Assembly (NCBI GenBank): GCA_026416125.1
Contig: JAOAFT010000011.1
Location: 150 to 64,149 of the forward strand
Source: Bacteroidota bacterium
GTDB lineage: Bacteria > Bacteroidota > Ignavibacteria > UBA10030
Direction: 5' to 3'
Length of the DNA stretch: 64,000 nt
A model generated the notes under the pieces. The model worked only from the letters and a program-made list of their open reading frames with translations. It was not told where the DNA came from and searched no databases. The position numbers and the translations under genes are program-made. Shown here piece by piece: positions 1 through 64,000 of this stretch; position 1 is the first letter of the stretch; the number at the start of each line of letters is the position of its first letter.

Positions 1-264
1 TAAAAGGTATGTACAAAACTTTTTCCTTATATGCCTACTTGCTTGTTATTTCTATTGAAGCATCTCTCCTTATTCTTTCGAATATATAAACTTGATCACA
101 TCCAATTTTGATCGTAAACTTCTCTCTAGTATTATGCAAGGCAAATGTTCGCTTTACTTGGATTTAATGTGCTTACATCTGTACATCTTGCTCTTTTCTG
201 CTCCTCCTTGTTTCTTCGAAGAGATTTCAATAGAATAGAGAGCATCGAAGAAAGGAAGAAAACA

Positions 265-699
265 ATGAACGAATTTATGGAAGCTGCAATCGCAGAAGCT
301 CGTGCAAGTTTACACGAAGGTGGAATACCTATTGGTGCAGTACTAGTTCGGAACAATACAATCATTGGTCGAGGTCATAATCAACGTGTACAACGGAATG
401 ACCCCCTTGCACATGCTGAGATAGAATGTATTCGAAATGCAGGACGAATTAAAACGTACACTGGTACAATTCTTTATACAACGCTTATGCCTTGCTATCT
501 TTGTGCTGGGGCAATTGTACAATTTGGCATCGAACACATCGTTGTAGGTGAATCCCGAACGTACCGTGGAGCCGAGGATTTTATGAAAAACTTCTGGGTT
601 TCAATTGAAGATTGGGACTTAGATGAATGCATTTCACTTATGAAAGATTTTATCCAAAAGAATCCACATCTTTGGAACGAGGATATTGGACGGCTATGA
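265..699 (+). CDS. FCY1-type (yeast-like) cytosine deaminase, CDA-fold zinc enzyme
   Basis: The ATG at 265 is preceded by AAAGGAAGAA. The 144-aa product aligns along its length with yeast Fcy1 (EGGIPIGAVL, GRGHN, HAEI, LYTTLMPCYLCAGAI, VVGE, W.EDIG), including the H-A-E and P-C-x-x-C zinc motifs. The upstream 40 codons of the tracked ORF have no homology and were trimmed. Confidence 0.85.
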   Translation: MNEFMEAAIAEARASLHEGGIPIGAVLVRNNTIIGRGHNQRVQRNDPLAHAEIECIRNAGRIKTYTGTILYTTLMPCYLCAGAIVQFGIEHIVVGESRTYRGAEDFMKNFWVSIEDWDLDECISLMKDFIQKNPHLWNEDIGRL

Positions 700-1181
700 T
701 ACCTACATACGATACACACGATTTGTTTATGCGACGTGTTATCGAGTTATCGCGTCTCAATGTCATTGAAGGACACGGTGGTCCTTTTGCCGCTCTCGTT
801 GTGAAAAACGGATTGATTATTGCAGAAGGAACAAACCTCGTTACCTCGACAAACGACCCTACCGCACATGCAGAAATTGTTGCAATCCGAAAAGCATGTA
901 ATGTGCTTCAATCCTTTCAACTCACTGGATGTGATGTATACACTTCATGCGAGCCATGCCCAATGTGTATGGGTGCACTCTACTGGGCACGACCAAGCCG
1001 AATCTTCTATGCTAGTACACGACATGATGCAGCAGAGGCAGGATTCGATGACTCGTTTATCTACGATGAAATCTCAAAAGTTCCCACTGAGCGTACAATC
1101 CCGATGATTCAGCTCCTCCGAAATGAAGCCCTCATTGCTTTTGAAGAATGGAAAAGAAAAACTGACAGGATACCGTATTGA
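696..1181 (+). CDS. guaD: guanine deaminase (Bacillus GuaD type, CDA fold)
   Basis: The ATG at 696 overlaps the upstream TGA as ATGA. The 161-aa product closely resembles B. subtilis GuaD (GGPFAALVVKNG.IIAEG.N, NDPTAHAEI.AIRKAC, YTSCEPCPMC.GA.YWARP, DAAEAGFDDSFIY.EI). Confidence 0.85.
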   Translation: MIPTYDTHDLFMRRVIELSRLNVIEGHGGPFAALVVKNGLIIAEGTNLVTSTNDPTAHAEIVAIRKACNVLQSFQLTGCDVYTSCEPCPMCMGALYWARPSRIFYASTRHDAAEAGFDDSFIYDEISKVPTERTIPMIQLLRNEALIAFEEWKRKTDRIPY

Positions 1182-1294
1182 CTTTATGGAACGAGTGGAA
1201 CTTACTCCCATCAGCTTAGACCACTGCGATCATCTAACCACTCTTTAGCAAAAGACATACGTACTTCCCTCTTATTCGCTGAGGTATCTTCCTT

Positions 1295-2626
1295 TTATCC
1301 TCTTTTCATCTTCTTTACTGCTAGGTCAATTGCCTTTCGTACTGCAACTACTGTCGCAGGAAGAACAATTGGCGGATTTGGATATTTCGATTTTATTCCT
1401 TCCAGTGTTTGTTCGTGGTATTCTACTTTGAACTGAGAAAATTTTAATCCGTGTGCCGTTGAAATAACAACGACACGATCCTTATTTGAAATAATACCAC
1501 GTTTAATAAGTTTCTCCGTTACTGCAAGTGCTACCCCTGTTTGAGGACATGTAAACAATCCAGCACGATCAGCTCGTGCTGCAGCATTGGCAAGCTCTGA
1601 TTCTGTTGCCTGTTCAACAATGCCATCGAATTCTTTGAGAACTTTCACCGCACGCTCATAGCTTACCGGAGCACCAATCTGAATAGCTGAAGCTAACGTC
1701 TTCTTTGCTTTAACTGGACGATATTGCTCGAAATTTGCTTTGAAGCTCAAGTAGAGCGGATTAGCATTTGCTGCTTGAGCACAAACGATACGAGGAAGTT
1801 TCGTAATAAGACCTAACTCTCGCATCATTAATAGACCTTTCCCCAATGCACTCACGTTTCCTAGGTTTCCAGCTGGAATAATCATCCAATCAGGTACTTC
1901 CCAATCGAATTGTTGTACAATTTCAATGCCAACTGTTTTCTGCCCTTCCATACGAAGTGAGTTCATCGAATTTGCCAGGTAAATTGTTTGATCTTTTGTC
2001 ACTTCCTGAACAATTCTCATACATCCATCGAAATCGGTCTCTAGCGAAAGAACAGTCGCTCCATTTGCAATGGGTTGTACCAATTGCGCTGTCGAAACTT
2101 TCCCTTTCGGTAAAAACACAATGGTTGGAATTCCTGCTGCAGCACCATAAGCGGAGAGTGCCGCAGAGGTATCACCTGTTGAAGCACAAGCAACAGCACG
2201 AATTGGCTTGCCATCTGCAATCATTTGCTTGACAGCAGAGACCAAGACAGTCATTCCTAAATCTTTGAACGATCCTGTGTGACTGTTACCACACAGTTTT
2301 ACCCATAAATCGGGTATACCAAGTTCTTCTCCCAGTCGTTCTGCCCAGAAACAATTTGTGTGGCCTTCGTACATCGACACAACATTCCGATTTTCAATGC
2401 GTGGGCAAACCCACTCTTTCTTTCCCCACACACCACTTCCGTAGGGCCATTCATTCGTACGTGTTCGCTGATCAAAAAGTCTTTTCCAATACTGTGCAGA
2501 CTTTCGTTTTAGTTGTTTCACGTCATGTTGTACATCGAGGAGTCCATCACATTCCTCACACCGATAAATGATATCAAATATTGAGTATTGTTTTCCACAC
2601 CGTATGCATTCAAACCAGCAGTGCAT
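1295..2626 (-). CDS. thrC: threonine synthase with N-terminal zinc ribbon
   Basis: 443-aa ORF with an N-terminal CxxC...CxxC ([14 protein letters not shown]) and the PLP-lysine motif SFKDLG. It shows full-length threonine synthase similarity and is the last gene of the thr block. Confidence 0.9.
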
Positions 2627-2656
2627 CGTCCACTCTCCTCACGCATCGTTCATACG

Positions 2657-3850
2657 TTACTCGCTTACAAAATATTTCATGAGTTCATAGCCACGTTGGA
2701 TAAGTAAACCACTTTGAGCTGCATTGAACTCACTGAAAGGAAGTTGTTTTTTCGGTTCAATCCCATCACCAGCTAAAGCGAAAGGTACTGCATCGGCAAC
2801 ATGTGCGCGCGTTGCAACAGGTGTTGGATGGTCTGGCATTACAAGCATCCGCCACGATGCATACGAGAGCAGATGATTGTAAATTGGACCAATGATATGT
2901 TCGTCAATGAGTTCGAGTGCGCGTTCTTTCGTTTCAGCATCTCCAGCATGTCCAGCTTCATCAGTTGCTTCAATATGAACAACAACCAAATCGTATTTTT
3001 TCAGTGCTTCAATTGCTGCCTCACCCTTTCCACGGTAATTAGTATTGAAGTACCCTGTAGCACCTTCTACATGCAATACATCAAATCCAATAAGGCGCGC
3101 TAATCCTTTTACCAAATCAACCGCAGTAATAACAGCACCTTTCAAACCATACTTTTCTTCAAACGATTCCATTGTAATTTTTCGACCCTCACCCCAGAGC
3201 CACACCGAGTTTGCAAGACGTTTTCCATTCTCTTTTCGAGTGGTGTTTACTGGATGGTGTGGGAGTATTTCTTGGCTCTTCATAATAATCGATTTGAGAA
3301 ACTCAGCGTTCGTACCCTGTGGAAGAAGTGTATCAATTGGTTTTCCAATATTATCATGAGGGGGAACCGTAGCCACACCACCGAATTCCTTCCCTCGAAC
3401 CACCATCAAGTGACGGTACCCAACCCCTGTATAAAACTGAATATCACGAGAACCGCAGTGACGGTTGATTTCCTGAATGAGTTCACATCCTTCTTCTGTC
3501 GAAAGGTGCCCTGCACTGTGATCAATCATTACACCGTTTTCGATCGTCACAAGGTTACACCGAAAGACCCAGTCTGTTTCAGATAATGGAATACTTTGTG
3601 CAACAGCTTCGATGGGAGCACGTCCTGAGTAGTACTTCTGGGCATCGTACCCAAGAACCCCCATCATTGCTACATCACTACCCGGTGACATTCCTTGTGG
3701 CACTGTGTAACATAATCCCTGTATCCCATTCGATGCTAGTCGATCAAGGTTTGGTGTCGATGCAGATTCGAATACTGTTTTCCCTCCGAGCTGTGGAATA
3801 GGGTAATCAGCAGCACCATCTGGAACAACAATGACATACTTTCGCTTCAT
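2657..3850 (-). CDS. cofactor-independent phosphoglycerate mutase (ApgM) family protein; proposed non-orthologous homoserine kinase
   Basis: 397-aa ORF with the alkaline-phosphatase-superfamily N-terminus VVPDGAAD and a C-terminal DEAGHAGD metal motif, typical of archaeal-type iPGM homologues. It sits between ask and thrC, exactly where thrB would be, and no canonical GHMP thrB is in the window. Confidence 0.75.
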   Translation of the reverse strand: MKRKYVIVVPDGAADYPIPQLGGKTVFESASTPNLDRLASNGIQGLCYTVPQGMSPGSDVAMMGVLGYDAQKYYSGRAPIEAVAQSIPLSETDWVFRCNLVTIENGVMIDHSAGHLSTEEGCELIQEINRHCGSRDIQFYTGVGYRHLMVVRGKEFGGVATVPPHDNIGKPIDTLLPQGTNAEFLKSIIMKSQEILPHHPVNTTRKENGKRLANSVWLWGEGRKITMESFEEKYGLKGAVITAVDLVKGLARLIGFDVLHVEGATGYFNTNYRGKGEAAIEALKKYDLVVVHIEATDEAGHAGDAETKERALELIDEHIIGPIYNHLLSYASWRMLVMPDHPTPVATRAHVADAVPFALAGDGIEPKKQLPFSEFNAAQSGLLIQRGYELMKYFVSE

Positions 3851-3877
3851 TCGTTACACTCCATATTCTATTGTACA

Positions 3878-5284
3878 TCACTCACGTGTAAGCACGTTAC
3901 TATGAATTTTTCGTACCGCAGTATCAGCATACTCAGCACTAACTACGACGGAAACACTGTACTCCGATGAACCCTGAGCAATTGCAATGATGTTAATGTT
4001 CGCATCTCCAAGCGCTCCAAATATCTTTGATGCTACCCCTGGTGTACTACGAATACCAGTACCAACAGCAGTAACAATGACAACATTATCCATTGCCCAC
4101 ACACGGTTGATATCGCCGCGTCGAAGTTCAAGGACAAATTCATTTTCAAGCTCTTTCAGGACCGCTGGTACGTTCAGTGTTGGTATGACAAAACAAATCG
4201 ATTGTTCAGACGATGCCTGCGAAATCATGAGAACGTTCGCTTTTTGACGTGCAACTGCTGAGAATGTACGTGCAGCGATACCAGGTACTCCCATCATACC
4301 TCGGCCTTCCACTGTAATAAGGCTTAGATTCCGAATCACTGTTACAGCCTTCACACCCCCGTTCCCTTTCTCTGGATCTCTGACGATCTTTGTACCTGGA
4401 AATGTTGGATTGAATGTATTCTTCACCCACAGTGGAATGTTCCGTTCAATGACAGGCCAGATTGTTTTCGGGTGCAAGACTTTTGCACCAAAGTATGCCA
4501 ACTCGCTAATTTCGCTTGCCGACAGCACAGGGATGACCCGTGCTTCCTTTACAATACGTGGGTCTGTTGTCATCACGCCATCAACATCTGTCCAAATCCA
4601 TACTTCTGTTGAATCAAGGCATGTTCCAATAATTGCAGCGCTGTAGTCACTTCCCCCTCGGCCAAGCGTTGTCACAGTTCCGCTCGCTGTAGCTCCAATG
4701 AATCCTGTGATAACTGGTACAATACCTTCTTCTAACAACGGAAGGAGTATGGTACGAACACGGTGACGTGTTTCTTCCATATCGGGTACTGCATTTTGGT
4801 ACGACGCGTCCGTACGAATGAGTTCTGTCGCTGGAACTGCTTTACTCCGTATTCCTTTTCTCCGTAACACGGAAGATACAATCGGTGCATTCATGCGTTC
4901 ACCGAAGGAAACAATAGCATCCATTGCCCGTGGCGTTACTTCGCCGAGGAGATATACACCATGGCACAATCCAATAAATTCATTGATAAAATCTTTAACA
5001 AGCGTTTTCAGTTCGGTTTGTTCTTCAAGCACCACTAGAGCTTCGATGATTTCTTTGTGTTTTGCCTGAAGTGTCTCAGCAATTTCCTTGTATGTGCGGT
5101 CATCCCCTTGGGCAGCACTTGATGCACCTTTGATAAGCAAATCGGTAACTCCGCTCATCGCCGAAACTATGACTGCCACTGCCTTCCATTCTTTCGTTGC
5201 ATTTAGGATAATTGTTGTCGCTTGATCAATTGCTTCGATAGAACCCACCGAGGTTCCGCCGAACTTCATGGTTAGGATGTTCAT
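3878..5284 (-). CDS. ask: aspartate kinase (monofunctional, C-terminal ACT domains)
   Basis: The ATG at 5284 has AAGGAG 5 nt upstream. The N-terminus MKFGGTSVG is the amino-acid-kinase signature. The 468-aa product has two ACT-like repeats at the C-terminus. Confidence 0.9.
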   Translation of the reverse strand: MNILTMKFGGTSVGSIEAIDQATTIILNATKEWKAVAVIVSAMSGVTDLLIKGASSAAQGDDRTYKEIAETLQAKHKEIIEALVVLEEQTELKTLVKDFINEFIGLCHGVYLLGEVTPRAMDAIVSFGERMNAPIVSSVLRRKGIRSKAVPATELIRTDASYQNAVPDMEETRHRVRTILLPLLEEGIVPVITGFIGATASGTVTTLGRGGSDYSAAIIGTCLDSTEVWIWTDVDGVMTTDPRIVKEARVIPVLSASEISELAYFGAKVLHPKTIWPVIERNIPLWVKNTFNPTFPGTKIVRDPEKGNGGVKAVTVIRNLSLITVEGRGMMGVPGIAARTFSAVARQKANVLMISQASSEQSICFVIPTLNVPAVLKELENEFVLELRRGDINRVWAMDNVVIVTAVGTGIRSTPGVASKIFGALGDANINIIAIAQGSSEYSVSVVVSAEYADTAVRKIHSNVLTRE

Positions 5285-6371
5285 ACTTCTCCTTTTGTTC
5301 GTAGTAATTCTGTAAACTCAAAATATCACTTAACACTCCTGCTGCAGTTACTTCAGCTCCAGCACCAGGTCCTGACACTGCCAGTGGAATAGCATCGTAC
5401 CGTGTCGTGGTAAAAGCAATGTAGTTTGCTGATCCTCTAAGAGCACCCCATGCAGAATCTCGTGGTACGGATACGAGTCCAACTTTCCCACCTGTTGAAT
5501 TAACACGTGCAATGTATCGAAGTACATGACCTTTTGCTTGCGCTTCATGGTTCTCAGAACTATACACACTATCGAGGCGTGTTGTTGCATCCATGAAATC
5601 CTCAATTGAAAGAGAAGCGAGCGAATCTGGGTAGAGCGGTTCGACTTCAATAGCATCGGATTCCAGTGGCCAACCCGCTGTTCGCGCGAGGATAAGCGCT
5701 TTCCGTGCGACATCTTGACCACTCAAATCATCACGCGGATCGGGTTCTGTGTAACCAAGGGATTTTGCTTCTCGGATTGCTACAGAATAGGGAACTCCTC
5801 GTTCAAGTTCAGCACAAATGAAACCAAGTGTTCCACTCATGCAACCTTCAATTGCAAGAATTCTATCTCCTGTTTCGCGTAATTGCCGTACTGTCGAAAT
5901 AACAGGTAATCCTGCTCCAACGGTAGCTTCATACCGGACATTGTCGTTCTCGTACAACCAGTGAGCTTCACTCCATCGAGCAGCAACAGGTTTTTTATTC
6001 GCAAGAACAATCCTGCACCCTAAATCGTAACCTGCTCGCAATACTTTTAGCATTTCTCCCGATGCTGTAACATCAACAATGACTGCATGAGGAACAAGTA
6101 TGTCGTTGAGTGATGTTGCTCGCCGAGCATAGGGTAAACTCTCAATACGTTGTCCTCGAGAACGAATACGAATGATTGTTTGGAGAGTTTCTTCAGATAT
6201 ACCATCAGGATCAAAAACTACACCGCTGCTATCGGCAACACAAACGGGTTGTAAATAACATCCAGACCGTTCAGCGAACGAGTGTCGAATTTCGAGGAGT
6301 TGCCGAAGTACTGCTTTTCCTACGTTTCCAACACCAATAAGAATAATCGGTATTGAAAGGACTTTATTCAT
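5226..6371 (-). CDS. hom: homoserine dehydrogenase
   Basis: Rossmann motif IGVGNVG at the N-terminus, a catalytic-domain region (EATVGAGLPVI) and a C-terminal ACT-like region. The ATG immediately follows the leuB stop (TAAATG). The 3-prime end reads 59 nt into ask. Confidence 0.9.
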   Translation of the reverse strand: MNKVLSIPIILIGVGNVGKAVLRQLLEIRHSFAERSGCYLQPVCVADSSGVVFDPDGISEETLQTIIRIRSRGQRIESLPYARRATSLNDILVPHAVIVDVTASGEMLKVLRAGYDLGCRIVLANKKPVAARWSEAHWLYENDNVRYEATVGAGLPVISTVRQLRETGDRILAIEGCMSGTLGFICAELERGVPYSVAIREAKSLGYTEPDPRDDLSGQDVARKALILARTAGWPLESDAIEVEPLYPDSLASLSIEDFMDATTRLDSVYSSENHEAQAKGHVLRYIARVNSTGGKVGLVSVPRDSAWGALRGSANYIAFTTTRYDAIPLAVSGPGAGAEVTAAGVLSDILSLQNYYEQKEKYEHPNHEVRRNLGGFYRSN

Positions 6372-7430
6372 TTAGAGTCTCACAATCACTTCTTTGGACA
6401 TTTCTTGAGTTGTCATGGCACCACCAAGGTCTTTTGTACGGCACCCGTCAGCAATTGCTTGGGCAACAGCTGTTTCAACGGCTATCGCTTCTCGTTCAAG
6501 TTTTAACGAATACCGTAATAACAAGGCAGCACTTAAAATTGTTCCAAGCGGATTAGCAATTCCTTTCCCTGCAATGTCAGGCGCTGAACCGTGGATTGGT
6601 TCGTAGAGACCTGGACCACTTGTTCCAAGCGATGCTGATGGCAACATCCCCATCGAACCTGCAAGTACTGATGCTTCATCCGTAAGAATATCGCCAAAAG
6701 TATTTTCTGTAACCATAACATCAAAGGAAGTGGGGGAAGTAATGAGCCTCATCGATGCTGTATCAACAAGCATGTGTTCCAGAGTCACTTCTGGATATCT
6801 CTTTGCAACATTGGTAACAACTTGTCGCCAAAGGCGTGAAGTTTCTAGCACGTTCGCCTTATCAACAGAGGTAACTTTTTTCTTCCGTTGTTTCGCAAGT
6901 TTGAAAGCAACCTCTGCGATTCGCTCAATTTCATACTCAGCATAATCCATCGTGTCGATTGCATGGAGGTGTCCTTCTAGTTCTTTTCGTCCTTTTGGCT
7001 CACCGAAGTACAATCCACCAGTGAGTTCACGAACAACGATCATATCGACGCCTGTGAGTACTTCCGGTTTCAAGGGCGAAGCATCAACCAGCTGCTGATA
7101 CACCTTCACTGGCCGAAGGTTAGCAAAGAGCCCAAGTCCTTTTCGTAACTTCAAAAGCCCTTGTTCTGGCCGGACGGTCGCAAGAGGATCATCCCACTTC
7201 GGTCCACCAACTGCACCAAGAAGAACAGCATCCGATCGTTTACAAGCTTCGAGAGTTTCGTCTTTGAGTGCAGTACCATAGGCATCAATCGCACATCCTC
7301 CAATGAGGTGGTATTCAAATGTAAACGTATGACCAAATTTTTGCGCTATGTGATCTAGAACTTTGACAGCAGCATCTGTAACTTCTGGACCAATTCCATC
7401 ACCGCTAAGAACAACGATATGTGCTTTCAT
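6372..7430 (-). CDS. leuB: 3-isopropylmalate dehydrogenase
   Basis: 352 aa with an N-terminal [11 protein letters not shown] and the conserved NLFGDILSD-like motif ([13 protein letters not shown]). Full-length LeuB similarity. Confidence 0.95.
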
Positions 7431-7493
7431 TTGCAGGTATCCTTATTCTTCCATTGTGTCGATTACTGTTTTTACGCGACAATAATGTTGATC

Positions 7494-8333
7494 TTACAAT
7501 TTCTTCCGTAACTCTTCTGACCGCAAAGCTGCTGCTTCAACAGCCCGCATGAAAGCTGCTCGTACACCTGCAGTTTCGAGTTCAAAGAGACCATGGATTG
7601 TCGTTCCACCAGGAGTTGTAATATCTTCACGAAATTCTGCAGGATGTACTGCATTTCCAATGGCAAGAAGAGCCCCCGTCCCAAGAATCGTCTGTGTTAC
7701 AAGTTGTCGTGCAATTGGACGAGTGAGTCCAAGTTTGACACCAGCATCGATCATCGATTCGGCAACAAGCAAGATGTAAGCTGGACCACTTCCACTCAAG
7801 CCAGTGACTACATCCATATGTCCTTCGTGTACTTCAACAACTTTTCCAACTGTCGCGAAAAGATCGAGTACTTGTTGTTTCTGGTGCTCGGTAACACGTT
7901 CGCTCCACGCAATTGCAGTGGCACTCATCCCAAATACTGCTGCAATATTTGGCATTGCTCGTACCACTGCCATTAAACCATAGTGTTCGATTGTACGGAT
8001 CTCCAATCCAGCAACAATCGAAACGAGGACTTGGTCCTTTCGAAGTACCGAACGCATTGCTTGAAGAACACCCAAGGCAACACTCGGTTTCACAGCAAGA
8101 AAAATTACATCCGCTTGACGCACAGCAGATGTAACATCGGTGGTTGGCTCGATTGAGTACTTACTTTTCAAGTCATTGAGCTTTACGGTGTCAACATCGC
8201 AGGCTACTATTTTACTAAAAATACGGTGTTTCGAATCTTGCAATCCCGATAACAATGCTTGCCCCATCTTACCAACCCCTATAATAGCGAGTGTTTGTGC
8301 TCCTTGCTTTCCCCGTTTCGTTTTCTTTACCAT
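7494..8333 (-). CDS. proC: pyrroline-5-carboxylate reductase
   Basis: Start trimmed to the ATG at 8333, 13 nt after the leuD stop. Rossmann motif IIGVGKMG and C-terminal P5CR dimerisation-domain motifs (TTPGGTT). The longer tracked ORF would overlap leuD. Confidence 0.85.
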   Translation of the reverse strand: MVKKTKRGKQGAQTLAIIGVGKMGQALLSGLQDSKHRIFSKIVACDVDTVKLNDLKSKYSIEPTTDVTSAVRQADVIFLAVKPSVALGVLQAMRSVLRKDQVLVSIVAGLEIRTIEHYGLMAVVRAMPNIAAVFGMSATAIAWSERVTEHQKQQVLDLFATVGKVVEVHEGHMDVVTGLSGSGPAYILLVAESMIDAGVKLGLTRPIARQLVTQTILGTGALLAIGNAVHPAEFREDITTPGGTTIHGLFELETAGVRAAFMRAVEAAALRSEELRKKL

Positions 8334-8346
8334 ACTTTTACCTTTG

Positions 8347-8937
8347 TTATTTGTTGTGGGATTGTTCGTATAATTGTATTTGCTCTTCGAATCGACGTAT
8401 ATACTCGAGTTCATCAACACCATTCAAGAGGCAAAATTTTGAGAATGGGTCAATTTCGAACGAAGCCCGATGTCCCGAAGGATACACCACAACTTGTTCT
8501 TCAAGATTGATTGTAACTTTTGCATTTGGATTGGCAAGAATTTCTTCTTTAAGACGTCGATGTTCGTCTCCCGAAAGAACGATGGGTAAGAGTCCATTCT
8601 TTAGGGCATTATTCTTGAAAATATCTGCAATAGTTGTACTAATCACCGCACGGAAACCAAACGCTGTCAATGCCCATGGAGCATGCTCCCGCGATGATCC
8701 ACAGCCAAAATTATCACCAGCAAGGAGTATTTGAGCACCTTGGTACTGAGCTCTATTAATAACGAATTCAGGATTCAGTGTACCATCAACGTTATACCGC
8801 CAATCGTAAAATAGTTTATCCCCTAATCCTTGTTTATCTGTTACTTTAAGAAATCGTGCGGGTATTATTTGATCAGTATCAATATTATCGATGAGTAATG
8901 GGACAACGATTGAGGTAATTGATCGAAATTGTGCCAT
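8347..8937 (-). CDS. leuD: 3-isopropylmalate dehydratase small subunit
   Basis: 196 aa with aconitase swivel-domain motifs (GDNFGCGSSREHA). Lies downstream of leuC. Confidence 0.95.
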   Translation of the reverse strand: MAQFRSITSIVVPLLIDNIDTDQIIPARFLKVTDKQGLGDKLFYDWRYNVDGTLNPEFVINRAQYQGAQILLAGDNFGCGSSREHAPWALTAFGFRAVISTTIADIFKNNALKNGLLPIVLSGDEHRRLKEEILANPNAKVTINLEEQVVVYPSGHRASFEIDPFSKFCLLNGVDELEYIRRFEEQIQLYEQSHNK

Positions 8938-9032
8938 ATCATGTTCCTTTTAAGACGTATACTTTTTCATGGGTTTGTGTATGATGTAATCGTTGATATT
9001 GTTCTCCAGTATATATCCACGATATACAATAC

Positions 9033-10469
9033 TCAGTTCGAGAGGAGTTTTCGAACATCTGTTATTTTTCCGGTAACGGCAGCTGCTGCTGCAATCAACG
9101 GTGATGCGAGTAATGTACGGCCACCTTTCCCTTGTCGGCCTTCGAAGTTTCTATTGCTTGTTGAGACTGCGTACTGTCCGGCGTGAATCTCATCGCCGTT
9201 CATTGCGATACACATTGAGCACCCTGGTTCACGCCACTCGGCACCGGCGGATTTAAAAATCTCGGCAAGTCCTTCTTCTTCTGCCTGACGCTTAACCATG
9301 TATGAACCAGGAACAATGAGCACACGAACACCAGGCGCAACTTTCCTTCCCTTGAAAATCATCGCTGCATCGCGGAGATCTGAAATACGCCCATTTGTAC
9401 AACTTCCGATGAAAACAACGTCTATTTTCTTCCCGAGGAGCTGTTCACCAGGAACAAACCCCATATACTGGAGTGATTTCTCAAATGATTGTCGTTCGTT
9501 GCTATCTTGAATTTTCGATGGATCAGGAATTACCCCGGTAACCGGTATAGCCATTCCTGGATTAGTACCAAATGTAATCATTGGTTCAATTGTTGTAACA
9601 TCGAGCGTAACAGTACGATCGTACTGTGCCCCATCATCGGTTGGAAGAGTCTTCCAATACTCAAGTGCTTCATCCCAATCTTCACCCTTTGGAGCAAATT
9701 CTCTGTTTGCAAGGTACTCAAACGTCACATCATCCGGTGCCATCATGCCTGCCCGCGCTCCACCCTCAATAGACATATTGCATATTGTCATTCGTTCTTC
9801 CATTGTAAGCGATCGAACAACAGGACCAGTGTACTCAATAACATGTCCTGTTCCTCCACCGACACCAATCTTAGCAAGGAGCGCTAGTATAATATCTTTT
9901 GCTGTAACCCCAAACCCTTTTCTGCCATCTAATCGAACTTCCATTGTTTTAGGTTTTCGTTGGAGTAAACATTGAGTGGCAAGCACATGTTCAACTTCAC
10001 TTGTTCCAATACCAAAGGCGAGCGCACCAAAAGCACCATGGGTTGCTGTATGACTATCACCACATACAATTGTCATTCCAGGTTGTGTTAATCCGAGTTC
10101 AGGACCAAAAACATGCACGATTCCCCGTTGTGGATGTTCTCGTCCATATAATCGAAAGCCAAATTCTTTTGCATTCAATTCAATCTGTCGAATTTGCTTT
10201 GCAGCAAGTTCATCCGTAATCGGTACATGAAGCGGCAAGGTTGGAATACTATGATCAATTGTTCCAACAGTCCTATCTGGCCGACGTATTTTAAGTCCTC
10301 GACGCCGTAGTCCATCGAATGCTTGAGGGCTTGTAACCTCATGAAGGAGGTGGAGATCGATGTAAAGAATGGCTGGTGAGTTTGGTTCCTCAACAACAAC
10401 ATGACTTTTCCACACTTTCTCAAAGAGTGTCATTGGTTGCGATGATCCACGATTCATTGGTTGCTCCAT
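9033..10469 (-). CDS. leuC: 3-isopropylmalate dehydratase large subunit
   Basis: 478 aa, aconitase family with Fe-S cysteines (GSCTNGR, CGPCxG-like [10 protein letters not shown]). The start could instead be the ATG at 10457. Confidence 0.95.
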
Positions 10470-10478
10470 TTATTAATA

Positions 10479-12035
10479 CTACACTGTTTCTTCTTTCACT
10501 GTCCTTCTATGGCTGTTCTGTTGCCGTCGTTTCCGTGTAAGTGCTCTATTCAACGCTTCGAGATAAGCGTTAACGCTTCCAGTAATAATATCGGTACTTG
10601 CTGCTCGTCCATTGTACAGTGACCCATCAAAATCGATGCGGACGAATACTTCCCCAAGGGCGTCGTGTCCAGAATGCACTGCTTTAATCGAGTACTCTTT
10701 CAATTCACCAATAATACCAGTAATGCGTTCAATCGCTTTGTATGCCGCATCGACGGGGCCATCTCCTGTAGCAGAGTCAACTAGTACTTCGTTTCCATGT
10801 CGAAGTTCAACTGTCGCTGTTGGTCGTAAACTTGTACCACTTGTTATTTGCAAATTCTCCAACGTATAAATTTCCTCGGTTGATGTGAACCCAGCTTCAA
10901 CGATTGCCTCGAGATCATCATCATAAATTTCTTTCTTCTTATCGGCTATAGCACAGAACATTTTGTAAGCCCGTTCTAGTTCCTCTTCTGTCAATTGATA
11001 CCCAAGCTCAGCATATCGTTGCTTCAATGCATGGCGACCTGAATGTTTTCCAAGGACAAGTGTACTTTCTTTTATACCAACAGACTGCGGTGTCATAATT
11101 TCATAGGTAATCGGTGATTTTAATATGCCATCTTGATGAATTCCTGCTTCATGGGCGAAGGCGTTCGCACCAACAATTGCTTTATTTCGTTGCACCATCA
11201 TCCCAGTTAAGCTACTCAACAATTTACTCGTTTTCATTATCTCTTCTGTCTTGACGTTGGTGTAAAGTCCATAGTACTCACGCCGTGTTTTTAATCCCAT
11301 AACAATCTCTTCAAGTGCTGCATTGCCTGCTCGTTCACCTATACCGTTGACAGTACATTCAACCTGACGAGCACCATTCTTCAATGCAGCGAGTGAGTTT
11401 GCTACCGCTAATCCTAAATCGTTATGACAGTGAGCACTCAGAATAATCTTCCCAATGTTTGGCACTCGTTCTCGCACAGTGCGAAACATGGCACCGTACT
11501 CATCGGGTACAGCATATCCTACCGTATCAGGGAGATTAATGATTGTAGCACCTGCATCGATTGTTGCCTCAATGACTTTACACATAAAATCAATATCAGA
11601 GCGTGAAGCATCTTCGCAAGAGAATTCGACTTCATCACAGTACGATTTAGCAAGGCGTACTGCAGCAACAGCATCCTCTAGAACTTGCTCGCGAGATTTT
11701 TTAAGTTTGTACTTCAAGTGTAAATCTGATGTGGCGATAAATGTATGAATACGTGGTCTTGCAGCGTACTGAAGTGCTTGCCACGCACGTTCAATATCAC
11801 CTTTCACTGCTCGAGCAAGTGCTGCAATGGTACATCCTCGTATTGTCTTCGCTATTTCTTGGACAGCTTCAAAATCTCCTTCTGATGAGATTGGGAAACC
11901 AGCTTCTATAACATCGACTTGTAAACTCTCGAGTTGACGAGCAAGCCGGAGTTTCTCTTGTACATTCATGCTACACCCTGGCGATTGCTCGCCATCACGC
12001 AATGTGGTATCAAAAACGAACACTCGTTCTTCCAT
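10479..12035 (-). CDS. leuA: 2-isopropylmalate synthase
   Basis: 518 aa with the HMGL-like N-terminus [13 protein letters not shown], the [12 protein letters not shown] motif and a C-terminal LeuA dimerisation/regulatory domain. Confidence 0.9.
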
Positions 12036-12045
12036 GAGGTATCTC

Positions 12046-13080
12046 CTATACAGTACGATTCTCTAATGCGGCCAATTTGCGCACCCACTCCATAAGTTCT
12101 TCAAATTGTGGAATATTCAATGATTGAACACCGTCGGAAAATGCTTCTTCAGGCTTTGGGTGAACCTCAACAATGATTCCATCTGCCCCTGCAGCTATTG
12201 CCGCTTTTGCGACTGGTATAACAAGCGATCGAAGACCAGTAGCATGACTTGGATCCACAATGACAGGCAGATGACTAAGTTCTTTGAGTGCAGGAACCGC
12301 CGCAATATCGCAGGTGTTTCGTGTATACTCTTCAAATGTCCGAATTCCTCGTTCACAGAGAATTACTTGCTCATTCCCTTGCGCCATGATGTACTCTGCA
12401 GACATTAATAGCTCTTTTAGCGTATTGGACATGCCGCGTTTAAGAAGAATTGGTTTTTTAAGTTTTCCAACCTCTTTGAGTAATGAAAAATTTTGCATAT
12501 TGCGAGCACCGATTTGCAAAATATCGGCATAGTCGGCAACAAGTGGAACATCCGCCGGTGTTATAACTTCTGTAACAACCGGTAGTCCTGTTGCTTCTCT
12601 TGCTTCAGCGAGGAGCTTCAATCCTTCTTCTTCTAATCCTTGGAAGCTGTACGGAGATGTTCGTGGTTTGAATGCTCCTCCACGAAGAGCATGAGCACCA
12701 GCTTTTTGTACAGCTTGTGCTGTGTGAAGTATCTGTTCCCGACTTTCAACAGAACAAGGTCCAGCAATAACCACGAAATGTCCATTTCCAATAATAAGCG
12801 GCGAAAGTCCATTTGTTCGTTGAATCGTAATCGTTGAGCGCGATGGATGCCACTCCTTGCTTGCCAACTTATATGGTTTGAGAATTGGAACAACGCTCTC
12901 TACACCATCGAGTATTTCGAGGGTTTGGAGTTGAACTTTATCACGCTCATCCCCAATGCATGCAATAACTGTCCGAAATTCACCATAAATAGGATGTGGC
13001 TTAAATCCTAATTCTTTCACCTTCCGTATTACGTGGTCTAAATGCTCCCGCGTTACTCCAGGTTTCATGACGATTATCAT
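12046..13080 (-). CDS. 3-deoxy-7-phosphoheptulonate (DAHP) synthase, type I-beta with N-terminal ferredoxin-like regulatory domain
   Basis: 344 aa. The N-terminal roughly 70 aa (MIIVMKPG...IACIGDE) resemble the Thermotoga-type regulatory domain. The core carries KDO8P/DAHPS I-beta motifs ([18 protein letters not shown]). Its ATG overlaps the cimA stop (ATGA). Confidence 0.85.
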
Positions 13081-14672
13081 AGTGAGACACCCTGTTGTTG
13101 TGGACGTGCATTTACTTTCAATAAGTAATAGTACACACTATCAACAAGTGCAATCCAACTAGCTTCAATGATATTCGTTGATACTCCAACAGTGTTCCAC
13201 GAAGAATGGGCATTCCGTGAAGTAATAAGTACTCGTACTTTTGCGCTTGTACCATCCTGACCTTCGAGTACACGCACCTTGTAATCGGTCAGCACCATAT
13301 CTTTTATCTGTGGATAAAATTTCTCTAACCCTTTACGGAGTGCCTTGTCCAGCGCATTGACAGGTCCGTTACCATCAGCAGCACTGTATTCAACTTCTTC
13401 TCCCACTTTCACTTTAATAATTGCTTCTGATACTGTTTGAGCATCGTCTGATTCTTTATGAATAATTACTTTGAAACCACCGAGTTCAAAAAATTCATAC
13501 CAATCTTCCAATTGCTCTCGAATGAGTAATTCGAGTGACCCATCTGCGTCTTCATAGTGGTACCCGTCGTACTCCATTTGTTTTATCCGATCAACGATTC
13601 GTTGTGTTGCTTCAGAATTTCCACCGAGTTCGATACCGAGCTCTTGGGCTTTATATACGACGTTGCTTCGTCCTGATAAATCAGAAACCAAAACTCGACG
13701 ATGATTTCCTACGAGCTCTGGAGCGAGGTGTTCGTACGTCGTGGGGTCTTTCATTACTGCACTCACATGAACACCCCCCTTATGTGCAAACGCACTCTTG
13801 CCAACGTATGGCAATCGCTTGGGTTCTGGCTGATTCGCCAAATCGGAAACAAAACGCGATACCTCTGTTAACCGAGTCAATTGCGATGCGGTAATACAAC
13901 TGTATCCCATTTTTAATTGTAAGTTTGGAATTATTGAACAGAGATTTGCATTCCCACATCGTTCACCGTATCCATTGATTGTCCCTTGAACATGGTTTGC
14001 ACCTGCTCGAACTGCAGCAAGTGTGTTTGCAACTGCTAGGTCGCTATCATTATGTGTATGGATACCTATGTTTCCTCCTAGTTCAGCACACACTTCGCGT
14101 ACAATTGCTTCGACTTCGTGTGTCAAGGTACCACCGTTTGTGTCACAGAGAACAAGTGTATGTGCACCTGCTTCCTTTGCAACATGGAGAGTTTTTAAGG
14201 CGTACTCCTTACTGTGCTTCCACCCATCAAAAAAATGTTCTGCATCGTAGATAACCTCCCTGCCGTGCGACACAAGGAAGGCAATCGAATCAGCGATGAG
14301 TTCGAGGTTTTCCTCTTCAGTAATGTTCAGAGCAGAGAACACGTGGAGTAACCATGTCTTTCCAAAAATGGTAACAGCTGGTGTTTCAGCTTCAATTAAC
14401 GCACGAAGGTTTGGATCTTCATGCGTTTTATTTCTTGCCCGACGCGTACTTCCAAACGCTGTTACTTTTGCATGTGTAAGTTTGAGATTCCGGGCACGTC
14501 TGAAGTATTCAACATCCCGTGGATTAGACCCAGGCCAACCACCTTCAACGTACTGAATACCAAGTTCATCGAGCTTTTGCGTAATCCGTAACTTGTCTTC
14601 AACGGAATAGCTAATATCTTCACTCTGTGTACCATCGCGGAGAGTGGTGTCGTAAAGAGTAATTTTGTTCAT
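13077..14672 (-). CDS. cimA: (R)-citramalate synthase
   Basis: The N-terminus [28 protein letters not shown], the [12 protein letters not shown] motif and a C-terminal LeuA-type domain are characteristic of the CimA clade, distinct from the leuA paralogue at 10479. The ATG at 14672 is preferred because AAAGGA lies 11 nt upstream; the alternative ATG at 14684 has no spacing to that SD. Confidence 0.8.
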
Positions 14673-14727
14673 AGGATAATCCATCCTTTTGAATTCGCTC
14701 TTTGAGTACGGTCATCGAAGAGCTGAG

Positions 14728-14757
14728 TGGGGGTGCACGCTCTTACTGGCACCCCCA
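14728..14757 (-). other. GC-rich intra-operon hairpin between ilvC and cimA
   Basis: On the minus strand, TGGGGGTGC-(12 nt)-GCACCCCCA gives 9 perfect base pairs. No U-tract follows. Confidence 0.4.
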
Positions 14758-14763
14758 GATTTG

Positions 14764-15825
14764 TTACTTATTCTTCTTCCAATTCTCAGGGCGAAGTGCG
14801 CGTACTGCCGCCCCTGCACGCCACATTTCTGATTCGCGCATTTCACGCAATTCTGCATCAAGCTTCTCACGGTAATCTGGAGAACTGTTCGCTTCGATTA
14901 CAATTCGGGCCTGTTCACCAGATTTCACACTTTCATAAAGCCAATCAAACACGGGCTCAACCGCTTTCCGGAACTGGTGTCGCCAATCGAGCGCACCACG
15001 CTGGGCTGTTGCACTACAATTTGCGTACATCCAATCCATTCCATTTTGATCAACAAGTCTGATGAGACTTTGCGTTAATTCCTCTACTGTTTCGTTAAAC
15101 GCTTCGCTGGGCGAATGTCCATGCTTGCGGAGCAAGTTGTACTGCGCTTCCATAATTCCAGCGAGTGCTCCCATTAAGACACCCCGTTCACCCGTGAGAT
15201 CGCTGTACACCTCCTTCTCAAAGGTTGTTGGGAAGAGATATCCAGATCCAATTGCAATTCCTAATGCAATGCATCGTTCTTTCGCTTTTCCTGTGTAGTC
15301 TTGATACACTGCAAAGCTGCTGTTGATCCCTGAACCTTCGAGAAAATTCTTCCGAACACTTGCACCCGATCCTTTTGGAGCAACCATAATGACATCAATA
15401 TCTGGTGGTGGTACAACATGCGTTAGATTCTTGTAAACGATGGAAAACCCATGTGAGAAGTAGAGTGCATCTCCTTTCTTCAAATTTGTTTTTACTGTAT
15501 CCCACAGAATCATCTGTGCTGCATCAGAAACGAGATACTGAATAATTGTTCCGCGCTGAACAGCTTCTGCAATTGGGAAAAGAGTTTTTCCCGGTACCCA
15601 CCCATCGGCTATGGCTTTGTCCCAATAGCGTTTGTCTTCTGGCGCTTGGCCCACAATCACCGTAATCCCGTTATCTTTCATGTTGAGTGCTTGTGCAGGC
15701 CCTTGGACACCATATCCAATGACCGCTACAATTTCGTTTTTCAGTACTTCACGAGCTTTTTCAAGTGGAAATTCTTCTCGTGTTACAACTTCTTCTTTAA
15801 CTCCACCAAAATCAATTAGTGCCAT
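14764..15825 (-). CDS. ilvC: ketol-acid reductoisomerase (class I)
   Basis: 353 aa with AAGGAGA upstream, the motif IGYGVQGPAQALN and full-length IlvC similarity. Confidence 0.95.
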   Translation of the reverse strand: MALIDFGGVKEEVVTREEFPLEKAREVLKNEIVAVIGYGVQGPAQALNMKDNGITVIVGQAPEDKRYWDKAIADGWVPGKTLFPIAEAVQRGTIIQYLVSDAAQMILWDTVKTNLKKGDALYFSHGFSIVYKNLTHVVPPPDIDVIMVAPKGSGASVRKNFLEGSGINSSFAVYQDYTGKAKERCIALGIAIGSGYLFPTTFEKEVYSDLTGERGVLMGALAGIMEAQYNLLRKHGHSPSEAFNETVEELTQSLIRLVDQNGMDWMYANCSATAQRGALDWRHQFRKAVEPVFDWLYESVKSGEQARIVIEANSSPDYREKLDAELREMRESEMWRAGAAVRALRPENWKKNK

Positions 15826-15882
15826 AGAACATCTCTCCTTGAAATTATTGTATTAGAATTCATGCTACTGTTCACATTCTCA

Positions 15883-17301
15883 TCACGGTAACTGTGTTGA
15901 CCCCATCAAGTATTCATCAACCGCGCGTGCAACAGCACGTCCTTCTGCTATTGCCCACACAACGAGTGACTGTCCACGACGCATATCCCCTGCTGCAAAG
16001 ACTTTATCAACCGAAGTTTTATACTTTTTCGTTGCAACATTTCCACGCTCATCGAGTTGTACACCAAGACTTTCCAGTAATCCACTCTGGACTGGACCTG
16101 TAAATCCCATAGCCAGCAACACCAAGTCAACTTCCAACGTAAATTCTGTTCCGGGAAGTGGTTCGAATGCAGGTGGTGGCCCAACTCTGACCGCATGAAG
16201 CTTTTTTACATTACCTTGACTATCACCTTCAAACCGAGTGGTCGCAACAGACCACTCTCGAACACATCCTTCCTCGTGCGAACTTTCAGTACGTAACATG
16301 TATGGCCATTGAGGCCATGGTGTTAGTGGTGATCGTTCTAATGGAGGTTTTGGCATGATTTCCAACTGATGGACTGTCACTGCCCCTTGACGTATGCTCG
16401 TGCCAACACAATCGGCCCCCGTATCTCCACCACCTATAACGACAACACGCTTTCCAGTCGCAAGAATTTCCTTCTTCGGATCAATCCGATCACCTGCAAC
16501 ACGTCGATTTTGTTGAGCAAGGAACTCCATTGCAAAGTGAATCCCTTTCAAATCGCGTCCAGGAACAAGCAAGTTCCGCGGAGATTCTGCACCACCGCAC
16601 AAAATAACTGCGTTGTACGACCGAACCAACTCCGATGGTGCAATGTTTGTTCCCACGTATGCACGGGTAGCAAAAACAATTCCCTCTGCTTGCAATAGTT
16701 CTACACGTCGATCGATAATATGTTTTTCAAGTTTGAAATCTGGAATACCATACCGCAATAGACCACCAATACGATCGTTCTTTTCATACACAGTCACATG
16801 GTGCCCTGCACGATTCAATTGTTGTGCTGCTGCCAACCCCGATGGTCCAGATCCTACAATAGCAACTGTTTTCCCTGTTCGCTTCTGTGGAGGTTCTGGT
16901 TTTACCCAATCATGGTCAAATGCATACTCGATAATCGATTTTTCAATGGCTTTTATCGACACCGGATCATCGTTGATTCCAAGCACACATGCTGTTTCAC
17001 ACGGTGCAGGGCACACACGACCAGTAATTTCGGGAAAATTGTTTGTTGCAAGAAGTACTCGGAGAGCATCGCGCCACCTATTTCGATATACTAGATCGTT
17101 CCAATGAGGAATGATATTGTTAATTGGGCACCCAGTATGGCAAAATGGAATTCCACAATCCATACAACGAGCAGCTTGGATTTGTACTTTTGCTTCTGGA
17201 AGTACTGTGTACACATCGTTCCAATCACGAATACGCTCTTCGACAGGGCGTCGCTCTGGTACTTCTCTCCGATACTCTAAAAAACCAGTAGGCTTACCCA
17301 T
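15883..17301 (-). CDS. gltD: glutamate synthase (NADPH) small subunit
   Basis: 472 aa with N-terminal Fe-S cysteine clusters ([18 protein letters not shown]) and FAD/NAD motifs ([14 protein letters not shown]). The start overlaps the gltB stop by 8 nt. Confidence 0.9.
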
Positions 17302-20300
17302 AGTATGTTTCCTTTACTAATTCTTCCTCTTTCACATCACATTTTTTCACAACACCTAAAACACGTTTGTAGTCGTGTGGGAATACTTTTACAAATTTCG
17401 GAGCATAGAAATCCCACTGAGTTAGAATATGCTTTCCACGTGGACTCCCTGTAAACGCAACGTGCCGTTGGATAAGTGCCTTCAATACTTTGAGATCATT
17501 TTCCTCAAGTGGATCGAGATCAACAATTGAAGTATTACATCGATAGGTTTTAAAATCTCCAATTTCATCCAAAACATATGCTATACCACCAGACATTCCC
17601 GCTGCAAAATTGTATCCGGTCGGCCCAAGAACTACAACAAGTCCATTTGTCATATACTCACATCCTTGATTTCCAACGCCTTCAACAACCGCTGTGGCGC
17701 CAGAATTCCGAACAGCAAACCGTTCACCGGCTCGTCCGTTGATAAATGCTTCTCCACTGGTTGCACCATAGAGTACAACGTTTCCAACAATGACATTCTC
17801 CTCTGGTACCAACGTTGAACCGCGAGGTGGATAAATTACAATCCTACCACCAGAAAGCCCTTTCCCAACGTAATCGTTGGCATCTCCCTCTAACGTAAGT
17901 GTAATACCACGGGCGAGAAATGCTCCAAAGCTCTGACCAGCTGATCCTTTGCAATGAATTTGAATTGTACCGTCTGGTAACCCTTCTGACCCATACCGCT
18001 TTGCAACTTCACCACTGAGCATTGCACCAACAGTACGATGTACATTCCGAATTGGTAACGAGAAAGCTACCTTCTCTTTTCTCTCGAGTGCCGGCTCGGA
18101 ACGGTGAATAATTTCCCTATCGAGAACATCTTCAAGAAAGTGATTTTGAGGTACAAGGTATCGTCGGCCAACACGAGTAGGTACGGTTGGTTGTTCAAGG
18201 ATCATTGATAAGTCGATGTTCTTTGCTTTCCAGTGGTCGAGTACTTTTCGAGCTTCAAGCATGTCAACCCGTCCAATCATCTCGTCCATTCTCCGGAACC
18301 CAAGTTCTGCCATAATTTCACGCACTTCTTCTGCGAGGTAGAAGAAGAAATTAATAACATGTTGAGGTGTACCAGCAAATTTTTTTCGGAGATATGGATC
18401 TTGGGTGGCAATTCCAACAGGGCACGTGTTCAGGTGACACTTTCGCATCATAATGCACCCCATCGCTATCAATGGCATTGTTGCAAACCCGAACTCCTCA
18501 GCACCTAAGAGTGCTGCGATAACTACATCACGCCCTGTTTGAATCTTCCCGTCAGTTTGAAGTCGTACTCGACTTCGCAAGTCATTCATCACCAACACCT
18601 GCTGTGTCTCAGCGAGCCCTAACTCCCATGGAATACCAGCATGTTTAATCGACGTAAGTGGTGATGCACCCGTACCACCACTATCGCCACTTATAAGAAT
18701 CATATCCGCGTGGGCTTTTGCTACTCCTGCTGCCACCGTACCTACACCAACTTCCGAAACTAGTTTAACGGAAATCCGCGCATTCGGATTCACATTTTTT
18801 AAATCGTAAATTAATTGGGCTAAATCTTCAATTGAATAAATATCGTGGTGTGGTGGAGGCGAAATGAGACCAACCCCAGGAATAGAGTGACGTGTTTTTG
18901 CAATTATTTCGTCAACCTTATGACCAGGGAGTTGACCTCCTTCACCCGGTTTTGCGCCCTGCGCAATCTTTATTTGAATTTCATCTGCATTGACGAGGTA
19001 ACTTGCTGTAACACCAAATCGACCAGAAGCAACTTGTTTCACCGCACTCCGCCGAAGTGTTCCGTCCGGATCTGGGTAGAAGCGCTCTTCATCTTCACCT
19101 CCTTCACCTGTATTGGACTTCGCACCAATTTGATTCATTGCTATTGCGAGTGTTTCATGTGCTTCCTTGCTAATGGACCCAAACGACATCGCTCCTGTTG
19201 CAAACCGACGAACAATTTCTTTTGCAGCTTCAACCTCCTCAAGGGGTACACTTGGTTGCGTGTGTCTAAATTCCATTAGTCCACGAATTGTAAAGTTTTG
19301 CTTGTTGAGTTCATTGACCGCGTGAGTATACTCTTTAAATATTTGGTAATTCGATTCACGCACTGAACGTTGAAGTTTTGTTACCGTTATGGGATTAATG
19401 AGGTGTCGCTCCCCATTGACGCGGTAGTGATAATTCCCACCTAGATCAAGGACTAAATCATATCCAGCAATCGGTTTTTGTGCATAAGCATGCTTTTGCC
19501 GAACTTCTTCGACAAGAACATCTAACCCTACCCCGCCAATGCGCGAAACTGTACCAGTAAAGTATTTCTCAATAACGTCTTTCCCCAAACCAATTGCTTC
19601 AAAAATTTGTGCACCACGGTAACTTTGAAGTGTTGATATTCCCATCTTCGAAAAGACCTTCAACAACCCTTTCCCTATTGCTTTCCGATAATTCTCAATT
19701 GCGTGATCCAAGTCAAGCCCATTGGCGATGTGCCCCTCATGTACTAAGTATTCAATGGTTTCGAATGCTAAATACGGATTTACAGCACTTGCGCCATAGC
19801 CAATGAGCAAGCAAAAGTGCATAACTTCGCGTGGTTCACCACTCTCAACAACTAGAGCTGCTTGAGTACGTTTTTCCTCACGGACTAAGTAATTATGAAC
19901 TGCGCTCAATGCAAGCAAACTTGGAATTGGTGCATACTCTTCATCAGAACCTCGATCAGAAAGAATGATAATCGAGTACCCTGAATCAATTGCGAGAGAT
20001 GCTCGTCTACATAATCCATCAAGTGCACGTTCAAGTTCTTCCACGCCACCGTGGACACGGAACAACATTGGCAACGTTGTTGCTAAAAAATCACCCGTAG
20101 AAACCCGACGCAGTTTCTCAAGCTCACGGTTCGTTAGCACCGGATGTTTCAATTTTAATGTATGGCAATGGTATGGGGTTTCTTCTAAGATATTCCGCTC
20201 ACACCCAATGTAACTTGTCAACGACATGACAACTTCTTCACGAATTGGATCGATGGGAGGGTTCGTTACTTGTGCAAACAATTGCTTAAAATAATTAAAC

Positions 20301-21847
20301 AGCAGCTGAGGTTTGTCTGAAAGACATGCCAACGGTGTATCGGTTCCCATGGATCCAACAGGCTCCTCTGCATTCAATACCATCGGAGTCAAAATCATTT
20401 GTACATCTTCCTCTGTGTACCCAAATAAGCGCTGCCGTTGAATGAGATCCGATGGGTGAAAAGCATGCATACGCGGAGGTTCTGGTAGTTGCTCCAAACG
20501 AATTTGGTGTTTTTCAATCCATTCACCATACGGTTGGCGAGTACTCAGGGATCTTTTTATCTCTTCATCCGGAATAATACGTTTCTGTTCAAGATCAACC
20601 AAGAGAAACTTCCCTGGACCAAGCGCTCCTTTTGAACGGATACGTTCTGGCTCAATGTCGAGTACTCCTACTTCGGAAGCCATAATAAGCAACCCGTCTG
20701 TTGTTTCCCAGTATCGTGCTGGTCGCAAGCCATTTCTATCGAGCGTAGCACCTATAATGCGTCCATCAGTGAATGCTACAGCAGCTGGTCCATCCCAAGG
20801 TTCCATGAGCGATGCATGGTACTCATAGAATGCCCGTTTCTCTTGTGGCATGCACGGATCATTGTCCCATGCTTCGGGTATAAGCATTGCTAATGTATGA
20901 GGTAAACTTCGTCCGGCAAGGTATAGTAGCTCAACTGCATTATCGAGTGCTGAGGAGTCACTTCCCTGAGGCTGGATAATAGGAAACAACTTCTTAATAT
21001 CATCACCAAAGAGATCGGACTTTAATATCGATTGTCGTGCATGCATCCAGTTGACATTTCCCCGAAGTGTATTGATTTCACCATTATGACAAATGTATCG
21101 GAACGGATGAGCGAGACGCCAGTTCGGTAAAGTATTCGTCGAAAACCGTTGGTGTACCATGCATAGTGCACTTGTAGTGTCGGGATCTGATAGATCTGTG
21201 TAAAATTGTGCTATCTGTGGCGCGAGTAATAATCCTTTATAAACAATCGTCCATGAAGAAAGCGAAGGAACGTAGAACCATTCTTTATCTCTGATAGTAG
21301 ATGTTGTAATTTCATTTTCAACACGCTTTCGAACAACATAAAGTTTTCGATCGAAAACGTCGCGCTCCATTGAAGTTGGTCGTTCAATGAATACCTGTTC
21401 AATGTAGGGCTGAGATACCCGTGCCAAACGTCCAATCGCTTCTGCATTCACAGGCAGATCACGCCAACCTAATACCCGTAAGCCTTCCTCCTGCACAACA
21501 CGTTCAATAATACCCTCACATTGCAATCGTGCACGTGCTTCAACGGGGAAGAACATCATTCCAACTCCGTAGTATCCTTCAGGAGGGAGTTCAAAGCCAA
21601 GTTTGCGGCAAGTTTTTACAAAAAATGCATGTGGAATTTGAATTGTAATACCAGCTCCATCACCCGTTTCAGGATCTGATCCAGATGCACCTCGATGTGT
21701 GAGATTAATGAGAATTTGTATCCCTTTCGTAATAATGTCATGCGATTTTTCTCCATGGATATTCACAATAAAACCAATGCCACATGCATCGTGTTCCGTT
21801 GTAGGATCATACAATGGAAATTGTTGTTGTAATTGTGATAGCACCAT
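17294..21847 (-). CDS. gltB: glutamate synthase large subunit
   Basis: 1517 aa with an Ntn amidotransferase Cys (DACGIGF), a central domain, an FMN/3Fe-4S domain and a C-terminal GXGXG beta-helix domain. Confidence 0.95.
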
Positions 21848-21867
21848 TCTCGCACCACCCTTTCAAA

Positions 21868-22398
21868 TTATGCTTCTCCTTGAAACTCCCGCTTAAGCGC
21901 AACGCGACCCGTCCGTGCAACTTCTTTTAACCCAAATGGCTTGAGCATGTTAATAATTGCATCTACCTTCTGCTGACTGCCAGTGACTTCAAGAGTTAAT
22001 GTTTTGGGACTTAAATCAACAACTTTAGCTCGGAAAATTTCAGCAATGAGAATTATCTCTGCGCGTGTTGTACTCGTTGATTGTACTTTGATGAGAGCAA
22101 GTTCACGTTCAACAAAGTCTTCAAATGTTAAGTCGATAACTTTAATAACATCGATAAGTTTATTGAGTTGTTTAGTAATCTGCTCTATAATTTGGTCATC
22201 ACCGCGGGTAACAATTGTCATCCGCGCAACAGATGTATCTTCAGTAGGCCCAACTGTCAAACTATCAATGTTGTACCCTTTCGCAGAAAATAACCCTGCA
22301 ATACGATTGAGAGCTCCAAAACGATTCTCGACCAATAAGCTAATCGTGTGCTGTTTCATTTGGCCGTTCATATCAAGCTCTTGCGTTTTTTTCGCCAT
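21868..22398 (-). CDS. ilvN: acetolactate synthase small (regulatory) subunit
   Basis: The ATG at 22398 has AAGGAG 6 nt upstream and lies 10 nt after the ilvB stop. ACT domain ([15 protein letters not shown]) plus a C-terminal ALS_ss_C-like domain. Confidence 0.9.
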
Positions 22399-22408
22399 GG
22401 TCGGCTCC

Positions 22409-24181
22409 TTATCCTTTTTTATGAACAATGAAAGTACCTTTATTGTGCACTGAACTTTCTGGTGAATTTACCGGTTCAGGATTATCGATGATCTCATTCA
22501 CTGTTTGCCCAGCTGGTATCATGGGATACACATTTTCTTCACGTTCAACTACAAACTCAAAAAGAATTGGACCTTCATGGTGATTCAACGCGCGATGAAT
22601 CGCATCGTCAACCTCTTCATTCTTTGTGATACGGTACGCCGGAATACCAAAGGCACTTGCTAACTTCACAAAATCAGGACTATGAATGCATGTTTGTGAA
22701 TACCGTTTACGCCAGAACAACTCTTGCCACTGACGCACCATTCCAAGGTACCCATTGTTCATGATAAAAATTTTAATAGGAAGTTTATTGCAAGCAATTG
22801 TTGATAATTCCTGTGCATTCATTTGAAAGCCACCATCACCACTAATTGAAAAAATTGGCAAATCGTTTCGCCCAAACGCTACACCAATGGATGCTGGTAA
22901 GGAGAACCCCATCGTACCAAGTCCTCCAGACGTTATATTCGTGCGAGGATGCTTCCAACGGAAAAATTGCGCTGTCCACATTTGCTGCTGTCCCACATCC
23001 GATACAACAATAGCATTCCCTTTTGTAAGTTCACCAAGTCGATCAATCACATACTGTGCTCGGAGATGCTCATCGTGTTTGTATCGTAGTGGATGCTCTT
23101 TTTTCCACTGTTCAATAGTTGCGAGCCAATCTAACGTATCGAGTGGCTTTACATATTGAATAAGATGACGGAGTACATACTTCACATCTCCTACAATCGG
23201 AACATCAACAGCTACGTTTTTTCCAATTGCAGATGGATCAATATCAATGTGAATCTTTTTAGCTTCTGTTGCGAATGCATCCGTTCGTCCAGTTACACGA
23301 TCGTCGAATCGTGCTCCGACTGCAATAAGAACATCACAGTAGTTCACAGCGTAGTTCGAGTACCATGTTCCATGCATCCCCAGCATACCAAGTGAGAGTT
23401 TATTATCCTCAGGGAATGCCCCTAACCCTTGCAAAGTCGTAGTAACTGGACATTGGAGTTTTTCCGCAAGGGTACGTAACTCATGTGCTGCATTTGCATT
23501 AATAACACCACCTCCAACGTACAATACTGGTCGTTTTGCTTCATTAATAACGTCAGCGGCCTTTTTAATTTGTTTAATATTTCCTTCAACAACTGGATTA
23601 TAACTTCGTATGGAAACTGTTTTCGGGTATTCGAATACTGTTTTTTGTGCCATGACATCACGTGGTAAATCAACAAGTACAGGACCAGGACGACCTGTCG
23701 TTGCAATATAGAATGCCTCTCTAATAATTCGCGCAAGATCTCGTACATCTTTTACAAGGTAATTATGCTTCGTGATAGGACGAGTAATACCTACTATATC
23801 GGCTTCCTGGAACGCATCATTACCAATAAGCTTCGTTGCAACCTGTCCGGTAAAAACAACGATTGGTACAGAATCCATGTATGCATCTGCAATTCCAGTA
23901 ACAGTATTCGTTGCTCCTGGTCCCGATGTTACGAGTACTACACCCGGTTTCCCTGTTGCCTTTGCGTATCCTTCTGCAGCGTGTGTAGCACCTTGCTCAT
24001 GACGTGTGAGAACATGTTTAATATCTGTAATATCGTAGAGAGCATCGTAAATACCGATTGTTGCACCACCGGGGTAACCAAATACTACTTCGACACCTTC
24101 TTCAACTAAGCTTCGAACAAAGATTTCAGCCCCTGTCATTAACTTTTGGTGGTGTTTCTCGTGATGTTTTGTTGAAGTCAT
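22409..24181 (-). CDS. ilvB: acetolactate synthase large subunit (ThDP/FAD)
   Basis: 590 aa with TPP-enzyme N, central and C domains and the ThDP motif GDGGFQMN...NN. AAGGAGA lies upstream. Confidence 0.95.
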
Positions 24182-24217
24182 AGGTGTCTCCTTCCTGTTG
24201 TTGAACTAATCGTTCTA

Positions 24218-25888
24218 TTACACTTGTAACGTCGCTCCTGTGTGAGCACTTGTAACAAACTTAGCATATCGACGCAACCATTTACTTTGAACTTTCGGTG
24301 TAAAAGGAGGTAGCTCTGCCAAACGTTTTCGAAGTTCTTCATCACTTAAACGTACATTGAGTGATCGCGCATGAATATCAATATCGATAATATCTCCATT
24401 CCGAAGTGCAGCAATGGGGCCACCAGCAGCTGCTTCAGGAGAAATGTGTCCCACACACACACCACGTGTTCCCCCAGAAAAACGTCCATCTGTGATCAAT
24501 GCAACTTTTTCTCCGAGCCCCATTCCCATCAATGCAGATGTTGGTGAAAGCATTTCCTGCATCCCTGGTCCGCCTCGCGGGCCTTCGTACCGAATAACAA
24601 CAACTTCACCTTCTTTTACTTCACCTGCTAGAATGCCCCTCAGTGCATCTTCTTGACTCTCATAAATACGTGCAGGACCACTATGTTTATGCATTGATGG
24701 CACTACCCCTGCTGTTTTCAGTACCGAGCCCTTAGGTGCTAAGTTTCCAAAAAGTATAACAAGTCCACCTTTCTCAGAATGAGGATTCGTAGAAGGACGA
24801 ATTACTTCGTAATCTTTGACCTCGGCAGGGTCTATAATTTCACGCAGTGTTTTCCCAGTAACAGTTTTTCTCTCAAGGTGCAATAAATCAGGATTCTTCT
24901 TTACAACTTCTTTTAAGAGCGCTGGTATCCCTCCAGCTCTATGTAAATCCTCAATATGCCATGGTCCTGAAGGACTGATTTTTACAAGATGTGGAGTTCT
25001 ATCTGCTATTTCATTAATACGCTCGAGTGGATACTCAATACCAGCCTCATAACAAAAAGCCAATGTATGAAGAACGGTATTTGTACTACCTCCCATTGCT
25101 ACGTCGAGAACAAATGCATCGTCAATAGCTTCCCTTGTTACAATATCCAATGGTCGTACATTCTTTGCAATTAGATCTAAGATGAGTGTTCCAGCTTGGC
25201 GAGCAAGTTCTTCACGTTCTGATGTTTGAGCTAGAGCCGTACCATTATATGGCAATGCTAATCCCAATACTTCAAGCAAACAATTCATCGAATTCGCTGT
25301 AAATAGACCTGAACACGAACCGCAAGATGGACACGCATATTGTTCGAGCACCTTTAAATGCTCTTCAGATATTTTCCCAGCTTTGTACGATCCAACACCT
25401 TCAAACACTGAAATCAAATCAATAACTTTCCCATCAGGTGTTTTCCCCGCCCACATAGGTCCACCAGAAACAAACACCGCAGGGATGTTAGCTCTCAATG
25501 CTGCCATTATCATACCAGGGACAATCTTGTCACAATTAGGAATGCATACCATCCCATCAAATTGGTGTGCCTCGATCATTGACTCGACACAGTCAGCAAT
25601 GAGTTCGCGAGAAGGAAGACTATATTTCATTCCTTCGTGTCCCATTGCTATACCATCATCAATTCCTATAGTGTTAAATTCGAATGGTACACCACCTGCT
25701 TTTCTAATTGCATCTTTCACGACCTTCGCAAAATCTTGCAAATGAACATGTCCTGGAACAATATCAGTGTATGAATTAACAACAGCAACAAACGGCTTAG
25801 CAAAATCTTCTTCACGTACACCCGTTGCACGTAAAAGTGCTCGATGTGGCGCCCGCTCAAATCCCCTCTTTATTTTATCACTCCGCAT
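24218..25888 (-). CDS. ilvD: dihydroxy-acid dehydratase
   Basis: The ATG at 25888 (MRSDKIKRG) is preceded by GGAGG. IlvD/Edd family Fe-S motifs are present ([15 protein letters not shown]). The 14-codon upstream extension in the ORF track would run through the terminator hairpin. Confidence 0.95.
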
Positions 25889-25910
25889 AATACCTCCAAT
25901 GCTCAGTTTA

Positions 25911-25941
25911 CAAAAATTAAGCCTCTTCATCTGCCAGAGGC
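25911..25941 (-). terminator. attenuator terminator (segments 3:4) upstream of ilvD
   Basis: Minus strand reads GCCTCT-ggcagatga-AGAGGC followed by TTAATTTTTG. It sits 22 nt upstream of the ilvD start codon. Confidence 0.55.
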
Positions 25942-25995
25942 AACGTTGCAGGATTTATGACGTTGGGGGGTGCTTCGTTCGCCTCTGGCTCATCC

Positions 25996-26139
25996 TTAGC
26001 CAAAAATTACAAGGCTAATAATAAGGATGAGGAGGCTAAGAATATTGGTTGGTACAAAAGTGAAAACAGATAGTACTCCGACTCGGTTGGTAACCTCTTC
26101 AGAAGCCTGAGTAATGAGTATGTTCCTTCTCTGTTTCAC
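25996..26139 (-). CDS. putative ilv leader peptide (47 aa if GTG-initiated)
   Basis: The reading frame contains no ATG. The GTG at 26139 lies about 25-30 nt downstream of the predicted -10. The last 15 codons include 11 Ile/Leu/Val codons. The start codon is uncertain. Confidence 0.4.
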   Translation of the reverse strand: MKQRRNILITQASEEVTNRVGVLSVFTFVPTNILSLLILIISLVIFG

Positions 26140-26166
26140 TTTACCGTAGTAAATAATTCTATTCAC

Positions 26167-26195
26167 AGAATAATAAAAACTAATGGCAATGTCAA
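26167..26195 (-). promoter_or_regulatory. sigma70-like promoter, TTGACA-17 nt-TATTCT
   Basis: Read on the minus strand as cTTGACAttgccattagtttttatTATTCTgtg, immediately upstream of the leader. Confidence 0.4.
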
Positions 26196-26214
26196 GTAGT
26201 ACTAAAAAGATTTT

Positions 26215-26739
26215 TTATTGGCCTTTTCTTGTCAATTGCTGTCTTACTACTTTCTCAAGGTGAAGATGCTCCTCTGCTGAGATTTTGAAAACTTCCCGAA
26301 GTTTCTCTAATCGCTCAACATCATCTTCTGTTATTTTTCCATCCGACCAAGCTGCTTTCAAAGCCTGAGTATAAATCTCCCGATAAATGGAATGAAGCAC
26401 CTTTAGGTGGACTTCGTCATTGATACCTAGTGTTTTCCTAAGGGTTGAAAGTAAAACGTCCTCATCTTTACTTATGACTCCATCCGCTAATGCCTGCCTG
26501 AGCGCATTAGTATATGCCTGGAGTGGATTGATGGAAGTTGATTGAACATGGTACGATGGCTGTTGAGAAGATGCCTGGAGACCGTGGTTCTTCTCTTTCG
26601 CTTGGTTACCTGCCTCTGGTGCTGGGGATGGCACTTGTGTCTCTAATTCTTGAGAAACTATTCCTGCTTTTTTCTTTTGCTCAAGAATCTTGCGCTTAAG
26701 TTCTTCTGCCTTCCTTCGCTGTTCTTCAAGATCAGACAT
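26215..26739 (-). CDS. hypothetical protein: Lys/Glu-rich coiled coil, low-complexity linker and two tandem helical repeats (TerB/DjlA-N-like)
   Basis: ATG at 26739; the tracked start at 26751 is a TTG. The two repeats DGVISKDEDVLLSTLRKTLGINDEVH and DGKITEDDVERLEKLREVFKISAEEH resemble each other. No enzymatic motif was found. Confidence 0.55.
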   Translation of the reverse strand: MSDLEEQRRKAEELKRKILEQKKKAGIVSQELETQVPSPAPEAGNQAKEKNHGLQASSQQPSYHVQSTSINPLQAYTNALRQALADGVISKDEDVLLSTLRKTLGINDEVHLKVLHSIYREIYTQALKAAWSDGKITEDDVERLEKLREVFKISAEEHLHLEKVVRQQLTRKGQ

Positions 26740-26747
26740 ATGTATTA

Positions 26748-26921
26748 TCAAAGTTTATCAGGTACTGTTTTAAAAGCATCACCAAACAGTTCACGTGGTG
26801 CTGTCGAGGAGTCATAAAGCTCCTCATATTCATCCCCTACCTTGAGGTGCTTTTTCCAGATCCAAAGTCCAAAAGCAATTGCTACTCCAAGTGCAATACC
26901 AATAAAAAGGTATCGTTTCAT
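26748..26921 (-). CDS. small single-pass membrane protein (57 aa)
   Basis: The ATG at 26921 has AAAGGGGA 7 nt upstream. One hydrophobic helix (YLFIGIALGVAIAFGLWIW). The stop lies 8 nt before the next start. Confidence 0.5.
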   Translation of the reverse strand: MKRYLFIGIALGVAIAFGLWIWKKHLKVGDEYEELYDSSTAPRELFGDAFKTVPDKL

Positions 26922-26979
26922 TGACCGATCCCCTTTTGAATGTTCACCTACTTTATTATGCACCTCCCCTTTTCCACCA

Positions 26980-27216
26980 CTATTGCTGTATCTGTTGCTC
27001 AGAAGGCGTACTTCCCATTCCTTGTGGTTCTGTTTCTTGTGCCATCTTTGCTTTTATTTCTTGAACTTCATTTCGAATTTCCTGTGCTTTGCGTTTTAAC
27101 ACAGCCATATGCTTACGGAGACGCACACCAGCAGACTTATTTTTTTTCAAGTAGAATTTATCAAAATCTGACTTAAATGTGGCAATTAAGTCAAGTAACT
27201 CTTGATAACGATCCAT
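26980..27216 (-). CDS. histone H1-like nucleoid protein (Hc1 family)
   Basis: 78 aa with GGAGGA upstream. The motif FDKFYLKKNKSAGVRLRKHM..LKRKAQEIR matches the pattern of small histone H1/Hc1-like proteins of Bacteroidota and Chlamydia. Confidence 0.7.
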   Translation of the reverse strand: MDRYQELLDLIATFKSDFDKFYLKKNKSAGVRLRKHMAVLKRKAQEIRNEVQEIKAKMAQETEPQGMGSTPSEQQIQQ

Positions 27217-27246
27217 AAGAAGTCCTCCATGAGTTTATGTATGATA

Positions 27247-28359
27247 CTAAGAATCTCTCTTGATTTTTTCGTACCAATTCTCTGCCCTTTTCCTTAATCG
27301 AGCAACCAACAGTTCTCGTTCACGATATAACCGCTTCAACTTTCTTGGTTTCCGTTTCGCTAAAGCATATGAAACCAAAATCGGCATTGCAATTGTCGAA
27401 TCCACATAGCAAACAACAGTATCTGGTAACTGATGTGGATCAACCTTTCCCCAACTCACAGCTTCGGAAGGTGTTGCTCCAGAAAGCCCTCCAGTATCGG
27501 GGCGAGCATCGGTAATTTGAATAAAGTAGTCATGTCCATTTTCTTTTATGCGCAAAATTTCCTGAATTTGTGGTTCCGTTTGCAGCATAAAATTCTTAGG
27601 GGACCCACCACCAAAAATCAAGAGACCACTTTTCCCACCATTTTGCTTAGCATTATATACAATCGCTGTTGTTTCATTAACATCAGCTAATGGATTCAGT
27701 CGAATTTTACTATCAAACAATGAAAATGCTGCAACACTCATTCCAAGCGAACTATCACCAGGTGAAGAAGTATACACCGGTACCTGATACCGATATGCAG
27801 TCCCTAAAACGCTCTCGTAGGGAGTTTGTAACATACGCTCGCGCTCAGCAATGTATTTTCCTAGCAGATAATGAAACTCTGCTGTACTCATTTCTTTTTG
27901 GAATTCAGAAGATCGTAATATGGTTTGAATATACTCATCAGTATCAAGCAATACCTCGTAATCAAAGAGAATATCGTAAATACGAATTACTCTCTCTCTC
28001 CTGAGCACTCGATCATCTACAAAAGGTGAACCTCGATGAAGTGCATGTCCAACAACAAAGTGGATGTCATGATACAAATTAGCCCCTGTACTAACAATCC
28101 AATCAACAAACCCGGCTTTCATGAGGGGAACAACGCAAGATCCTCCCAATCCTGCTGGTGTGAGAGCGCCCGTTAAACTCATTCCAACGGTAACATCAGG
28201 CTCTAACATTTTTTCAACAAATATACGAGCCGCTTCAGACAGTCGAGCAGCATTGTATGCTTGAAAATGTTGCTCAATGAGCTCAATAATCGAGATGTTC
28301 TTTTTTACGGGTTTAGGGTTAATTCTCTGCCCACTCAGCAATCTGCTTTTTTGATTCAT
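27247..28359 (-). CDS. deoxyhypusine synthase-like protein
   Basis: 370 aa with DHS-family motifs: [33 protein letters not shown] and [18 protein letters not shown]. Confidence 0.8.
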
Positions 28360-28564
28360 TTTTTGGTGTTAGAAGTATTCACACATTACCATTTACTCAT
28401 AGTATCAAGATACGTAATAGAAACAGAGAAGTCAAAGGGAAATACCCAAAATTCTATCAAAACTGAATGTAAGAACACTTGTTACTTTTCTGTATTTACA
28501 AAATTACCAGCTACTGCACTACTTTTCTTTACAATTACAAGTTTTAGGTTCATCTTGTGTTACA

Positions 28565-28616
28565 ACAAAAAAATGAAGCCCACCTCCTAATAGGCGGGGA
28601 GGAGGCAGGCTTCATT
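28565..28616 (-). terminator. rho-independent terminator
   Basis: Minus strand reads AATGAAGCCTGCCTCCTCC-ccgcctatt-AGGAGGTGGGCTTCATT followed by TTTTTTTG. It lies about 255 nt downstream of the xylA stop. Confidence 0.65.
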
Positions 28617-28871
28617 GTTAGCGCGTGTGTAAGGCTGAAGTAGAAAGCTGTAGATGTTGGCTGTGGGCATTGCCCACACTCGTTAGGGTGTACCTCAAAA
28701 CCCATCTAATTGAGTAGCAAGTACTATACCATATTAATTATCCATTGTAATTACTTAAAACGCGTAGTATTTAGAAATTCATCGACAAAATGATGTTCAC
28801 ACATTCAAAAATTGATAATATTGCCAAAGAACATGTTATCAAAATAATAACGAGCAAGCAGTCTTACCATT

Positions 28872-30197
28872 TTACACTATGTACGAATTAATAATGTTCT
28901 CGAGAAGCTCGATTCTGCCACTCTTTACCGTAGGCGTGGGATTATTCTGGACCCATGCATCCAGCTCTTCAAAACCAACTTTTCCAGCAATAATAGATTG
29001 ACCAAGTTCTTCTTTAAATGTAGCATACCGCTCTTCAAGGAACGAGTCTAAAATCTTGTCCTCTAGAATTCGATGAGCAATGAGAAGTCCACGCGCAAAC
29101 GCATCCATACCACCAATATGACCGTAAAACAAATCTATAGGGTCTGTTGAAGTACGTCGTACTTTCGCGTCAAAGTTCAAACCACCTTTTCCTAAACCAT
29201 TCTGACGTAAAATAACAAGCATTGCAAATGTTGTACTATATAAATCTGTTGGAAATTGATCAGTATCCCATCCAAGTAAAAGATCACCTCGATTCGCATC
29301 CACGCTTCCAAGTTTTCCTGCAGCTGAAGCAACAGTCAGCTCATGCTCAAATGTATTCCCTGCGAGCGTTGCATGGTTTGCTTCGATGTTCAATTTGAAG
29401 TGATCTAACAATCCGTAACGACTTAGGAAGTAAAGCGTTGTTGCTGCAGTAGAGTCGTACTGATGCTTCATTGGCTCAGCAGGTTTTGGTTCAATAAGAA
29501 ATTGCCCTTCAAAACCAATTTTCTTTTTGTACTCAACTGCCATGTGTAGAAAACGTGCAAGTTGTTCTTGTTCAAACTGCAAATTTGTATTTAATAAATT
29601 TTCATATCCCTCACGTCCACCCCAAAAGACGTAATTTTCACCACCAAGCTCTTGTGTTGCATCAATTGCATGCTTCACCTGTGCCGCCGCCGTGGCAAAC
29701 ACACGTGCATCCGGACTCGTTGCTGCACCTTGAGCATATATTGGATTACTGAAGAGATTCGCTGTTCCCCACAGTAATTTTACCCCCGTCTCATTCTGTA
29801 ATTTTTTTGCAAGTTGCACCATCTTTTCCAAGTTCTTGCAAGATTCTGCAAATGTCTCACCCTCTGGTGCAATATCACGATCGTGAAAACAATAATAATC
29901 TACACCAAGTTTTTGAAAAAATTCAAATGCCGCTTCTAATGTCTCTTCAGCTCGTTTCATTGGATTACTTGATGCTCTCCAAGGACAAACAAAGGTCGGT
30001 GCACCAAACATATCTTGGCCATCTCCCATGAATGTATGCCAAAAGGCAACTGCAATTCGGAGATGTTCTGCCATTGTTTTATTACCGACTTTCTGATTTT
30101 TATTGTAGTACTTAAACGCTAGGGGGTTTTTAGAATCCTTCCCCTCATATTCTACTGGCTTTTGAATTTCTGGAAAATACTTATTCAACATTAGCAT
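28872..30197 (-). CDS. xylA: xylose isomerase (class II)
   Basis: 441 aa with the N-terminus [27 protein letters not shown], the WGGREG motif and metal ligands. The alternative ATG at 30191 is equally possible. Confidence 0.95.
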
Positions 30198-30314
30198 TAA
30201 CCCTTTACGAAGTATTCAATTATATCAGTTCAATATGGTTTAGAACGATTCTATATTATAAATACTTATAATAAAAGTCAAGTATAAATCTTAAAAAGTT
30301 CATGAACGCATCTT

Positions 30315-32177
30315 TTATTCTATACTGGGGTATGCCCCTATGTATGTTTTTCCAATAGAACTTCTTAAGTATTGACGTATGATGGATGGAATTTTTTTCC
30401 CTTGTAATGTACTACTGAATTGCGGAAGAAGCCGCGGATTTTGAAGTTCAACGCTTTTCAAAATACTTCCCCTATAGTTCAGAAACTCGAAATTATTATT
30501 TGCAACTGCATTTTCATTTTGAAAATCTGTAACCGAACTGTAGAACACTTGGCATTGAGTGTTTTGGTATGGACCCCATAAAATTAGTGCGTTTGTTAGA
30601 GGATAGTGTGTGACAAAAACATTATGTTCAACTTCTTTTACCTGTGGTGTAGTAAGTATTGAGCATAGTGCTGCTGGTTGCCACACAAATAAAAGAGGTC
30701 GATTATGTTGTTCATCTGCTACTAGTAAATTATTTACAAACACATGTCCATCACGCCTATTAATATCGGGTCCTGTGCTTGCATGCCAACCGAAGTGATC
30801 TCCCGCTGCCACACGAGCATTTCTCCCTATACAAGCCATGCTATTGATGAAGGTATTATTGTAAATTTGAACATCAGAGCTATTTAGTATCAACAATCCA
30901 TGATCACAGTTTACAAATACATTCCCAGCGCAAATTGCACCTTTCGATATTTCAAAGAAAAAGCCGTTGTCACTTGGCCACAACTGATCTGTTCGTATGG
31001 AGGTTCGAGTATTTCCCACATTGACAATCCAATTGTTGACAAAAATACCGTCGACATTACCAACATCGTACCAAATTCCATTTGAATTTGGATGATCAAT
31101 TACAAGATTATCATTACAGGTTACTCGATAACATTGGTTAAATATCTTGACAGCCGCAGGATAATAGCCAGTGATATTCTCAATGTTATTTTTTTTGAAA
31201 ATATTCTTCTCAAGTATCACATCGTTTGAGCTTAATATGTAAAGCCCTTCAGTACTTGTATTACTTATTTCACAGTGTCGGAATACCATGCTATCTCCCC
31301 GGAAGTATCCAGCTACCCGTGAGCAGTAACTTATTGTACAATGTTCAAACACCGAACCAATAACATCTTTTCCATGGTCTTTCTCTGGTGAAATTCCTTC
31401 CGGATCTTTTCCTTCGATCTCAAGTGCACGGTATGCATACTGGGTAAATGTGATTCCTCGCAGTACAATGCCTCGTCGATCAGATTTTTTCCCATGGCAT
31501 TCTTTTATCGTTCGTAAAATTGCGATATCAAATGCGGTAATTTCTACACAGTGTTGTTGTGGATTTGTTCCAATATATACATACTTATTATCATAGTCGA
31601 TGTAGTATGAATCTTCAGTGACTTCACCTTCCCATCCAACAGACTGTAAAAATTTTCCATCGATAAACACCATGTCGTTGTTGAATTTATGTAATGGTGT
31701 TTTTTTCCCTTCCCGCTCCCTTCTCCACCAATCAGCCGGTTTTGACGGAAATAGACGATCCCACCGTGTACGCCAAAGCCCATTACCTAAATCGTGCCAT
31801 TGTTGAGCAATGAATGTCCCTTTGAAGATTGGATGCTCATCCCTGTATGGCTGAATTGTTATTCCCTGATTCACAATAAGATTCCCTGTACGATAAATGC
31901 CTCCTCGAAGAATTATAACATCGCCTGTTCGAACCTGTTCAATTGCCTTTTCAATTGTGGTAGGGTTATCTACTGTATGACCCTGACTCGCTGGATTGCC
32001 ATTAGGGGCAACATAATAGAGTTTACCGTACACCTTCGGTATTTCATATGTCACATGTTGTGGACCATATGGACCTCCCGATGGTTGAGTATTTAGAACA
32101 TTAGAAAGAATAACGAGGAAAAATAAATAAACTCTTATTCGTATTATTCTATTGTTGCCTCGCTCATGTTTCATCAT
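30315..32177 (-). CDS. secreted right-handed parallel beta-helix protein, uncharacterised (possible polysaccharide lyase or hydrolase)
   Basis: 620 aa with a signal peptide. The N-terminal cap YYVAPNGN...DNPTTIEKAIEQVRTGDVIILRGGIY is typical of pectate-lyase-fold proteins, and PbH1-like repeats (N/C-rich turns) recur. No T9SS tail is present. Confidence 0.65.
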   Translation of the reverse strand: MMKHERGNNRIIRIRVYLFFLVILSNVLNTQPSGGPYGPQHVTYEIPKVYGKLYYVAPNGNPASQGHTVDNPTTIEKAIEQVRTGDVIILRGGIYRTGNLIVNQGITIQPYRDEHPIFKGTFIAQQWHDLGNGLWRTRWDRLFPSKPADWWRREREGKKTPLHKFNNDMVFIDGKFLQSVGWEGEVTEDSYYIDYDNKYVYIGTNPQQHCVEITAFDIAILRTIKECHGKKSDRRGIVLRGITFTQYAYRALEIEGKDPEGISPEKDHGKDVIGSVFEHCTISYCSRVAGYFRGDSMVFRHCEISNTSTEGLYILSSNDVILEKNIFKKNNIENITGYYPAAVKIFNQCYRVTCNDNLVIDHPNSNGIWYDVGNVDGIFVNNWIVNVGNTRTSIRTDQLWPSDNGFFFEISKGAICAGNVFVNCDHGLLILNSSDVQIYNNTFINSMACIGRNARVAAGDHFGWHASTGPDINRRDGHVFVNNLLVADEQHNRPLLFVWQPAALCSILTTPQVKEVEHNVFVTHYPLTNALILWGPYQNTQCQVFYSSVTDFQNENAVANNNFEFLNYRGSILKSVELQNPRLLPQFSSTLQGKKIPSIIRQYLRSSIGKTYIGAYPSIE

Positions 32178-32440
32178 AATTCGTTACCCTTTCGGTATAC
32201 ATTCGAAATTAATACTTTACATACCATCGAATAAACTACTTGCGTTCCCCCAATCACTTAAGAAGGCAGGATCGACCACTTAATCCAGAACATAAAAAAG
32301 CCACTCACTCAGTTTGTTACTCACCCACATAAATTAAGAAACATGTCTTTCGACTTTTTTATCGTGTGCCTTTAAAAGAATAAAAGCATTCTTCCTCGTG
32401 CTCTAACAACCATCGACAAATCAATCTCTAATGAATGTAC

Positions 32441-32491
32441 TACCAAAAACAGGTAAGCCAGAGAACACACTTGCAGAGTTGAGTTCTCTGG
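32441..32491 (-). terminator. terminator-like hairpin after the GH10 operon
   Basis: Minus strand reads CCAGAGAAC-(16 nt)-GTTCTCTGG followed by cttacctgTTTTTgg. It begins 12 nt after the stop at 32503. Confidence 0.55.
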
Positions 32492-32502
32492 CTTGCCAAC
32501 CA

Positions 32503-34878
32503 TTACTTCAGCAGTAACATTCTGATTGTTGCTGAAACATTTACTCCCGATAGCCGACAGTAATATACACCACTTGGTAAGTTACTCCCATCGAACACAG
32601 CAGTGTGTATCCCAGGGGCTTGTATACCTTCGTAGAGCGTTGCAATTTCCTGACCTAGAACATTGTAAACTTTCAGCGAAATATAACTACATGCTGGTAC
32701 AGAGTATCGAATGTTTGTTTCGGGATTGAACGGGTTAGGGAAATTGTTATAGAGTTTATACTCATGAGGGATGGAAGCTACATCAGTTTCTGCTGAGAGA
32801 ACAACATTTGCTGTGTCCAAATATGTTCGGAGCCACTGCATTGCTGGTCGTTCTTCACCGTTTTGCAAAACAATATATGCTTTTTGATCGTTTCTCCACA
32901 ACCCTGGGCGCCACCCCCAGAGCGTTATACCTTGAACCGATGGATGCGAGTAAAACAGAGGGAATATCCGCTTGTACGACGTAAGCTGCTCTTCATCTGT
33001 TGGTCCATCAATATCCAATTCAGTAATTTGGATTGGCAATCGTGTTGAGCCTAGGGAATCTAGGTTACGTCGCATCACAACGCTGTTTGCGGTAGTTGTA
33101 AAAGCATGTCCCTGTTCACCTATAACATCGATTAAGTTCTCACTCTGCAAACGACGTATGATCCGCAAATAGTTCATTGTTGCAGTTCCATCATTGATAA
33201 TATTGTAGTCGTTAATCATCAACTTCGTTGTACGGGGGAATATTTCCCTCGCCATTCGGAAAGCAGTAATAATCCAATCGAAACCTGTGGAACCAGTACC
33301 ACCGAGAGCAGAGAGATAGTTTGCTCTACCACTATTCCCATCAGGGGGAGCATGGAGTGGTTCATTGACAACTTGTAGGTACTCGATATTGGGATAGCGC
33401 TGCGCTACTGCCTGGAACCATTCTCGAATTTCTTCAATCTTTTCAGAGTCTGATAAACTTGAAATCCAGCTTGGCTGTTGTTGACCCCATACTAACACAT
33501 GGAATACAAAGGGGAAATTATTCCGTTTTGCCAATGCATATGAGGAATCCAATTCAGTCCAATTCATTTGATCACGAATAGGTTCAACACTACCCCATTT
33601 CCCTGCGTTTTCTGGGGTGACTTGATTCCAGTATGCTTCAAAATTTGGCCGTTGCGTTACACTATAAATATTACCAACAAATTTCTTTTGTCTGAATGCT
33701 AAAGGTGGACCTGACCACGGTGGTGGTGGCAACTCTTGAAATCCAGCTGTTCCATTATTGAGATTATGGACTCTATAGAAATACTCTACTCTTCCAAAAG
33801 CGATCTTATCTATGTATAATCCATCTTCCCGACCACCGATTTGTATTACTTGAGTAAGACTATCATCAGAAGAAACAACAAAGAGAGGTCCTTCTTCCCA
33901 AGATTGGGCATTGTTCTGTATCGTTGATAATCTTACCCATTTCCATACATTTGAACCTGCTCCACCTATATCTTTGACAATATCTAACGAATCCGTGTAT
34001 CCTGCTGCTGCAAGACCATTCACTTTGATCCAGCTCTCTGCATTTAAAGCTTTCACACCAAAACCATTTCCGTAAAAGAAACTATCATCGTTATACGTAT
34101 TAGGCCCGACTTTGACACGCGCAAAAAGATTATATGTACCGGAATCTGGGAATGTAACTTGGTACGTTGCAATACGGCTTGTATCAGCTGGGAAATCGCC
34201 TCCTTGATTTTGTACATTTGTTATATATGTTACAACACCTTCTGTACCTTTGGTAAATGCTGATCCAAGTATTCCATTCTCTGCTTCCACAATGATTGGA
34301 TTTCTCAAATTATCGAGATCAACAATCTTTAATTTATCAATGTAAATTGCATTGTTGACATTACCGCTGTAATTGAAATGTATAGGAGCACGTGCCCATT
34401 GTTCTTGATCACCAACTGTAAATTCTAAAACATATTCTTTCCACATCGTTGTGAGATTTGCTGGACGAATTGCACCATACTCAACATAGTTATATTTTCC
34501 AACAGTAAAGTTTACTTGAGCTCCCACGCGCTGAGCTTTTGCCCATATTGAGTAACGATACCTATGCCCTGGTATAATTGGTATGCTATCCGCAACAATT
34601 TGAATATCCCATTGATTCGCACCAATAGCACCGACATTAACTTTGAGTGCTCGTTGGCCACTATATACAGAATCGTTTACAATTTCAAATTGAGCATTTC
34701 CTCCGCTAATAAAAATTTGCCATCCAGGCACAGCTGACCCTGTTACAATACCTGGTGTACTACTCTCAAAATTTCCATTCCTAACTAATTGAGACCACGC
34801 AATCATTGGCGCAATAGAAAACAATAGTATAAATATAGCGTTTCCATATAACCGATGGGGCACATGTCGATTAACCAT
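32503..34878 (-). CDS. endo-1,4-beta-xylanase GH10 with two N-terminal CBMs (CBM4_9/22-like and CBM6/35-like) and a T9SS C-terminal sorting domain
   Basis: 791 aa with a signal peptide. CBM signature NGNFES...GWQ; a second CBM IVEAENG..GTYNLFARV..NDDSFF. GH10 motifs WNQVTPENAGKWG, VVNEP and the nucleophile ITELDI. The sorting domain NFPNPFNPET...RMLLLK lies at 32506-32763. Confidence 0.9.
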   Translation of the reverse strand: MVNRHVPHRLYGNAIFILLFSIAPMIAWSQLVRNGNFESSTPGIVTGSAVPGWQIFISGGNAQFEIVNDSVYSGQRALKVNVGAIGANQWDIQIVADSIPIIPGHRYRYSIWAKAQRVGAQVNFTVGKYNYVEYGAIRPANLTTMWKEYVLEFTVGDQEQWARAPIHFNYSGNVNNAIYIDKLKIVDLDNLRNPIIVEAENGILGSAFTKGTEGVVTYITNVQNQGGDFPADTSRIATYQVTFPDSGTYNLFARVKVGPNTYNDDSFFYGNGFGVKALNAESWIKVNGLAAAGYTDSLDIVKDIGGAGSNVWKWVRLSTIQNNAQSWEEGPLFVVSSDDSLTQVIQIGGREDGLYIDKIAFGRVEYFYRVHNLNNGTAGFQELPPPPWSGPPLAFRQKKFVGNIYSVTQRPNFEAYWNQVTPENAGKWGSVEPIRDQMNWTELDSSYALAKRNNFPFVFHVLVWGQQQPSWISSLSDSEKIEEIREWFQAVAQRYPNIEYLQVVNEPLHAPPDGNSGRANYLSALGGTGSTGFDWIITAFRMAREIFPRTTKLMINDYNIINDGTATMNYLRIIRRLQSENLIDVIGEQGHAFTTTANSVVMRRNLDSLGSTRLPIQITELDIDGPTDEEQLTSYKRIFPLFYSHPSVQGITLWGWRPGLWRNDQKAYIVLQNGEERPAMQWLRTYLDTANVVLSAETDVASIPHEYKLYNNFPNPFNPETNIRYSVPACSYISLKVYNVLGQEIATLYEGIQAPGIHTAVFDGSNLPSGVYYCRLSGVNVSATIRMLLLK

Positions 34879-34911
34879 AGCTGTTCCTCCTTCTATGAAC
34901 TTCGAAATAAA

Positions 34912-36492
34912 TTATTGGAGCAAAAGCATCTTTCTAGTTATAGTATGCTTTGCTTTGATCCCTACAGCATGATCGAGTACTTTTAAGGAATAATAGTATA
35001 TACCGCTGGTAAGATTGCCTCCATTAAAATGGACAGAATAGTGTCCAGGTGTTCGAACTCCTTCGAATAATGTTGCTACTTCCTGACCAAGTGTGTTGTA
35101 AACTTTCAACGAGACATAACATTCTTTGTCTACTGAATAGGTAATTATCGTTGTAGGATTGAATGGATTTGGATAATTTGGGTGCAATGAGAGAACTGCT
35201 GGTATTTGATGATTCTCATTTACACTCGTTGGTTCACTTACAGTAGTGAACGAAGACGATGAGTATGAACTTGACCCAGAACTGTTACTTCCTGACACTC
35301 GCCAATAGTATTGAGTTTGTCCTCGTAATGAACGTACTTGAAGTACTGTATCAACTATCGTTGTATCGAGAACTATTGAACCGCTACTAAATGTACTCTG
35401 TGTAGCGAGTTGAAGTTTATGGGAAGTTGCTGTCTCAGCTTTTCTCCATTGGAGTATAGGGTTAAGAGGTACATTCGTTTCATTTACAGGCGATACTAAC
35501 TGCGGTGGCAGTGGACTCTTGACATACCTTATTAACCAAGTGAAAGCAGGTCGAGGTCTATTCATACTATTCAAGAGGTGAGCATTAGGTTTCCAGGTTT
35601 CACCATATACATATCCCCATAACGTAATTCCACGAACACCTGGGTGCTCCCAAAATATTGGAAAGTACGTTTGGTAATTCTGAAGTTGTATGCTATCGAC
35701 TGCTTCATCAACATCAAACTCTGTAATATAAAATGGTAGTCCAAGAGCTGTTAGTCTATTGAGGTTCGACTTTATTGTGTTTAAATCGTACGTATAATTA
35801 GTCCCTTTAAACTCAAAGTAATGTCCTTGTACACCTATTCCATCAATTAAATTTCGTACCTTTAAAGTTTCGATAAGCGCAATGTATTGATTCGTTCGTG
35901 TTGTATTGTGGAGAATGTTGTACTCATTGATGAGGAGTTTTGTTGTTGGTGAACAATATTGCCGAGCCCACTGAAAGGCTGTAATAACCCAATCCCAACC
36001 TGTTTTTCCATCCCCCCCTAATGCACTCTTATAGGGAGGTGGAGCATTAAATGGTTCATTCACTACTTCTACGAAATCCATTTGTGGATACCGTGTTCCA
36101 ACCAATCGTATCCACTCCTCAACTTGTACTCGTTGGTTAACAGAATCAAGCGTCGTTATCCAAGTTGGATATTGTTGCCCCCACACTAAAGTATGGTGCT
36201 TATAGGGAAAATTGTTCCGTTTAGCATAGTTGTAAATACTATCAAGTTGAGCCCAGTTGTAACCGTCTTTTACCCCCTCTACCATCCCCCACTTCCCAGC
36301 GTTTTCAGGGGTTACTTGATTCCAGAATAAACCAAAGTCACTTCTTATAAGAAGTCCATTGCGAATCACATTTCCAACAAACTTACTTTTCCCAGCTGCC
36401 ATTGGTTGAGCTTGAAGTAATGGGAAGCGTAAGAGTATACCTACAAATATCGCAATAAGCATTGTGGTGAATTGAGTTATTAATTTGTTCAT
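34912..36492 (-). CDS. endo-1,4-beta-xylanase GH10 - Fn3-like - T9SS sorting domain
   Basis: 526 aa with a signal peptide. GH10 motifs WNQVTPENAGKWG, VVNEPFN and ITEFDV. An Fn3-like module (LQWRK...YYWRV). Sorting domain at 34915-35190. A close paralogue of the N-terminal 430 aa of the gene at 44088-47225. Confidence 0.9.
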   Translation of the reverse strand: MNKLITQFTTMLIAIFVGILLRFPLLQAQPMAAGKSKFVGNVIRNGLLIRSDFGLFWNQVTPENAGKWGMVEGVKDGYNWAQLDSIYNYAKRNNFPYKHHTLVWGQQYPTWITTLDSVNQRVQVEEWIRLVGTRYPQMDFVEVVNEPFNAPPPYKSALGGDGKTGWDWVITAFQWARQYCSPTTKLLINEYNILHNTTRTNQYIALIETLKVRNLIDGIGVQGHYFEFKGTNYTYDLNTIKSNLNRLTALGLPFYITEFDVDEAVDSIQLQNYQTYFPIFWEHPGVRGITLWGYVYGETWKPNAHLLNSMNRPRPAFTWLIRYVKSPLPPQLVSPVNETNVPLNPILQWRKAETATSHKLQLATQSTFSSGSIVLDTTIVDTVLQVRSLRGQTQYYWRVSGSNSSGSSSYSSSSFTTVSEPTSVNENHQIPAVLSLHPNYPNPFNPTTIITYSVDKECYVSLKVYNTLGQEVATLFEGVRTPGHYSVHFNGGNLTSGIYYYSLKVLDHAVGIKAKHTITRKMLLLQ

Positions 36493-36507
36493 GGTGTTCT
36501 CCTTTCT

Positions 36508-37815
36508 TCATTTTATCAAAATAAACTTCTTTGAGAGAACAGTATACTTACTTTTCAATGTGTATACATATACTCCACTAGGATAATCGCGACTGTTGAA
36601 TTCAACTTCATACGTTCCCGGTGCGTGTTCACACTGTACTACAGTGGCTATCTCTTTACCAAGCATGTTGAATACTTTTATCTCGACAATGCTTTGCACA
36701 GGTACCCTGTAGCGTATTTTTGTTGAGGGATTGAACGGGTTTGGATAATTCTGAAAAAGTGTAAATCCATTCGCTAGATTCATTATACCATCAGTACTGT
36801 TTGTCACTTCGGTCCTACAAACTATTAACTCACCCTGATCTGGAATAACATCAAATACTATATACTTTCCTGTCCCACTGTCTACAATTTGTGTGGGAAG
36901 CTCTCGTCCATTTAAGAATGCTTTCCCCCCTTGCCACCCCATGGGCAGAACCCGGCGTATAGTGAGAGGGATATTATAGAGATAATTATCAAGTGTATCT
37001 GATACAACAAGTACAATAGTATCATCCGATGTATACGTTTCTCTAATAGAAACACAATTTCGCTCGTAAATATACTTCGCAACAGTACCAAACGATGTTA
37101 CCCAAAATTTGTTTGGATTTTCCCGGAGGTACTCTAAACTCTTTCTGAGTGTATCAGAGGCAATGGGTGAATAGCCACCATCGTTATCAACACCATGCAA
37201 CAAGTATACACACCAACCATTGCTTATAGCAGCCGCGTCTGCTTTTGTCTTGAATTCCGCAGATGATTTTATGCTACCCTGGGACCCACAAATAATAGAA
37301 CTTACTTGCATCATGTTGAGTGGTGTTTTCCGTTCAATAACCCCCGAACATATCCTACCCGCAATGTAATACTTCCTCACAACAGCATCCTTCCCTAGTG
37401 CACAATATGGGTACGCTATTGTAAGACATTTCTGCAATGGGAGTTTTTCATTAAGTATTTGTTGAGATTGCTGTAGTTCGATGTCCTGCTCTTGATCACT
37501 CAACGACGAAAGCGATGTATGTGTAACAGTGTGGCTTCCAACTTCATGACCTTGCGCAACAACCGATTGCAACGCTGACCAATTTGGCGACCAATTAATA
37601 ACAGGAAAGAGTGTCAATTGGAATCCATATTCATTGAATAATGGAACAACAGTTGTGAGTTGTTTTGGTGTCAAGTCATCAAACGTATACGAAATTGCTG
37701 CGGATCGGAAGCCCTGCCATATTGCAACCTCATACTGTAGGGGAATACGTTGTGATATTCCACAATTACCATATAAGTACATTGCAAAAACCAGAAGAAC
37801 TGACTTAGTTCTCAT
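36508..37815 (-). CDS. CE4 polysaccharide deacetylase (probable acetylxylan esterase) with T9SS sorting domain
   Basis: The ATG at 37815 has GGAG 8 nt upstream; the tracked start is a TTG. NodB motifs TFDD and HTVTH. Sorting domain NYPNPFNPSTKI...KKFILIK at 36511-36765. Confidence 0.85.
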   Translation of the reverse strand: MRTKSVLLVFAMYLYGNCGISQRIPLQYEVAIWQGFRSAAISYTFDDLTPKQLTTVVPLFNEYGFQLTLFPVINWSPNWSALQSVVAQGHEVGSHTVTHTSLSSLSDQEQDIELQQSQQILNEKLPLQKCLTIAYPYCALGKDAVVRKYYIAGRICSGVIERKTPLNMMQVSSIICGSQGSIKSSAEFKTKADAAAISNGWCVYLLHGVDNDGGYSPIASDTLRKSLEYLRENPNKFWVTSFGTVAKYIYERNCVSIRETYTSDDTIVLVVSDTLDNYLYNIPLTIRRVLPMGWQGGKAFLNGRELPTQIVDSGTGKYIVFDVIPDQGELIVCRTEVTNSTDGIMNLANGFTLFQNYPNPFNPSTKIRYRVPVQSIVEIKVFNMLGKEIATVVQCEHAPGTYEVEFNSRDYPSGVYVYTLKSKYTVLSKKFILIK

Positions 37816-37828
37816 ACACAACGCTCCA

Positions 37829-39547
37829 CTATTTCATAAGCACCAACTTTTTGTTGAGACGAGAATTTTGCGTTTCGAGTGTACAAATATAGATTCCAGC
37901 TGCATAATCCCGTGCATCAAATATTACTTCATGCGTCCCAGCTTCCCTGTAGCCATCTACAAGCAAAGAAACTTCTTGACCGAGAAGATTATATATACTC
38001 ACTCGCACATATCCCCTCTGCGGCACTGTAAATTGGATCCTGGTTGTGGGATTAAATGGATTTGGATAATTCAAGAGCTGTAAAGATTGTGATGGTACTG
38101 TTTCGTGCGTCACAGTTGTAAGAACCAAACCATTAACAGCCGACTGTAAGCTATCATTCGCTTTTGTCAATGTATCAGCAGCTGCTGTCATATATGAGTA
38201 ATTCTTGTTCATCGCCGCTTGTGCATACGAGACCGTGTTTTGTAAACGTAACCACGATGAACCAGTAAAATGTTCGGGGCGAAGAGTACTTACATATCGA
38301 AGAAGCGAATCGATTCTATTATACATTCTCCCTACAGTTACAACAGCGTAGAATGCTGGTTTGCATTGGTTATTCTCATCCCAGAGGGATGTTGATTGAT
38401 TCGTTACAAACGTGTACTTATCATTGAGACCATCTTTTGAAACGCTGACAATTTTGCCACGACCTGTACGAGCGCTGCGTTCCACAAAACATTTAAATAA
38501 CTGAGCGTATTGGTTGGCTTGCTGCTTTAAAACAGTTTCAGATGGCCAATTTGTATTTGCACCTGTTTTTACATCTAACTCAGTGACAGCCATTTCGGTG
38601 CAAATCGTATCGAACTTATTGTAACTGGCAATCCATTGCTCTGCCGTTGGAGTTGTAAGAGCATCATGTTCTTGCATCCCAATGCCATCAAGTATTCCAG
38701 CACGAAAAAGTGGACCACAAATCCGTACTATTCCATCAGCTTTAGCAGGAAGGTGAGTATTGTAATCGTTGTAGTAAAGTTTAATTTGTGGTTCATTGTA
38801 GAGAAGTGTATACTTCCGTGCGAATTCGAACGCTTTCACTATATAGCTGTGATCACCAAACGTTGTATACCACTCATTGTTCGTTACCCGATCATTCCCG
38901 TTGTCCTCTACAGCCTCATTCACCACATCAAAAGCACTCAGAAGTCCAGGCCAACCTTCATGGAGCAAGCGAATAACCTCTTTGATATAATTCTCCATTC
39001 GTTGAGTCATCTTCTCTTTTGAAAGACGCGCACCTGTTGTTGTATACCCTGTACGGAAAAATGCCGTTCCGGGAGTTTGACTGTACCACACTAAGGTGTG
39101 TCCACGAAACGTAAAACCGTTCCGTTGAGCCCAATTGAGCTGGGCTACTAAATCACCATTGAATCGAACAATTGGGTGAACATCTATTGAATCTTTGGCT
39201 TGTTGAGAAGTTGCCTGAGCGTATGCCGTTGAGCATGCTACAATATCAACAGTGTACTGAGGTTTCATATTGTTCCCAGGAGACATGCTGTTCATGTGGT
39301 GCCGTATCAGCACACCACCGTCGCCATTGGGATAGACCAGCGATGATTGTCCAGGGACATATGGATCGTCTGGAAATCCAACATGTCGATACGAGAGTAA
39401 GCAACCAATGTAAAAATCGTTTCTATATACATCTTTCAACGCTGGTACGTTTGTTTGAACCTGACTATTCGTGGTATAGAAAAACACACAACTAAGTATT
39501 ACAAGAATAGCTCTTGTTCGGTGCTGCAGAACCGATAAAAAACCCAT
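37829..39547 (-). CDS. endo-1,4-beta-xylanase GH10 with helical linker domain and T9SS sorting domain
   Basis: 572 aa with a signal peptide. GH10 motifs NSMSPGNNMKP, GHTLVW, VVNEAV and the nucleophile VTELDV. Sorting domain at 37832-38083. Confidence 0.85.
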   Translation of the reverse strand: MGFLSVLQHRTRAILVILSCVFFYTTNSQVQTNVPALKDVYRNDFYIGCLLSYRHVGFPDDPYVPGQSSLVYPNGDGGVLIRHHMNSMSPGNNMKPQYTVDIVACSTAYAQATSQQAKDSIDVHPIVRFNGDLVAQLNWAQRNGFTFRGHTLVWYSQTPGTAFFRTGYTTTGARLSKEKMTQRMENYIKEVIRLLHEGWPGLLSAFDVVNEAVEDNGNDRVTNNEWYTTFGDHSYIVKAFEFARKYTLLYNEPQIKLYYNDYNTHLPAKADGIVRICGPLFRAGILDGIGMQEHDALTTPTAEQWIASYNKFDTICTEMAVTELDVKTGANTNWPSETVLKQQANQYAQLFKCFVERSARTGRGKIVSVSKDGLNDKYTFVTNQSTSLWDENNQCKPAFYAVVTVGRMYNRIDSLLRYVSTLRPEHFTGSSWLRLQNTVSYAQAAMNKNYSYMTAAADTLTKANDSLQSAVNGLVLTTVTHETVPSQSLQLLNYPNPFNPTTRIQFTVPQRGYVRVSIYNLLGQEVSLLVDGYREAGTHEVIFDARDYAAGIYICTLETQNSRLNKKLVLMK

Positions 39548-39568
39548 GGCATTCCCTTTCTGAAATTA

Positions 39569-40372
39569 TTATCGTACAAGTACTTTTTGTTTTAAAAACT
39601 CTGCTACCTCTACAAGAGGAGCGACCCATATTACATTTTTCCTTTGATTCAAATATGAAATAAGTGCTCGGTGCGCATCGAGAGAACAATTATATGCATG
39701 CCCACCCCCAACACCATGAAAAAGAAAAACAACGAGGTGGTTATTTTGGAGAGCATTCTCAACATGTGCTATAAGTTCATCGCCACTTTGACCGTTTACC
39801 ACTACGCTAGGGATGTTGTACTTATCAATTTCAGCATAAGTTACACCATTTCCACCAACACCCCGCGCTGCAGGGAAATTATATTCTATAACTTCATGAT
39901 AAGACACTGTACCTACCATACGATCACCACATGTGTAGGCAAACGTGCGTGACTTCTTCCCATCAAGTGTCGTGAGAATAAAGTTTGCTAGCTCGATTTC
40001 GTCTGAAATCCTTTTCATCGAGTAGCACTCCAAACGGTACTCCATTGGCACCCACTCCCTTCCCGGTAAAGAGCTGTTGCACGGATGGAAAAGCGTGTGG
40101 TTTCCTAATTCGTGACCTGTAGCAGCAACACGTTTCCATTCCTCCACATGGCGCTGGAAATCGGGAAATGATGGCGGAATGTAGAATGTTCCTTTAAACC
40201 CTACCGAATCTAATAACGGAATAACGTTGGTCAAGTGTACAACCAATCCGTCATCATACGTTAATACAACAGCACATTGTTTTCCATTCCACAAAAAATT
40301 TGGTTGATAACATAGAAGTGACAATGGATTCACTACAGTCATGAAAAGAAAGATACATACTCTTGTTTTCAT
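39569..40372 (-). CDS. CE4-family polysaccharide deacetylase, secreted, no sorting domain
   Basis: 267 aa with a signal peptide. NodB motifs LTYDDG and GNHTLFH. The start lies 2 nt after the upstream stop. Confidence 0.8.
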   Translation of the reverse strand: MKTRVCIFLFMTVVNPLSLLCYQPNFLWNGKQCAVVLTYDDGLVVHLTNVIPLLDSVGFKGTFYIPPSFPDFQRHVEEWKRVAATGHELGNHTLFHPCNSSLPGREWVPMEYRLECYSMKRISDEIELANFILTTLDGKKSRTFAYTCGDRMVGTVSYHEVIEYNFPAARGVGGNGVTYAEIDKYNIPSVVVNGQSGDELIAHVENALQNNHLVVFLFHGVGGGHAYNCSLDAHRALISYLNQRKNVIWVAPLVEVAEFLKQKVLVR

Positions 40373-40374
40373 AT

Positions 40375-41994
40375 TTACCTATAGGTGTAGAGTTTTACTT
40401 TTTGAATACCGAAACTGTTGCCAGATATATTCAGATGCCGACCTTGATGACTTTCATCTCCATTCAACCTCCGCCCTGGAACCCACTTCCCGTTTTCAAA
40501 ATGACCTTCGTCAATACTTGCAATTCCAACTATTGTTCCATCGTCGATACTAGGATGAAACGTTACGACTATGCCGGTACCAGCAATATAAAACTCATCG
40601 TCTGCCACCTGAACAATACAACCACCATAGCGCGGTACTTCTCCTTCCTTTCGAACGCCGTATGGCCACGAGTACTCATGCTTTATGTGGAAAGTAAACT
40701 TACCAATCGTAAATTTCGCATCATGCGTTGCACTATCGAGTAAAAATCCTCTCATGGATCCTTTCCCTTGGTGTTCAAGAATAAGTGGAGTGAGTTGACG
40801 AAGCAGTGCATAACCTTTTGCGAATTGATTGTTTTCAGGATTCTCAACGAATTCTATCGCAAATGGACTGTACCCCATCGCATTGTGTTGTGCTACAGCA
40901 TAGAATGCATTAACAACACTTTGCCGATGATCGACTTCTGGGATAAATACTGGATTCCCTTTTTGATCATACCGTCCGAGCCATTCAGCAAAATTTTTGA
41001 AGTAAATATCGGGAGCAAGGAAATCAATTGAAGGCGCAGCAACCTTCCAAATATCCATCAGGTGAGGTAGCGGGCCTGCACTTGGATACTGTCCTGGTTT
41101 ATAATTTGGGCGGATCAGCGCTGCGTTGACGTACATGGGAATGTTATATTCTTTTTTCCCCTGTTCTGCAACATAATTTGTATAACGTGCAAAATACCAT
41201 GCCATGAAGAATTCATCGGTATGCAATCCTTTCCCAAAAACTTCTTCCCACGTACCTGACCGTTTCATCCCTGCTGCAGACCAAGCATCAAGAACCTCTT
41301 TGGATAACGAAACAGTGTTTTTATGTAAGTACTCCATTAATTCTTGAGGAACATTTGAACGAAAAGCCTGTTCCGCTTCAATACAGTAATCACGTGCATC
41401 AGGAATCATACCGATTTCATTTTCAACTTGAACCATGAGCACAGTATTCTCTCTGCTATCTACCTCACGGATATGCCTCATTAGGGCACCAAAGGCTTTA
41501 CCATCTGCTTTTCGATTCTCGTCACTAAACGGTGTAAGAATTTCAAGGGCTCTTCCTTCTTTTGTTCGAGCTCGTGGAAACCGTTTGTACTGCACTTTTA
41601 CCCAGTACGGAGCATAACAAGACATACTGTTTTTCCAAGATCCAAACCACAGTAACACTAGCTTCATTTCTGAACGGCGTGCATAAGTAATAGCAGAATC
41701 AACTAATGAAAAATCAAATTTCCCCTCTTGAGGTTCTACGAGTTCCCAATAAACCGGCACAAGAACAGTATTAAGATTCATCTGTTTCAACCGTGGAAAC
41801 AGCGATTGGAGAAAAATAGGATCTGAAGCACTTGAATTACCAAGTTCACCTGCGAGCATTAGGACCGGCTTCCCGTGAACAACGAGTTGGGTTGCTGATC
41901 CCTGCTTACGCAAGAAAGGTACTTCCTGCTGAGCAAGAAGTATCGATACTGTAACTAAGTATAAAACGAGGAAATGCAGCATCACTCTTTGCAT
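40375..41994 (-). CDS. clan GH-A TIM-barrel glycosidase, GH35-like with C-terminal beta-sandwich (DUF5597-like)
   Basis: 539 aa with a signal peptide. The N-terminal pattern GKPVLMLAGELGNSSAS...NLNTVLVPVYWELVEPQEGKFDF and VQVENEIG (putative acid/base Glu) resemble GH35/GH42-type enzymes. The family assignment is from memory only. Confidence 0.55.
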   Translation of the reverse strand: MQRVMLHFLVLYLVTVSILLAQQEVPFLRKQGSATQLVVHGKPVLMLAGELGNSSASDPIFLQSLFPRLKQMNLNTVLVPVYWELVEPQEGKFDFSLVDSAITYARRSEMKLVLLWFGSWKNSMSCYAPYWVKVQYKRFPRARTKEGRALEILTPFSDENRKADGKAFGALMRHIREVDSRENTVLMVQVENEIGMIPDARDYCIEAEQAFRSNVPQELMEYLHKNTVSLSKEVLDAWSAAGMKRSGTWEEVFGKGLHTDEFFMAWYFARYTNYVAEQGKKEYNIPMYVNAALIRPNYKPGQYPSAGPLPHLMDIWKVAAPSIDFLAPDIYFKNFAEWLGRYDQKGNPVFIPEVDHRQSVVNAFYAVAQHNAMGYSPFAIEFVENPENNQFAKGYALLRQLTPLILEHQGKGSMRGFLLDSATHDAKFTIGKFTFHIKHEYSWPYGVRKEGEVPRYGGCIVQVADDEFYIAGTGIVVTFHPSIDDGTIVGIASIDEGHFENGKWVPGRRLNGDESHQGRHLNISGNSFGIQKVKLYTYR

Positions 41995-42049
41995 GGTTCC
42001 TCCATCATGGTATTGTGCACTTATACAAACTTCTATGTTTATCGAAAGT

Positions 42050-43960
42050 TTACTTCATCACAAAGGTTGTTATACTCATCGGATCAAGTGTATAGATCAA
42101 CACCCCATTAGCACTGAGAAACTCATTACCCTTTTGACAGTTTTTAACCTCCGATGTTGTGTAGGGAATAAATGTTGCAGCAACGGTAGTTCCAAGTTTA
42201 ATGGAACACCGTGACGAGGTCGTTGAAGAGTTGAGTACAACGATCACCAGTTTTTTCGTCTCAGGATGAATGTATGCTGTACCGATAATGGCTGTGTTGA
42301 AAATTGGGTGCGTAGTACAGTCAACCATTCTATAACCAGGTCGTACAAAACGAGCATAGTGTGACATTACGTACCCTTTCTTTGTCACTTCGCCTTTCAA
42401 GCCGCTATTGTTAGTTCCATCACTAATTGGTCCATAGTAGCGAACAATGTACCACCACACGTATGCACTCATGCGAGCTTTCATCACATCATGGATTTCT
42501 CGTGCGACAGGAAAAGCAAGTGACCACGCTTGAGGACTTGTTGTATTATCGGAACCTGTGAGATGTTCTGTCATCCATACTTCCTTACCTTTTTCCTCAG
42601 CTAAGGGATATGAAAAGAGCCCACCACCATAAATATGGCCACAAACAATATCCAAATGTCCACATGCACTAGCATCAAACAGAATTGAATCACTCAATTG
42701 CCGTCGAAATTGATACGACTCTGGCGCCATAACTTTTGTACCAAGCATTTTCCCATGCTCTTTTAAGAACTTTATCATTTGATGAGCATACCAATCGCAT
42801 GATTCATATGTCACCTTAATATCGGGTTCATTTTGAACGGAAACAGCATAGATTGGGGCTCCCTGTGACGCCATGTAATCGACAAACGATTTGAGGTGGT
42901 TCGCGTAACTACTGTAAGCATCTTCCCGTAACTGTCCACCAACGAGATTATTATTCGTTTTCATGGATGCAGGCGGTGACCATGGTGAAGCAATGAGCGT
43001 AACACCTTTTTGACATGCCACCTTAGCGGTTGGTACATTGTAGCTCCAATCATTTGAGTTAGGAGAGATTCTCAACCGTAAAATAGAAAGTCCAATTTGT
43101 CCATCCTCGGTACCAAAAGCTTTTTCAATTTCATCACTTGTCATATCGGGCCGCCAACCAACAATATTGGCAGCACCAAATCCACGAATGATTTGACGCA
43201 TACTATCGGGCCAGATCAGAAGCGTCGGATAATACTCTACAAAGAAATTTACTGTAGTATCAGAAGATATATAAATATTTTGGAGTTCCTGTGGAATAAT
43301 GTATGGTATTGTCCGGTCTGTATTTTCGATCCGTACTGTATACAAAGTACGTTGGAAAGTTGAACCACCATACCCTTGTTCTTTCAAAAAGGTAGGCACT
43401 TGCTGAAATTGAGTTATTCCAAAAGTACTGCCACTATTCCCCGACAACAACAATTTCCTAACGAATGCTCTACCGTTTACCATCACACGACAAAAGTAGA
43501 CGCCTTTTGAAACTGGATTACCACCGTAATCCTTCCCCTCCCAGTAGACGTAATGTAAGCCAGGAGGTTGTGTGCCACACGATGTGCTCCACACTTCTCT
43601 ACCAATCATATCATATATCGTTACTTGAACATTGGATTCATAAGCAAGTTCATACGGAATAGTCGTTCTTCCCACAAAGGGATTTGGGTAGTTCTGATGA
43701 ACAACGAACCGCAGTGGTTGTTTCATTGTATTCCCTTCTAGAGAAGAAATAATCCCAAGTTGATAATATCCATATTGATCGGTAATAGTTACATGTTGTA
43801 TTGTGGTATCTCCAAGATTAACAAACGTTACACGTGCAAATTGTACTGGTGTGGAAGCTGCATACACTCTTCCACTTACTAGCACCCCTTGGCTCCAAAG
43901 TGGCAAACTAAATACTAAAAGTAAACCGAAACTCAATAAACTCCTGTACCACATTGCCAT
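42050..43960 (-). CDS. GH30 (subfamily 8-like) glucuronoxylanase preceded by CarboxypepD_reg-like and an internal T9SS-sorting-like domain
   Basis: 636 aa. GH30 motifs GFGAAN, IASPWSPPASMK, YAVSVQNEPD and MAPE, with a C-terminal beta-sandwich. The N-terminal 175 aa consist of a signal peptide, a CarboxypepD_reg-like domain and a sorting-like module. Confidence 0.85.
   Translation of the reverse strand: MAMWYRSLLSFGLLLVFSLPLWSQGVLVSGRVYAASTPVQFARVTFVNLGDTTIQHVTITDQYGYYQLGIISSLEGNTMKQPLRFVVHQNYPNPFVGRTTIPYELAYESNVQVTIYDMIGREVWSTSCGTQPPGLHYVYWEGKDYGGNPVSKGVYFCRVMVNGRAFVRKLLLSGNSGSTFGITQFQQVPTFLKEQGYGGSTFQRTLYTVRIENTDRTIPYIIPQELQNIYISSDTTVNFFVEYYPTLLIWPDSMRQIIRGFGAANIVGWRPDMTSDEIEKAFGTEDGQIGLSILRLRISPNSNDWSYNVPTAKVACQKGVTLIASPWSPPASMKTNNNLVGGQLREDAYSSYANHLKSFVDYMASQGAPIYAVSVQNEPDIKVTYESCDWYAHQMIKFLKEHGKMLGTKVMAPESYQFRRQLSDSILFDASACGHLDIVCGHIYGGGLFSYPLAEEKGKEVWMTEHLTGSDNTTSPQAWSLAFPVAREIHDVMKARMSAYVWWYIVRYYGPISDGTNNSGLKGEVTKKGYVMSHYARFVRPGYRMVDCTTHPIFNTAIIGTAYIHPETKKLVIVVLNSSTTSSRCSIKLGTTVAATFIPYTTSEVKNCQKGNEFLSANGVLIYTLDPMSITTFVMK
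43442..43711 (-). other. internal (non-C-terminal) T9SS sorting-domain-like module
   Basis: Residues 84-173 read FVVHQNYPNPFVGRTTIPYEL..VQVTIYDMIGREV..GVYFCRVMVNGRAFVRKLLLS. This matches the seven terminal sorting domains in the window, but 460 more residues follow. Confidence 0.7.
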
Positions 43961-44087
43961 AGTTCCTCTGTGTTAGTGCTCATTCATCAATCGACTCTAA
44001 GCAATTTATTTATTCTAAATATTATATAACACCTTCTCACACAAAAAGGAGAACTCGTTTACTGTTAACACCTCATCGACTAACATA

Positions 44088-47000
44088 TCACTTAACAACA
44101 ACGAATTTTCGAACTGCTGAAAAATGGCTTTTCCCATCGACAGTCTGGACATTGAGACGACAAAAGTATACACCGCTACTAAGTACTGTAGTATTCCATT
44201 GAAAGCTATAACGTTGTGGTGGCTGGATAGCATCTACTAAGGTAGCAACCTCACGTCCTAACAGATCATATACTTTTATCGTAACATGGGATTTTATTGG
44301 GATTTCGTAAACGATCGTTGTGGTTGGGTTGAAAGGATTTGGATAATTGAGAAATAACATGTATTCAGCAGGTACTTTGATGCTTGTCTCTTTCTCCACG
44401 CCTACCAAGTATTGATTAATTAGCGCCTCCTCACTCCCGGCCTGGGATTTCCAGGAGTCATACAATTCTGGCCACCAGCGATATAAATCACCTAACGGGT
44501 ATCCACTCATAGCCGCTGTTTTGAGAATACTATTCGTGTATGAAAAATTTTCTTCTAAAGGCCACATATAATTAAAACTATTCTGTACTTTCCAAGCCCA
44601 CAATGTATCAAAACAACTATACCATTTTCCATCGATAAATTTTTTAAGCGCTAGTGTATCAAGTGCAGGACGTACAAAGTTGGGATTATAACTATCATGT
44701 TTAATTAATTCGTTTAATTTTTCAGGTACATCTATGATTAAAGTATTCCCCCACGGCCATGGGTATGTAAGTAAAGAATCCTCAACCCCATTATATATAT
44801 GCTCTTTCCTTATAAAAGGAAATCGTTTGGTCCCATCAGGGTTGCGTGATTCAAAGAACGCTAACGTTTTCCACGAAAACATTGGCTGTGGAAGTGGGAT
44901 TTTAGCTTTTTCATTAAATAGAAATCCTACTTGTGCAGAATTTGACTCAGCCAACATCCATCGAACTAGCCATGGGTCTAGGCTATACGAACAATTGGCA
45001 ACGACGATTCTTCGTTCCTGCTCGGGATTTTCAACTCCTTTAGCCCATTGTGGTAAAAAACCAAAATTCGTGATACTATCAATTCGAAAAACTCCATCTG
45101 GTTCATACTGACCAGTATTGGAATTAAAAACAGTCATACAAGGTATCCACCCATATATCCAACAATTTGCGAATAAAGAATTTGTCACAGCTAACTTATA
45201 CCACCAACCTGATTGGAGCGGGTACATGACAACATTATAAAAGGTACAATGGTTAAATTTGACAACATCTGCATAATTCTCATTTTCCTGGTTTAGAACA
45301 TAGCCAATGTTGGCAAAAGTACAGTTTTCAAATATAAGTGTATCAATATGATGGCCTTCAGATTGATATGGGAACGAAATCGCTCTTCCATAGTACCGTA
45401 AATGTGGATCGACACAATTTTTCCAGTAGCAATTCTTAAATGTACCCCGAAAGTTTCTACATGTAACGGTAATAGCACTAGAAGAAACAGTTGAGACTCC
45501 AAAAAAATCAAGTATAACATTTTCTAAAAAGCACCGGTGAACATTCTGGTCAGTAGTATCCTTGAAAATAATACATGCATATGCTTGATATCCTTCCGTA
45601 AAAGCACAAAATAGCCACACGTTTTTCAATGTTAAATGACCATAACAGCGTATCATTGTAAATGAACCCTTTGATTTATTCGAAAGAAGAATCTGAGGTG
45701 GTGCTGTTTCCTGCGATCTACCTGGATCGGGAGCTATAATTGTGAGATGTTCACCCGGCGGTACTAGAATTTCATTATCGAGAATGTAACGACTATTTAA
45801 CTCAAGTAAAAAAACAGTACGCGAAAGAGCACCGGATATAGTGTTGATGGTGTTAATAACTCGGTTAAGATTTCCAATCCTACCTGTTCTTGAGTCACTC
45901 ACAACTCGTACGGTATCGCTACGATAAGTATTACCAGTCGTAAATCCATAAACAGAAGAATATTCACTTTCACCACTATCATTTTGAGCTCTAACACGCC
46001 AGTAGTATGTAGTAGAAGGAGTTAATGGTAAGAGAGAGAGAACCGTATCAACTACTATCGTATCAATAAAAATTGATCCAGGAGGAAAATGACTAAATGT
46101 AGAAATTTGGACACGATAGGCCTTTGCCGATTCAGAACTTTTCCATATTAATTTAGGATTGATGTCAACATTCGTTGAACCATTTAACGGTAATACAAGA
46201 ACTGGTGTAAACGGTAGTGAACAATAGTAACGAAGCCAACTGACAACTGGTCGTTCTTTCCCACGAGCATCAATTACGTATGTATTTGGATGTGATGCCC
46301 AAACATCGTCGTAATGATATCCCCAAAGAGTAATTCCTTTAACGCCAGGATTATTCCAAAAGAGAGGGAAGTAAATTTTATATTGAGCAACTTGATTTGA
46401 ATCGTTTGGTTCATCAACATCGAATTCGGTGATGTAAACAGGAAGACCTGTTGCAATAAGTCTGTTTAAATTAGTTTTAATAACATTGATGTCATAGATA
46501 TAACTGGGCGTTTTCCCAATGTCGCTCCGAAATTCGAAGTAGTGTCCTTGAATACCAATACCATCAATTAAACCACGTGTTTTCAATAAGTTGATAAGTG
46601 TCAGGTAATTCGTCGTTACCGTATTGCTATGAAGAACATTGTACTCATTGAGTAACAATTTTGTCATTAATGGGTATGCTTTGCGAGCTAGTTGGAATGC
46701 CGTTATAACCCAATCCCACCCTGTGGTCCCATTACCCCCAAGTGCATTCTTATACAGCGGTGGTGCGTTGAATGGCTCATTGACAACATCGACATATGCT
46801 GTTTGGGGGTACCGCTTCGCCACTGTGTCAATCCATCGCTCAATAGCAAGTCTCTGCGCAGACGAATCGAGAGCGGTAATCCACGAGGGTTGCTGTTGTC
46901 CCCAAATAAGAGTGTGTTGTTTAAAGGGAATATTATGTCGTAGTGCAAAAGAATAGATCGAATCCAAATTTGCAAATGAATACTGACCTTGAACGTATTC

Positions 47001-47225
47001 AACAGATCCCCACTTTCCATCATTGCCAGGTGTTATTTGGTTCCAATATACATTGAACCTGCTCCACACTGGGCTTTTTGTTCCAGCACCCAAAAATTTA
47101 CTTTTCCCTGCTGCTAATGGCCTTTGTGCGCATAAATCAACAACAAGACCCACACTCACAAGTCCTACAAAAAACGTACTTTTGATATACCAAATTTGTT
47201 TTGTTAACACCTTATTCACCCCCAT
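44088..47225 (-). CDS. multidomain xylanase: GH10 - Fn3-like - uncharacterised ~510-aa beta-helix-like module - T9SS sorting domain
   Basis: 1045 aa. GH10 at about 46221-47123 (WNQITPGNDGKWG, VVNEPFN, ITEFDV). Fn3-like at about 45936-46208. Unknown module at about 44391-45923, paralogous to the gene at 50669-52582. Sorting domain at 44091-44369. Confidence 0.85.
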   Translation of the reverse strand: MGVNKVLTKQIWYIKSTFFVGLVSVGLVVDLCAQRPLAAGKSKFLGAGTKSPVWSRFNVYWNQITPGNDGKWGSVEYVQGQYSFANLDSIYSFALRHNIPFKQHTLIWGQQQPSWITALDSSAQRLAIERWIDTVAKRYPQTAYVDVVNEPFNAPPLYKNALGGNGTTGWDWVITAFQLARKAYPLMTKLLLNEYNVLHSNTVTTNYLTLINLLKTRGLIDGIGIQGHYFEFRSDIGKTPSYIYDINVIKTNLNRLIATGLPVYITEFDVDEPNDSNQVAQYKIYFPLFWNNPGVKGITLWGYHYDDVWASHPNTYVIDARGKERPVVSWLRYYCSLPFTPVLVLPLNGSTNVDINPKLIWKSSESAKAYRVQISTFSHFPPGSIFIDTIVVDTVLSLLPLTPSTTYYWRVRAQNDSGESEYSSVYGFTTGNTYRSDTVRVVSDSRTGRIGNLNRVINTINTISGALSRTVFLLELNSRYILDNEILVPPGEHLTIIAPDPGRSQETAPPQILLSNKSKGSFTMIRCYGHLTLKNVWLFCAFTEGYQAYACIIFKDTTDQNVHRCFLENVILDFFGVSTVSSSAITVTCRNFRGTFKNCYWKNCVDPHLRYYGRAISFPYQSEGHHIDTLIFENCTFANIGYVLNQENENYADVVKFNHCTFYNVVMYPLQSGWWYKLAVTNSLFANCWIYGWIPCMTVFNSNTGQYEPDGVFRIDSITNFGFLPQWAKGVENPEQERRIVVANCSYSLDPWLVRWMLAESNSAQVGFLFNEKAKIPLPQPMFSWKTLAFFESRNPDGTKRFPFIRKEHIYNGVEDSLLTYPWPWGNTLIIDVPEKLNELIKHDSYNPNFVRPALDTLALKKFIDGKWYSCFDTLWAWKVQNSFNYMWPLEENFSYTNSILKTAAMSGYPLGDLYRWWPELYDSWKSQAGSEEALINQYLVGVEKETSIKVPAEYMLFLNYPNPFNPTTTIVYEIPIKSHVTIKVYDLLGREVATLVDAIQPPQRYSFQWNTTVLSSGVYFCRLNVQTVDGKSHFSAVRKFVVVK

Positions 47226-47255
47226 TACTCATTACTCTTCATCTAATATGAATAA

Positions 47256-47288
47256 AAAAGCGGCTCGCTTTTTCAGCGAGCCGCTTTT
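47256..47288 (-). terminator. rho-independent terminator
   Basis: Minus strand reads GCGGCTCGC-tgaaaaa-GCGAGCCGC followed by TTTTTTATT. The stem is flanked by A-run and T-run, so it could act in both directions. Confidence 0.75.
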
Positions 47289-47299
47289 CGGAATGCATC

Positions 47300-50200
47300 T
47301 TACTTCAACAAGAGGAGTTTCTTCACCGCTGAGAAATTCTTTGCCCCATCAATACTTCGGGCTTCGATCTTGCAGAAATATACACCTGTGCTAAAGTTCG
47401 AAGCATTCCAATGAATAGTGTAACTCCGCGCAGGCTGAACCTCATCAACCAATGTTGCGACAGCTCGACCGAGAATGTCATAGATTGTAATTTTGACATT
47501 CGAAGTCATTGGAATATCATAGTTAATTGCCGTTGTTGGGTTGAATGGGTTCGGGTAATTTTGGCTTAAGGCAAACTCACGTGGAATAACACTTTCAGCT
47601 TCCACGTTGGTTACCGTACCAACATCAATTGGAATACTTGTTGTGTCAATTGTCACATCGTATACACGAAGCCCCTTTACTGTATTCCCTGGAGTCAATG
47701 CAAAGGAAATACAGTTGAAGTTCGTAACAGCTGAATGCGTCGTTACGAAGCTAGCTGCATACGTGTATCCAGGTTTCCAGAGTTTGAAACGTACGGTGGC
47801 TTCCGATTCATTGCGTGTGACCGACAATGCAAAATCATATAACCCTGAATCAGCTATTGCACCTTTTGGCATTTGCTCAAAGTTCCCAAGGGCAACAGCT
47901 CCTTCTGTTTCTGGTGAAAACCAAAGTGCATTTGATACAACACCAATTGAACCAACTGCACCACCCGATGTTCCCCACGTTGGATTTGGATTGTTACCAC
48001 TACGTGGAATTATTAATAACCCAGTATGTGCATTCTCAGCACCTGTCCAACGCGTTGAATCTCCATCACTCGGTGTATTATCAATTACGAGATTACCAAG
48101 TGTAGCATTGAAAATACCTAAACGGAGGCTCGCTGGTGCAGCAAAACCGCTTTCAATTTGACCAGTAATTTTCAATCCACGCTTGATGGTCGGTGTAAAT
48201 GGATCAAATTCACCACGAATTGCTGCAATGTCTGTATTAGGAGCAGTACCAACAATACCAGCACTCCCATCAAAAACACCTTTTTCAAAGAACCAACCAC
48301 CATACCGACTACCAACGATGCCCCAACGAGTGACTAAGTACTTCTGGAATGGCGCCTCTGGAATTGTAATGACACCAGTATCAACTTTCACATCTTCTAC
48401 TGAGAACCCTCGAATTCCCCAGGTGTCACTGTTGATAATTCCAAACGTTACACCATTGAACGTTGGTGGAATAATCGTCGTATCAACAAAACTTCCAGCC
48501 CACCAATAACTAAAGCTCTCTCCCTGAGGCTTGACCAAGAAGAATTTTACTTCTTTTGTGCCATCACTTCGAAGTTGAACCGAAATCGCAAAGTCGTACG
48601 TCCCAGCCTCTGCTATCGATCGATAGGGCACCTGGCGGATAATACCAGTGGAGAGATTGCTCCCATATGTTGAAATCCATGAACTGTTGTTTCGAACAAT
48701 ACCCTGGGTTCCTCCACCACCATTTGCCCAGTTCGGTATATCAAACGTACTGCTTGGCGGACAGAACAAATACCCAGTCCCAGTCTCCTCTCCATCCACT
48801 ACACGCGCAGAATCGGTACCAGCATATCGAACATATCGCCACCGAGCACTGTCCGTCAACGGATTATAAAGTGTTCCAGCATTTGGCAGATTGTTCAATC
48901 CAAATCGCAACCCATTCCACACTGTAATACCAGCACTGTCAAACGTCAACTTCCCAGTAATCTTCAACGACCGACCAGGCTTAATCGTCACTGGCTCAAC
49001 AAATGCACCTCGTATCACATTCCATGTCCCTCGGGGTGGCGCTGACCCAACTAACCCTGCAGATCCATCAAAAGTCCCAGGGACAAATCTCCATGTCGCT
49101 GATAATCCACGTCGCAATACACCCCAATTTGCAATTGGTATGTAATATGCCTCCCATGGCGCCTCTGGAATAACAAGAGGATCACCAAATGTCACTTTCA
49201 CATTAGAAAGGTACAAGCCTCGGAGCTGCCCACGTTCTGCACCATTCCCACCATTAATGCCGAAACACAACCCATTAAACGTTGCTGGTATAATTGTAGT
49301 GTCAATAAACTTCCCTGCCCACCAATAACTAAAGCTCTCACCTTGTGGTTTAACAAGGAAAAATGTGACTTCTTTTGTGCCATTAGCCAGGTGTTGCACT
49401 GAAATTGCAAATTGGTATGTACCCTCCTCAGCAATTGCACGAGAAGGTTTTTGACGAATAATCCCTGTGGAGAGATTATTCCCAAAAGTTGACAACCAAG
49501 AGCTATTTCGAATAACACCCTGGGTTCCTCCACCACCATTTGCCCAGTTCGGTATGTCGAACGTACTACTTGGTGGTACAAACGTGTAACCACCAATAGC
49601 AATCTCTTCTGCATCTACCACTTGAGCACTATCCGTTCCAGGATATTTTACATATCTCCAACGTGCAGAATCGGTTCCAGCATTATAAATAGTCCCTGCT
49701 TGTGTATGATAGGCTAAACCGAATCGCAATGCACTCCAAGTTTCAATACCTGCGCTATCAAAAACCAATGTTCCAGTTACGACGAGTGTTCTTGTTTGAG
49801 GTATTGTGGTTGCGGGGAACTCACCACGAATAACTGTCCACGGTCCATTCGGGGGAGTTGTACCTCTAATTCCAATGGTCCCCGGTGTTGTGCTTGGAAC
49901 TAGCTTCCAATTCGGTGCAGGCCCACGCCTAAAGAAAGCCCAATCGGAAACCATCACTTCTGTCGATGAAATGGTTATATCATCAATATAGATTGTCTCT
50001 ACACTTGCTGCACTCATCCACACTTGAATACCTAAACGTTTAAATGCACCAACATTGGTGAGTGTAGCTTCAATTTCATTCCATTCATTTGCCACAAGTT
50101 GATTGAGGCTTTTCTCTGGCCCATTGTACCATGTCCACCCGGAACCAGATTGCCAGAAAAATTTAATAACACCTGATTTTGATACTAACGAAGCATCAAC

Positions 50201-50479
50201 CCACACCTTTGCTTTTGCAATATATCCTTCCTGTACAATGCTTCCTAACCCATCGTTGGCAAAAATAATTTGCTGCTCACCTTCTTTCGTGGATACTTTT
50301 GCAGATTGTACTCCACTAGCTGCTCTATCCTGGCTCAATTCCATGGGTTGTCCTGAAATCCAACCGCTTGACCAACCACCCATATTCGTCTCGAAGTTCC
50401 AGGATTGTCGTACGAACTGGGCATAGAGAGAACCTACGCACCAACTCACTATCAATAATGTGATTATAAGCTTCTTCAT
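47300..50479 (-). CDS. secreted repeat protein: CBM-like N-domain, three ~260-aa repeats of an unknown domain, T9SS sorting domain
   Basis: The ATG at 50479 has AAGGAGG 7 nt upstream; the tracked start is a TTG. Signal peptide present. The CBM4_9/22-like region (SWNFETNMGGW...IYIDDITI) is followed by the repeats. Sorting domain at 47303-47578. Confidence 0.8.
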   Translation of the reverse strand: MKKLIITLLIVSWCVGSLYAQFVRQSWNFETNMGGWSSGWISGQPMELSQDRAASGVQSAKVSTKEGEQQIIFANDGLGSIVQEGYIAKAKVWVDASLVSKSGVIKFFWQSGSGWTWYNGPEKSLNQLVANEWNEIEATLTNVGAFKRLGIQVWMSAASVETIYIDDITISSTEVMVSDWAFFRRGPAPNWKLVPSTTPGTIGIRGTTPPNGPWTVIRGEFPATTIPQTRTLVVTGTLVFDSAGIETWSALRFGLAYHTQAGTIYNAGTDSARWRYVKYPGTDSAQVVDAEEIAIGGYTFVPPSSTFDIPNWANGGGGTQGVIRNSSWLSTFGNNLSTGIIRQKPSRAIAEEGTYQFAISVQHLANGTKEVTFFLVKPQGESFSYWWAGKFIDTTIIPATFNGLCFGINGGNGAERGQLRGLYLSNVKVTFGDPLVIPEAPWEAYYIPIANWGVLRRGLSATWRFVPGTFDGSAGLVGSAPPRGTWNVIRGAFVEPVTIKPGRSLKITGKLTFDSAGITVWNGLRFGLNNLPNAGTLYNPLTDSARWRYVRYAGTDSARVVDGEETGTGYLFCPPSSTFDIPNWANGGGGTQGIVRNNSSWISTYGSNLSTGIIRQVPYRSIAEAGTYDFAISVQLRSDGTKEVKFFLVKPQGESFSYWWAGSFVDTTIIPPTFNGVTFGIINSDTWGIRGFSVEDVKVDTGVITIPEAPFQKYLVTRWGIVGSRYGGWFFEKGVFDGSAGIVGTAPNTDIAAIRGEFDPFTPTIKRGLKITGQIESGFAAPASLRLGIFNATLGNLVIDNTPSDGDSTRWTGAENAHTGLLIIPRSGNNPNPTWGTSGGAVGSIGVVSNALWFSPETEGAVALGNFEQMPKGAIADSGLYDFALSVTRNESEATVRFKLWKPGYTYAASFVTTHSAVTNFNCISFALTPGNTVKGLRVYDVTIDTTSIPIDVGTVTNVEAESVIPREFALSQNYPNPFNPTTAINYDIPMTSNVKITIYDILGRAVATLVDEVQPARSYTIHWNASNFSTGVYFCKIEARSIDGAKNFSAVKKLLLLK
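47636..49945 (-). repeat. three tandem intragenic repeats (about 49166-49945, 48350-49129, 47636-48328)
   Basis: Repeats 1 and 2 share long identical runs (FDSAGI, TDSARWRYV, GTDSA.VVD, PPSSTFDIPNWANGGGGTQG, LSTGIIRQ, FFLVKPQGESFSYWWAG, DTTIIP.TFNG), and each ends with IPEAP(W/F). Repeat 3 is divergent but collinear. Confidence 0.8.
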
Positions 50480-50623
50480 ACACAATCCTCCTTTTGATGA
50501 ATAACAAATTTGTTAATTATAGTAGTCTCGTATGTATAATTATCACTTTTCTATCTAGACCTATCACCTCCTTTATCGCACACAATAATCCAGATTAACT
50601 TCTGAACTTAAACTCATAGTTCT

Positions 50624-50659
50624 AAGAAGGCCGAGGAGACTGCTCTCCTCGACCTTCTT
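50624..50659 (-). terminator. strong hairpin without U-tract (possible terminator or processing site)
   Basis: Minus strand reads AAGAAGGTCGAGGAGA-gcag-TCTCCTCGGCCTTCTT, a 16-bp stem with one G-U pair. It starts 10 nt after the stop at 50669. Confidence 0.45.
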
Positions 50660-50668
50660 ACACCATTA

Positions 50669-52582
50669 CTATTTCATCAGCACAAACTTTTTCGTTATTT
50701 GAATATTCCCTGCTTTTAGTCTATAGAAGTAAACACCACTCGCTAAATTGTTTGCAGTAAACGTGACTTTGTATTCTGATGGTTCTTGCATTTCATCAAC
50801 TAACGTCGCGACTTCCTGACCTAGTAGTGAGTACACTTTGATTGTTACATGCTCTTTTACAGGAACAGTGTATCGTATTGTTGTAGATGGATTGAACGGA
50901 TTAGGATAATTTTGATATAACTCAAACTGAGCAGGAATTATTGTTCCATCCAGTCTTTCAACCGAAGTAATACCATTGTATAACCAGTTATCAATAGTAG
51001 CATCTTCAGCTGCTTTTTGTGCTAACCACTGTTGATATCTCTGAGGCCACCACCTAAACAGGTCGCCGAGTGGAAATCCACCCATGCCTGCGGTTTGCAA
51101 TGTTGTATTAGTATACGCAAGGTTTTCTGTTAATGGCCATTGCATATATTGACCCTCATATGGTCTCCATGCCCAATTCGTATCACTGTTGTCTACCCAT
51201 TTTCTCTGCATGAATCCCCGAATGAGTGCTGTATCTGTTACAGGTACTAGAAAGTTTGGACAATACATTTCATTTCGTACAAGATTATCGAGCGCTCCAG
51301 TTACTTGTGTTATTTTTCGCCTTCCATCTGGACTCCATGGCCATGGATATGTGAGCATATCCTCATTTAGACCATTGTAAAGATTTCTTCGATTAATGTA
51401 TGGAAATGCTTTCTGACCCGTTGCAGTTACAGAATCGAAAAAGACCTTTGTTTGTGGACTCAACATTGGATGTGGCAATGGAATCATATCAGGTGTACGA
51501 GCACGGAACATTGAATCTGCCCACTTGTTATCAGCTAACATCCATTGGACTAACCATTTTTCCAGCGCATATGCACTATTAGTGAACAATATTCGACGTT
51601 CTTGTTCTGGATCTGAAACCCCTTGAGCCCACCAAGGAGTAAATCCAAAGTTCGAGACGCTATCAATTCTGAAAACTCCACCGTTTGGTTCATATTTTCC
51701 TGTATAATTACTTTTACCGGTCTGTGCTGGCATCCAACCAAACATCCAGCAATTCACAAACAAGCAATTTGTCACTGCAAGTTTATACCACCAACCAGAT
51801 TCCAAAGGGAACATAACAACGTTGAGGAATGTACAATGGTTAAATTTAACATAGTCGTGAAATTCGCCACCTTCCTGCATTAGGACATATCCCATGTTAG
51901 CAAACGTACAGTTTTCGAAAACAACGCTATCGCCATGCCATCCCGTCGTTTGGTATGGGAATGACAATGCACGCCCATAGTATCGTAAGTGTGGATCGAT
52001 ACAATTCTTGAAGTAACAATTTTTAAAAGATCCTTTAAAGTGAGTGCAAGTAACTGTTACTGCTCCTCCAGCATTTGGTGGACATGGACTATAATCAAAA
52101 ATGACATTTTCAAATATACCGTACTGACCGGCTACAGCATTTGGGTCTTCAGCAAAAAGGATAGTTGTTCCTACTTGCTCACCATTCGTATTCGCATACC
52201 GCACCCACAGATTTTTCATTGTTAGATGACCGTTACACTGAATGAGATAACTTCTGTTAACACCTCCTGTTGGTGTCCACACAATTTGGGGAGGGCATGT
52301 TTCAGGAGTATTCCCTGGTTGTGGTGCAATGATTGTTAGTTTTTGACCTGCCGGTACATTCAATGTCCCTACCAAAACATAATAACCACCAAGTTGTAAC
52401 CTAAATGTTGTGTTCGACAAAGTTCCTGCATTAAGAGCTGCTTGAACAGCATCATTGAGTTTTCCTTCGCGCAACTCACCAGTGTTTGGATTCCAGTCAC
52501 TTGGCACATCAACAATCGTCTGTGCAATCAAGAAAACAGGAACTACGATTGACCATAATAAAAGTATACCTCGTTTCTTCAT
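50669..52582 (-). CDS. uncharacterised secreted beta-helix-like protein with T9SS sorting domain, immediately downstream of the TonB-dependent receptor
   Basis: The ATG at 52582 has AGAGGAGAGAG upstream; the tracked GTG at 52621 would overlap the receptor stop. Signal peptide present. Repeated N/C-rich turns (FKNCYFKNC, FENCTFAN, FNHCTFLNV, VTNCLFVNC) are followed by a Trp-rich C-terminal region. Sorting domain at 50672-50926. Confidence 0.8.
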   Translation of the reverse strand: MKKRGILLLWSIVVPVFLIAQTIVDVPSDWNPNTGELREGKLNDAVQAALNAGTLSNTTFRLQLGGYYVLVGTLNVPAGQKLTIIAPQPGNTPETCPPQIVWTPTGGVNRSYLIQCNGHLTMKNLWVRYANTNGEQVGTTILFAEDPNAVAGQYGIFENVIFDYSPCPPNAGGAVTVTCTHFKGSFKNCYFKNCIDPHLRYYGRALSFPYQTTGWHGDSVVFENCTFANMGYVLMQEGGEFHDYVKFNHCTFLNVVMFPLESGWWYKLAVTNCLFVNCWMFGWMPAQTGKSNYTGKYEPNGGVFRIDSVSNFGFTPWWAQGVSDPEQERRILFTNSAYALEKWLVQWMLADNKWADSMFRARTPDMIPLPHPMLSPQTKVFFDSVTATGQKAFPYINRRNLYNGLNEDMLTYPWPWSPDGRRKITQVTGALDNLVRNEMYCPNFLVPVTDTALIRGFMQRKWVDNSDTNWAWRPYEGQYMQWPLTENLAYTNTTLQTAGMGGFPLGDLFRWWPQRYQQWLAQKAAEDATIDNWLYNGITSVERLDGTIIPAQFELYQNYPNPFNPSTTIRYTVPVKEHVTIKVYSLLGQEVATLVDEMQEPSEYKVTFTANNLASGVYFYRLKAGNIQITKKFVLMK

Positions 52583-52617
52583 AGGACTCTCTCCTCTGTA
52601 ATTATTTGTTGAAAAGA

Positions 52618-55600
52618 TCACAGTGAAAAAAGATATCGTATTCCAAGGTTTGCCGTCATACCATAGTATTTTTCCGACGTGAAGCCTTTAATTGTAATCT
52701 GCCTTGAAATATTACTTCGGTCATTAATGTTATTAACATCAAAGAACAACTGCATACCAGGAATGGGGAGCATTTGCCGCATCGAAAAATCCACTCTAAA
52801 GTAATCATCTGTAAATCCATCCTGTTCCGGTTCCGAACCAATGTAGCTCACGGAATTCCCTTGGTATACAAAAGAAAGCCTTGCTGAAAAGCCTTTATAA
52901 TCAAAGCCAATGTATGCGTTGCCAATATCATTCGGTTGATTGATTAAACGTCCTTTACGTGTACTATCAATTTGTGTTGTAACACCAGGTCGGATGGTCT
53001 TTTGGATTATCCAAGGGTACCATGCCTCGGAATTAATACGACTGTAGTTGGCACCAAAAACAATCCCATCAAATGGTGGAGGTAAGAACCAGAATCGGGA
53101 TTGAAGTTCAAATTCAATACCTTTAACGTAAGCAAGTTTGTCATTGTTGATGAATGTATATAACCAAGCACCCGATTTTGGAGGACTCCCTAAATCTGAA
53201 TACGTACCAATTGAATCCATCCATGGACGTGTCGGGCGCGCATAAAGCTGGTACTGCGTGCTATAGGCAAAGTTTTTCACTTGCTTGTAGAATGCTCCAA
53301 CTGTGAACAATCCTATGAGATTACTATGGAACGAAAGAATAACGTCATGGTTATAGGACTGAGCTGGTTTCAAACGTGGGTTTCCGGCCCATACATTTCC
53401 TCGGTCATAACTCATGTGATAGTGCGGTGACAACTGATGGTAATCAGGTCGGGCAAGTGTTTGTGTATACGCGTACCGAATATCAAACCATTCAAATACA
53501 TTGAGCTTCGTTGTAATCATTGGTAACCAAAACTTGTTTGTTGGATACGATTCGACAACTTTATACGTTTGAGCACTTTCATCACGAGCATCTAACAAAT
53601 TATATACTTGATATTTTGCACGAGTTTCTTCATAACGAACACCACCTGTAATCGACGCTATAGTACTGACATTAATATTTGTCATTATGTATCCCGCATA
53701 GTTTCGCTCGATATATGTATAATCATTCGGTAACTTTTGGAAGTACCCCTCAAACCATCCACCAGGTGCTATAGCGCTGGCGTTTCGTGCATTGAATTCA
53801 GGGGTGAGTCGTACGTAATCCACAATAGCATTGAGTAATACCGGATCACATCCCCAAAAGATTCGCCCGAACTTATTCCCTAAAAATGAATTGTACACTT
53901 GCGAAATCTGCGTTGGGAAATTGTACCCCGGAAACATCCCTGAAGCATCGCTTATCAATCCAAACTTTGATTTAATGCTATCCATTAAAGTACGAGTAAT
54001 TGTACCTGGAGTATTGTTGGCACCTGTTGGTGTAAAGTAGGGCGTATTTTGATCGTTGATATTCTTTTTGTGTTCGTAGAGACCACCAAATTTTATATGT
54101 CCAGACACAAATGACCCGAGCGCAAATGGTACCTTAAAGTCACCTTTCAGCGATCGATTCCGTTCCTGGTACTCAGTTCTAAACAAACTCACACTTGTTA
54201 AGTAAACATTCGAATCGCTCCGAAACGTTACAGTCTGCCACAACTGCTCAGGCGGTGTATCATATGGAACTGAACCACTGATAACTCCACCAGTTCGACG
54301 AAATTGATAGTATGGAGAATACGGGAGAAGATTTCGAGAGTATGTGAGTGAAGCACGAAGTTCAGCGGAAATAAATCCAAAATCATTTTTAAACTCTAAC
54401 GAATTCATTCCAAGATCGACTGTATTCTCCCCCTCACGGTATCGAAAATCAAGATTGTTCTCTTTGTAGTTGAAAATCTGGTAGAAGTCTTGGTAGTTCG
54501 ACACCAGTCTACTGAACATGTTGATTGTTTTTATTGTACCGTTTGGGAGTTTATAATCGAGAATTAGATTTGCACCATAACGCTTCCGCTCTTCAAAATG
54601 GCGTTGGAATTGAACATTCGTTACTTGAATTTGTCGGAATCCTGTTGTTCCATATCGTAACGTTCCTGTTGTATAATTTGCATTCATGATGTCTGCATCA
54701 CGATCATATTTTTCGGCGTTAAAAAGAACATACGCACCAAGAACTTCATCATCGAAGAATCTGCTGCTAAGAGATGCTATCGCCCGATAGTTCCCGTAAT
54801 TTCCCGTTTTCTTCGTGTAACCCGATTGCCACATGAGATCAGCCGTAACACCGGAAGGAGCTTCACGAAGTATCATGTTCACATATCCCCCTATAGCATT
54901 TGCATTCATATCTGGCAACAATGTTTTATGAACTTCAATAGTTTTTATCATGTACGGTGTAACCATCGCAAGATCAACACTGCGATCAACGCTAATATTC
55001 CCTGCAGTACCACCTTGTGATGCTGCACCTATCTGTGTACTTCCTGTCGATGCAAGAGGGACACCACTGACGGCCACAATATTAAATTGTGGCGCTAAAC
55101 CTCGAACAACAATCTTGTTTGCCTCACCGGAGCTTTCTGTTGTTGAAATTCCTGGTAAGCGACTTAATGCCTGTGCTGCATTAAAATCAGGTAATTCCTG
55201 AATTCGCTCTTCCGACACAACATTCATAACTGATGTTGCGGATATCTGTTGATTGATTGCTGCTTGCTGACCACGTGCTTGCGCTGTAACAATAACCTCC
55301 TCACCCATAATTGCTTCTGGTACTAAACGAACTTCAAGGGTTACTGTACTATTAGCCACCACTTCTATGTCTCGTAGAACCGGTTGATAACCAATGTACG
55401 AAATACGAAGTCGCGCCTTTCCTGCTGGCACATAGTTCAAAATAAATTCTCCATTTAAATCAGTAGCTGTACCTAAACTCGTGTTGAGTACCAAAATGTT
55501 TGCACCCGGCAATGGATCTCCTGTTGCCTGGTCAAGAACTGAACCGCGAATTCGACCTGAACCTTGAGCATAAAGCCCATACGCAAGAAAAACAAAAAGA

Positions 55601-55650
55601 AATACTACTACCCCCCACATTTTTACGCGTATTGTATTACTCATAACCAT
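52618..55650 (-). CDS. TonB-dependent outer-membrane receptor with N-terminal CarboxypepD_reg-like domain
   Basis: 1010 aa with a signal peptide, CarboxypepD_reg (RIRGSVLDQATGDPLPGANILV...GEF), a plug (NKIVVRGL) and a long beta-barrel. It looks closer to the carbohydrate-type TBDRs of Xanthomonas/Caulobacter than to the SusC/RagA clade; that judgement is by eye only. Confidence 0.9.
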   Translation of the reverse strand: MVMSNTIRVKMWGVVVFLFVFLAYGLYAQGSGRIRGSVLDQATGDPLPGANILVLNTSLGTATDLNGEFILNYVPAGKARLRISYIGYQPVLRDIEVVANSTVTLEVRLVPEAIMGEEVIVTAQARGQQAAINQQISATSVMNVVSEERIQELPDFNAAQALSRLPGISTTESSGEANKIVVRGLAPQFNIVAVSGVPLASTGSTQIGAASQGGTAGNISVDRSVDLAMVTPYMIKTIEVHKTLLPDMNANAIGGYVNMILREAPSGVTADLMWQSGYTKKTGNYGNYRAIASLSSRFFDDEVLGAYVLFNAEKYDRDADIMNANYTTGTLRYGTTGFRQIQVTNVQFQRHFEERKRYGANLILDYKLPNGTIKTINMFSRLVSNYQDFYQIFNYKENNLDFRYREGENTVDLGMNSLEFKNDFGFISAELRASLTYSRNLLPYSPYYQFRRTGGVISGSVPYDTPPEQLWQTVTFRSDSNVYLTSVSLFRTEYQERNRSLKGDFKVPFALGSFVSGHIKFGGLYEHKKNINDQNTPYFTPTGANNTPGTITRTLMDSIKSKFGLISDASGMFPGYNFPTQISQVYNSFLGNKFGRIFWGCDPVLLNAIVDYVRLTPEFNARNASAIAPGGWFEGYFQKLPNDYTYIERNYAGYIMTNINVSTIASITGGVRYEETRAKYQVYNLLDARDESAQTYKVVESYPTNKFWLPMITTKLNVFEWFDIRYAYTQTLARPDYHQLSPHYHMSYDRGNVWAGNPRLKPAQSYNHDVILSFHSNLIGLFTVGAFYKQVKNFAYSTQYQLYARPTRPWMDSIGTYSDLGSPPKSGAWLYTFINNDKLAYVKGIEFELQSRFWFLPPPFDGIVFGANYSRINSEAWYPWIIQKTIRPGVTTQIDSTRKGRLINQPNDIGNAYIGFDYKGFSARLSFVYQGNSVSYIGSEPEQDGFTDDYFRVDFSMRQMLPIPGMQLFFDVNNINDRSNISRQITIKGFTSEKYYGMTANLGIRYLFSL

Positions 55651-55714
55651 ACCTCACACGTTAGAAGTTACACAAATATTTATATCCACTAGTTTTTGTG
55701 ATTTGTTGATATTT

Positions 55715-57070
55715 TTATTTTACATATCTTTTTCTTCGTTCAGTGAGTTCCGTTGTAATGGCTACTTCCATTTGCTTGTTAATTGTATAGAAAAAGAGCG
55801 TTACTGCGCAAAGCGTAAAAGTAATTGCCGGGAAAATACTCATCGTGTTGACAATTCCTTGTAACGCGGTTGCAGTTTGCTCCACATTCGGCACATAACC
55901 ATAGAGCGCCAGAATGTAGCCTGTAATAGCACCTCCAAACCCTAAACCTGCTTTCAATGCAAAAACAATAGCAGAAAAAATAATACCCGTCGCTCGACGA
56001 TAATTCTTCCACTCCGAGTAATCTGCTACATCGGCCATCATGGCCCAAAGTAATGGAATAGTAAAACCGTACACCAATTGACGAAGACACTCTGTTCCTA
56101 TCATAATTTCAACAGCATTTGGAGGAAACAGGTAGAAGAGTACAGTGAAGAACGCTGTACCGAACAACCCTCCAATGAATACATCGCGTTTCCCAAAACG
56201 TACCGCCAAGCGTTTAGAGAAGAGGATCCCCACTATCGTTGAAAGTGTCCCAGCAACATTAAAGATACTAAAGAGATCTTCTCGCCCTACGTAATACTTA
56301 AAGTAGTAAAGCACAACACTTCCTCGCATTGCTAAGGTGATGAAAAGAATGAACGTAAGTACAAACATCGCCACCCACGGACCATTTTTCACAAGGTCTT
56401 TATAATGTTCCTTTACCGTTGCTTTCTGTTCTGGAGGAGGTTGAATTCTTTCCTTCGTTGTAGCAAACGTGATAAAGAAACAAAGTACCGCCACAGCTGA
56501 GAAAATACCAATCGTATATTGGTAACCAATAGCACTATTCCCCTTCCCAAAATAGTGAACCATTGGAAGTGCAAGACCCTGCACAATAAGCTGCGCAATC
56601 ATTGCAAACACAAAACGGTATGACGAGAGACTTGTTCGCTCTCCTAAATCACCTGTCATCACTCCGCTCAAAGCAGAGTATGGGAGATTGTTTGCCGAGT
56701 ATACCATCATCAAGATAATGTATGTAACGTAGGCGTAAATAAGTTTCCCAGTTGGTGAAAAATCTGGTGTTACAAACGTAAGAAATCCCATAATACCAAA
56801 AGGAATGGCAGTCCAGAGAACCCATGGACGGAATTTCCCCCAGCGGGTATTTGTTTTGTCTGCGATAATTCCCATGATGGGATCAAATATAGCATCCCAC
56901 ACCCGAACAATGACAAGTAATGTTCCTGCTGCTACCGCACTGATACCAAAGGTATCAGTGTAAAAAGCAAGTTGGAACATTACCATCGTTTGAAAAATTA
57001 AATTCGCTGCAGTATCGCCAAGAGCATAGCCCACCTTTTCCTTAATGGAAAGTTTTCCTGATGTCTCCAC
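55715..57070 (-). CDS. glycoside-pentoside-hexuronide (GPH) family cation symporter, probable xylo-oligosaccharide importer
   Basis: 451 aa with 12 predicted TM segments and the GPH signature DAIFDPIMGIIADKTNTRWGKFRPW. GTG start with AGAGGAG 6 nt upstream. Confidence 0.9.
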   Translation of the reverse strand: METSGKLSIKEKVGYALGDTAANLIFQTMVMFQLAFYTDTFGISAVAAGTLLVIVRVWDAIFDPIMGIIADKTNTRWGKFRPWVLWTAIPFGIMGFLTFVTPDFSPTGKLIYAYVTYIILMMVYSANNLPYSALSGVMTGDLGERTSLSSYRFVFAMIAQLIVQGLALPMVHYFGKGNSAIGYQYTIGIFSAVAVLCFFITFATTKERIQPPPEQKATVKEHYKDLVKNGPWVAMFVLTFILFITLAMRGSVVLYYFKYYVGREDLFSIFNVAGTLSTIVGILFSKRLAVRFGKRDVFIGGLFGTAFFTVLFYLFPPNAVEIMIGTECLRQLVYGFTIPLLWAMMADVADYSEWKNYRRATGIIFSAIVFALKAGLGFGGAITGYILALYGYVPNVEQTATALQGIVNTMSIFPAITFTLCAVTLFFYTINKQMEVAITTELTERRKRYVK

Positions 57071-57102
57071 GTTTACTCCTCTTGCTTGGTTATATTAACG
57101 AG

Positions 57103-59409
57103 TTACTGTACAAGTAATATTGCCTTTAACAAATCTTCATCACGAGATGACGCGCCAACCATTATTTCAAACTCACCTGGTTCCACTGTCCAATCCATAT
57201 CAATGTTCGTAAAAGCAAGATGGTCCGGTGTTACTTGAAATGATACAGTCTTTGTTTCACCTGGTTCTAGTGTAATACGTTGGAACCCACGCAACTCTTT
57301 AACTGGCCGAGTTACCGAGCTAAAACAATCGTGAATGTATAACTGGACAACTTCATCACCTCGACGTGAACCTGTATTCGTCACATCGACAGAGACTACT
57401 GTCGATTGACCAACTTTAATTATTGGATCTTGTATCTGTAGGTTATTGTATGTGAATGTAGTGTAGCTTAACCCATATCCAAAAGGGTATAGTGGTGTCG
57501 ATTGCTCGTCAAGATACCCACGACGAGCAGAAGGTTTGTAATTGTAATAAATTGGAATTTGTCCTACAGTACGCGGAATTGAAATCGGTAATCGTCCACC
57601 TGGATTATAATCTCCAAACAACACGTCGGCCACCGCACGCCCACCTTCTTGACCAAGGTACCAGCATTCAATAATTGCTTCTGCTTTTTCAGCAATCTCT
57701 GTAATCGAATTCGGTCGACCGTGAAAAAGAACTACAATAACAGGCTTACCGAGAGCAGAAATTGCATTGAATAATTCCATCTGTCGTCCTGGGAGTTCGA
57801 GGTATGCACGATCACCCATGTGTACACGGCTCCATGCTTCTCGTGAAGTCTGTTCATTACCACCTAACACAAGTACAATGATATCTGCGCGCTGTGCTAC
57901 TACGATCGCTTCTTGAATACTTCTCCTATCTTCCTCAACAGTGGGGAAAACTACCTTGTCTTCATTCCATGACCCCCCAACTGTAATTTTACATCCCTCA
58001 CTGTAAAGAACATCAATAACCGAGCCTACCTTTTCTTTAAGTGCTTTGTAAACTGTCGTTGTATACTTCGGTGTCCCACTGTATCCACCTAACATAACAC
58101 GATCGGCATTCGGACCTATCACAGCAAGTGTTTTCAGTCGTTTGGAAGAGAGTGGGAGTATATTACGTTCATTTTTTAAGAGAGTAATCGTTTGGTAGGC
58201 TGCTTTCAATGCGAGGGCTCGTTCACTTTCAAGTGCTTTATCATCATGCACATTTTCACAATGAACGTATGGGTCATCGAACAACCCAAGGAGGAACTTG
58301 CACCAGAGAATTTCACGCACGAGTTCATCAATAAGTACCTCTGCTACTTTTCCTTCCTTTACTAACTGAATGAGAAAAGGATAACAATCCTTATCAGGGA
58401 ATTCTATGTTAACACCAGCTTCAACTGCCTTTTGCGCTGCTTCAGCTTTGCTTGAAGCTATGCGGTGACTTGTTGCTTCTTCACGAAGATGTAGTTCTGT
58501 AATAGCATAGTAATCGGAAACAACCATGCCCCTAAACCCCCATTCGTTTCTTAATACGTCACGCAAGAGCCACTTATTCGCCTGGGATGGTACGCCATCA
58601 ATTTCATTGTACGAAGGCATAACACTCAGCGCCTTCGCTCTTCGAATTGCCTCACGAAATGGATATAGAAATGTATCTCTCAATAGTCTCTCTGAAACGT
58701 TTACAGGCGCACAATTCGTCCCTGATTCCGGTTGACCATGTGCAGCAAAATGTTTTAATGTCGCAATGATATGCTTTTTATCTTTAAATGTTCCATCACC
58801 TTGAAAACCTCTTACTGCTGCAATACCCATTTGTGCTACCAGGTACGGATCCTCACCAAAAGTTTCCTCCACTCGCCCCCAACGAGGATCTCGTGCAACA
58901 TCAACAACCGGTGTTAGTGCTTGATGCGCTCCACGACTCCGAGTATCAGCAGCGATCGATGAGTAAATTTCCTCTACTAATTCAGTATTAAATGTAGCAG
59001 CTAAACCAATTGGCTGTGGATAACTCGTGGCATCTTTCGCAGCAAGCCCATGCAAACACTCTTCGTGAAATATGACTGGTATACCTAAACGGGTTTCTTC
59101 AACAAAAAATCGTTGGATTTCATTCGATAGCTCTACCATTTCCTGAGGACTCAGTCCACCCCCCGTATCACTCAACCGAGCAATTTGCCCCAATCCATGC
59201 TTATATCTCTCGCGAAGAATTTCTCGATTGAGTCTTTTTCCATCAAATAGAACTGTATTTTTCTCACCCCAAATACAGAGCATTTGTGCTACTTTTTCTT
59301 CAAGTGTCATTCGTCCAATAAGGTCAGCAATTCGTTCTTCTATTGATAGTTTGGAGTTCTTGTACTGTGCCTCCTTCAACTTGATTGTATGTCCAGTTAA
59401 AGTACTCAT
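57103..59409 (-). CDS. GH3 beta-xylosidase/beta-glucosidase, cytoplasmic (no signal peptide)
   Basis: The ATG at 59409 has AAAGGAA upstream; the tracked start is a TTG. GH3 N-domain with a nucleophile region (GMVVSDYYA), an alpha/beta sandwich and a C-terminal Fn3-like domain. Confidence 0.9.
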   Translation of the reverse strand: MSTLTGHTIKLKEAQYKNSKLSIEERIADLIGRMTLEEKVAQMLCIWGEKNTVLFDGKRLNREILRERYKHGLGQIARLSDTGGGLSPQEMVELSNEIQRFFVEETRLGIPVIFHEECLHGLAAKDATSYPQPIGLAATFNTELVEEIYSSIAADTRSRGAHQALTPVVDVARDPRWGRVEETFGEDPYLVAQMGIAAVRGFQGDGTFKDKKHIIATLKHFAAHGQPESGTNCAPVNVSERLLRDTFLYPFREAIRRAKALSVMPSYNEIDGVPSQANKWLLRDVLRNEWGFRGMVVSDYYAITELHLREEATSHRIASSKAEAAQKAVEAGVNIEFPDKDCYPFLIQLVKEGKVAEVLIDELVREILWCKFLLGLFDDPYVHCENVHDDKALESERALALKAAYQTITLLKNERNILPLSSKRLKTLAVIGPNADRVMLGGYSGTPKYTTTVYKALKEKVGSVIDVLYSEGCKITVGGSWNEDKVVFPTVEEDRRSIQEAIVVAQRADIIVLVLGGNEQTSREAWSRVHMGDRAYLELPGRQMELFNAISALGKPVIVVLFHGRPNSITEIAEKAEAIIECWYLGQEGGRAVADVLFGDYNPGGRLPISIPRTVGQIPIYYNYKPSARRGYLDEQSTPLYPFGYGLSYTTFTYNNLQIQDPIIKVGQSTVVSVDVTNTGSRRGDEVVQLYIHDCFSSVTRPVKELRGFQRITLEPGETKTVSFQVTPDHLAFTNIDMDWTVEPGEFEIMVGASSRDEDLLKAILLVQ

Positions 59410-59495
59410 TATGAAATTCCTTTTTTGCAAAGTGTAAATACTACTCCCCCTTTTTGCTACCGTATAACCGTTAAATTTTAAATCTTCTAGGTATT

Positions 59496-59514
59496 AAACC
59501 ATTACTAACCGTTT
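59496..59514 (-). promoter_or_regulatory. candidate operator, imperfect 19-bp palindrome AAACGGTTA-G-TAATGGTTT
   Basis: It starts 2 nt downstream of the -10 hexamer. Related TAACCGTT/AACCATT copies occur at 59465-59472 and 59610-59617. Confidence 0.3.
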
Positions 59515-59516
59515 CA

Positions 59517-59545
59517 ATACTAATAATACTTATTTAATTTGTCAA
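59517..59545 (-). promoter_or_regulatory. sigma70-like promoter, TTGACA-17 nt-TAGTAT, upstream of GH3-GPH-TBDR
   Basis: Minus strand reads cacTTGACAaattaaataagtattatTAGTATtgaaacgg. It has the same architecture as the ilv promoter. Confidence 0.4.
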
Positions 59546-59633
59546 GTGAAAAATATTATCTTGTGATCTCCATCTGTAAAAGGTACAGCTATAAAAATTT
59601 AAGGTCTTGAATGGTTAAGGTATAATCTAGGTA

Positions 59634-60458
59634 TTACTTGCATCTACAAATTCGAAAACCTTGATCGGGCCCCTTTCCACTTGGGTCAAAAACACCACGA
59701 AAAGATATTTCGCAACTGAATTCCACTCCCATCCAACCTCCTCCTTTCCAAACTCTACCACTTACCTCACTTGATTGCGCATGTTTAAGATCCCAACACC
59801 ATTCGCGTACATTCCCTGACATATCATATATTCCCAATTCATTAGCATTTTTCTGACCAACACGCTTAGTAGCATTATTATTTCTTTCTATATCAGACCA
59901 CGACCACATACCAGTTAAAAAAGCGATCCCAGAATTTCTCCAGTACCATGCAACTTCCTCAATAATGTTACTCCCACTGTAAATGTACTTTCTGCTCAAT
60001 TGACCTCCACTTGCTGCATACTCCCACTCTATTTCCGTCGGTAATCGATATCCATTTGCACCTTCGTTTATTGTTACTAACCACTTGAGACTATCAGTTT
60101 CACACGTGTTTGTCGAATCTTTAACATTTTTATTAATGATGTAGTACGGAATTAGCCCTTCACGAATACTTCTCCGATTACAATACTCGACACAATCGTA
60201 CCAACTCACCATCTCCACTGGTAAATTATCTCCCCTAAATCTTGATGGGTTTGATCCCATAATTTCCCGCCATTCTCTTTGTGTTACTTCATAACGGCCT
60301 ATGTAGAAATCATGCACGAAATTATTGCTATTAAAGAACTTCGAGTGTGGATTTCTAAATATACCTCCTTGTACTAAAATGAGTTCCTCTGAATCATTGT
60401 GAGAACAACTAACGATTTGGCTAATACCAATAATAACTATTATGTGAAATTTCTTCAT
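59634..60458 (-). CDS. formylglycine-generating-enzyme (SUMF1/FGE) fold lipoprotein
   Basis: ATG at 60458; the tracked start is a GTG. Lipoprotein-like signal ending ..QIVSC. FGE-sulfatase domain motifs YEVTQREW, GYRLPTEIEWEYAA, GNVREWCWD and RGG.W. Confidence 0.8.
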   Translation of the reverse strand: MKKFHIIVIIGISQIVSCSHNDSEELILVQGGIFRNPHSKFFNSNNFVHDFYIGRYEVTQREWREIMGSNPSRFRGDNLPVEMVSWYDCVEYCNRRSIREGLIPYYIINKNVKDSTNTCETDSLKWLVTINEGANGYRLPTEIEWEYAASGGQLSRKYIYSGSNIIEEVAWYWRNSGIAFLTGMWSWSDIERNNNATKRVGQKNANELGIYDMSGNVREWCWDLKHAQSSEVSGRVWKGGGWMGVEFSCEISFRGVFDPSGKGPDQGFRICRCK

Positions 60459-60662
60459 GTATGTAATTTCTTTCACCCTATGGAATAAGAATAATTCTTA
60501 CCAGCATACAATTATACGATATACGAAATTAACGATGACAAAGGGTACCATCACACCTGTTCGCACATTATCTCATCACGATCCGTGTATTTACACATTG
60601 ATCGTGAAGGTTAATTGACACTGTGTAATGCCAACTAACCTTCACATGTCAACGACGTTTTA

Positions 60663-61379
60663 TTACTGCTTCCAGACAGTGGCATTAATTGAGCCACTCT
60701 TTCCACCCCAAGCTTCTAAACCAAAAATCATGTAGTTAAATGTACCAAATCCCTGGCCACCTTTACTCTTCCAGTTGTTGACATGATTTGACATGGTAAT
60801 CTTCCCATTTTGGCCGACCGGCGCTCCTCCCCAAGTGTCTTTGTATTGCCAGAAAGTTGCAGTACCGATAATCGATGGTGCATTTACTCTCTGTTGCTTG
60901 TAGAATGAGTAAGTATGACCATCACTAGTAATTGAATTAACGTAGGTACCGCCCGTCATTGAACCTTTCTCAGCTATATAAAACTCAATGAGTGGATTCG
61001 TCGTCCAACCATAAACTCCAACAAAGTTATAGCTACCACTAAGACTACCAATGTTGTACCCAACGGTCCAAGTACCACCTGGATTCCAACCTTTTCCACC
61101 TACCACATCATTTACATTAGAATAGGTAATTTGGAAATTGCCCGGGTATTGACTGGCATTGGGGAATGAAATACTAGCTGACCCACCTTCCCAGTAAAGT
61201 GAGTAAAAGAAGCCATTGTTGGTGCCTGATGTGTAGCTTAAATTTGGTTTTGGAATTTTCAATTGCGATTCTTCAACAGCTCCTTCAGAAGCTATTGGGT
61301 TACTTGCTTGCTTTGTGCATCCATTAACTAAAACGAATGCAATGATGATAAACAGAACTGTTGTTATACGAGTGTACAT
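60663..61379 (-). CDS. GH11 endo-1,4-beta-xylanase, lipoprotein, single domain
   Basis: 238 aa with a signal peptide and lipobox-like VNGC. GH11 jelly-roll motifs: NNGFFYSLYWEGG, GKGWNPG, YGWTTNPLIEFYI (nucleophile Glu), TSDGHTYSFY, RVNAPSI.GTATF.QY and the acid/base Glu in FGLEAWG. Confidence 0.9.
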   Translation of the reverse strand: MYTRITTVLFIIIAFVLVNGCTKQASNPIASEGAVEESQLKIPKPNLSYTSGTNNGFFYSLYWEGGSASISFPNASQYPGNFQITYSNVNDVVGGKGWNPGGTWTVGYNIGSLSGSYNFVGVYGWTTNPLIEFYIAEKGSMTGGTYVNSITSDGHTYSFYKQQRVNAPSIIGTATFWQYKDTWGGAPVGQNGKITMSNHVNNWKSKGGQGFGTFNYMIFGLEAWGGKSGSINATVWKQ

Positions 61380-61701
61380 TGATATATCCTCCTCCTAATA
61401 TGTTTCTATATTTGGTTTTATGATTGTCACTCATCATTTCGGGTGATTTGAGTTTATGGAGGACCTAATCCAAACAATGAGAGATATTCTAAGTATCGAA
61501 AGTAAACAACACTTCGATGAGGAGTATATAAAACACTATAGTGCATCCGTACCTTTTCTCTCGCCTGCCCTTTAACAATTAAAGTACGTCTTCGTACATG
61601 TTTGTACGGTTTCCGTTTATTCTACCGGACATATTTGTATGGTACATGAGTACCCGATAATTACCATACAAGTGGACTTTAATTTCTATGCGTACATTAC
61701 T

Positions 61702-64000
61702 TTACTCACCCCAATACCTTTTTTTCTTCCATACGATGACACCTATCGTACCATACAACAATATTCCAATCATAAACGAAATCGAAAATCCATACAGCAT
61801 CGAGCATACCATAGCAAACACAGATCCTAACACTGTCATTGACCCATTGAAACCATACAACCACGGAATGGAGGTTTCACCACCATGTTTTCGAGCAACA
61901 GAAAGAGCACTAGGGAATGGAATACCTAAAAAAAACCCAAATGATAACAGAAATCCAGCAACACTTATTACACGAATAACTCGTTCATATCCCATAAGAG
62001 CTGCAAGAATTTTGGGTGCCACCAAAAACATAGACATTCCATAGAATACAATCACTATACTCACATAAAAAATTCTTTGATAATTACTACCTCGTATTAC
62101 GTGCTGACCTGTAATACTTCCACAGCCCATCCCCAGTAGAAGCACACAGAGAAGTATAGAAAGAGCAATCGTTGGAGTACCCATATACAACACAAGAACC
62201 TGAAACAACGATACTTCAAGAGCTATAAACCCAAAGCCAAGGAAACCAAATATGAATACGAGTGTTTTCACTGAGTGCAAATTTGGAAGTTTCCTTTCAC
62301 CTCTAATCTTCTGAAAACTAAGCATAGCAATGCCACAATTGAGAATACTAAAAACAACAAGTAGTGTTACGAACTCTGTTGGAATAAATTTCGTCACTTT
62401 ATAAAAAAACGGGCGATCATCGGTGCACACTGATATGTCAAAACGGTGCTTTGCAATGTATTCCTGCAAAGTGGTCGTACCACTCTTGAGCGCTAATACC
62501 ATAGAATGTGCATCAGAGCAAGCAAGTATATCTCCTTCCCTGCTTTGAGTACGATTTACACAACTAGGAAGATAAGAGACATAGGGATAGTCCTGAGGAA
62601 GTCTATATGAAATCGACTCCCATTGGGAAATCTCAGACACAGTGAAAGGATTCCTTTTTACTACAACTGTTGGCGGGTAGTATGCAGATTCAACAATTGC
62701 TATATGGTTCAATGCATCTTGGACAGTAATCCCCCGCTCCTCAAGTACAGTGCAAACTGTCGCAATAATGCGCATAAGTTCCAATGAATTGTGAAGTGTA
62801 AAATGAATCTGACCCTCAAATGTTAACTTATCAAAGTACTCTCGGATTGCTTCTACTGTTAGTAAGTAATTTTCATTGGCTGCAAGTGCTTCAACATTCT
62901 GCAATTGCTCTGTTGATGGTAATGAAATGACAATAATATCGTATTGAGCCTTTGATCGTGTGATGTAATGTCTTCCCTCGTCAACGTGTATTGCTACATT
63001 GGAAAACTTAGTATAAATGCCACCATTGAAGTTACTGTTGTCTTTCACAAGAGCTACAAAATCAGGATTTACTTCTACACCTATTATAGAACGTATGTTA
63101 CTGAAAAGCCCAAGAAGAACTTCCTTACCGCCCCCTGGTCCTATTATAAGCATTGTATCTTTTTGATTATCGTTAAGCACCGTGAATGGAAAACCAGTTG
63201 TTTCATGAAGAAGAAGATCGAGTAACAAACGCTCAGGATGGATTGCGTTACCACTGAAACGGTACATCGGTGAACCAGCTGCGCCATCAATAAAAAGGTA
63301 TTGCACAATATCCTGATGGCTATATTTAACTAAGTCTGAACGTCCATAGATACTCCATCGACTTTCTACAATAGAGGGTGCTATGGAAAGAGAGGGATAT
63401 ACATAGTAAAAATCTTTCTCAGGGAATTGACCAATTGCTACCTCTGGTAACAATATTTCCCTTCGAAATTGTAAAAAACTTCCGAATACAATAAACCATA
63501 AAAAAATAAGGACCCATTTAAGTACCTTTTGTTTTACCGAACGTACCATAACAGCAGTACCAGCGACAATAAGTGAAATTAGGAGAACACTATTTGGCGC
63601 TCCGAATAAATCAAGGAGTACCAAAGGCATGAGTGCTCCAAAGGAAGCACCAGCAAGATCAGCTGCATAGAAGGAAAAACTTTTAACTGCAAAATTCGTA
63701 TAAACTTGGGCATAGAGAATTCCAGCGACTACAAATGGTGGAGTCACGAGGAAGAAAAAAATCACAACATTGGTTACTTGGAATATAGTTACAGTAAAAA
63801 TAAAGCCAAGTAACGTACTAGCATAGACAAGTAAGAGCGAACTAATTAACTTGTCCGATACATGATTCCTTTTAACACAATAAAATGAGAGAATAGCACC
63901 ACATGACAGTCCTAGAATAGCAAATGATAAAACAATAAATGCATACGATGAAACAAAAATTACCGATGTAATTCTAGTTACCAGAATTTCGAAACATATA
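61702..64000 (-). CDS. polytopic membrane protein with embedded spermidine-synthase-like (class I methyltransferase fold) domain; 5-prime end outside the window
   Basis: The frame stays open to the window edge; the tracked GTG at 63765 is internal. Multiple TM helices flank a soluble domain with MLIIGPGGGKEV...VEVNPDFV...DIIVISLP, typical of fused SpeE-like proteins. Confidence 0.7.
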   Translation of the reverse strand, partial: ICFEILVTRITSVIFVSSYAFIVLSFAILGLSCGAILSFYCVKRNHVSDKLISSLLLVYASTLLGFIFTVTIFQVTNVVIFFFLVTPPFVVAGILYAQVYTNFAVKSFSFYAADLAGASFGALMPLVLLDLFGAPNSVLLISLIVAGTAVMVRSVKQKVLKWVLIFLWFIVFGSFLQFRREILLPEVAIGQFPEKDFYYVYPSLSIAPSIVESRWSIYGRSDLVKYSHQDIVQYLFIDGAAGSPMYRFSGNAIHPERLLLDLLLHETTGFPFTVLNDNQKDTMLIIGPGGGKEVLLGLFSNIRSIIGVEVNPDFVALVKDNSNFNGGIYTKFSNVAIHVDEGRHYITRSKAQYDIIVISLPSTEQLQNVEALAANENYLLTVEAIREYFDKLTFEGQIHFTLHNSLELMRIIATVCTVLEERGITVQDALNHIAIVESAYYPPTVVVKRNPFTVSEISQWESISYRLPQDYPYVSYLPSCVNRTQSREGDILACSDAHSMVLALKSGTTTLQEYIAKHRFDISVCTDDRPFFYKVTKFIPTEFVTLLVVFSILNCGIAMLSFQKIRGERKLPNLHSVKTLVFIFGFLGFGFIALEVSLFQVLVLYMGTPTIALSILLCVLLLGMGCGSITGQHVIRGSNYQRIFYVSIVIVFYGMSMFLVAPKILAALMGYERVIRVISVAGFLLSFGFFLGIPFPSALSVARKHGGETSIPWLYGFNGSMTVLGSVFAMVCSMLYGFSISFMIGILLYGTIGVIVWKKKRYWGE

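Follow-up and report, generated by a model that had tools for sequence, protein, structure and literature searches.

In SusC/SusD PULs, a TonB-dependent importer is followed at once by a non-catalytic-looking extracellular protein of ~550 aa, SusD, which is a TPR-like alpha-helical lipoprotein. The receptor carries an N-terminal CarboxypepD_reg-like extension, the pair has been duplicated and diversified jointly among loci that target different glycans, the following gene encodes one of several non-homologous binding proteins (SGBP-B), and CAZymes for one glycan are co-localised. Also in Bacteroidota, BtuB-BtuG and XusA-XusB each combine a TonB-dependent transporter with an extracellular capture protein that is encoded by the adjacent gene and does not have the SusD fold; partners of the BtuG/XusB type, being lipoproteins, take the lipoprotein export pathway. 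The Xanthomonas xylan system has TonB-dependent receptors (TBDRs) and GPH-type symporters. More generally, the CUT loci of Xanthomonas and Caulobacter contain a TIGR01782-type receptor, an inner-membrane transporter and degradative enzymes without SusD, and TIGR01782 receptors function in Proteobacteria without a partner (PMC1790865).

The xylan locus of Rhodothermus marinus (Rmar_1067-1081; PMC6987092, Table 1) has the order GH10 with a Por sorting domain, TBDR Rmar_1070, Rmar_1071, Rmar_1072, Rmar_1073 and GH10. Rmar_1071 is a hypothetical protein with a Por sorting domain and a predicted terminator behind it, Rmar_1072 and Rmar_1073 are hypothetical proteins with a sorting domain noted at Rmar_1073, and the study treats these proteins merely as hypothetical (PMC6987092). 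In Cytophaga hutchinsonii, chu_1276-chu_1280 has been proposed as a non-canonical cellulose PUL, where it matters more that the binder is physically present than how strongly it binds (PMC12016534); for CHU_1279 that paper makes no mention of the T9SS, the term occurring 0 times. For CAZyme clusters of Ignavibacteriales, susCD pairs have been reported to be scarce (PMC10576277).

We analysed a 64,000-nucleotide stretch of DNA (the window) from a bacterium of the FCB group that resembles Ignavibacteria. The operon of interest runs from 59409 to 47300, and the co-directional gene order proposed in the initial annotation was confirmed, with every gene on the minus strand:

57103-59409, minus strand: GH3, beta-xylosidase-like, first gene of the operon (Pfam Glyco_hydro_3, Glyco_hydro_3_C, Fn3-like)
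55715-57070, minus strand: GPH-family (MFS_2) cation symporter (TIGR00792 418 bits, cut-off 231; MFS_2 338 bits)
52618-55650, minus strand: TBDR (CarboxypepD_reg and Plug domains; TIGR01782)
50669-52582, minus strand: protA, 637 aa, beta-helix and T9SS type-A sorting domain
50616-50666, minus strand: RNA hairpin just 3' of the protA stop codon (-34 kcal/mol)
47300-50479, minus strand: protB, 1059 aa, with T9SS type-A sorting domain
49964-50416, minus strand: CBM22/CBM4_9-like domain of protB
49151-49954, minus strand: lectin-like beta-sandwich repeat R1 of protB (residues 176-443)
48353-49150, minus strand: lectin-like beta-sandwich repeat R2 of protB (residues 444-709)
47606-48352, minus strand: lectin-like beta-sandwich repeat R3 of protB (residues 710-958)
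47303-47557, minus strand: T9SS type-A sorting domain of protB (Pfam Por_Secre_tail)
47255-47289, minus strand: intrinsic terminator, operon end (15-bp stem and T-run)
44088-47225, minus strand: GH10 xylanase with Fn3-like region, protA-like module and T9SS sorting domain, the gene after the terminator

The protA ATG lies 35 nt past the TBDR stop codon. The hairpin behind protA is strong (z = -6.6; 0/200 shuffles fold equally well) and has no U-tract; it may serve attenuation or RNA processing between protA and protB. The terminator after protB (47289-47255) has 8 GC pairs within its stem, followed by the T-run. The operon is embedded in a cluster for xylan utilisation that spans ~33 kb of the window, from about 28.9 to 61.4 kb, and in which five GH10, GH11, GH30, GH3, GH35 and two CE4 genes are co-localised with a xylose isomerase gene and many further T9SS cargo genes. 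No SusD-family Pfam match was obtained on any ORF of at least 150 aa across the 64-kb window, and no cognate regulator was seen in it; LacI-family genes lie upstream in the related loci L003 and L006.

The best NCBIfam matches of the GH3 are beta-xylosidase/arabinosidase models, with scores under the equivalog cut-offs, and its N-terminus (MSTLTGHTIK) has no signal peptide, indicating a cytoplasmic enzyme. The GPH symporter is an inner-membrane oligosaccharide importer. The TBDR has a signal peptide ending in AQ, a TonB-box-like EEVIVTA, an N-terminal CarboxypepD_reg-like extension, a plug and a 22-strand-type barrel. It fits TIGR01782 (TonB-Xanth-Caul) with 329.2 bits over residues 117-1008 (cut-off 310); assignment to the SusC/RagA family was rejected, with TIGR04056 reaching 88.2 bits against a cut-off of 368.25 in a match confined to residues 34-240. 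Judged by its sequence, the receptor belongs to the Xanthomonas/Caulobacter subfamily with a Bacteroidota-style N-terminal extension, and is not SusC. The resemblance to CUT loci that had been pointed out is therefore right at the family level. The description of the system as SusD-less stands in so far as the window contains no SusD, but this absence is no anomaly in itself, because the receptor is not SusC.

We then compared the two proteins encoded downstream. Both have SPI sites without a lipobox (...LIAQ/T in protA, ...LYAQ/F in protB), neither has a SusD-family Pfam match, and both end in type-A sorting domains (TIGR04183; 48.1 bits for protA, also matching Por_Secre_tail, and 36.4 bits for protB, cut-off 23), in agreement with the initial annotation. 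Cys14 of protB lies in the hydrophobic core of the signal peptide and is not conserved among homologs. Throughout both families the proteins have type-A sorting domains and SPI sites that end in AQ, with no lipobox, and protA shows no conserved Cys.

The AlphaFold2 model of protA (pLDDT 89.9) is a right-handed beta-helix, bearing out the beta-helix-like description; a ~520-aa unit of beta-helix and alpha/beta core is followed by a long helix (513-536), a linker and the sorting domain, which folds like the T9SS substrate structures 8glk/8glj. The protein remains uncharacterised: it had no match among Pfam/NCBIfam CAZyme models or PDB sequences, and its sole Pfam hit outside the sorting domain was the generic Beta_helix (17.1 bits, under the cut-off of 25.9). 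Foldseek against the PDB returned nothing but the sorting domain below E = 0.04, and the best fold matches outside that domain were phage pectate-lyase-superfamily proteins and tailspikes (TM <=0.33). Known pectate-lyase-fold CAZymes (PL1/3/9, GH28, CE8, GH141 etc.) were rejected as candidates, as protA showed neither a significant family-model match nor a catalytic motif of theirs.

The protA family comprises more than 500 homologs. Residues D196, H198, R200, Y201, Y202, R204, E223 and E237 are invariant in the xylan group, as are the polar loop motifs DxHLRYYGR and FENCTFANxGYVxMQE, which are lost in other-glycan paralogs. Even 59 distant representatives still share the Asn ladder, H249 and R329, together with a C-terminal motif, WP..Y..PxGDLxxWxP. 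Only D507, H249 and R329 are family-wide, and no acidic (carboxylate) pair is conserved across the family. Such a pattern would be expected if the ligand site varied while the scaffold or docking surface stayed constant. Furthermore, the protA-like module fused to the GH10 (49% identity to protA) retains all xylan-group motifs, as expected of a xylan-binding module.

The triple repeat reported for protB was upheld, with alignment scores of 195-831 against 40 +/- 7 for shuffles and identities of 63% (R1/R2), 40% (R2/R3) and 35% (R1/R3). Only in part, however, is protB an unknown protein as previously described: its N-terminal domain matches Pfam Mann_GBD_bact (30.8 bits, cut-off 27) and folds like CBM22. 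Foldseek with the AF2 model (pLDDT 85) retrieved CBM22 entries 4xup/1dyo (E 1e-9 to 1e-5, TM 0.7) as well as CBM16 and legume lectins, and the N-terminal domain superposes on CBM22 4xup_C, 4xuo and 1dyo with TM (target) of 0.69-0.72 over ~160 columns (E 2.5e-6 to 5e-5). No conserved acidic residues were found in protB, whose homologs span 775-1481 aa, and it is predicted from sequence to be non-catalytic.

Conserved synteny of the TBDR with both downstream genes had been proposed as a check. The outcome was strongly positive and went further than this. Of 61 metagenome protA loci that extend at least 1 kb upstream, 52 have a TBDR ortholog (44-72% identity) directly before protA in the same orientation, and a cognate TBDR (30-41% identity) likewise precedes the protA paralogs of seven distant lineages (23-27% identity). 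The paralog loci contain no xylanases and carry GH16/GH57/GH116-like, GH9, GH29/GH94, or CBM35 and SSF transporter genes; one protA paralog itself bears CBM35. By exact protein look-up (seven loci, L001-L007), the TBDR-protA order was found in 5/5 genomic contexts, including Ignavibacteriales CP065001, Marinimicrobia and KSB1. All eight partner receptors examined from other loci fit TIGR01782, and 0 fit SusC. Similarly, in 1.15 Mb of background FCB sequence, full-length receptors of the TBDR subfamily were followed by a protA-family ORF in 6/6 cases (5 loci). A receptor end was directly upstream of 5/151 T9SS-cargo ORFs in this set, four of the five being protA-like (counting a split gene in L059), which compares with 1/147 among the other, non-protA cargo ORFs. 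Receptor and partner pairwise identities correlate with r = 0.87 (55 pairs, non-independent). The partner gene thus adjoins and co-diversifies with the transporter gene, although operon conservation and co-divergence are equally expected of any two co-inherited genes in one pathway. The nine loci without an upstream receptor (9/61), where protA lies next to GH10 or GH30 genes, and the GH10 fusion indicate that protA is not an obligate receptor subunit and that the module can work without a receptor. The position after protA always encodes a ~1000-aa T9SS protein, which is a protB homolog in 17/27 loci and an unrelated FG-GAP/Fn3 protein in 10/27.

We read protA, with a probability of roughly 0.55, as a surface protein that is delivered by the T9SS and binds glycans in partnership with the receptor, and protB as an SGBP-like xylan binder; the interaction, anchoring and binding are inferred. 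Under this reading, xylan would be cut outside the cell by T9SS-secreted GH10, GH11, GH30 and CE4, whose domains are evident and whose activity is presumed. The polymer would be held at the surface by protB, given its CBM22-like and lectin-like folds, and by the protA-like module of the GH10. protA would stay on the cell surface once its sorting domain is processed; T9SS type-A cargo can be released instead of anchored. Its variable loop face may bind xylo-oligosaccharides and hand them to the adjacent receptor, as SusD or SGBP-A does, a step that we infer from the synteny, the co-divergence and the way in which protA is conserved. On family knowledge, the oligosaccharides would then be imported by the receptor and passed by the GPH symporter into the cytoplasm, where GH3 would free xylose for XylA. 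The hybrid architecture put forward in the initial annotation, with T9SS proteins capturing glycans for a TBDR, is thus supported, while surface anchoring, glycan capture and receptor contact of protA and protB are inference only.

A serious rival, possible if tentative, sees protA as a novel carbohydrate-active enzyme built on a beta-helix and resembling a glycosidase, esterase or lyase, T9SS-secreted or surface-bound, which trims the polymer to oligosaccharides that fit the receptor. In that case the two genes would be neighbours because enzyme and importer are matched and co-regulated, without forming a complex. The observed conservation, ~50% identity between phyla with D/H/R/Y/E residues invariant in loops, would suit an enzyme just as well as a binder; this counts against the glycan-binding reading, as does the partner-free function of TIGR01782 receptors in Proteobacteria. 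The fold of protA belongs to the pectate-lyase-superfamily class, but searches against CAZyme models and PDB sequences gave no match and Foldseek recovered the sorting domain alone below E = 0.04; the xylan group is highly conserved at its invariant loop positions, but these candidate catalytic residues are lost in paralogs and no carboxylate pair remains. Fusion to a GH10 catalytic domain, comparable to bifunctional xylanases, and the receptor-less loci beside GH10 or GH30 would suit an enzyme, whereas enzymes of PULs do not usually sit right behind the receptor with such near-universal regularity. Moreover, the paralog loci target neutral glycans with differing linkages, which suits variable binding over a shared catalytic mechanism.

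It is unlikely that protA and protB are general free or surface glycan-binding or adhesion proteins, akin to non-catalytic CBM proteins, whose only link to the receptor is an inherited operon. The adjacency persists in paralog lineages where all other locus genes have changed, each sampled receptor of the TBDR subfamily has a protA-like gene after it, and receptors are rare upstream of other T9SS cargo in the background set; the CBM22-like fold of protB, the protA module appended to GH10 and the wealth of other T9SS cargo genes in the same cluster do agree with such a role. Very improbable is a service of protA to the receptor without glycan binding, as a phage/bacteriocin shield, assembly factor or signalling element. 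Only the tight pairing and the family-wide conserved C-terminal motif speak for it, whereas the variable loop face differs according to the type of glycan at each locus, CBM35 occurs on one paralog, and the xylan-type module has been recruited to a xylanase.

Set against the described systems, the locus shares with SusC/SusD PULs all the features of organisation given above, and its variable protB position mirrors their variable SGBP position. It differs in that the receptor barrel lies outside the SusC family, protA is a beta-helix non-lipoprotein with a T9SS type-A sorting domain, and no complex has been shown for TBDR and protA. Unlike in BtuB-BtuG and XusA-XusB, the export route of the partner would be T9SS and its fold a beta-helix. 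CUT loci also have in common with this locus a GPH symporter and a GH3/xylanase set of the cytoplasm or periplasm; Proteobacterial CUT receptors, in contrast, lack both the N-terminal CarboxypepD_reg extension and a conserved gene for an extracellular partner, and the enzymes of those loci depend on T2SS, not T9SS. C. hutchinsonii offers a likeness in an outer-membrane barrel predicted to be TBDT-like with a non-SusD, SGBP-B-like binder of two CBM-like domains (PMC12016534), but the proteins are unrelated, there is no beta-helix partner, and one lineage stands against a multi-phylum cassette. The R. marinus locus, from a cultivable organism, has the same layout as the window in gene order, with no homology data for Rmar_1071 and protA; unlike the window, it also has a canonical SusC/SusD pair and an ECF sigma/anti-sigma pair (PMC6987092), indicating that the cassette need not replace SusCD.

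We found no earlier description of the TBDR-protA cassette in the literature. We propose that the core of the cluster is an ancient two-gene cassette of a Xanthomonas/Caulobacter-type TBDR and a T9SS-exported beta-helix protein. The recurrence of this pair in several phyla and in loci for varied sugars suggests an undescribed counterpart of the SusC/SusD uptake pair.

The co-directional operon that the initial annotation had placed at 47300-59409 was present there with the gene order and features claimed for it, as established by gene calls, domain searches, and the hairpin and terminator analyses. All genes of the window lie on the minus strand. The operon and the xylanase gene that follows it are listed below, where TBDR is the TonB-dependent receptor, protA the gene for a beta-helix T9SS protein after the receptor, and protB the gene for a larger T9SS protein after protA.

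Features of the operon and of the following xylanase gene
59409-57103, minus strand: GH3 gene (Glyco_hydro_3, Glyco_hydro_3_C and Fn3-like domains)
57070-55715, minus strand: GPH/MFS_2 symporter gene (TIGR00792, 418 bits vs a cut-off of 231), after a 32-nt gap
55650-52618, minus strand: TBDR gene (signal peptide, CarboxypepD_reg-like N-terminal extension, TonB-box-like EEVIVTA, plug), after a 64-nt gap
52582-50669, minus strand: protA, 637 aa, 35 nt after the TBDR gene
50616-50666, minus strand: hairpin between protA and protB (-34 kcal/mol, z = -6.6), very stable and without a U-tract
50479-47300, minus strand: protB, 1059 aa
47289-47255, minus strand: canonical 15-bp terminator after protB
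44088-47225, minus strand: GH10 xylanase fusion with an Fn3-like domain, a full protA-like beta-helix module and a sorting domain

The GH3 protein, which has no signal peptide, scored best against the NCBIfam models for beta-xylosidase/arabinosidase, at values below their equivalog cut-offs. Both protA and protB products carry SPI-type signal peptides ending in AQ and T9SS type-A sorting domains with scores above the curated cut-off; neither has a lipobox, which rules out a lipoprotein partner. The signal peptides of the receptor, protA and protB (47300-55650, minus strand) have their cleavage sites before or after the Gln of ..AQ, matching the 'Q-rule' for Bacteroidetes SPI substrates (PMC5837995), and this pattern is kept in most protA and protB homologs of other FCB phyla. 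The intervening hairpin could set the receptor-protA pair and protB at different expression levels.

The operon lies within a xylan cluster extending from xylose isomerase (28872) to GH11 (61379), while amino-acid biosynthesis genes fill the first 28 kb of the window. The cluster also holds four more GH10 genes, of which three encode a sorting domain, as well as GH30 glucuronoxylanase-like and GH35 genes, two CE4 genes and a NosD/beta-helix protein. No ORF in the window matched the SusD families. The GH30 protein (42050-43960, minus strand) carries a Por_Secre_tail-like domain near its N-terminus (residues 91-171, HQNYPNPF), before the catalytic domain, a layout repeated in GH30 ORFs of five other loci (L159, L161, L140, L148, L160); this is an Ig fold like that of the sorting domain, and because it is N-terminal it cannot be used as a C-terminal T9SS signal. 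The beta-helix protein (~620 aa, Beta_helix/NosD, Pel9A-like, 30315-32177, minus strand) has no sorting domain and recurs in L001 (16629-18482), L005 (10289-12166) and L175 (14535-16352, where GH141_M was flagged); it may be a GH141-like enzyme. A protein with an FGE-sulfatase (formylglycine-generating-enzyme-like) domain (59634-60476, minus strand) separates GH11 from the GH3 operon, and no sulfatase was found in the xylan cluster around it. The upstream edge of the cluster is marked by a 687-aa polytopic membrane protein (61702-63765, minus strand), whose central soluble part shows, by eye, a GxGxG methyltransferase/spermidine-synthase-like motif; it has no Pfam match and was not counted as part of the system.

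The family of the receptor was resolved with NCBIfam models. The TBDR passed TIGR01782 (TonB-Xanth-Caul) with 329 bits over residues 117-1008 (cut-off 310), whereas it reached only 88 bits against TIGR04056 (SusC/RagA; cut-off 368), with a match confined to the N-terminal extension plus the beginning of the plug. The same pattern was seen for eight receptors of related and paralogous loci. The likeness to the CUT loci of Xanthomonas drawn in the initial annotation is thus correct at the family level. Since the receptor does not belong to the SusC family, the missing SusD is no anomaly in itself.

Conserved synteny of the receptor with the downstream protein pair, the check set beforehand for the idea that T9SS proteins stand in the SusD/SGBP positions beside a TBDR, was positive in genomes with orthologs, metagenome loci and paralogous lineages. 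The order TBDR, protA, large T9SS protein was found in all five genomic contexts (seven loci, L001-L007, fetched by exact protein look-up and including a 4.6-Mb Ignavibacteriales genome, one Marinimicrobia MAG and one KSB1 MAG), among GH10, GH30, GH3, GPH and XylA genes. A metagenome scan with core-only protA motifs returned 80 loci, of which the 61 whose upstream sequence reaches 1 kb or more were counted; in 52 of these a receptor ortholog (44-72% identity) on the same strand ends just 5' of protA, and in the nine exceptions protA adjoins GH10, GH30 or other cargo genes. Furthermore, seven distant protA lineages (23-27% identity to protA) could be placed on contigs, and a receptor (30-41% identity to that of the window) lies directly upstream in 7/7. 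The neighbours of these paralogs were of four types: GH16, GH57, GH141-like and GH116-like proteins with a sulfatase; GH9; GH29, SASA and GH94; and a partner with CBM35, after which comes an SSF transporter. The identities of receptors and of their partners are correlated (r = 0.87).

As background we used 79 loci (1.15 Mb of FCB sequence) from a genome-contig scan with the full-length protA alignment, which caught the sorting-domain motif LxQNYPNPF and returned mostly unrelated T9SS cargo loci, only five being of the protA family. In this set, a protA-family ORF follows all six full-length receptors of the subfamily, and a receptor ends upstream of 5 of the 151 ORFs that end with a sorting domain, four of the five being protA-like (including a gene of L059 split across two ORFs). 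The pairing is far beyond chance, gene order by accident being ruled out by these statistics, and the pair behaves like a unit that was duplicated and diversified jointly. No SusD gene was found in any related locus examined, the KSB1 and Marinimicrobia MAGs included. In an uncultured Bacteroidetes MAG (L030), two tandem receptor and protA-like pairs (46-1644/2063-3172 and 4518-7361/8144-9538) suggest local duplication of the cassette. A Chitinophagaceae MAG (L015) has a TIGR01782-like receptor with a CarboxypepD_reg extension (4276-7071) followed by a T9SS-sorted 1042-aa protein (7169-10297); this protein has no Pfam domain and was rejected as a relative of protA (hhalign probability 0.1), and the locus may represent a second type of receptor and T9SS-partner pair.

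The protA family is uncharacterised. It comprises more than 500 homologs of ~580-640 aa at ~50% identity; where a source is named, it is a MAG of Ignavibacteria, Melioribacteraceae, KSB1, Calditrichaeota or Marinimicrobia. Searching 1.84 billion representatives with a profile gave 570 clusters (at 50% identity) with E <= 1e-3; the closest named relatives of both protA and the receptor are in Ignavibacteria MAGs (56-57% identity). The AlphaFold2 model (50 sequences, pLDDT 89.9) shows a right-handed beta-helix followed by an alpha/beta region, after which a long helix (residues 513-536) and a linker lead to the Ig-like sorting domain. Foldseek with the full model against the PDB returned sorting-domain/Ig-like matches only, matches to viral models (BFVD) were weak (pectate-lyase fold, tailspikes), neither set telling anything about function, and profile searches of the core against PDB sequences and Pfam gave nothing except a sub-threshold Beta_helix match.

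That protA might instead be a new enzyme was weighed on an alignment of 12 family members of the xylan type with 59 distant ones. Polar residues are strongly conserved within the xylan group (members from xylan loci), as the enzyme reading would have it, in two loop motifs that are invariant there, DxHLRYYGRALSFPY (196-210) and FENCTFANxGYVxMQEG (222-238), and that show no conservation outside the group. No carboxylate pair is conserved family-wide; the family-wide columns are the Asn ladder of the helix, H249, R329 and a C-terminal motif, W482-P483 .. Y490 .. P504-x-G-D-L-x-x-W-x-P513, just N-terminal to the long helix. The module fused to GH10 (44088-47225), 49% identical to protA and sharing lineage-specific insertions with it, keeps all xylan-group motifs, as expected of a xylan-binding module, and looks like a recent duplicate of the receptor partner that was added to an enzyme. 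We infer from the alignment a putative ligand site that varies on an otherwise constant scaffold, which may also carry a constant docking motif; given the strong conservation of polar residues in the xylan group, a new catalytic function for protA is less favoured but stays a serious alternative.

The third gene of the cassette is less uniform. A protB homolog directly follows protA in 17 of the 27 receptor-positive loci with enough downstream sequence, and the other ten have mutually homologous ~1000-aa proteins that combine FG-GAP/VCBS repeats with several Fn3-like domains and a sorting domain (listed for L097, L099, L120, L126, L128/L129, L140, L148, L157 and L163). The latter were rejected as protB homologs, the sorting domain being the only shared part; the L120 protein also matches the N-terminal CBM-like domain of protB. 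The protB product has three internal repeats, 35-63% identical and far above shuffled controls, and ~19 detectable homologs (775-1481 aa), among which no acidic residues are conserved. Its model is all-beta (pLDDT 85), and in Foldseek its N-terminal domain matched the CBM22 xylan-binding modules 4xup, 4xuo and 1dyo (E 1e-9 to 5e-5, TM 0.7), while the repeats grouped with CBM16, legume lectins and reelin repeats. Because of these fold matches, the all-beta model and the lack of conserved acidic residues, protB appears to bind glycans multivalently and without catalysis, a prediction from the model without binding data.

Starting from the observed domain content, folds, gene order and conservation, and inferring surface retention, binding and receptor contact, we propose that secreted xylanases would cleave xylan, that protB and the module-bearing GH10 would keep it on the cell surface, that protA would hand oligosaccharides to the receptor, and that the GPH symporter and cytoplasmic GH3 would complete uptake and hydrolysis. 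A system of this kind would work like SusC/SusD/SGBP sets, yet it fails both defining membership tests, and SusC/SusD membership was therefore rejected. Its receptor and symporter qualify it as a CUT-type locus, but CUT loci lack a conserved T9SS partner, whereas this system has one. Literature searches found no description of a receptor paired with a T9SS beta-helix partner. The closest published "non-canonical PUL" is the chu_1276-1280 cluster of C. hutchinsonii (PMC12016534). In paddy-soil MAGs, susCD are reported as scarce in CAZyme clusters of Ignavibacteriales, and the clusters of Kapabacteria have none (PMC10576277); the Melioribacter roseus genome has a starch sus operon (PMC3534657), so the lineage is able to make SusD. 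A paper on GH3 enzymes of Rhodothermus marinus lists, next to a canonical SusC/SusD pair, the receptor Rmar_1070 followed by the hypothetical protein Rmar_1071, which has a Por sorting domain, and then by more hypothetical proteins (PMC6987092). By gene order only, as there are no homology data for Rmar_1071, the layout is apparently that of the window; were Rmar_1071 homologous to protA, R. marinus would be a cultivable model, and the cassette would be able to coexist with SusCD.

These results support, with caveats, the interpretation of T9SS proteins beside a TBDR, and we rate the system as a kind of transporter-centred glycan utilisation locus with an extracellular partner from a large uncharacterised family and an unexpected delivery route. 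At a probability of roughly 0.4, and thus tentatively, we propose that the cassette is a second, SusD-independent glycan-uptake complex, whose capture subunit arrives through T9SS rather than the lipoprotein pathway and docks onto a Xanthomonas/Caulobacter-type barrel. In Ignavibacteria, KSB1, Calditrichota, Marinimicrobia and related FCB lineages, where predicting PULs from susCD yields little, it would have diversified to many glycan specificities, and it would hence be an unrecognised class of polysaccharide utilisation locus.

PUL prediction, and much of glycan-cycling ecology, is built on the susC/susD marker pair, and Ignavibacteriales, Kapabacteria, KSB1 and Marinimicrobia are common in sediments, soils and bioreactors as well as in the ocean. 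With a conserved receptor-partner cassette, the glycan-uptake loci of these phyla would gain a new genomic marker, and the idea is open to direct testing, as the cultivable R. marinus appears to carry this layout. Across the 570 clusters of the protA family, the variable face may encode glycan specificity. Furthermore, the cassette would show T9SS supplying, beyond enzymes and adhesins, possibly the accessory subunits of transporters.

Follow-up and report, generated by a model that had tools for sequence, protein, structure and literature searches.

The beta-helix module of protein A, a T9SS-exported protein of 637 residues, is probably a glycan-capturing partner of the outer-membrane transporter encoded next to it and not a domain dedicated to xylan, because its gene lies almost always directly after an outer-membrane sugar transporter, in several phyla. 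The favoured reading is that of a non-catalytic module, anchored by way of type IX secretion (T9SS), with a role like that of SusD or SGBP beside the TonB-dependent transporter (TBDT). It is given slightly better than even odds (about 55%). The features of the locus are listed in Table 1; the window is the whole stretch of DNA that was analysed (64,000 nucleotides).

Table 1. Features of the locus. Coordinates are nucleotide positions in the window.
Feature	Size or residues	Coordinates	Strand	Description
TBDT	1010 aa	52618..55650	minus	directly upstream of A; N-terminal CarboxypepD_reg-like domain, Plug, barrel
Protein A	637 aa	50669..52582	minus	signal peptide, beta-helix/Trp-rich module, T9SS CTD
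Module proper of A	20–545	50948..52525	minus	AlphaFold2 pLDDT 93.1, pTM 0.93
T9SS type A CTD of A	559–637	50669..50908	minus	PF18962, TIGR04183; match to CTD of PDB 8glj_D
Protein C	1061 aa	47300..50485	minus	T9SS-exported, internal repeats, N-terminal Mann_GBD-like domain (Pfam)
Terminator-like hairpin		47253..47289	minus	strong; 15-bp stem, 8 G-C pairs, T-run; just past the stop codon of gene C
Protein B	1045 aa	44088..47225	minus	signal peptide, GH10, Fn3/Ig-like domain, module, T9SS CTD (Pfam, BLASTP)
GH10 of B	57–330	46236..47057	minus	Pfam
Fn3/Ig-like domain of B	about 340–432	45930..46208	minus	Pfam
Module copy in B	449–945	44391..45881	minus	'A2'-type paralogue; separate gene in other genomes
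T9SS CTD of B	961–1045	44088..44345	minus	34.1 bits (PF18962), 36.0 bits (TIGR04183)

The module and its fusion to a xylanase

Proteins A and B both qualify as T9SS type A cargo, each with an N-terminal Sec signal (MKKRGILLLWSIVVPVFLIAQ in A, MGVNK...LCAQ in B) and a C-terminal domain (CTD) above threshold. The CTD of A scores 43.7 bits with PF18962 (cut-off 27) and 48.1 bits with TIGR04183 (cut-off 23). The initial annotation had recognised no Pfam signature in the module, and sequence searches of Pfam, NCBIfam and the PDB indeed identify the T9SS CTD alone. Among the Pfam models only Por_Secre_tail passes, with Beta_helix (PF13229) at 17.2 bits, below its cut-off of 25.9; the CTD is the sole NCBIfam match and the sole match of phmmer to all PDB sequences at E ≤ 10. 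The DUF4957 and DUF5123 families, named earlier as candidates, give no Pfam match to A or B at E ≤ 0.01. Some distant members do pass PF13229 (31.8 bits for a homologue in locus L009, 36.5 bits for P0147). Since A falls below the cut-off and these members above it, the superfamily straddles the limit of this generic model. Kinship with the other beta-helix protein of the window (30315–32177, NosD/Pel9A-like) was considered and rejected; the match is marginal (E 8e-4 over 103 residues) and the protein belongs to a different family.

Residues 38–637 of A and 449–1045 of B form one collinear BLASTP alignment with 298 identities in 607 positions (49%, E = 0), in agreement with an earlier estimate by eye that about half of the positions are identical. 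The segment of the GH10 protein named at that time corresponds to the module copy in B, and the blocks LTIIAP, DPHLRYYGRA.SFPYQ, FENCTFAN, VKFNHCTF, SGWWYKLAVTN, LTYPWPW and PLGDL.RWWP all lie within the alignment. The alignment ends in the T9SS CTD (~85 residues), which is common to many proteins of the locus. Once the CTD is set aside, the specific module comprises ~500 residues (about 480 in the superfamily).

On this contig the module therefore occurs both free-standing beside the TonB transporter and fused to GH10, as first described. The covalent fusion with a xylanase is real, but among 5.8 billion proteins it is confined to this contig; in other genomes the second paralogue has a gene of its own, which often adjoins GH10. 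A frameshift or assembly artefact was ruled out as the origin of the fusion. Protein B has neither the CTD of free GH10-Fn3 orthologues (P0269) nor the signal peptide of a free module and is thus an in-frame domain fusion. A simple duplication of A does not give a clean account of B either: in the tree B groups with the paralogues that are not next to a transporter, yet two indels are common to B and A. Other fusions place the module C-terminal to a Sortilin/BNR protein (P0143) or join it to CBM35 or Fn3. This C-terminal position behind catalytic domains, as in B, and the joining to CBM35 and Fn3 are the behaviour of binding modules.

Predicted fold and conserved residues

The AlphaFold2 model of the whole protein A has a mean pLDDT of 89.9, and the module alone is predicted with still higher confidence (Table 1). 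Rungs of β-strands extend from about residue 22 to 340 and are followed by a mixed α/β, Trp-rich part (340–540) and the β-sandwich of the CTD. A right-handed β-helix with a Trp-rich C-terminal part had been guessed from the periodicity of the sequence; the model supports this, with the latter part mixed α/β. Matches to the CTD and to Ig-like domains swamp a Foldseek search with the whole protein, and the fold comparison rests on the module alone. With the module, Foldseek returns β-helix proteins only, at 9–15% identity and TM-scores of 0.38 or less. The best match is the PL6 alginate lyase 7dmk (E 8.6e-5, TM 0.38, 14–15% identity); further neighbours are chondroitinase B (1dbg), Pel9A (1ru4), GH55, GH82, CE8 and tailspike depolymerases. 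Pectate-lyase-like enzymes of this kind (7dmk, 1dbg, 1ru4, GH55 and phage tailspikes) share the N-terminal fold of ~320 residues and the Asn ladder with the module, but have no counterpart of its C-terminal 200 residues.

An Asn/His-x-Thr ladder (N193, N224/T226, H249/T251 and N272) is conserved throughout the superfamily, as are the C-terminal positions W482, P483, Y490, G506, D507, L508 and W511. Conservation over all subfamilies is strongest in the motif WP.PENLSYTN..L.TAG..GFP.GDLNWFP, regardless of the glycan; in A it reads WP..EN.aY.N...TAG.GGFPLGDL.RWWP (residues 482–513). Only two charged positions, R329 and D507, are conserved at this level. The conservation analysis revealed no acidic pair or triad in the helix that is retained superfamily-wide, and the PL6 pattern of a catalytic Lys/Arg pair with a Ca-binding Asn/Glu/Glu site is not conserved across the superfamily. 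Aromatic residues are frequent among the positions that set the xylan subfamily apart (W102, W126, Y201, Y202, Y232, W265, W343, W462 and Y516), and four acidic or His residues (D196, H198, E237 and E526) are invariant within this subfamily.

These four residues could form an active site. The module might accordingly be a new catalytic β-helix CAZyme (a glycoside hydrolase, esterase or lyase) that acts beside the transporter, with B as a bifunctional enzyme. All of its nearest structural neighbours are enzymes, bifunctional GH fusions are common, and the mannan subfamily bears CBM35 appendages, a feature more characteristic of enzymes than of binders. We nevertheless consider this unlikely. 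GH and PL families normally retain their catalytic residues, the similarity to the enzymes is low, and a single fold family is associated with chemically very different glycans, on the neutral ones of which lyase chemistry is impossible. A lyase as the general function, prompted by the top matches to PL6, was rejected because the glycans concerned are mostly neutral and the Lys/Arg plus Ca-site pattern is not conserved; PL6 enzymes act on uronate-containing substrates. A catalytic module would be the founder of a new CAZyme family.

The initial annotation had left binding and catalysis side by side. As judged from the sequences, binding is the more likely function, because an acidic pair or triad is not found superfamily-wide in the helix and because a precedent exists in CBM89 (PMC8810776). 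CBM89 (CapCBM89, PDB 7JVI; Cabral et al. 2022) is a non-catalytic helix that binds xylan and arabinoxylan via aromatic and acidic surface patches (PMC8810776). Like the module of B it is a large right-handed β-helix that is joined to a GH10 xylanase and encoded in a xylan locus. It differs in being N-terminal to GH10, in having 14 turns and in lacking the Trp-rich C-terminal part (PMC8810776), and no description of it as T9SS cargo or as a free-standing partner of a transporter is known. 7JVI is not matched by A with phmmer (E up to 10) or by the profiles A3 and A5 (E up to 1), nor is it among the 50 best Foldseek matches of the module. By analogy with CBM89, the fused 'A2' module of B may act in targeting like a very large CBM; alternatively, it may tether the xylanase to the uptake machinery. 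A glycan-binding module would found a CBM-like family whose fold is shared only with CBM89, and would represent a new, very large carbohydrate-recognition scaffold.

Genomic context across phyla

In the window, 36 nt separate the gene of A from that of the TBDT; a GTG start would give an overlap of 4 nt. Of the paralogues in the xylan subfamily, protein A is the one next to the transporter ('A1'). Among GTDB genomes, 143 of 174 module genes (166 loci) are directly downstream of a TBDT gene and co-oriented with it, and the CTD motif is present in 161 of the 174 family members. The same arrangement, with the TBDT immediately upstream, is found for 67 of 83 genes of the xylan subfamily. A diverse sample of the superfamily, drawn by the pattern GDLNWFP, has the module behind a TBDT in 77 of 83 cases; five of the others lie at contig edges and one follows another module, so that 77 of 78 informative cases (about 99%) come directly after a TBDT. 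The median gap between the two genes is 75 bp. A surface enzyme supplying the transporter would also account for such adjacency.

The xylan subfamily comprises about 80 GTDB loci in which GH10, GH30, GH3, xylose isomerase and the like are encoded, and its gene order is GH3, MFS, TBDT, module, repeat protein, GH10/GH30. Relatives with 21–30% identity trail transporters in loci for mannan (GH26, GH130, GH27 and GH5; Melioribacter and Rosettibacter are among the carriers) and galactan (GH53/GH35), in GH94/β-glucan loci (GH94/CE4), in chitin/N-glycan-like loci (GH18/GH125/GH29/CBM9) and in sulfatase-rich loci. Orthologues are thus not found mostly outside glycan loci, which had been named as a finding that would weaken the link, and the xylan subfamily is tightly tied to xylan loci. 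The proposal of a xylan-directed domain may hold for this subfamily; for the superfamily it is too narrow, given its mannan, galactan, GH94/β-glucan, chitin/N-glycan-like and sulfated-glycan contexts. Each type of locus encodes T9SS endo-glycanases of its own (GH10, GH5/GH26, GH53 or GH18). The role of a surface enzyme is therefore already filled, which further argues against a catalytic module.

Carriers belong to the Ignavibacteriota, Calditrichota, KSB1, Marinimicrobia, Kryptoniota, Balneolales and some Saprospiraceae. The superfamily contains 9,844 clusters at 50% identity with E ≤ 1e-30, a count that includes fragments and was obtained with a profile that included the CTD. For this reason the counts at E ≤ 1e-3 (387,054) and E ≤ 1e-10 (254,784) are inflated by unrelated T9SS cargo, and only that at E ≤ 1e-30 is meaningful. 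The locus searches were based on module-only alignments (A3 and A5), and the distant loci L009 and L010 came from scans keyed on the T9SS motif YPNPFNP (5 and 3 loci). A published description of the module family was not found in open-access papers or bioRxiv.

Two further readings bear on the position behind the transporter. In the first, the module serves for docking or as a scaffold within the transporter complex (a lid or enzyme platform analogous to the utilisome); it would bind little glycan, and the fusion in B would dock the xylanase. The near-constant TBDT adjacency in the diverse sample is in line with this, and the glycan-independent C-terminal motif, which is the most conserved part and is retained in the A2 paralogues, fits a constant protein–protein interface. 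The motif could equally be a hydrophobic helix cap, and the subfamily-specific aromatic residues and the strict tracking of the glycan type favour ligand recognition; a scaffold thus appears rather improbable, more so than an enzyme. Under the other reading, the protein would fasten cells to plant particles as a general adhesin or in the manner of an S-layer protein, and its proximity to the transporter would be due to co-regulation only. The module is a large T9SS-anchored β-helix and is part of giant fusions that also carry FG-GAP, LamG and dockerin domains (L030). An adhesin would, however, have no need of a one-to-one pairing with a TBDT, and the extremely constant order, always as the gene right after the TBDT at a short distance, with a single copy in each locus and a separate subfamily for each type of glycan, makes this reading very improbable.

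The proposed transporter partner and its known counterparts

For the glycan-capturing partner the following course of events is proposed. Protein A would be exported via Sec and T9SS and held on the cell surface by its type A CTD. Its aromatic-rich, subfamily-specific face would bind xylan or xylo-oligosaccharides, the latter freed by T9SS-exported GH10, GH11 and GH30 enzymes, and pass the ligand on to the neighbouring TBDT, to be imported in a TonB-driven step; the imported sugars would then be handled further by GH3 and the MFS_2 transporter. The role of SusD and SGBP in Bacteroidota would here be filled by an unrelated fold with a different anchoring route.

The likeness to SusD and SGBP lies in the gene immediately downstream of a glycan TBDT, in one variant per glycan type and in the presumed exposure on the surface. 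The order transporter, partner, gene C and GH10 mirrors the order SusC, SusD, SGBP and GH10 of Bacteroides xylan loci. Sequence and fold are not related: SusD has an all-α TPR fold, whereas the module is predicted as β-helix plus α/β, and the SusD/RagB Pfam models PF07980, PF12741 and PF14322 do not match at E ≤ 0.01. SusD carries a lipoprotein signal; the signal peptide of A is not followed by a lipobox Cys, and the protein has the T9SS CTD instead. The transporter differs from SusC as well, being of the TIGR01782 (TonB-Xanth-Caul) type with 329 bits against a cut-off of 310; the SusC model TIGR04056 covers only its N-terminal residues 34–240, and Pfam identifies CarbopepD_reg_2, CarboxypepD_reg and Plug. 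The TIGR01782-type TBDTs of Xanthomonas and Caulobacter are not known to have a SusD-type partner gene. The BtuG/BtuB system provides a precedent for TBDTs that recruit structurally unrelated, adjacently encoded surface proteins as ligand-capturing lids (PMC10404256), although BtuG is a β-propeller lipoprotein for vitamin B12 with no homology to the module.

Protein C is the conserved third gene of a core of transporter, module and C in xylan loci and follows the module in most of them. Its counterpart in locus L001, encoded at the equivalent position, shares 39% identity with it over 915 residues. No terminator was found between the genes of the TBDT, A and C at the locus, and the hairpin behind gene C is likely to mark the end of their transcription unit.

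A more general reading is put forward tentatively, at short of even odds: the whole superfamily might be the equivalent of SusD outside and at the margins of Bacteroidota, anchored via T9SS, in complex with the TBDT through the motif GFPxGDLNWFP and holding the glycan on its aromatic face. A 2026 review still treats SusC/SusD as a hallmark of Bacteroidota (PMC13543919). The prediction of polysaccharide-utilisation loci relies on this pair, and no equivalent marker is in use for four phyla whose members abound as degraders in soils and sediments, in hot springs and in the ocean (Ignavibacteriota, Calditrichota, KSB1 and Marinimicrobia). With its glycan-specific subfamilies and its position behind the TBDT, the module would supply such a marker and a handle on substrate specificity. 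If it is indeed a SusD equivalent, the pair of TBDT and module would allow loci to be found and typed in these four phyla, in Kryptoniota and in their relatives. The question is directly testable since cultured carriers exist (Melioribacter and Rosettibacter). Since a classical SusCDE set is likewise present in Melioribacter roseus (PMC3534657), the module is not simply a stand-in for a missing SusD.

A module shared by two secreted proteins

Residues 38–637 of protein A, which is encoded beside the TonB-dependent transporter (TBDT), and residues 449–1045 of the GH10 protein B align in BLASTP as a single collinear block (298 of 607 positions identical, 49%, E = 0). The repetition of a module in A and B, noticed in the initial annotation, is thus borne out in every detail. 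The final ~85 residues of the alignment are the C-terminal domain (CTD) of the T9SS, and the specific module comprises ~500 aa. In B, the order according to Pfam is GH10 (57–330), an Fn3/Ig-like linker (~340–432), the module and the CTD. The best Pfam match of the module, Beta_helix, lies below the threshold (17.2 versus 25.9 bits) and NCBIfam gave no match, in line with the initial annotation, which had recognised no CAZy or Pfam signature. Searches of PDB sequences with the single sequence and with profiles yielded no match either.

AlphaFold2, run with a 50-sequence alignment, gave a pLDDT of 89.9 for the whole of A and of 93.1 for the module alone (pTM 0.93). In the model of A, short β-strands form a rung pattern from residue ~22 to ~340, followed by a mixed α/β region (340–540) and the β-sandwich of the CTD. 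Foldseek matched the module exclusively to right-handed β-helix proteins in the PDB: the PL6 alginate lyase 7dmk (E 8.6e-5, TM 0.38, 15% identity), chondroitinase B, Pel9A, GH55 and phage tailspikes. The C-terminal 200 residues of the module have no PDB counterpart in this search. Model and matches agree with the fold guessed beforehand, a right-handed β-helix followed by a Trp-rich region. No solved family includes the module.

Coordinates of the features discussed (window positions unless a locus is named)
Feature	Position	Strand	Remarks
Protein A	50669-52582	-	637 aa; module residues 20-545; carries both insertions
Protein B	44088-47225	-	1045 aa
Module copy within B	44391-45881	-	residues 449-945 (BLASTP); carries both insertions
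Protein C	47300-50485	-	1061 aa; T9SS CTD
Hairpin 3' of C stop codon	47289-47253		15-bp stem and T-run
GH30 protein	42050-43960	-	CTD-like segment near N-terminus, residues 91-170
Second β-helix protein, unrelated to module	30315-32177	-	620 aa; Pfam Beta_helix and NosD
FGE-sulfatase (formylglycine-generating enzyme-like) domain protein	59634-60476	-	between GH11 and GH3
ORF upstream of GH11	61702-63765	-	687 aa; no Pfam match
A orthologue in L011	L011 236-1804		carries both insertions
Two successive module genes behind one TBDT	L093 3291-7352
Mannan-locus subfamily (within L087-L166)	L145 9815-12355
Mannan-locus subfamily (within L087-L166)	L146 9860-12400
Mannan-locus subfamily (within L087-L166)	L159 9824-12376
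Large module protein	L030 8298-17021		2905 aa

The xylan locus and the GH10 fusion

The glycan locus begins with xylose isomerase at ~28.9 kb and reaches to GH11 at 61.4 kb or beyond, and every gene of the region lies on the minus strand. An alternative GTG start of A at 52621 would overlap the upstream gene by 4 nt. The TBDT–A and A–C junctions show no terminator-like site, and a strong hairpin follows C. Therefore, TBDT, A and C probably form one transcription unit, which possibly starts further upstream at GH3-MFS_2; transcription of B and of the enzymes behind it would be independent of this unit.

In most xylan loci, C is conserved as the third gene, placed after the module; the window copy and the gene of L001 are 39% identical. 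C contains about three internal repeats of ~270 aa with the recurring blocks WRYV.Y.GTDSA.VVD and FDIPNWANGGGGTQG. Apart from an N-terminal Mann_GBD-like domain in Pfam, no match was found there or among PDB sequences. C may be a second glycan-binding protein at the cell surface.

Some other genes of the window deserve mention. The CTD-like segment of the GH30 protein (FlgD_ig 34.7 bits, Por_Secre_tail 26.8 bits) lies behind a CarboxypepD_reg-like stretch and its C-terminus has no CTD, whereas the GH30 proteins that occupy this position elsewhere carry an ordinary C-terminal CTD. The layout may stem from rearrangement, from gene fusion or from mis-assembly. The second β-helix protein, Pel9A-like in its homologues and without a CTD match, is conserved beside GH10 genes in many xylan loci (L001, L004, L025, L040, L054, L086 and others) and may be an uncharacterised xylan-active enzyme. 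Positions 1–27000 have no relation to the glycan locus and carry genes of central metabolism and of amino-acid biosynthesis (glutamate synthase, an acetolactate synthase-like TPP enzyme, KARI, two LeuA-like proteins, DAHP synthase, an aconitase-family protein, aspartate kinase and an ILVD/EDD dehydratase).

A protein search found 533 relatives, almost all of them free-standing proteins of 580–640 aa with a CTD, from Ignavibacteria, Melioribacteraceae, KSB1, Calditrichaeota and Marinimicrobia (here as elsewhere, taxa are named as by the MAG submitters). In the databases they go by no other name than 'hypothetical' or 'T9SS type A sorting domain-containing protein'. One gene order is common to the window and four long contigs of different phyla: (xylose isomerase/xylulokinase)-GH3-MFS_2-TBDT-module-large T9SS protein-GH10/GH30/β-helix. 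When GTDB species representatives were scanned with an alignment of the module alone, 77 loci were obtained, and mapping the window proteins onto them revealed the same arrangement nearly everywhere.

A neighbour-joining tree was built from 83 modules. Of these, 67 are located directly behind the transporter, and almost all of the 67 belong to one large clade, A1. Copies without an adjoining transporter (A2) are basal to it, several of them directly following a GH10 gene (L040, L042, L054). Window A falls into A1, window B with A2. Both paralogues occur in one extended xylan locus in the window and on the contigs of L020, L060, L040+L071, L045+L054 and L037+L063.

Among 5.8 billion sequences, no other protein covers more than 43% of B. 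P0269, the GH10-Fn3-CTD orthologue, is a separate protein encoded on a contig with the A homologue P0007, and GH10 is also unfused in L011, the closest related locus (A 68% identical). Neither the CTD of free GH10 nor the free module's signal peptide is present in B, which marks it as a genuine in-frame domain fusion. As A2 genes adjoin GH10 genes in other genomes, the fusion ties the A2 paralogue to the xylanase in the manner of a Rosetta stone. Two insertions of 6 aa (PWWAQG-type) and 33 aa (including LTYPWPW) are found only in A, B and the L011 orthologue among 83 xylan-subfamily modules. The nearest neighbours of B form a mosaic, with A2 members in the first third and A (67%) in residues 200–340. 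Insertions and mosaic suggest gene conversion between the two paralogues in the window lineage.

Transporter pairing across the superfamily

Distant modules (23–24% identity over ~490 residues) in L009 and L010 are each located directly behind a TBDT. The neighbours in L009 (two GH5, GH27, an epimerase, a CBM35 protein and an ABC binding protein) indicate a galactomannan locus, those in L010 (GH53, GH35) a β-galactan locus. Among 1.84 billion representative proteins, many further clusters with full-length matches were found by profile, together with a recurrent architecture of 820–900 aa (module, one or two CBM35, CTD); the CTD inflates the overall count from this library. The whole superfamily shares the C-terminal signature WPxPENLSYTNxxLxTAGxxGFPxGDLNWFPxKKxxW. 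Scanning GTDB for GDLNWFP[DTL] gave 420 sites, 392 of them confirmed relatives. The best 80 loci were analyzed by crude ORF calling (longest ORFs) and a module HMM; TBDTs were identified by BLASTP to that of the window. Here, 77 of 83 module genes come right after a TBDT of the same orientation, with a gap of < 600 bp; five are at contig ends and one is behind another module. For all 166 loci the figure is 143 of 174 (median gap 75 bp), and 161 of the 174 module genes have the CTD motif.

According to Pfam annotation of the main neighbour clusters and per-locus maps, the contexts comprise mannan loci (GH26-epimerase, GH130, GH27, GH5; including Melioribacter roseus, Melioribacter sp. OK-6-Me and Rosettibacter primus), GH94/MFS/CE4-GDSL, GH18/GH125/GH130/CBM9/GH29, sulfatase-rich and GH9/GH5 loci. 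The xylan-directed role first proposed for the module fits the subfamily of A and B; the superfamily, with its mannan, galactan, GH94, GH18 and sulfatase loci, is not xylan-specific. As pairing is constant and contexts are diverse, pairing with the TBDT is the constant property of the superfamily and the glycan varies by subfamily.

Proteins of the mannan-locus subfamily (~845–896 aa; P0160, P0163, P0166) have one or two CBM35 between module and CTD. The cultured Melioribacter and Rosettibacter strains carrying it are the most accessible experimental systems. L144, L157 and L165 contain two consecutive TBDT-module pairs; together with the double module genes of L093 they recall the tandem SusC/SusD pairs of Bacteroidota loci.

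Glycan capture or catalysis

Judged purely from context and conservation, the best-supported view is that A would be anchored at the cell surface through the T9SS and, without being catalytic, would capture glycan in concert with the adjacent TBDT (probability roughly 0.55). An unrelated fold would thereby fill the place that SusD or an SGBP has elsewhere. A docking or scaffold subunit that binds no glycan is improbable, and a general adhesin is hardly to be expected.

The module might instead represent a new catalytic β-helix family, which is unlikely. Catalytic residues are normally retained within GH and PL families, and across 171 aligned modules (87 xylan subfamily, 84 others) the helix preserves neither an acidic pair or triad nor a Lys/Arg plus Ca-site pattern. 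Lyase chemistry is impossible on neutral glycans, the kind found in most superfamily loci. Conserved to at least 85% in both sets are Y68, P97, G203, R329 and P442, an Asn/His-x-Thr ladder on successive rungs (N193, N224/T226, H249/T251, N272) and a C-terminal motif (W482, P483, Y490, G502, G506, D507, L508, W511). Only the xylan subfamily, in both paralogues, conserves the aromatic residues W102, W126, Y201, Y202, Y232, W265, W343, W462 and Y516 to at least 90%; D196, H198, E237 and E526 are likewise specific to it. In composition this set is typical of carbohydrate-binding surfaces, but it would also be compatible with a subfamily-specific active site.

Binding is further favoured by three observations. 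Every locus already has its expected T9SS-exported endo-glycanase. The module lies C-terminal to catalytic-type domains (GH10 in B, Sortilin/BNR in P0143) and is joined to Fn3/CBM35. CBM89 (PDB 7JVI), whose sequence relation to the module is undetectable, is an experimentally proven non-catalytic β-helix xylan binder on GH10 (PMC8810776). The A2 module fused in B would be a CBM89-like targeting or tethering module.

No description of the family, or of a T9SS β-helix partner of TBDTs, was found in the open-access literature; a September 2026 review of glycoside transporters mentions neither Ignavibacteria nor T9SS, and the M. roseus genome paper discusses only a single SusCDE set. Precedents exist for glycan loci that combine a TBDT with a surface partner and for a β-helix CBM on GH10. 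The protein family, the combination of fold and anchor and the near-obligate transporter pairing are new.

Other architectures were also observed. The Sortilin/BNR N-terminal region of P0143 (1736 aa) is possibly GH74-like, the L030 protein combines the module with Fn3, FG-GAP/UnbV_ASPIC, LamG and dockerin, and P0095 has a tandem module-Fn3-module arrangement.
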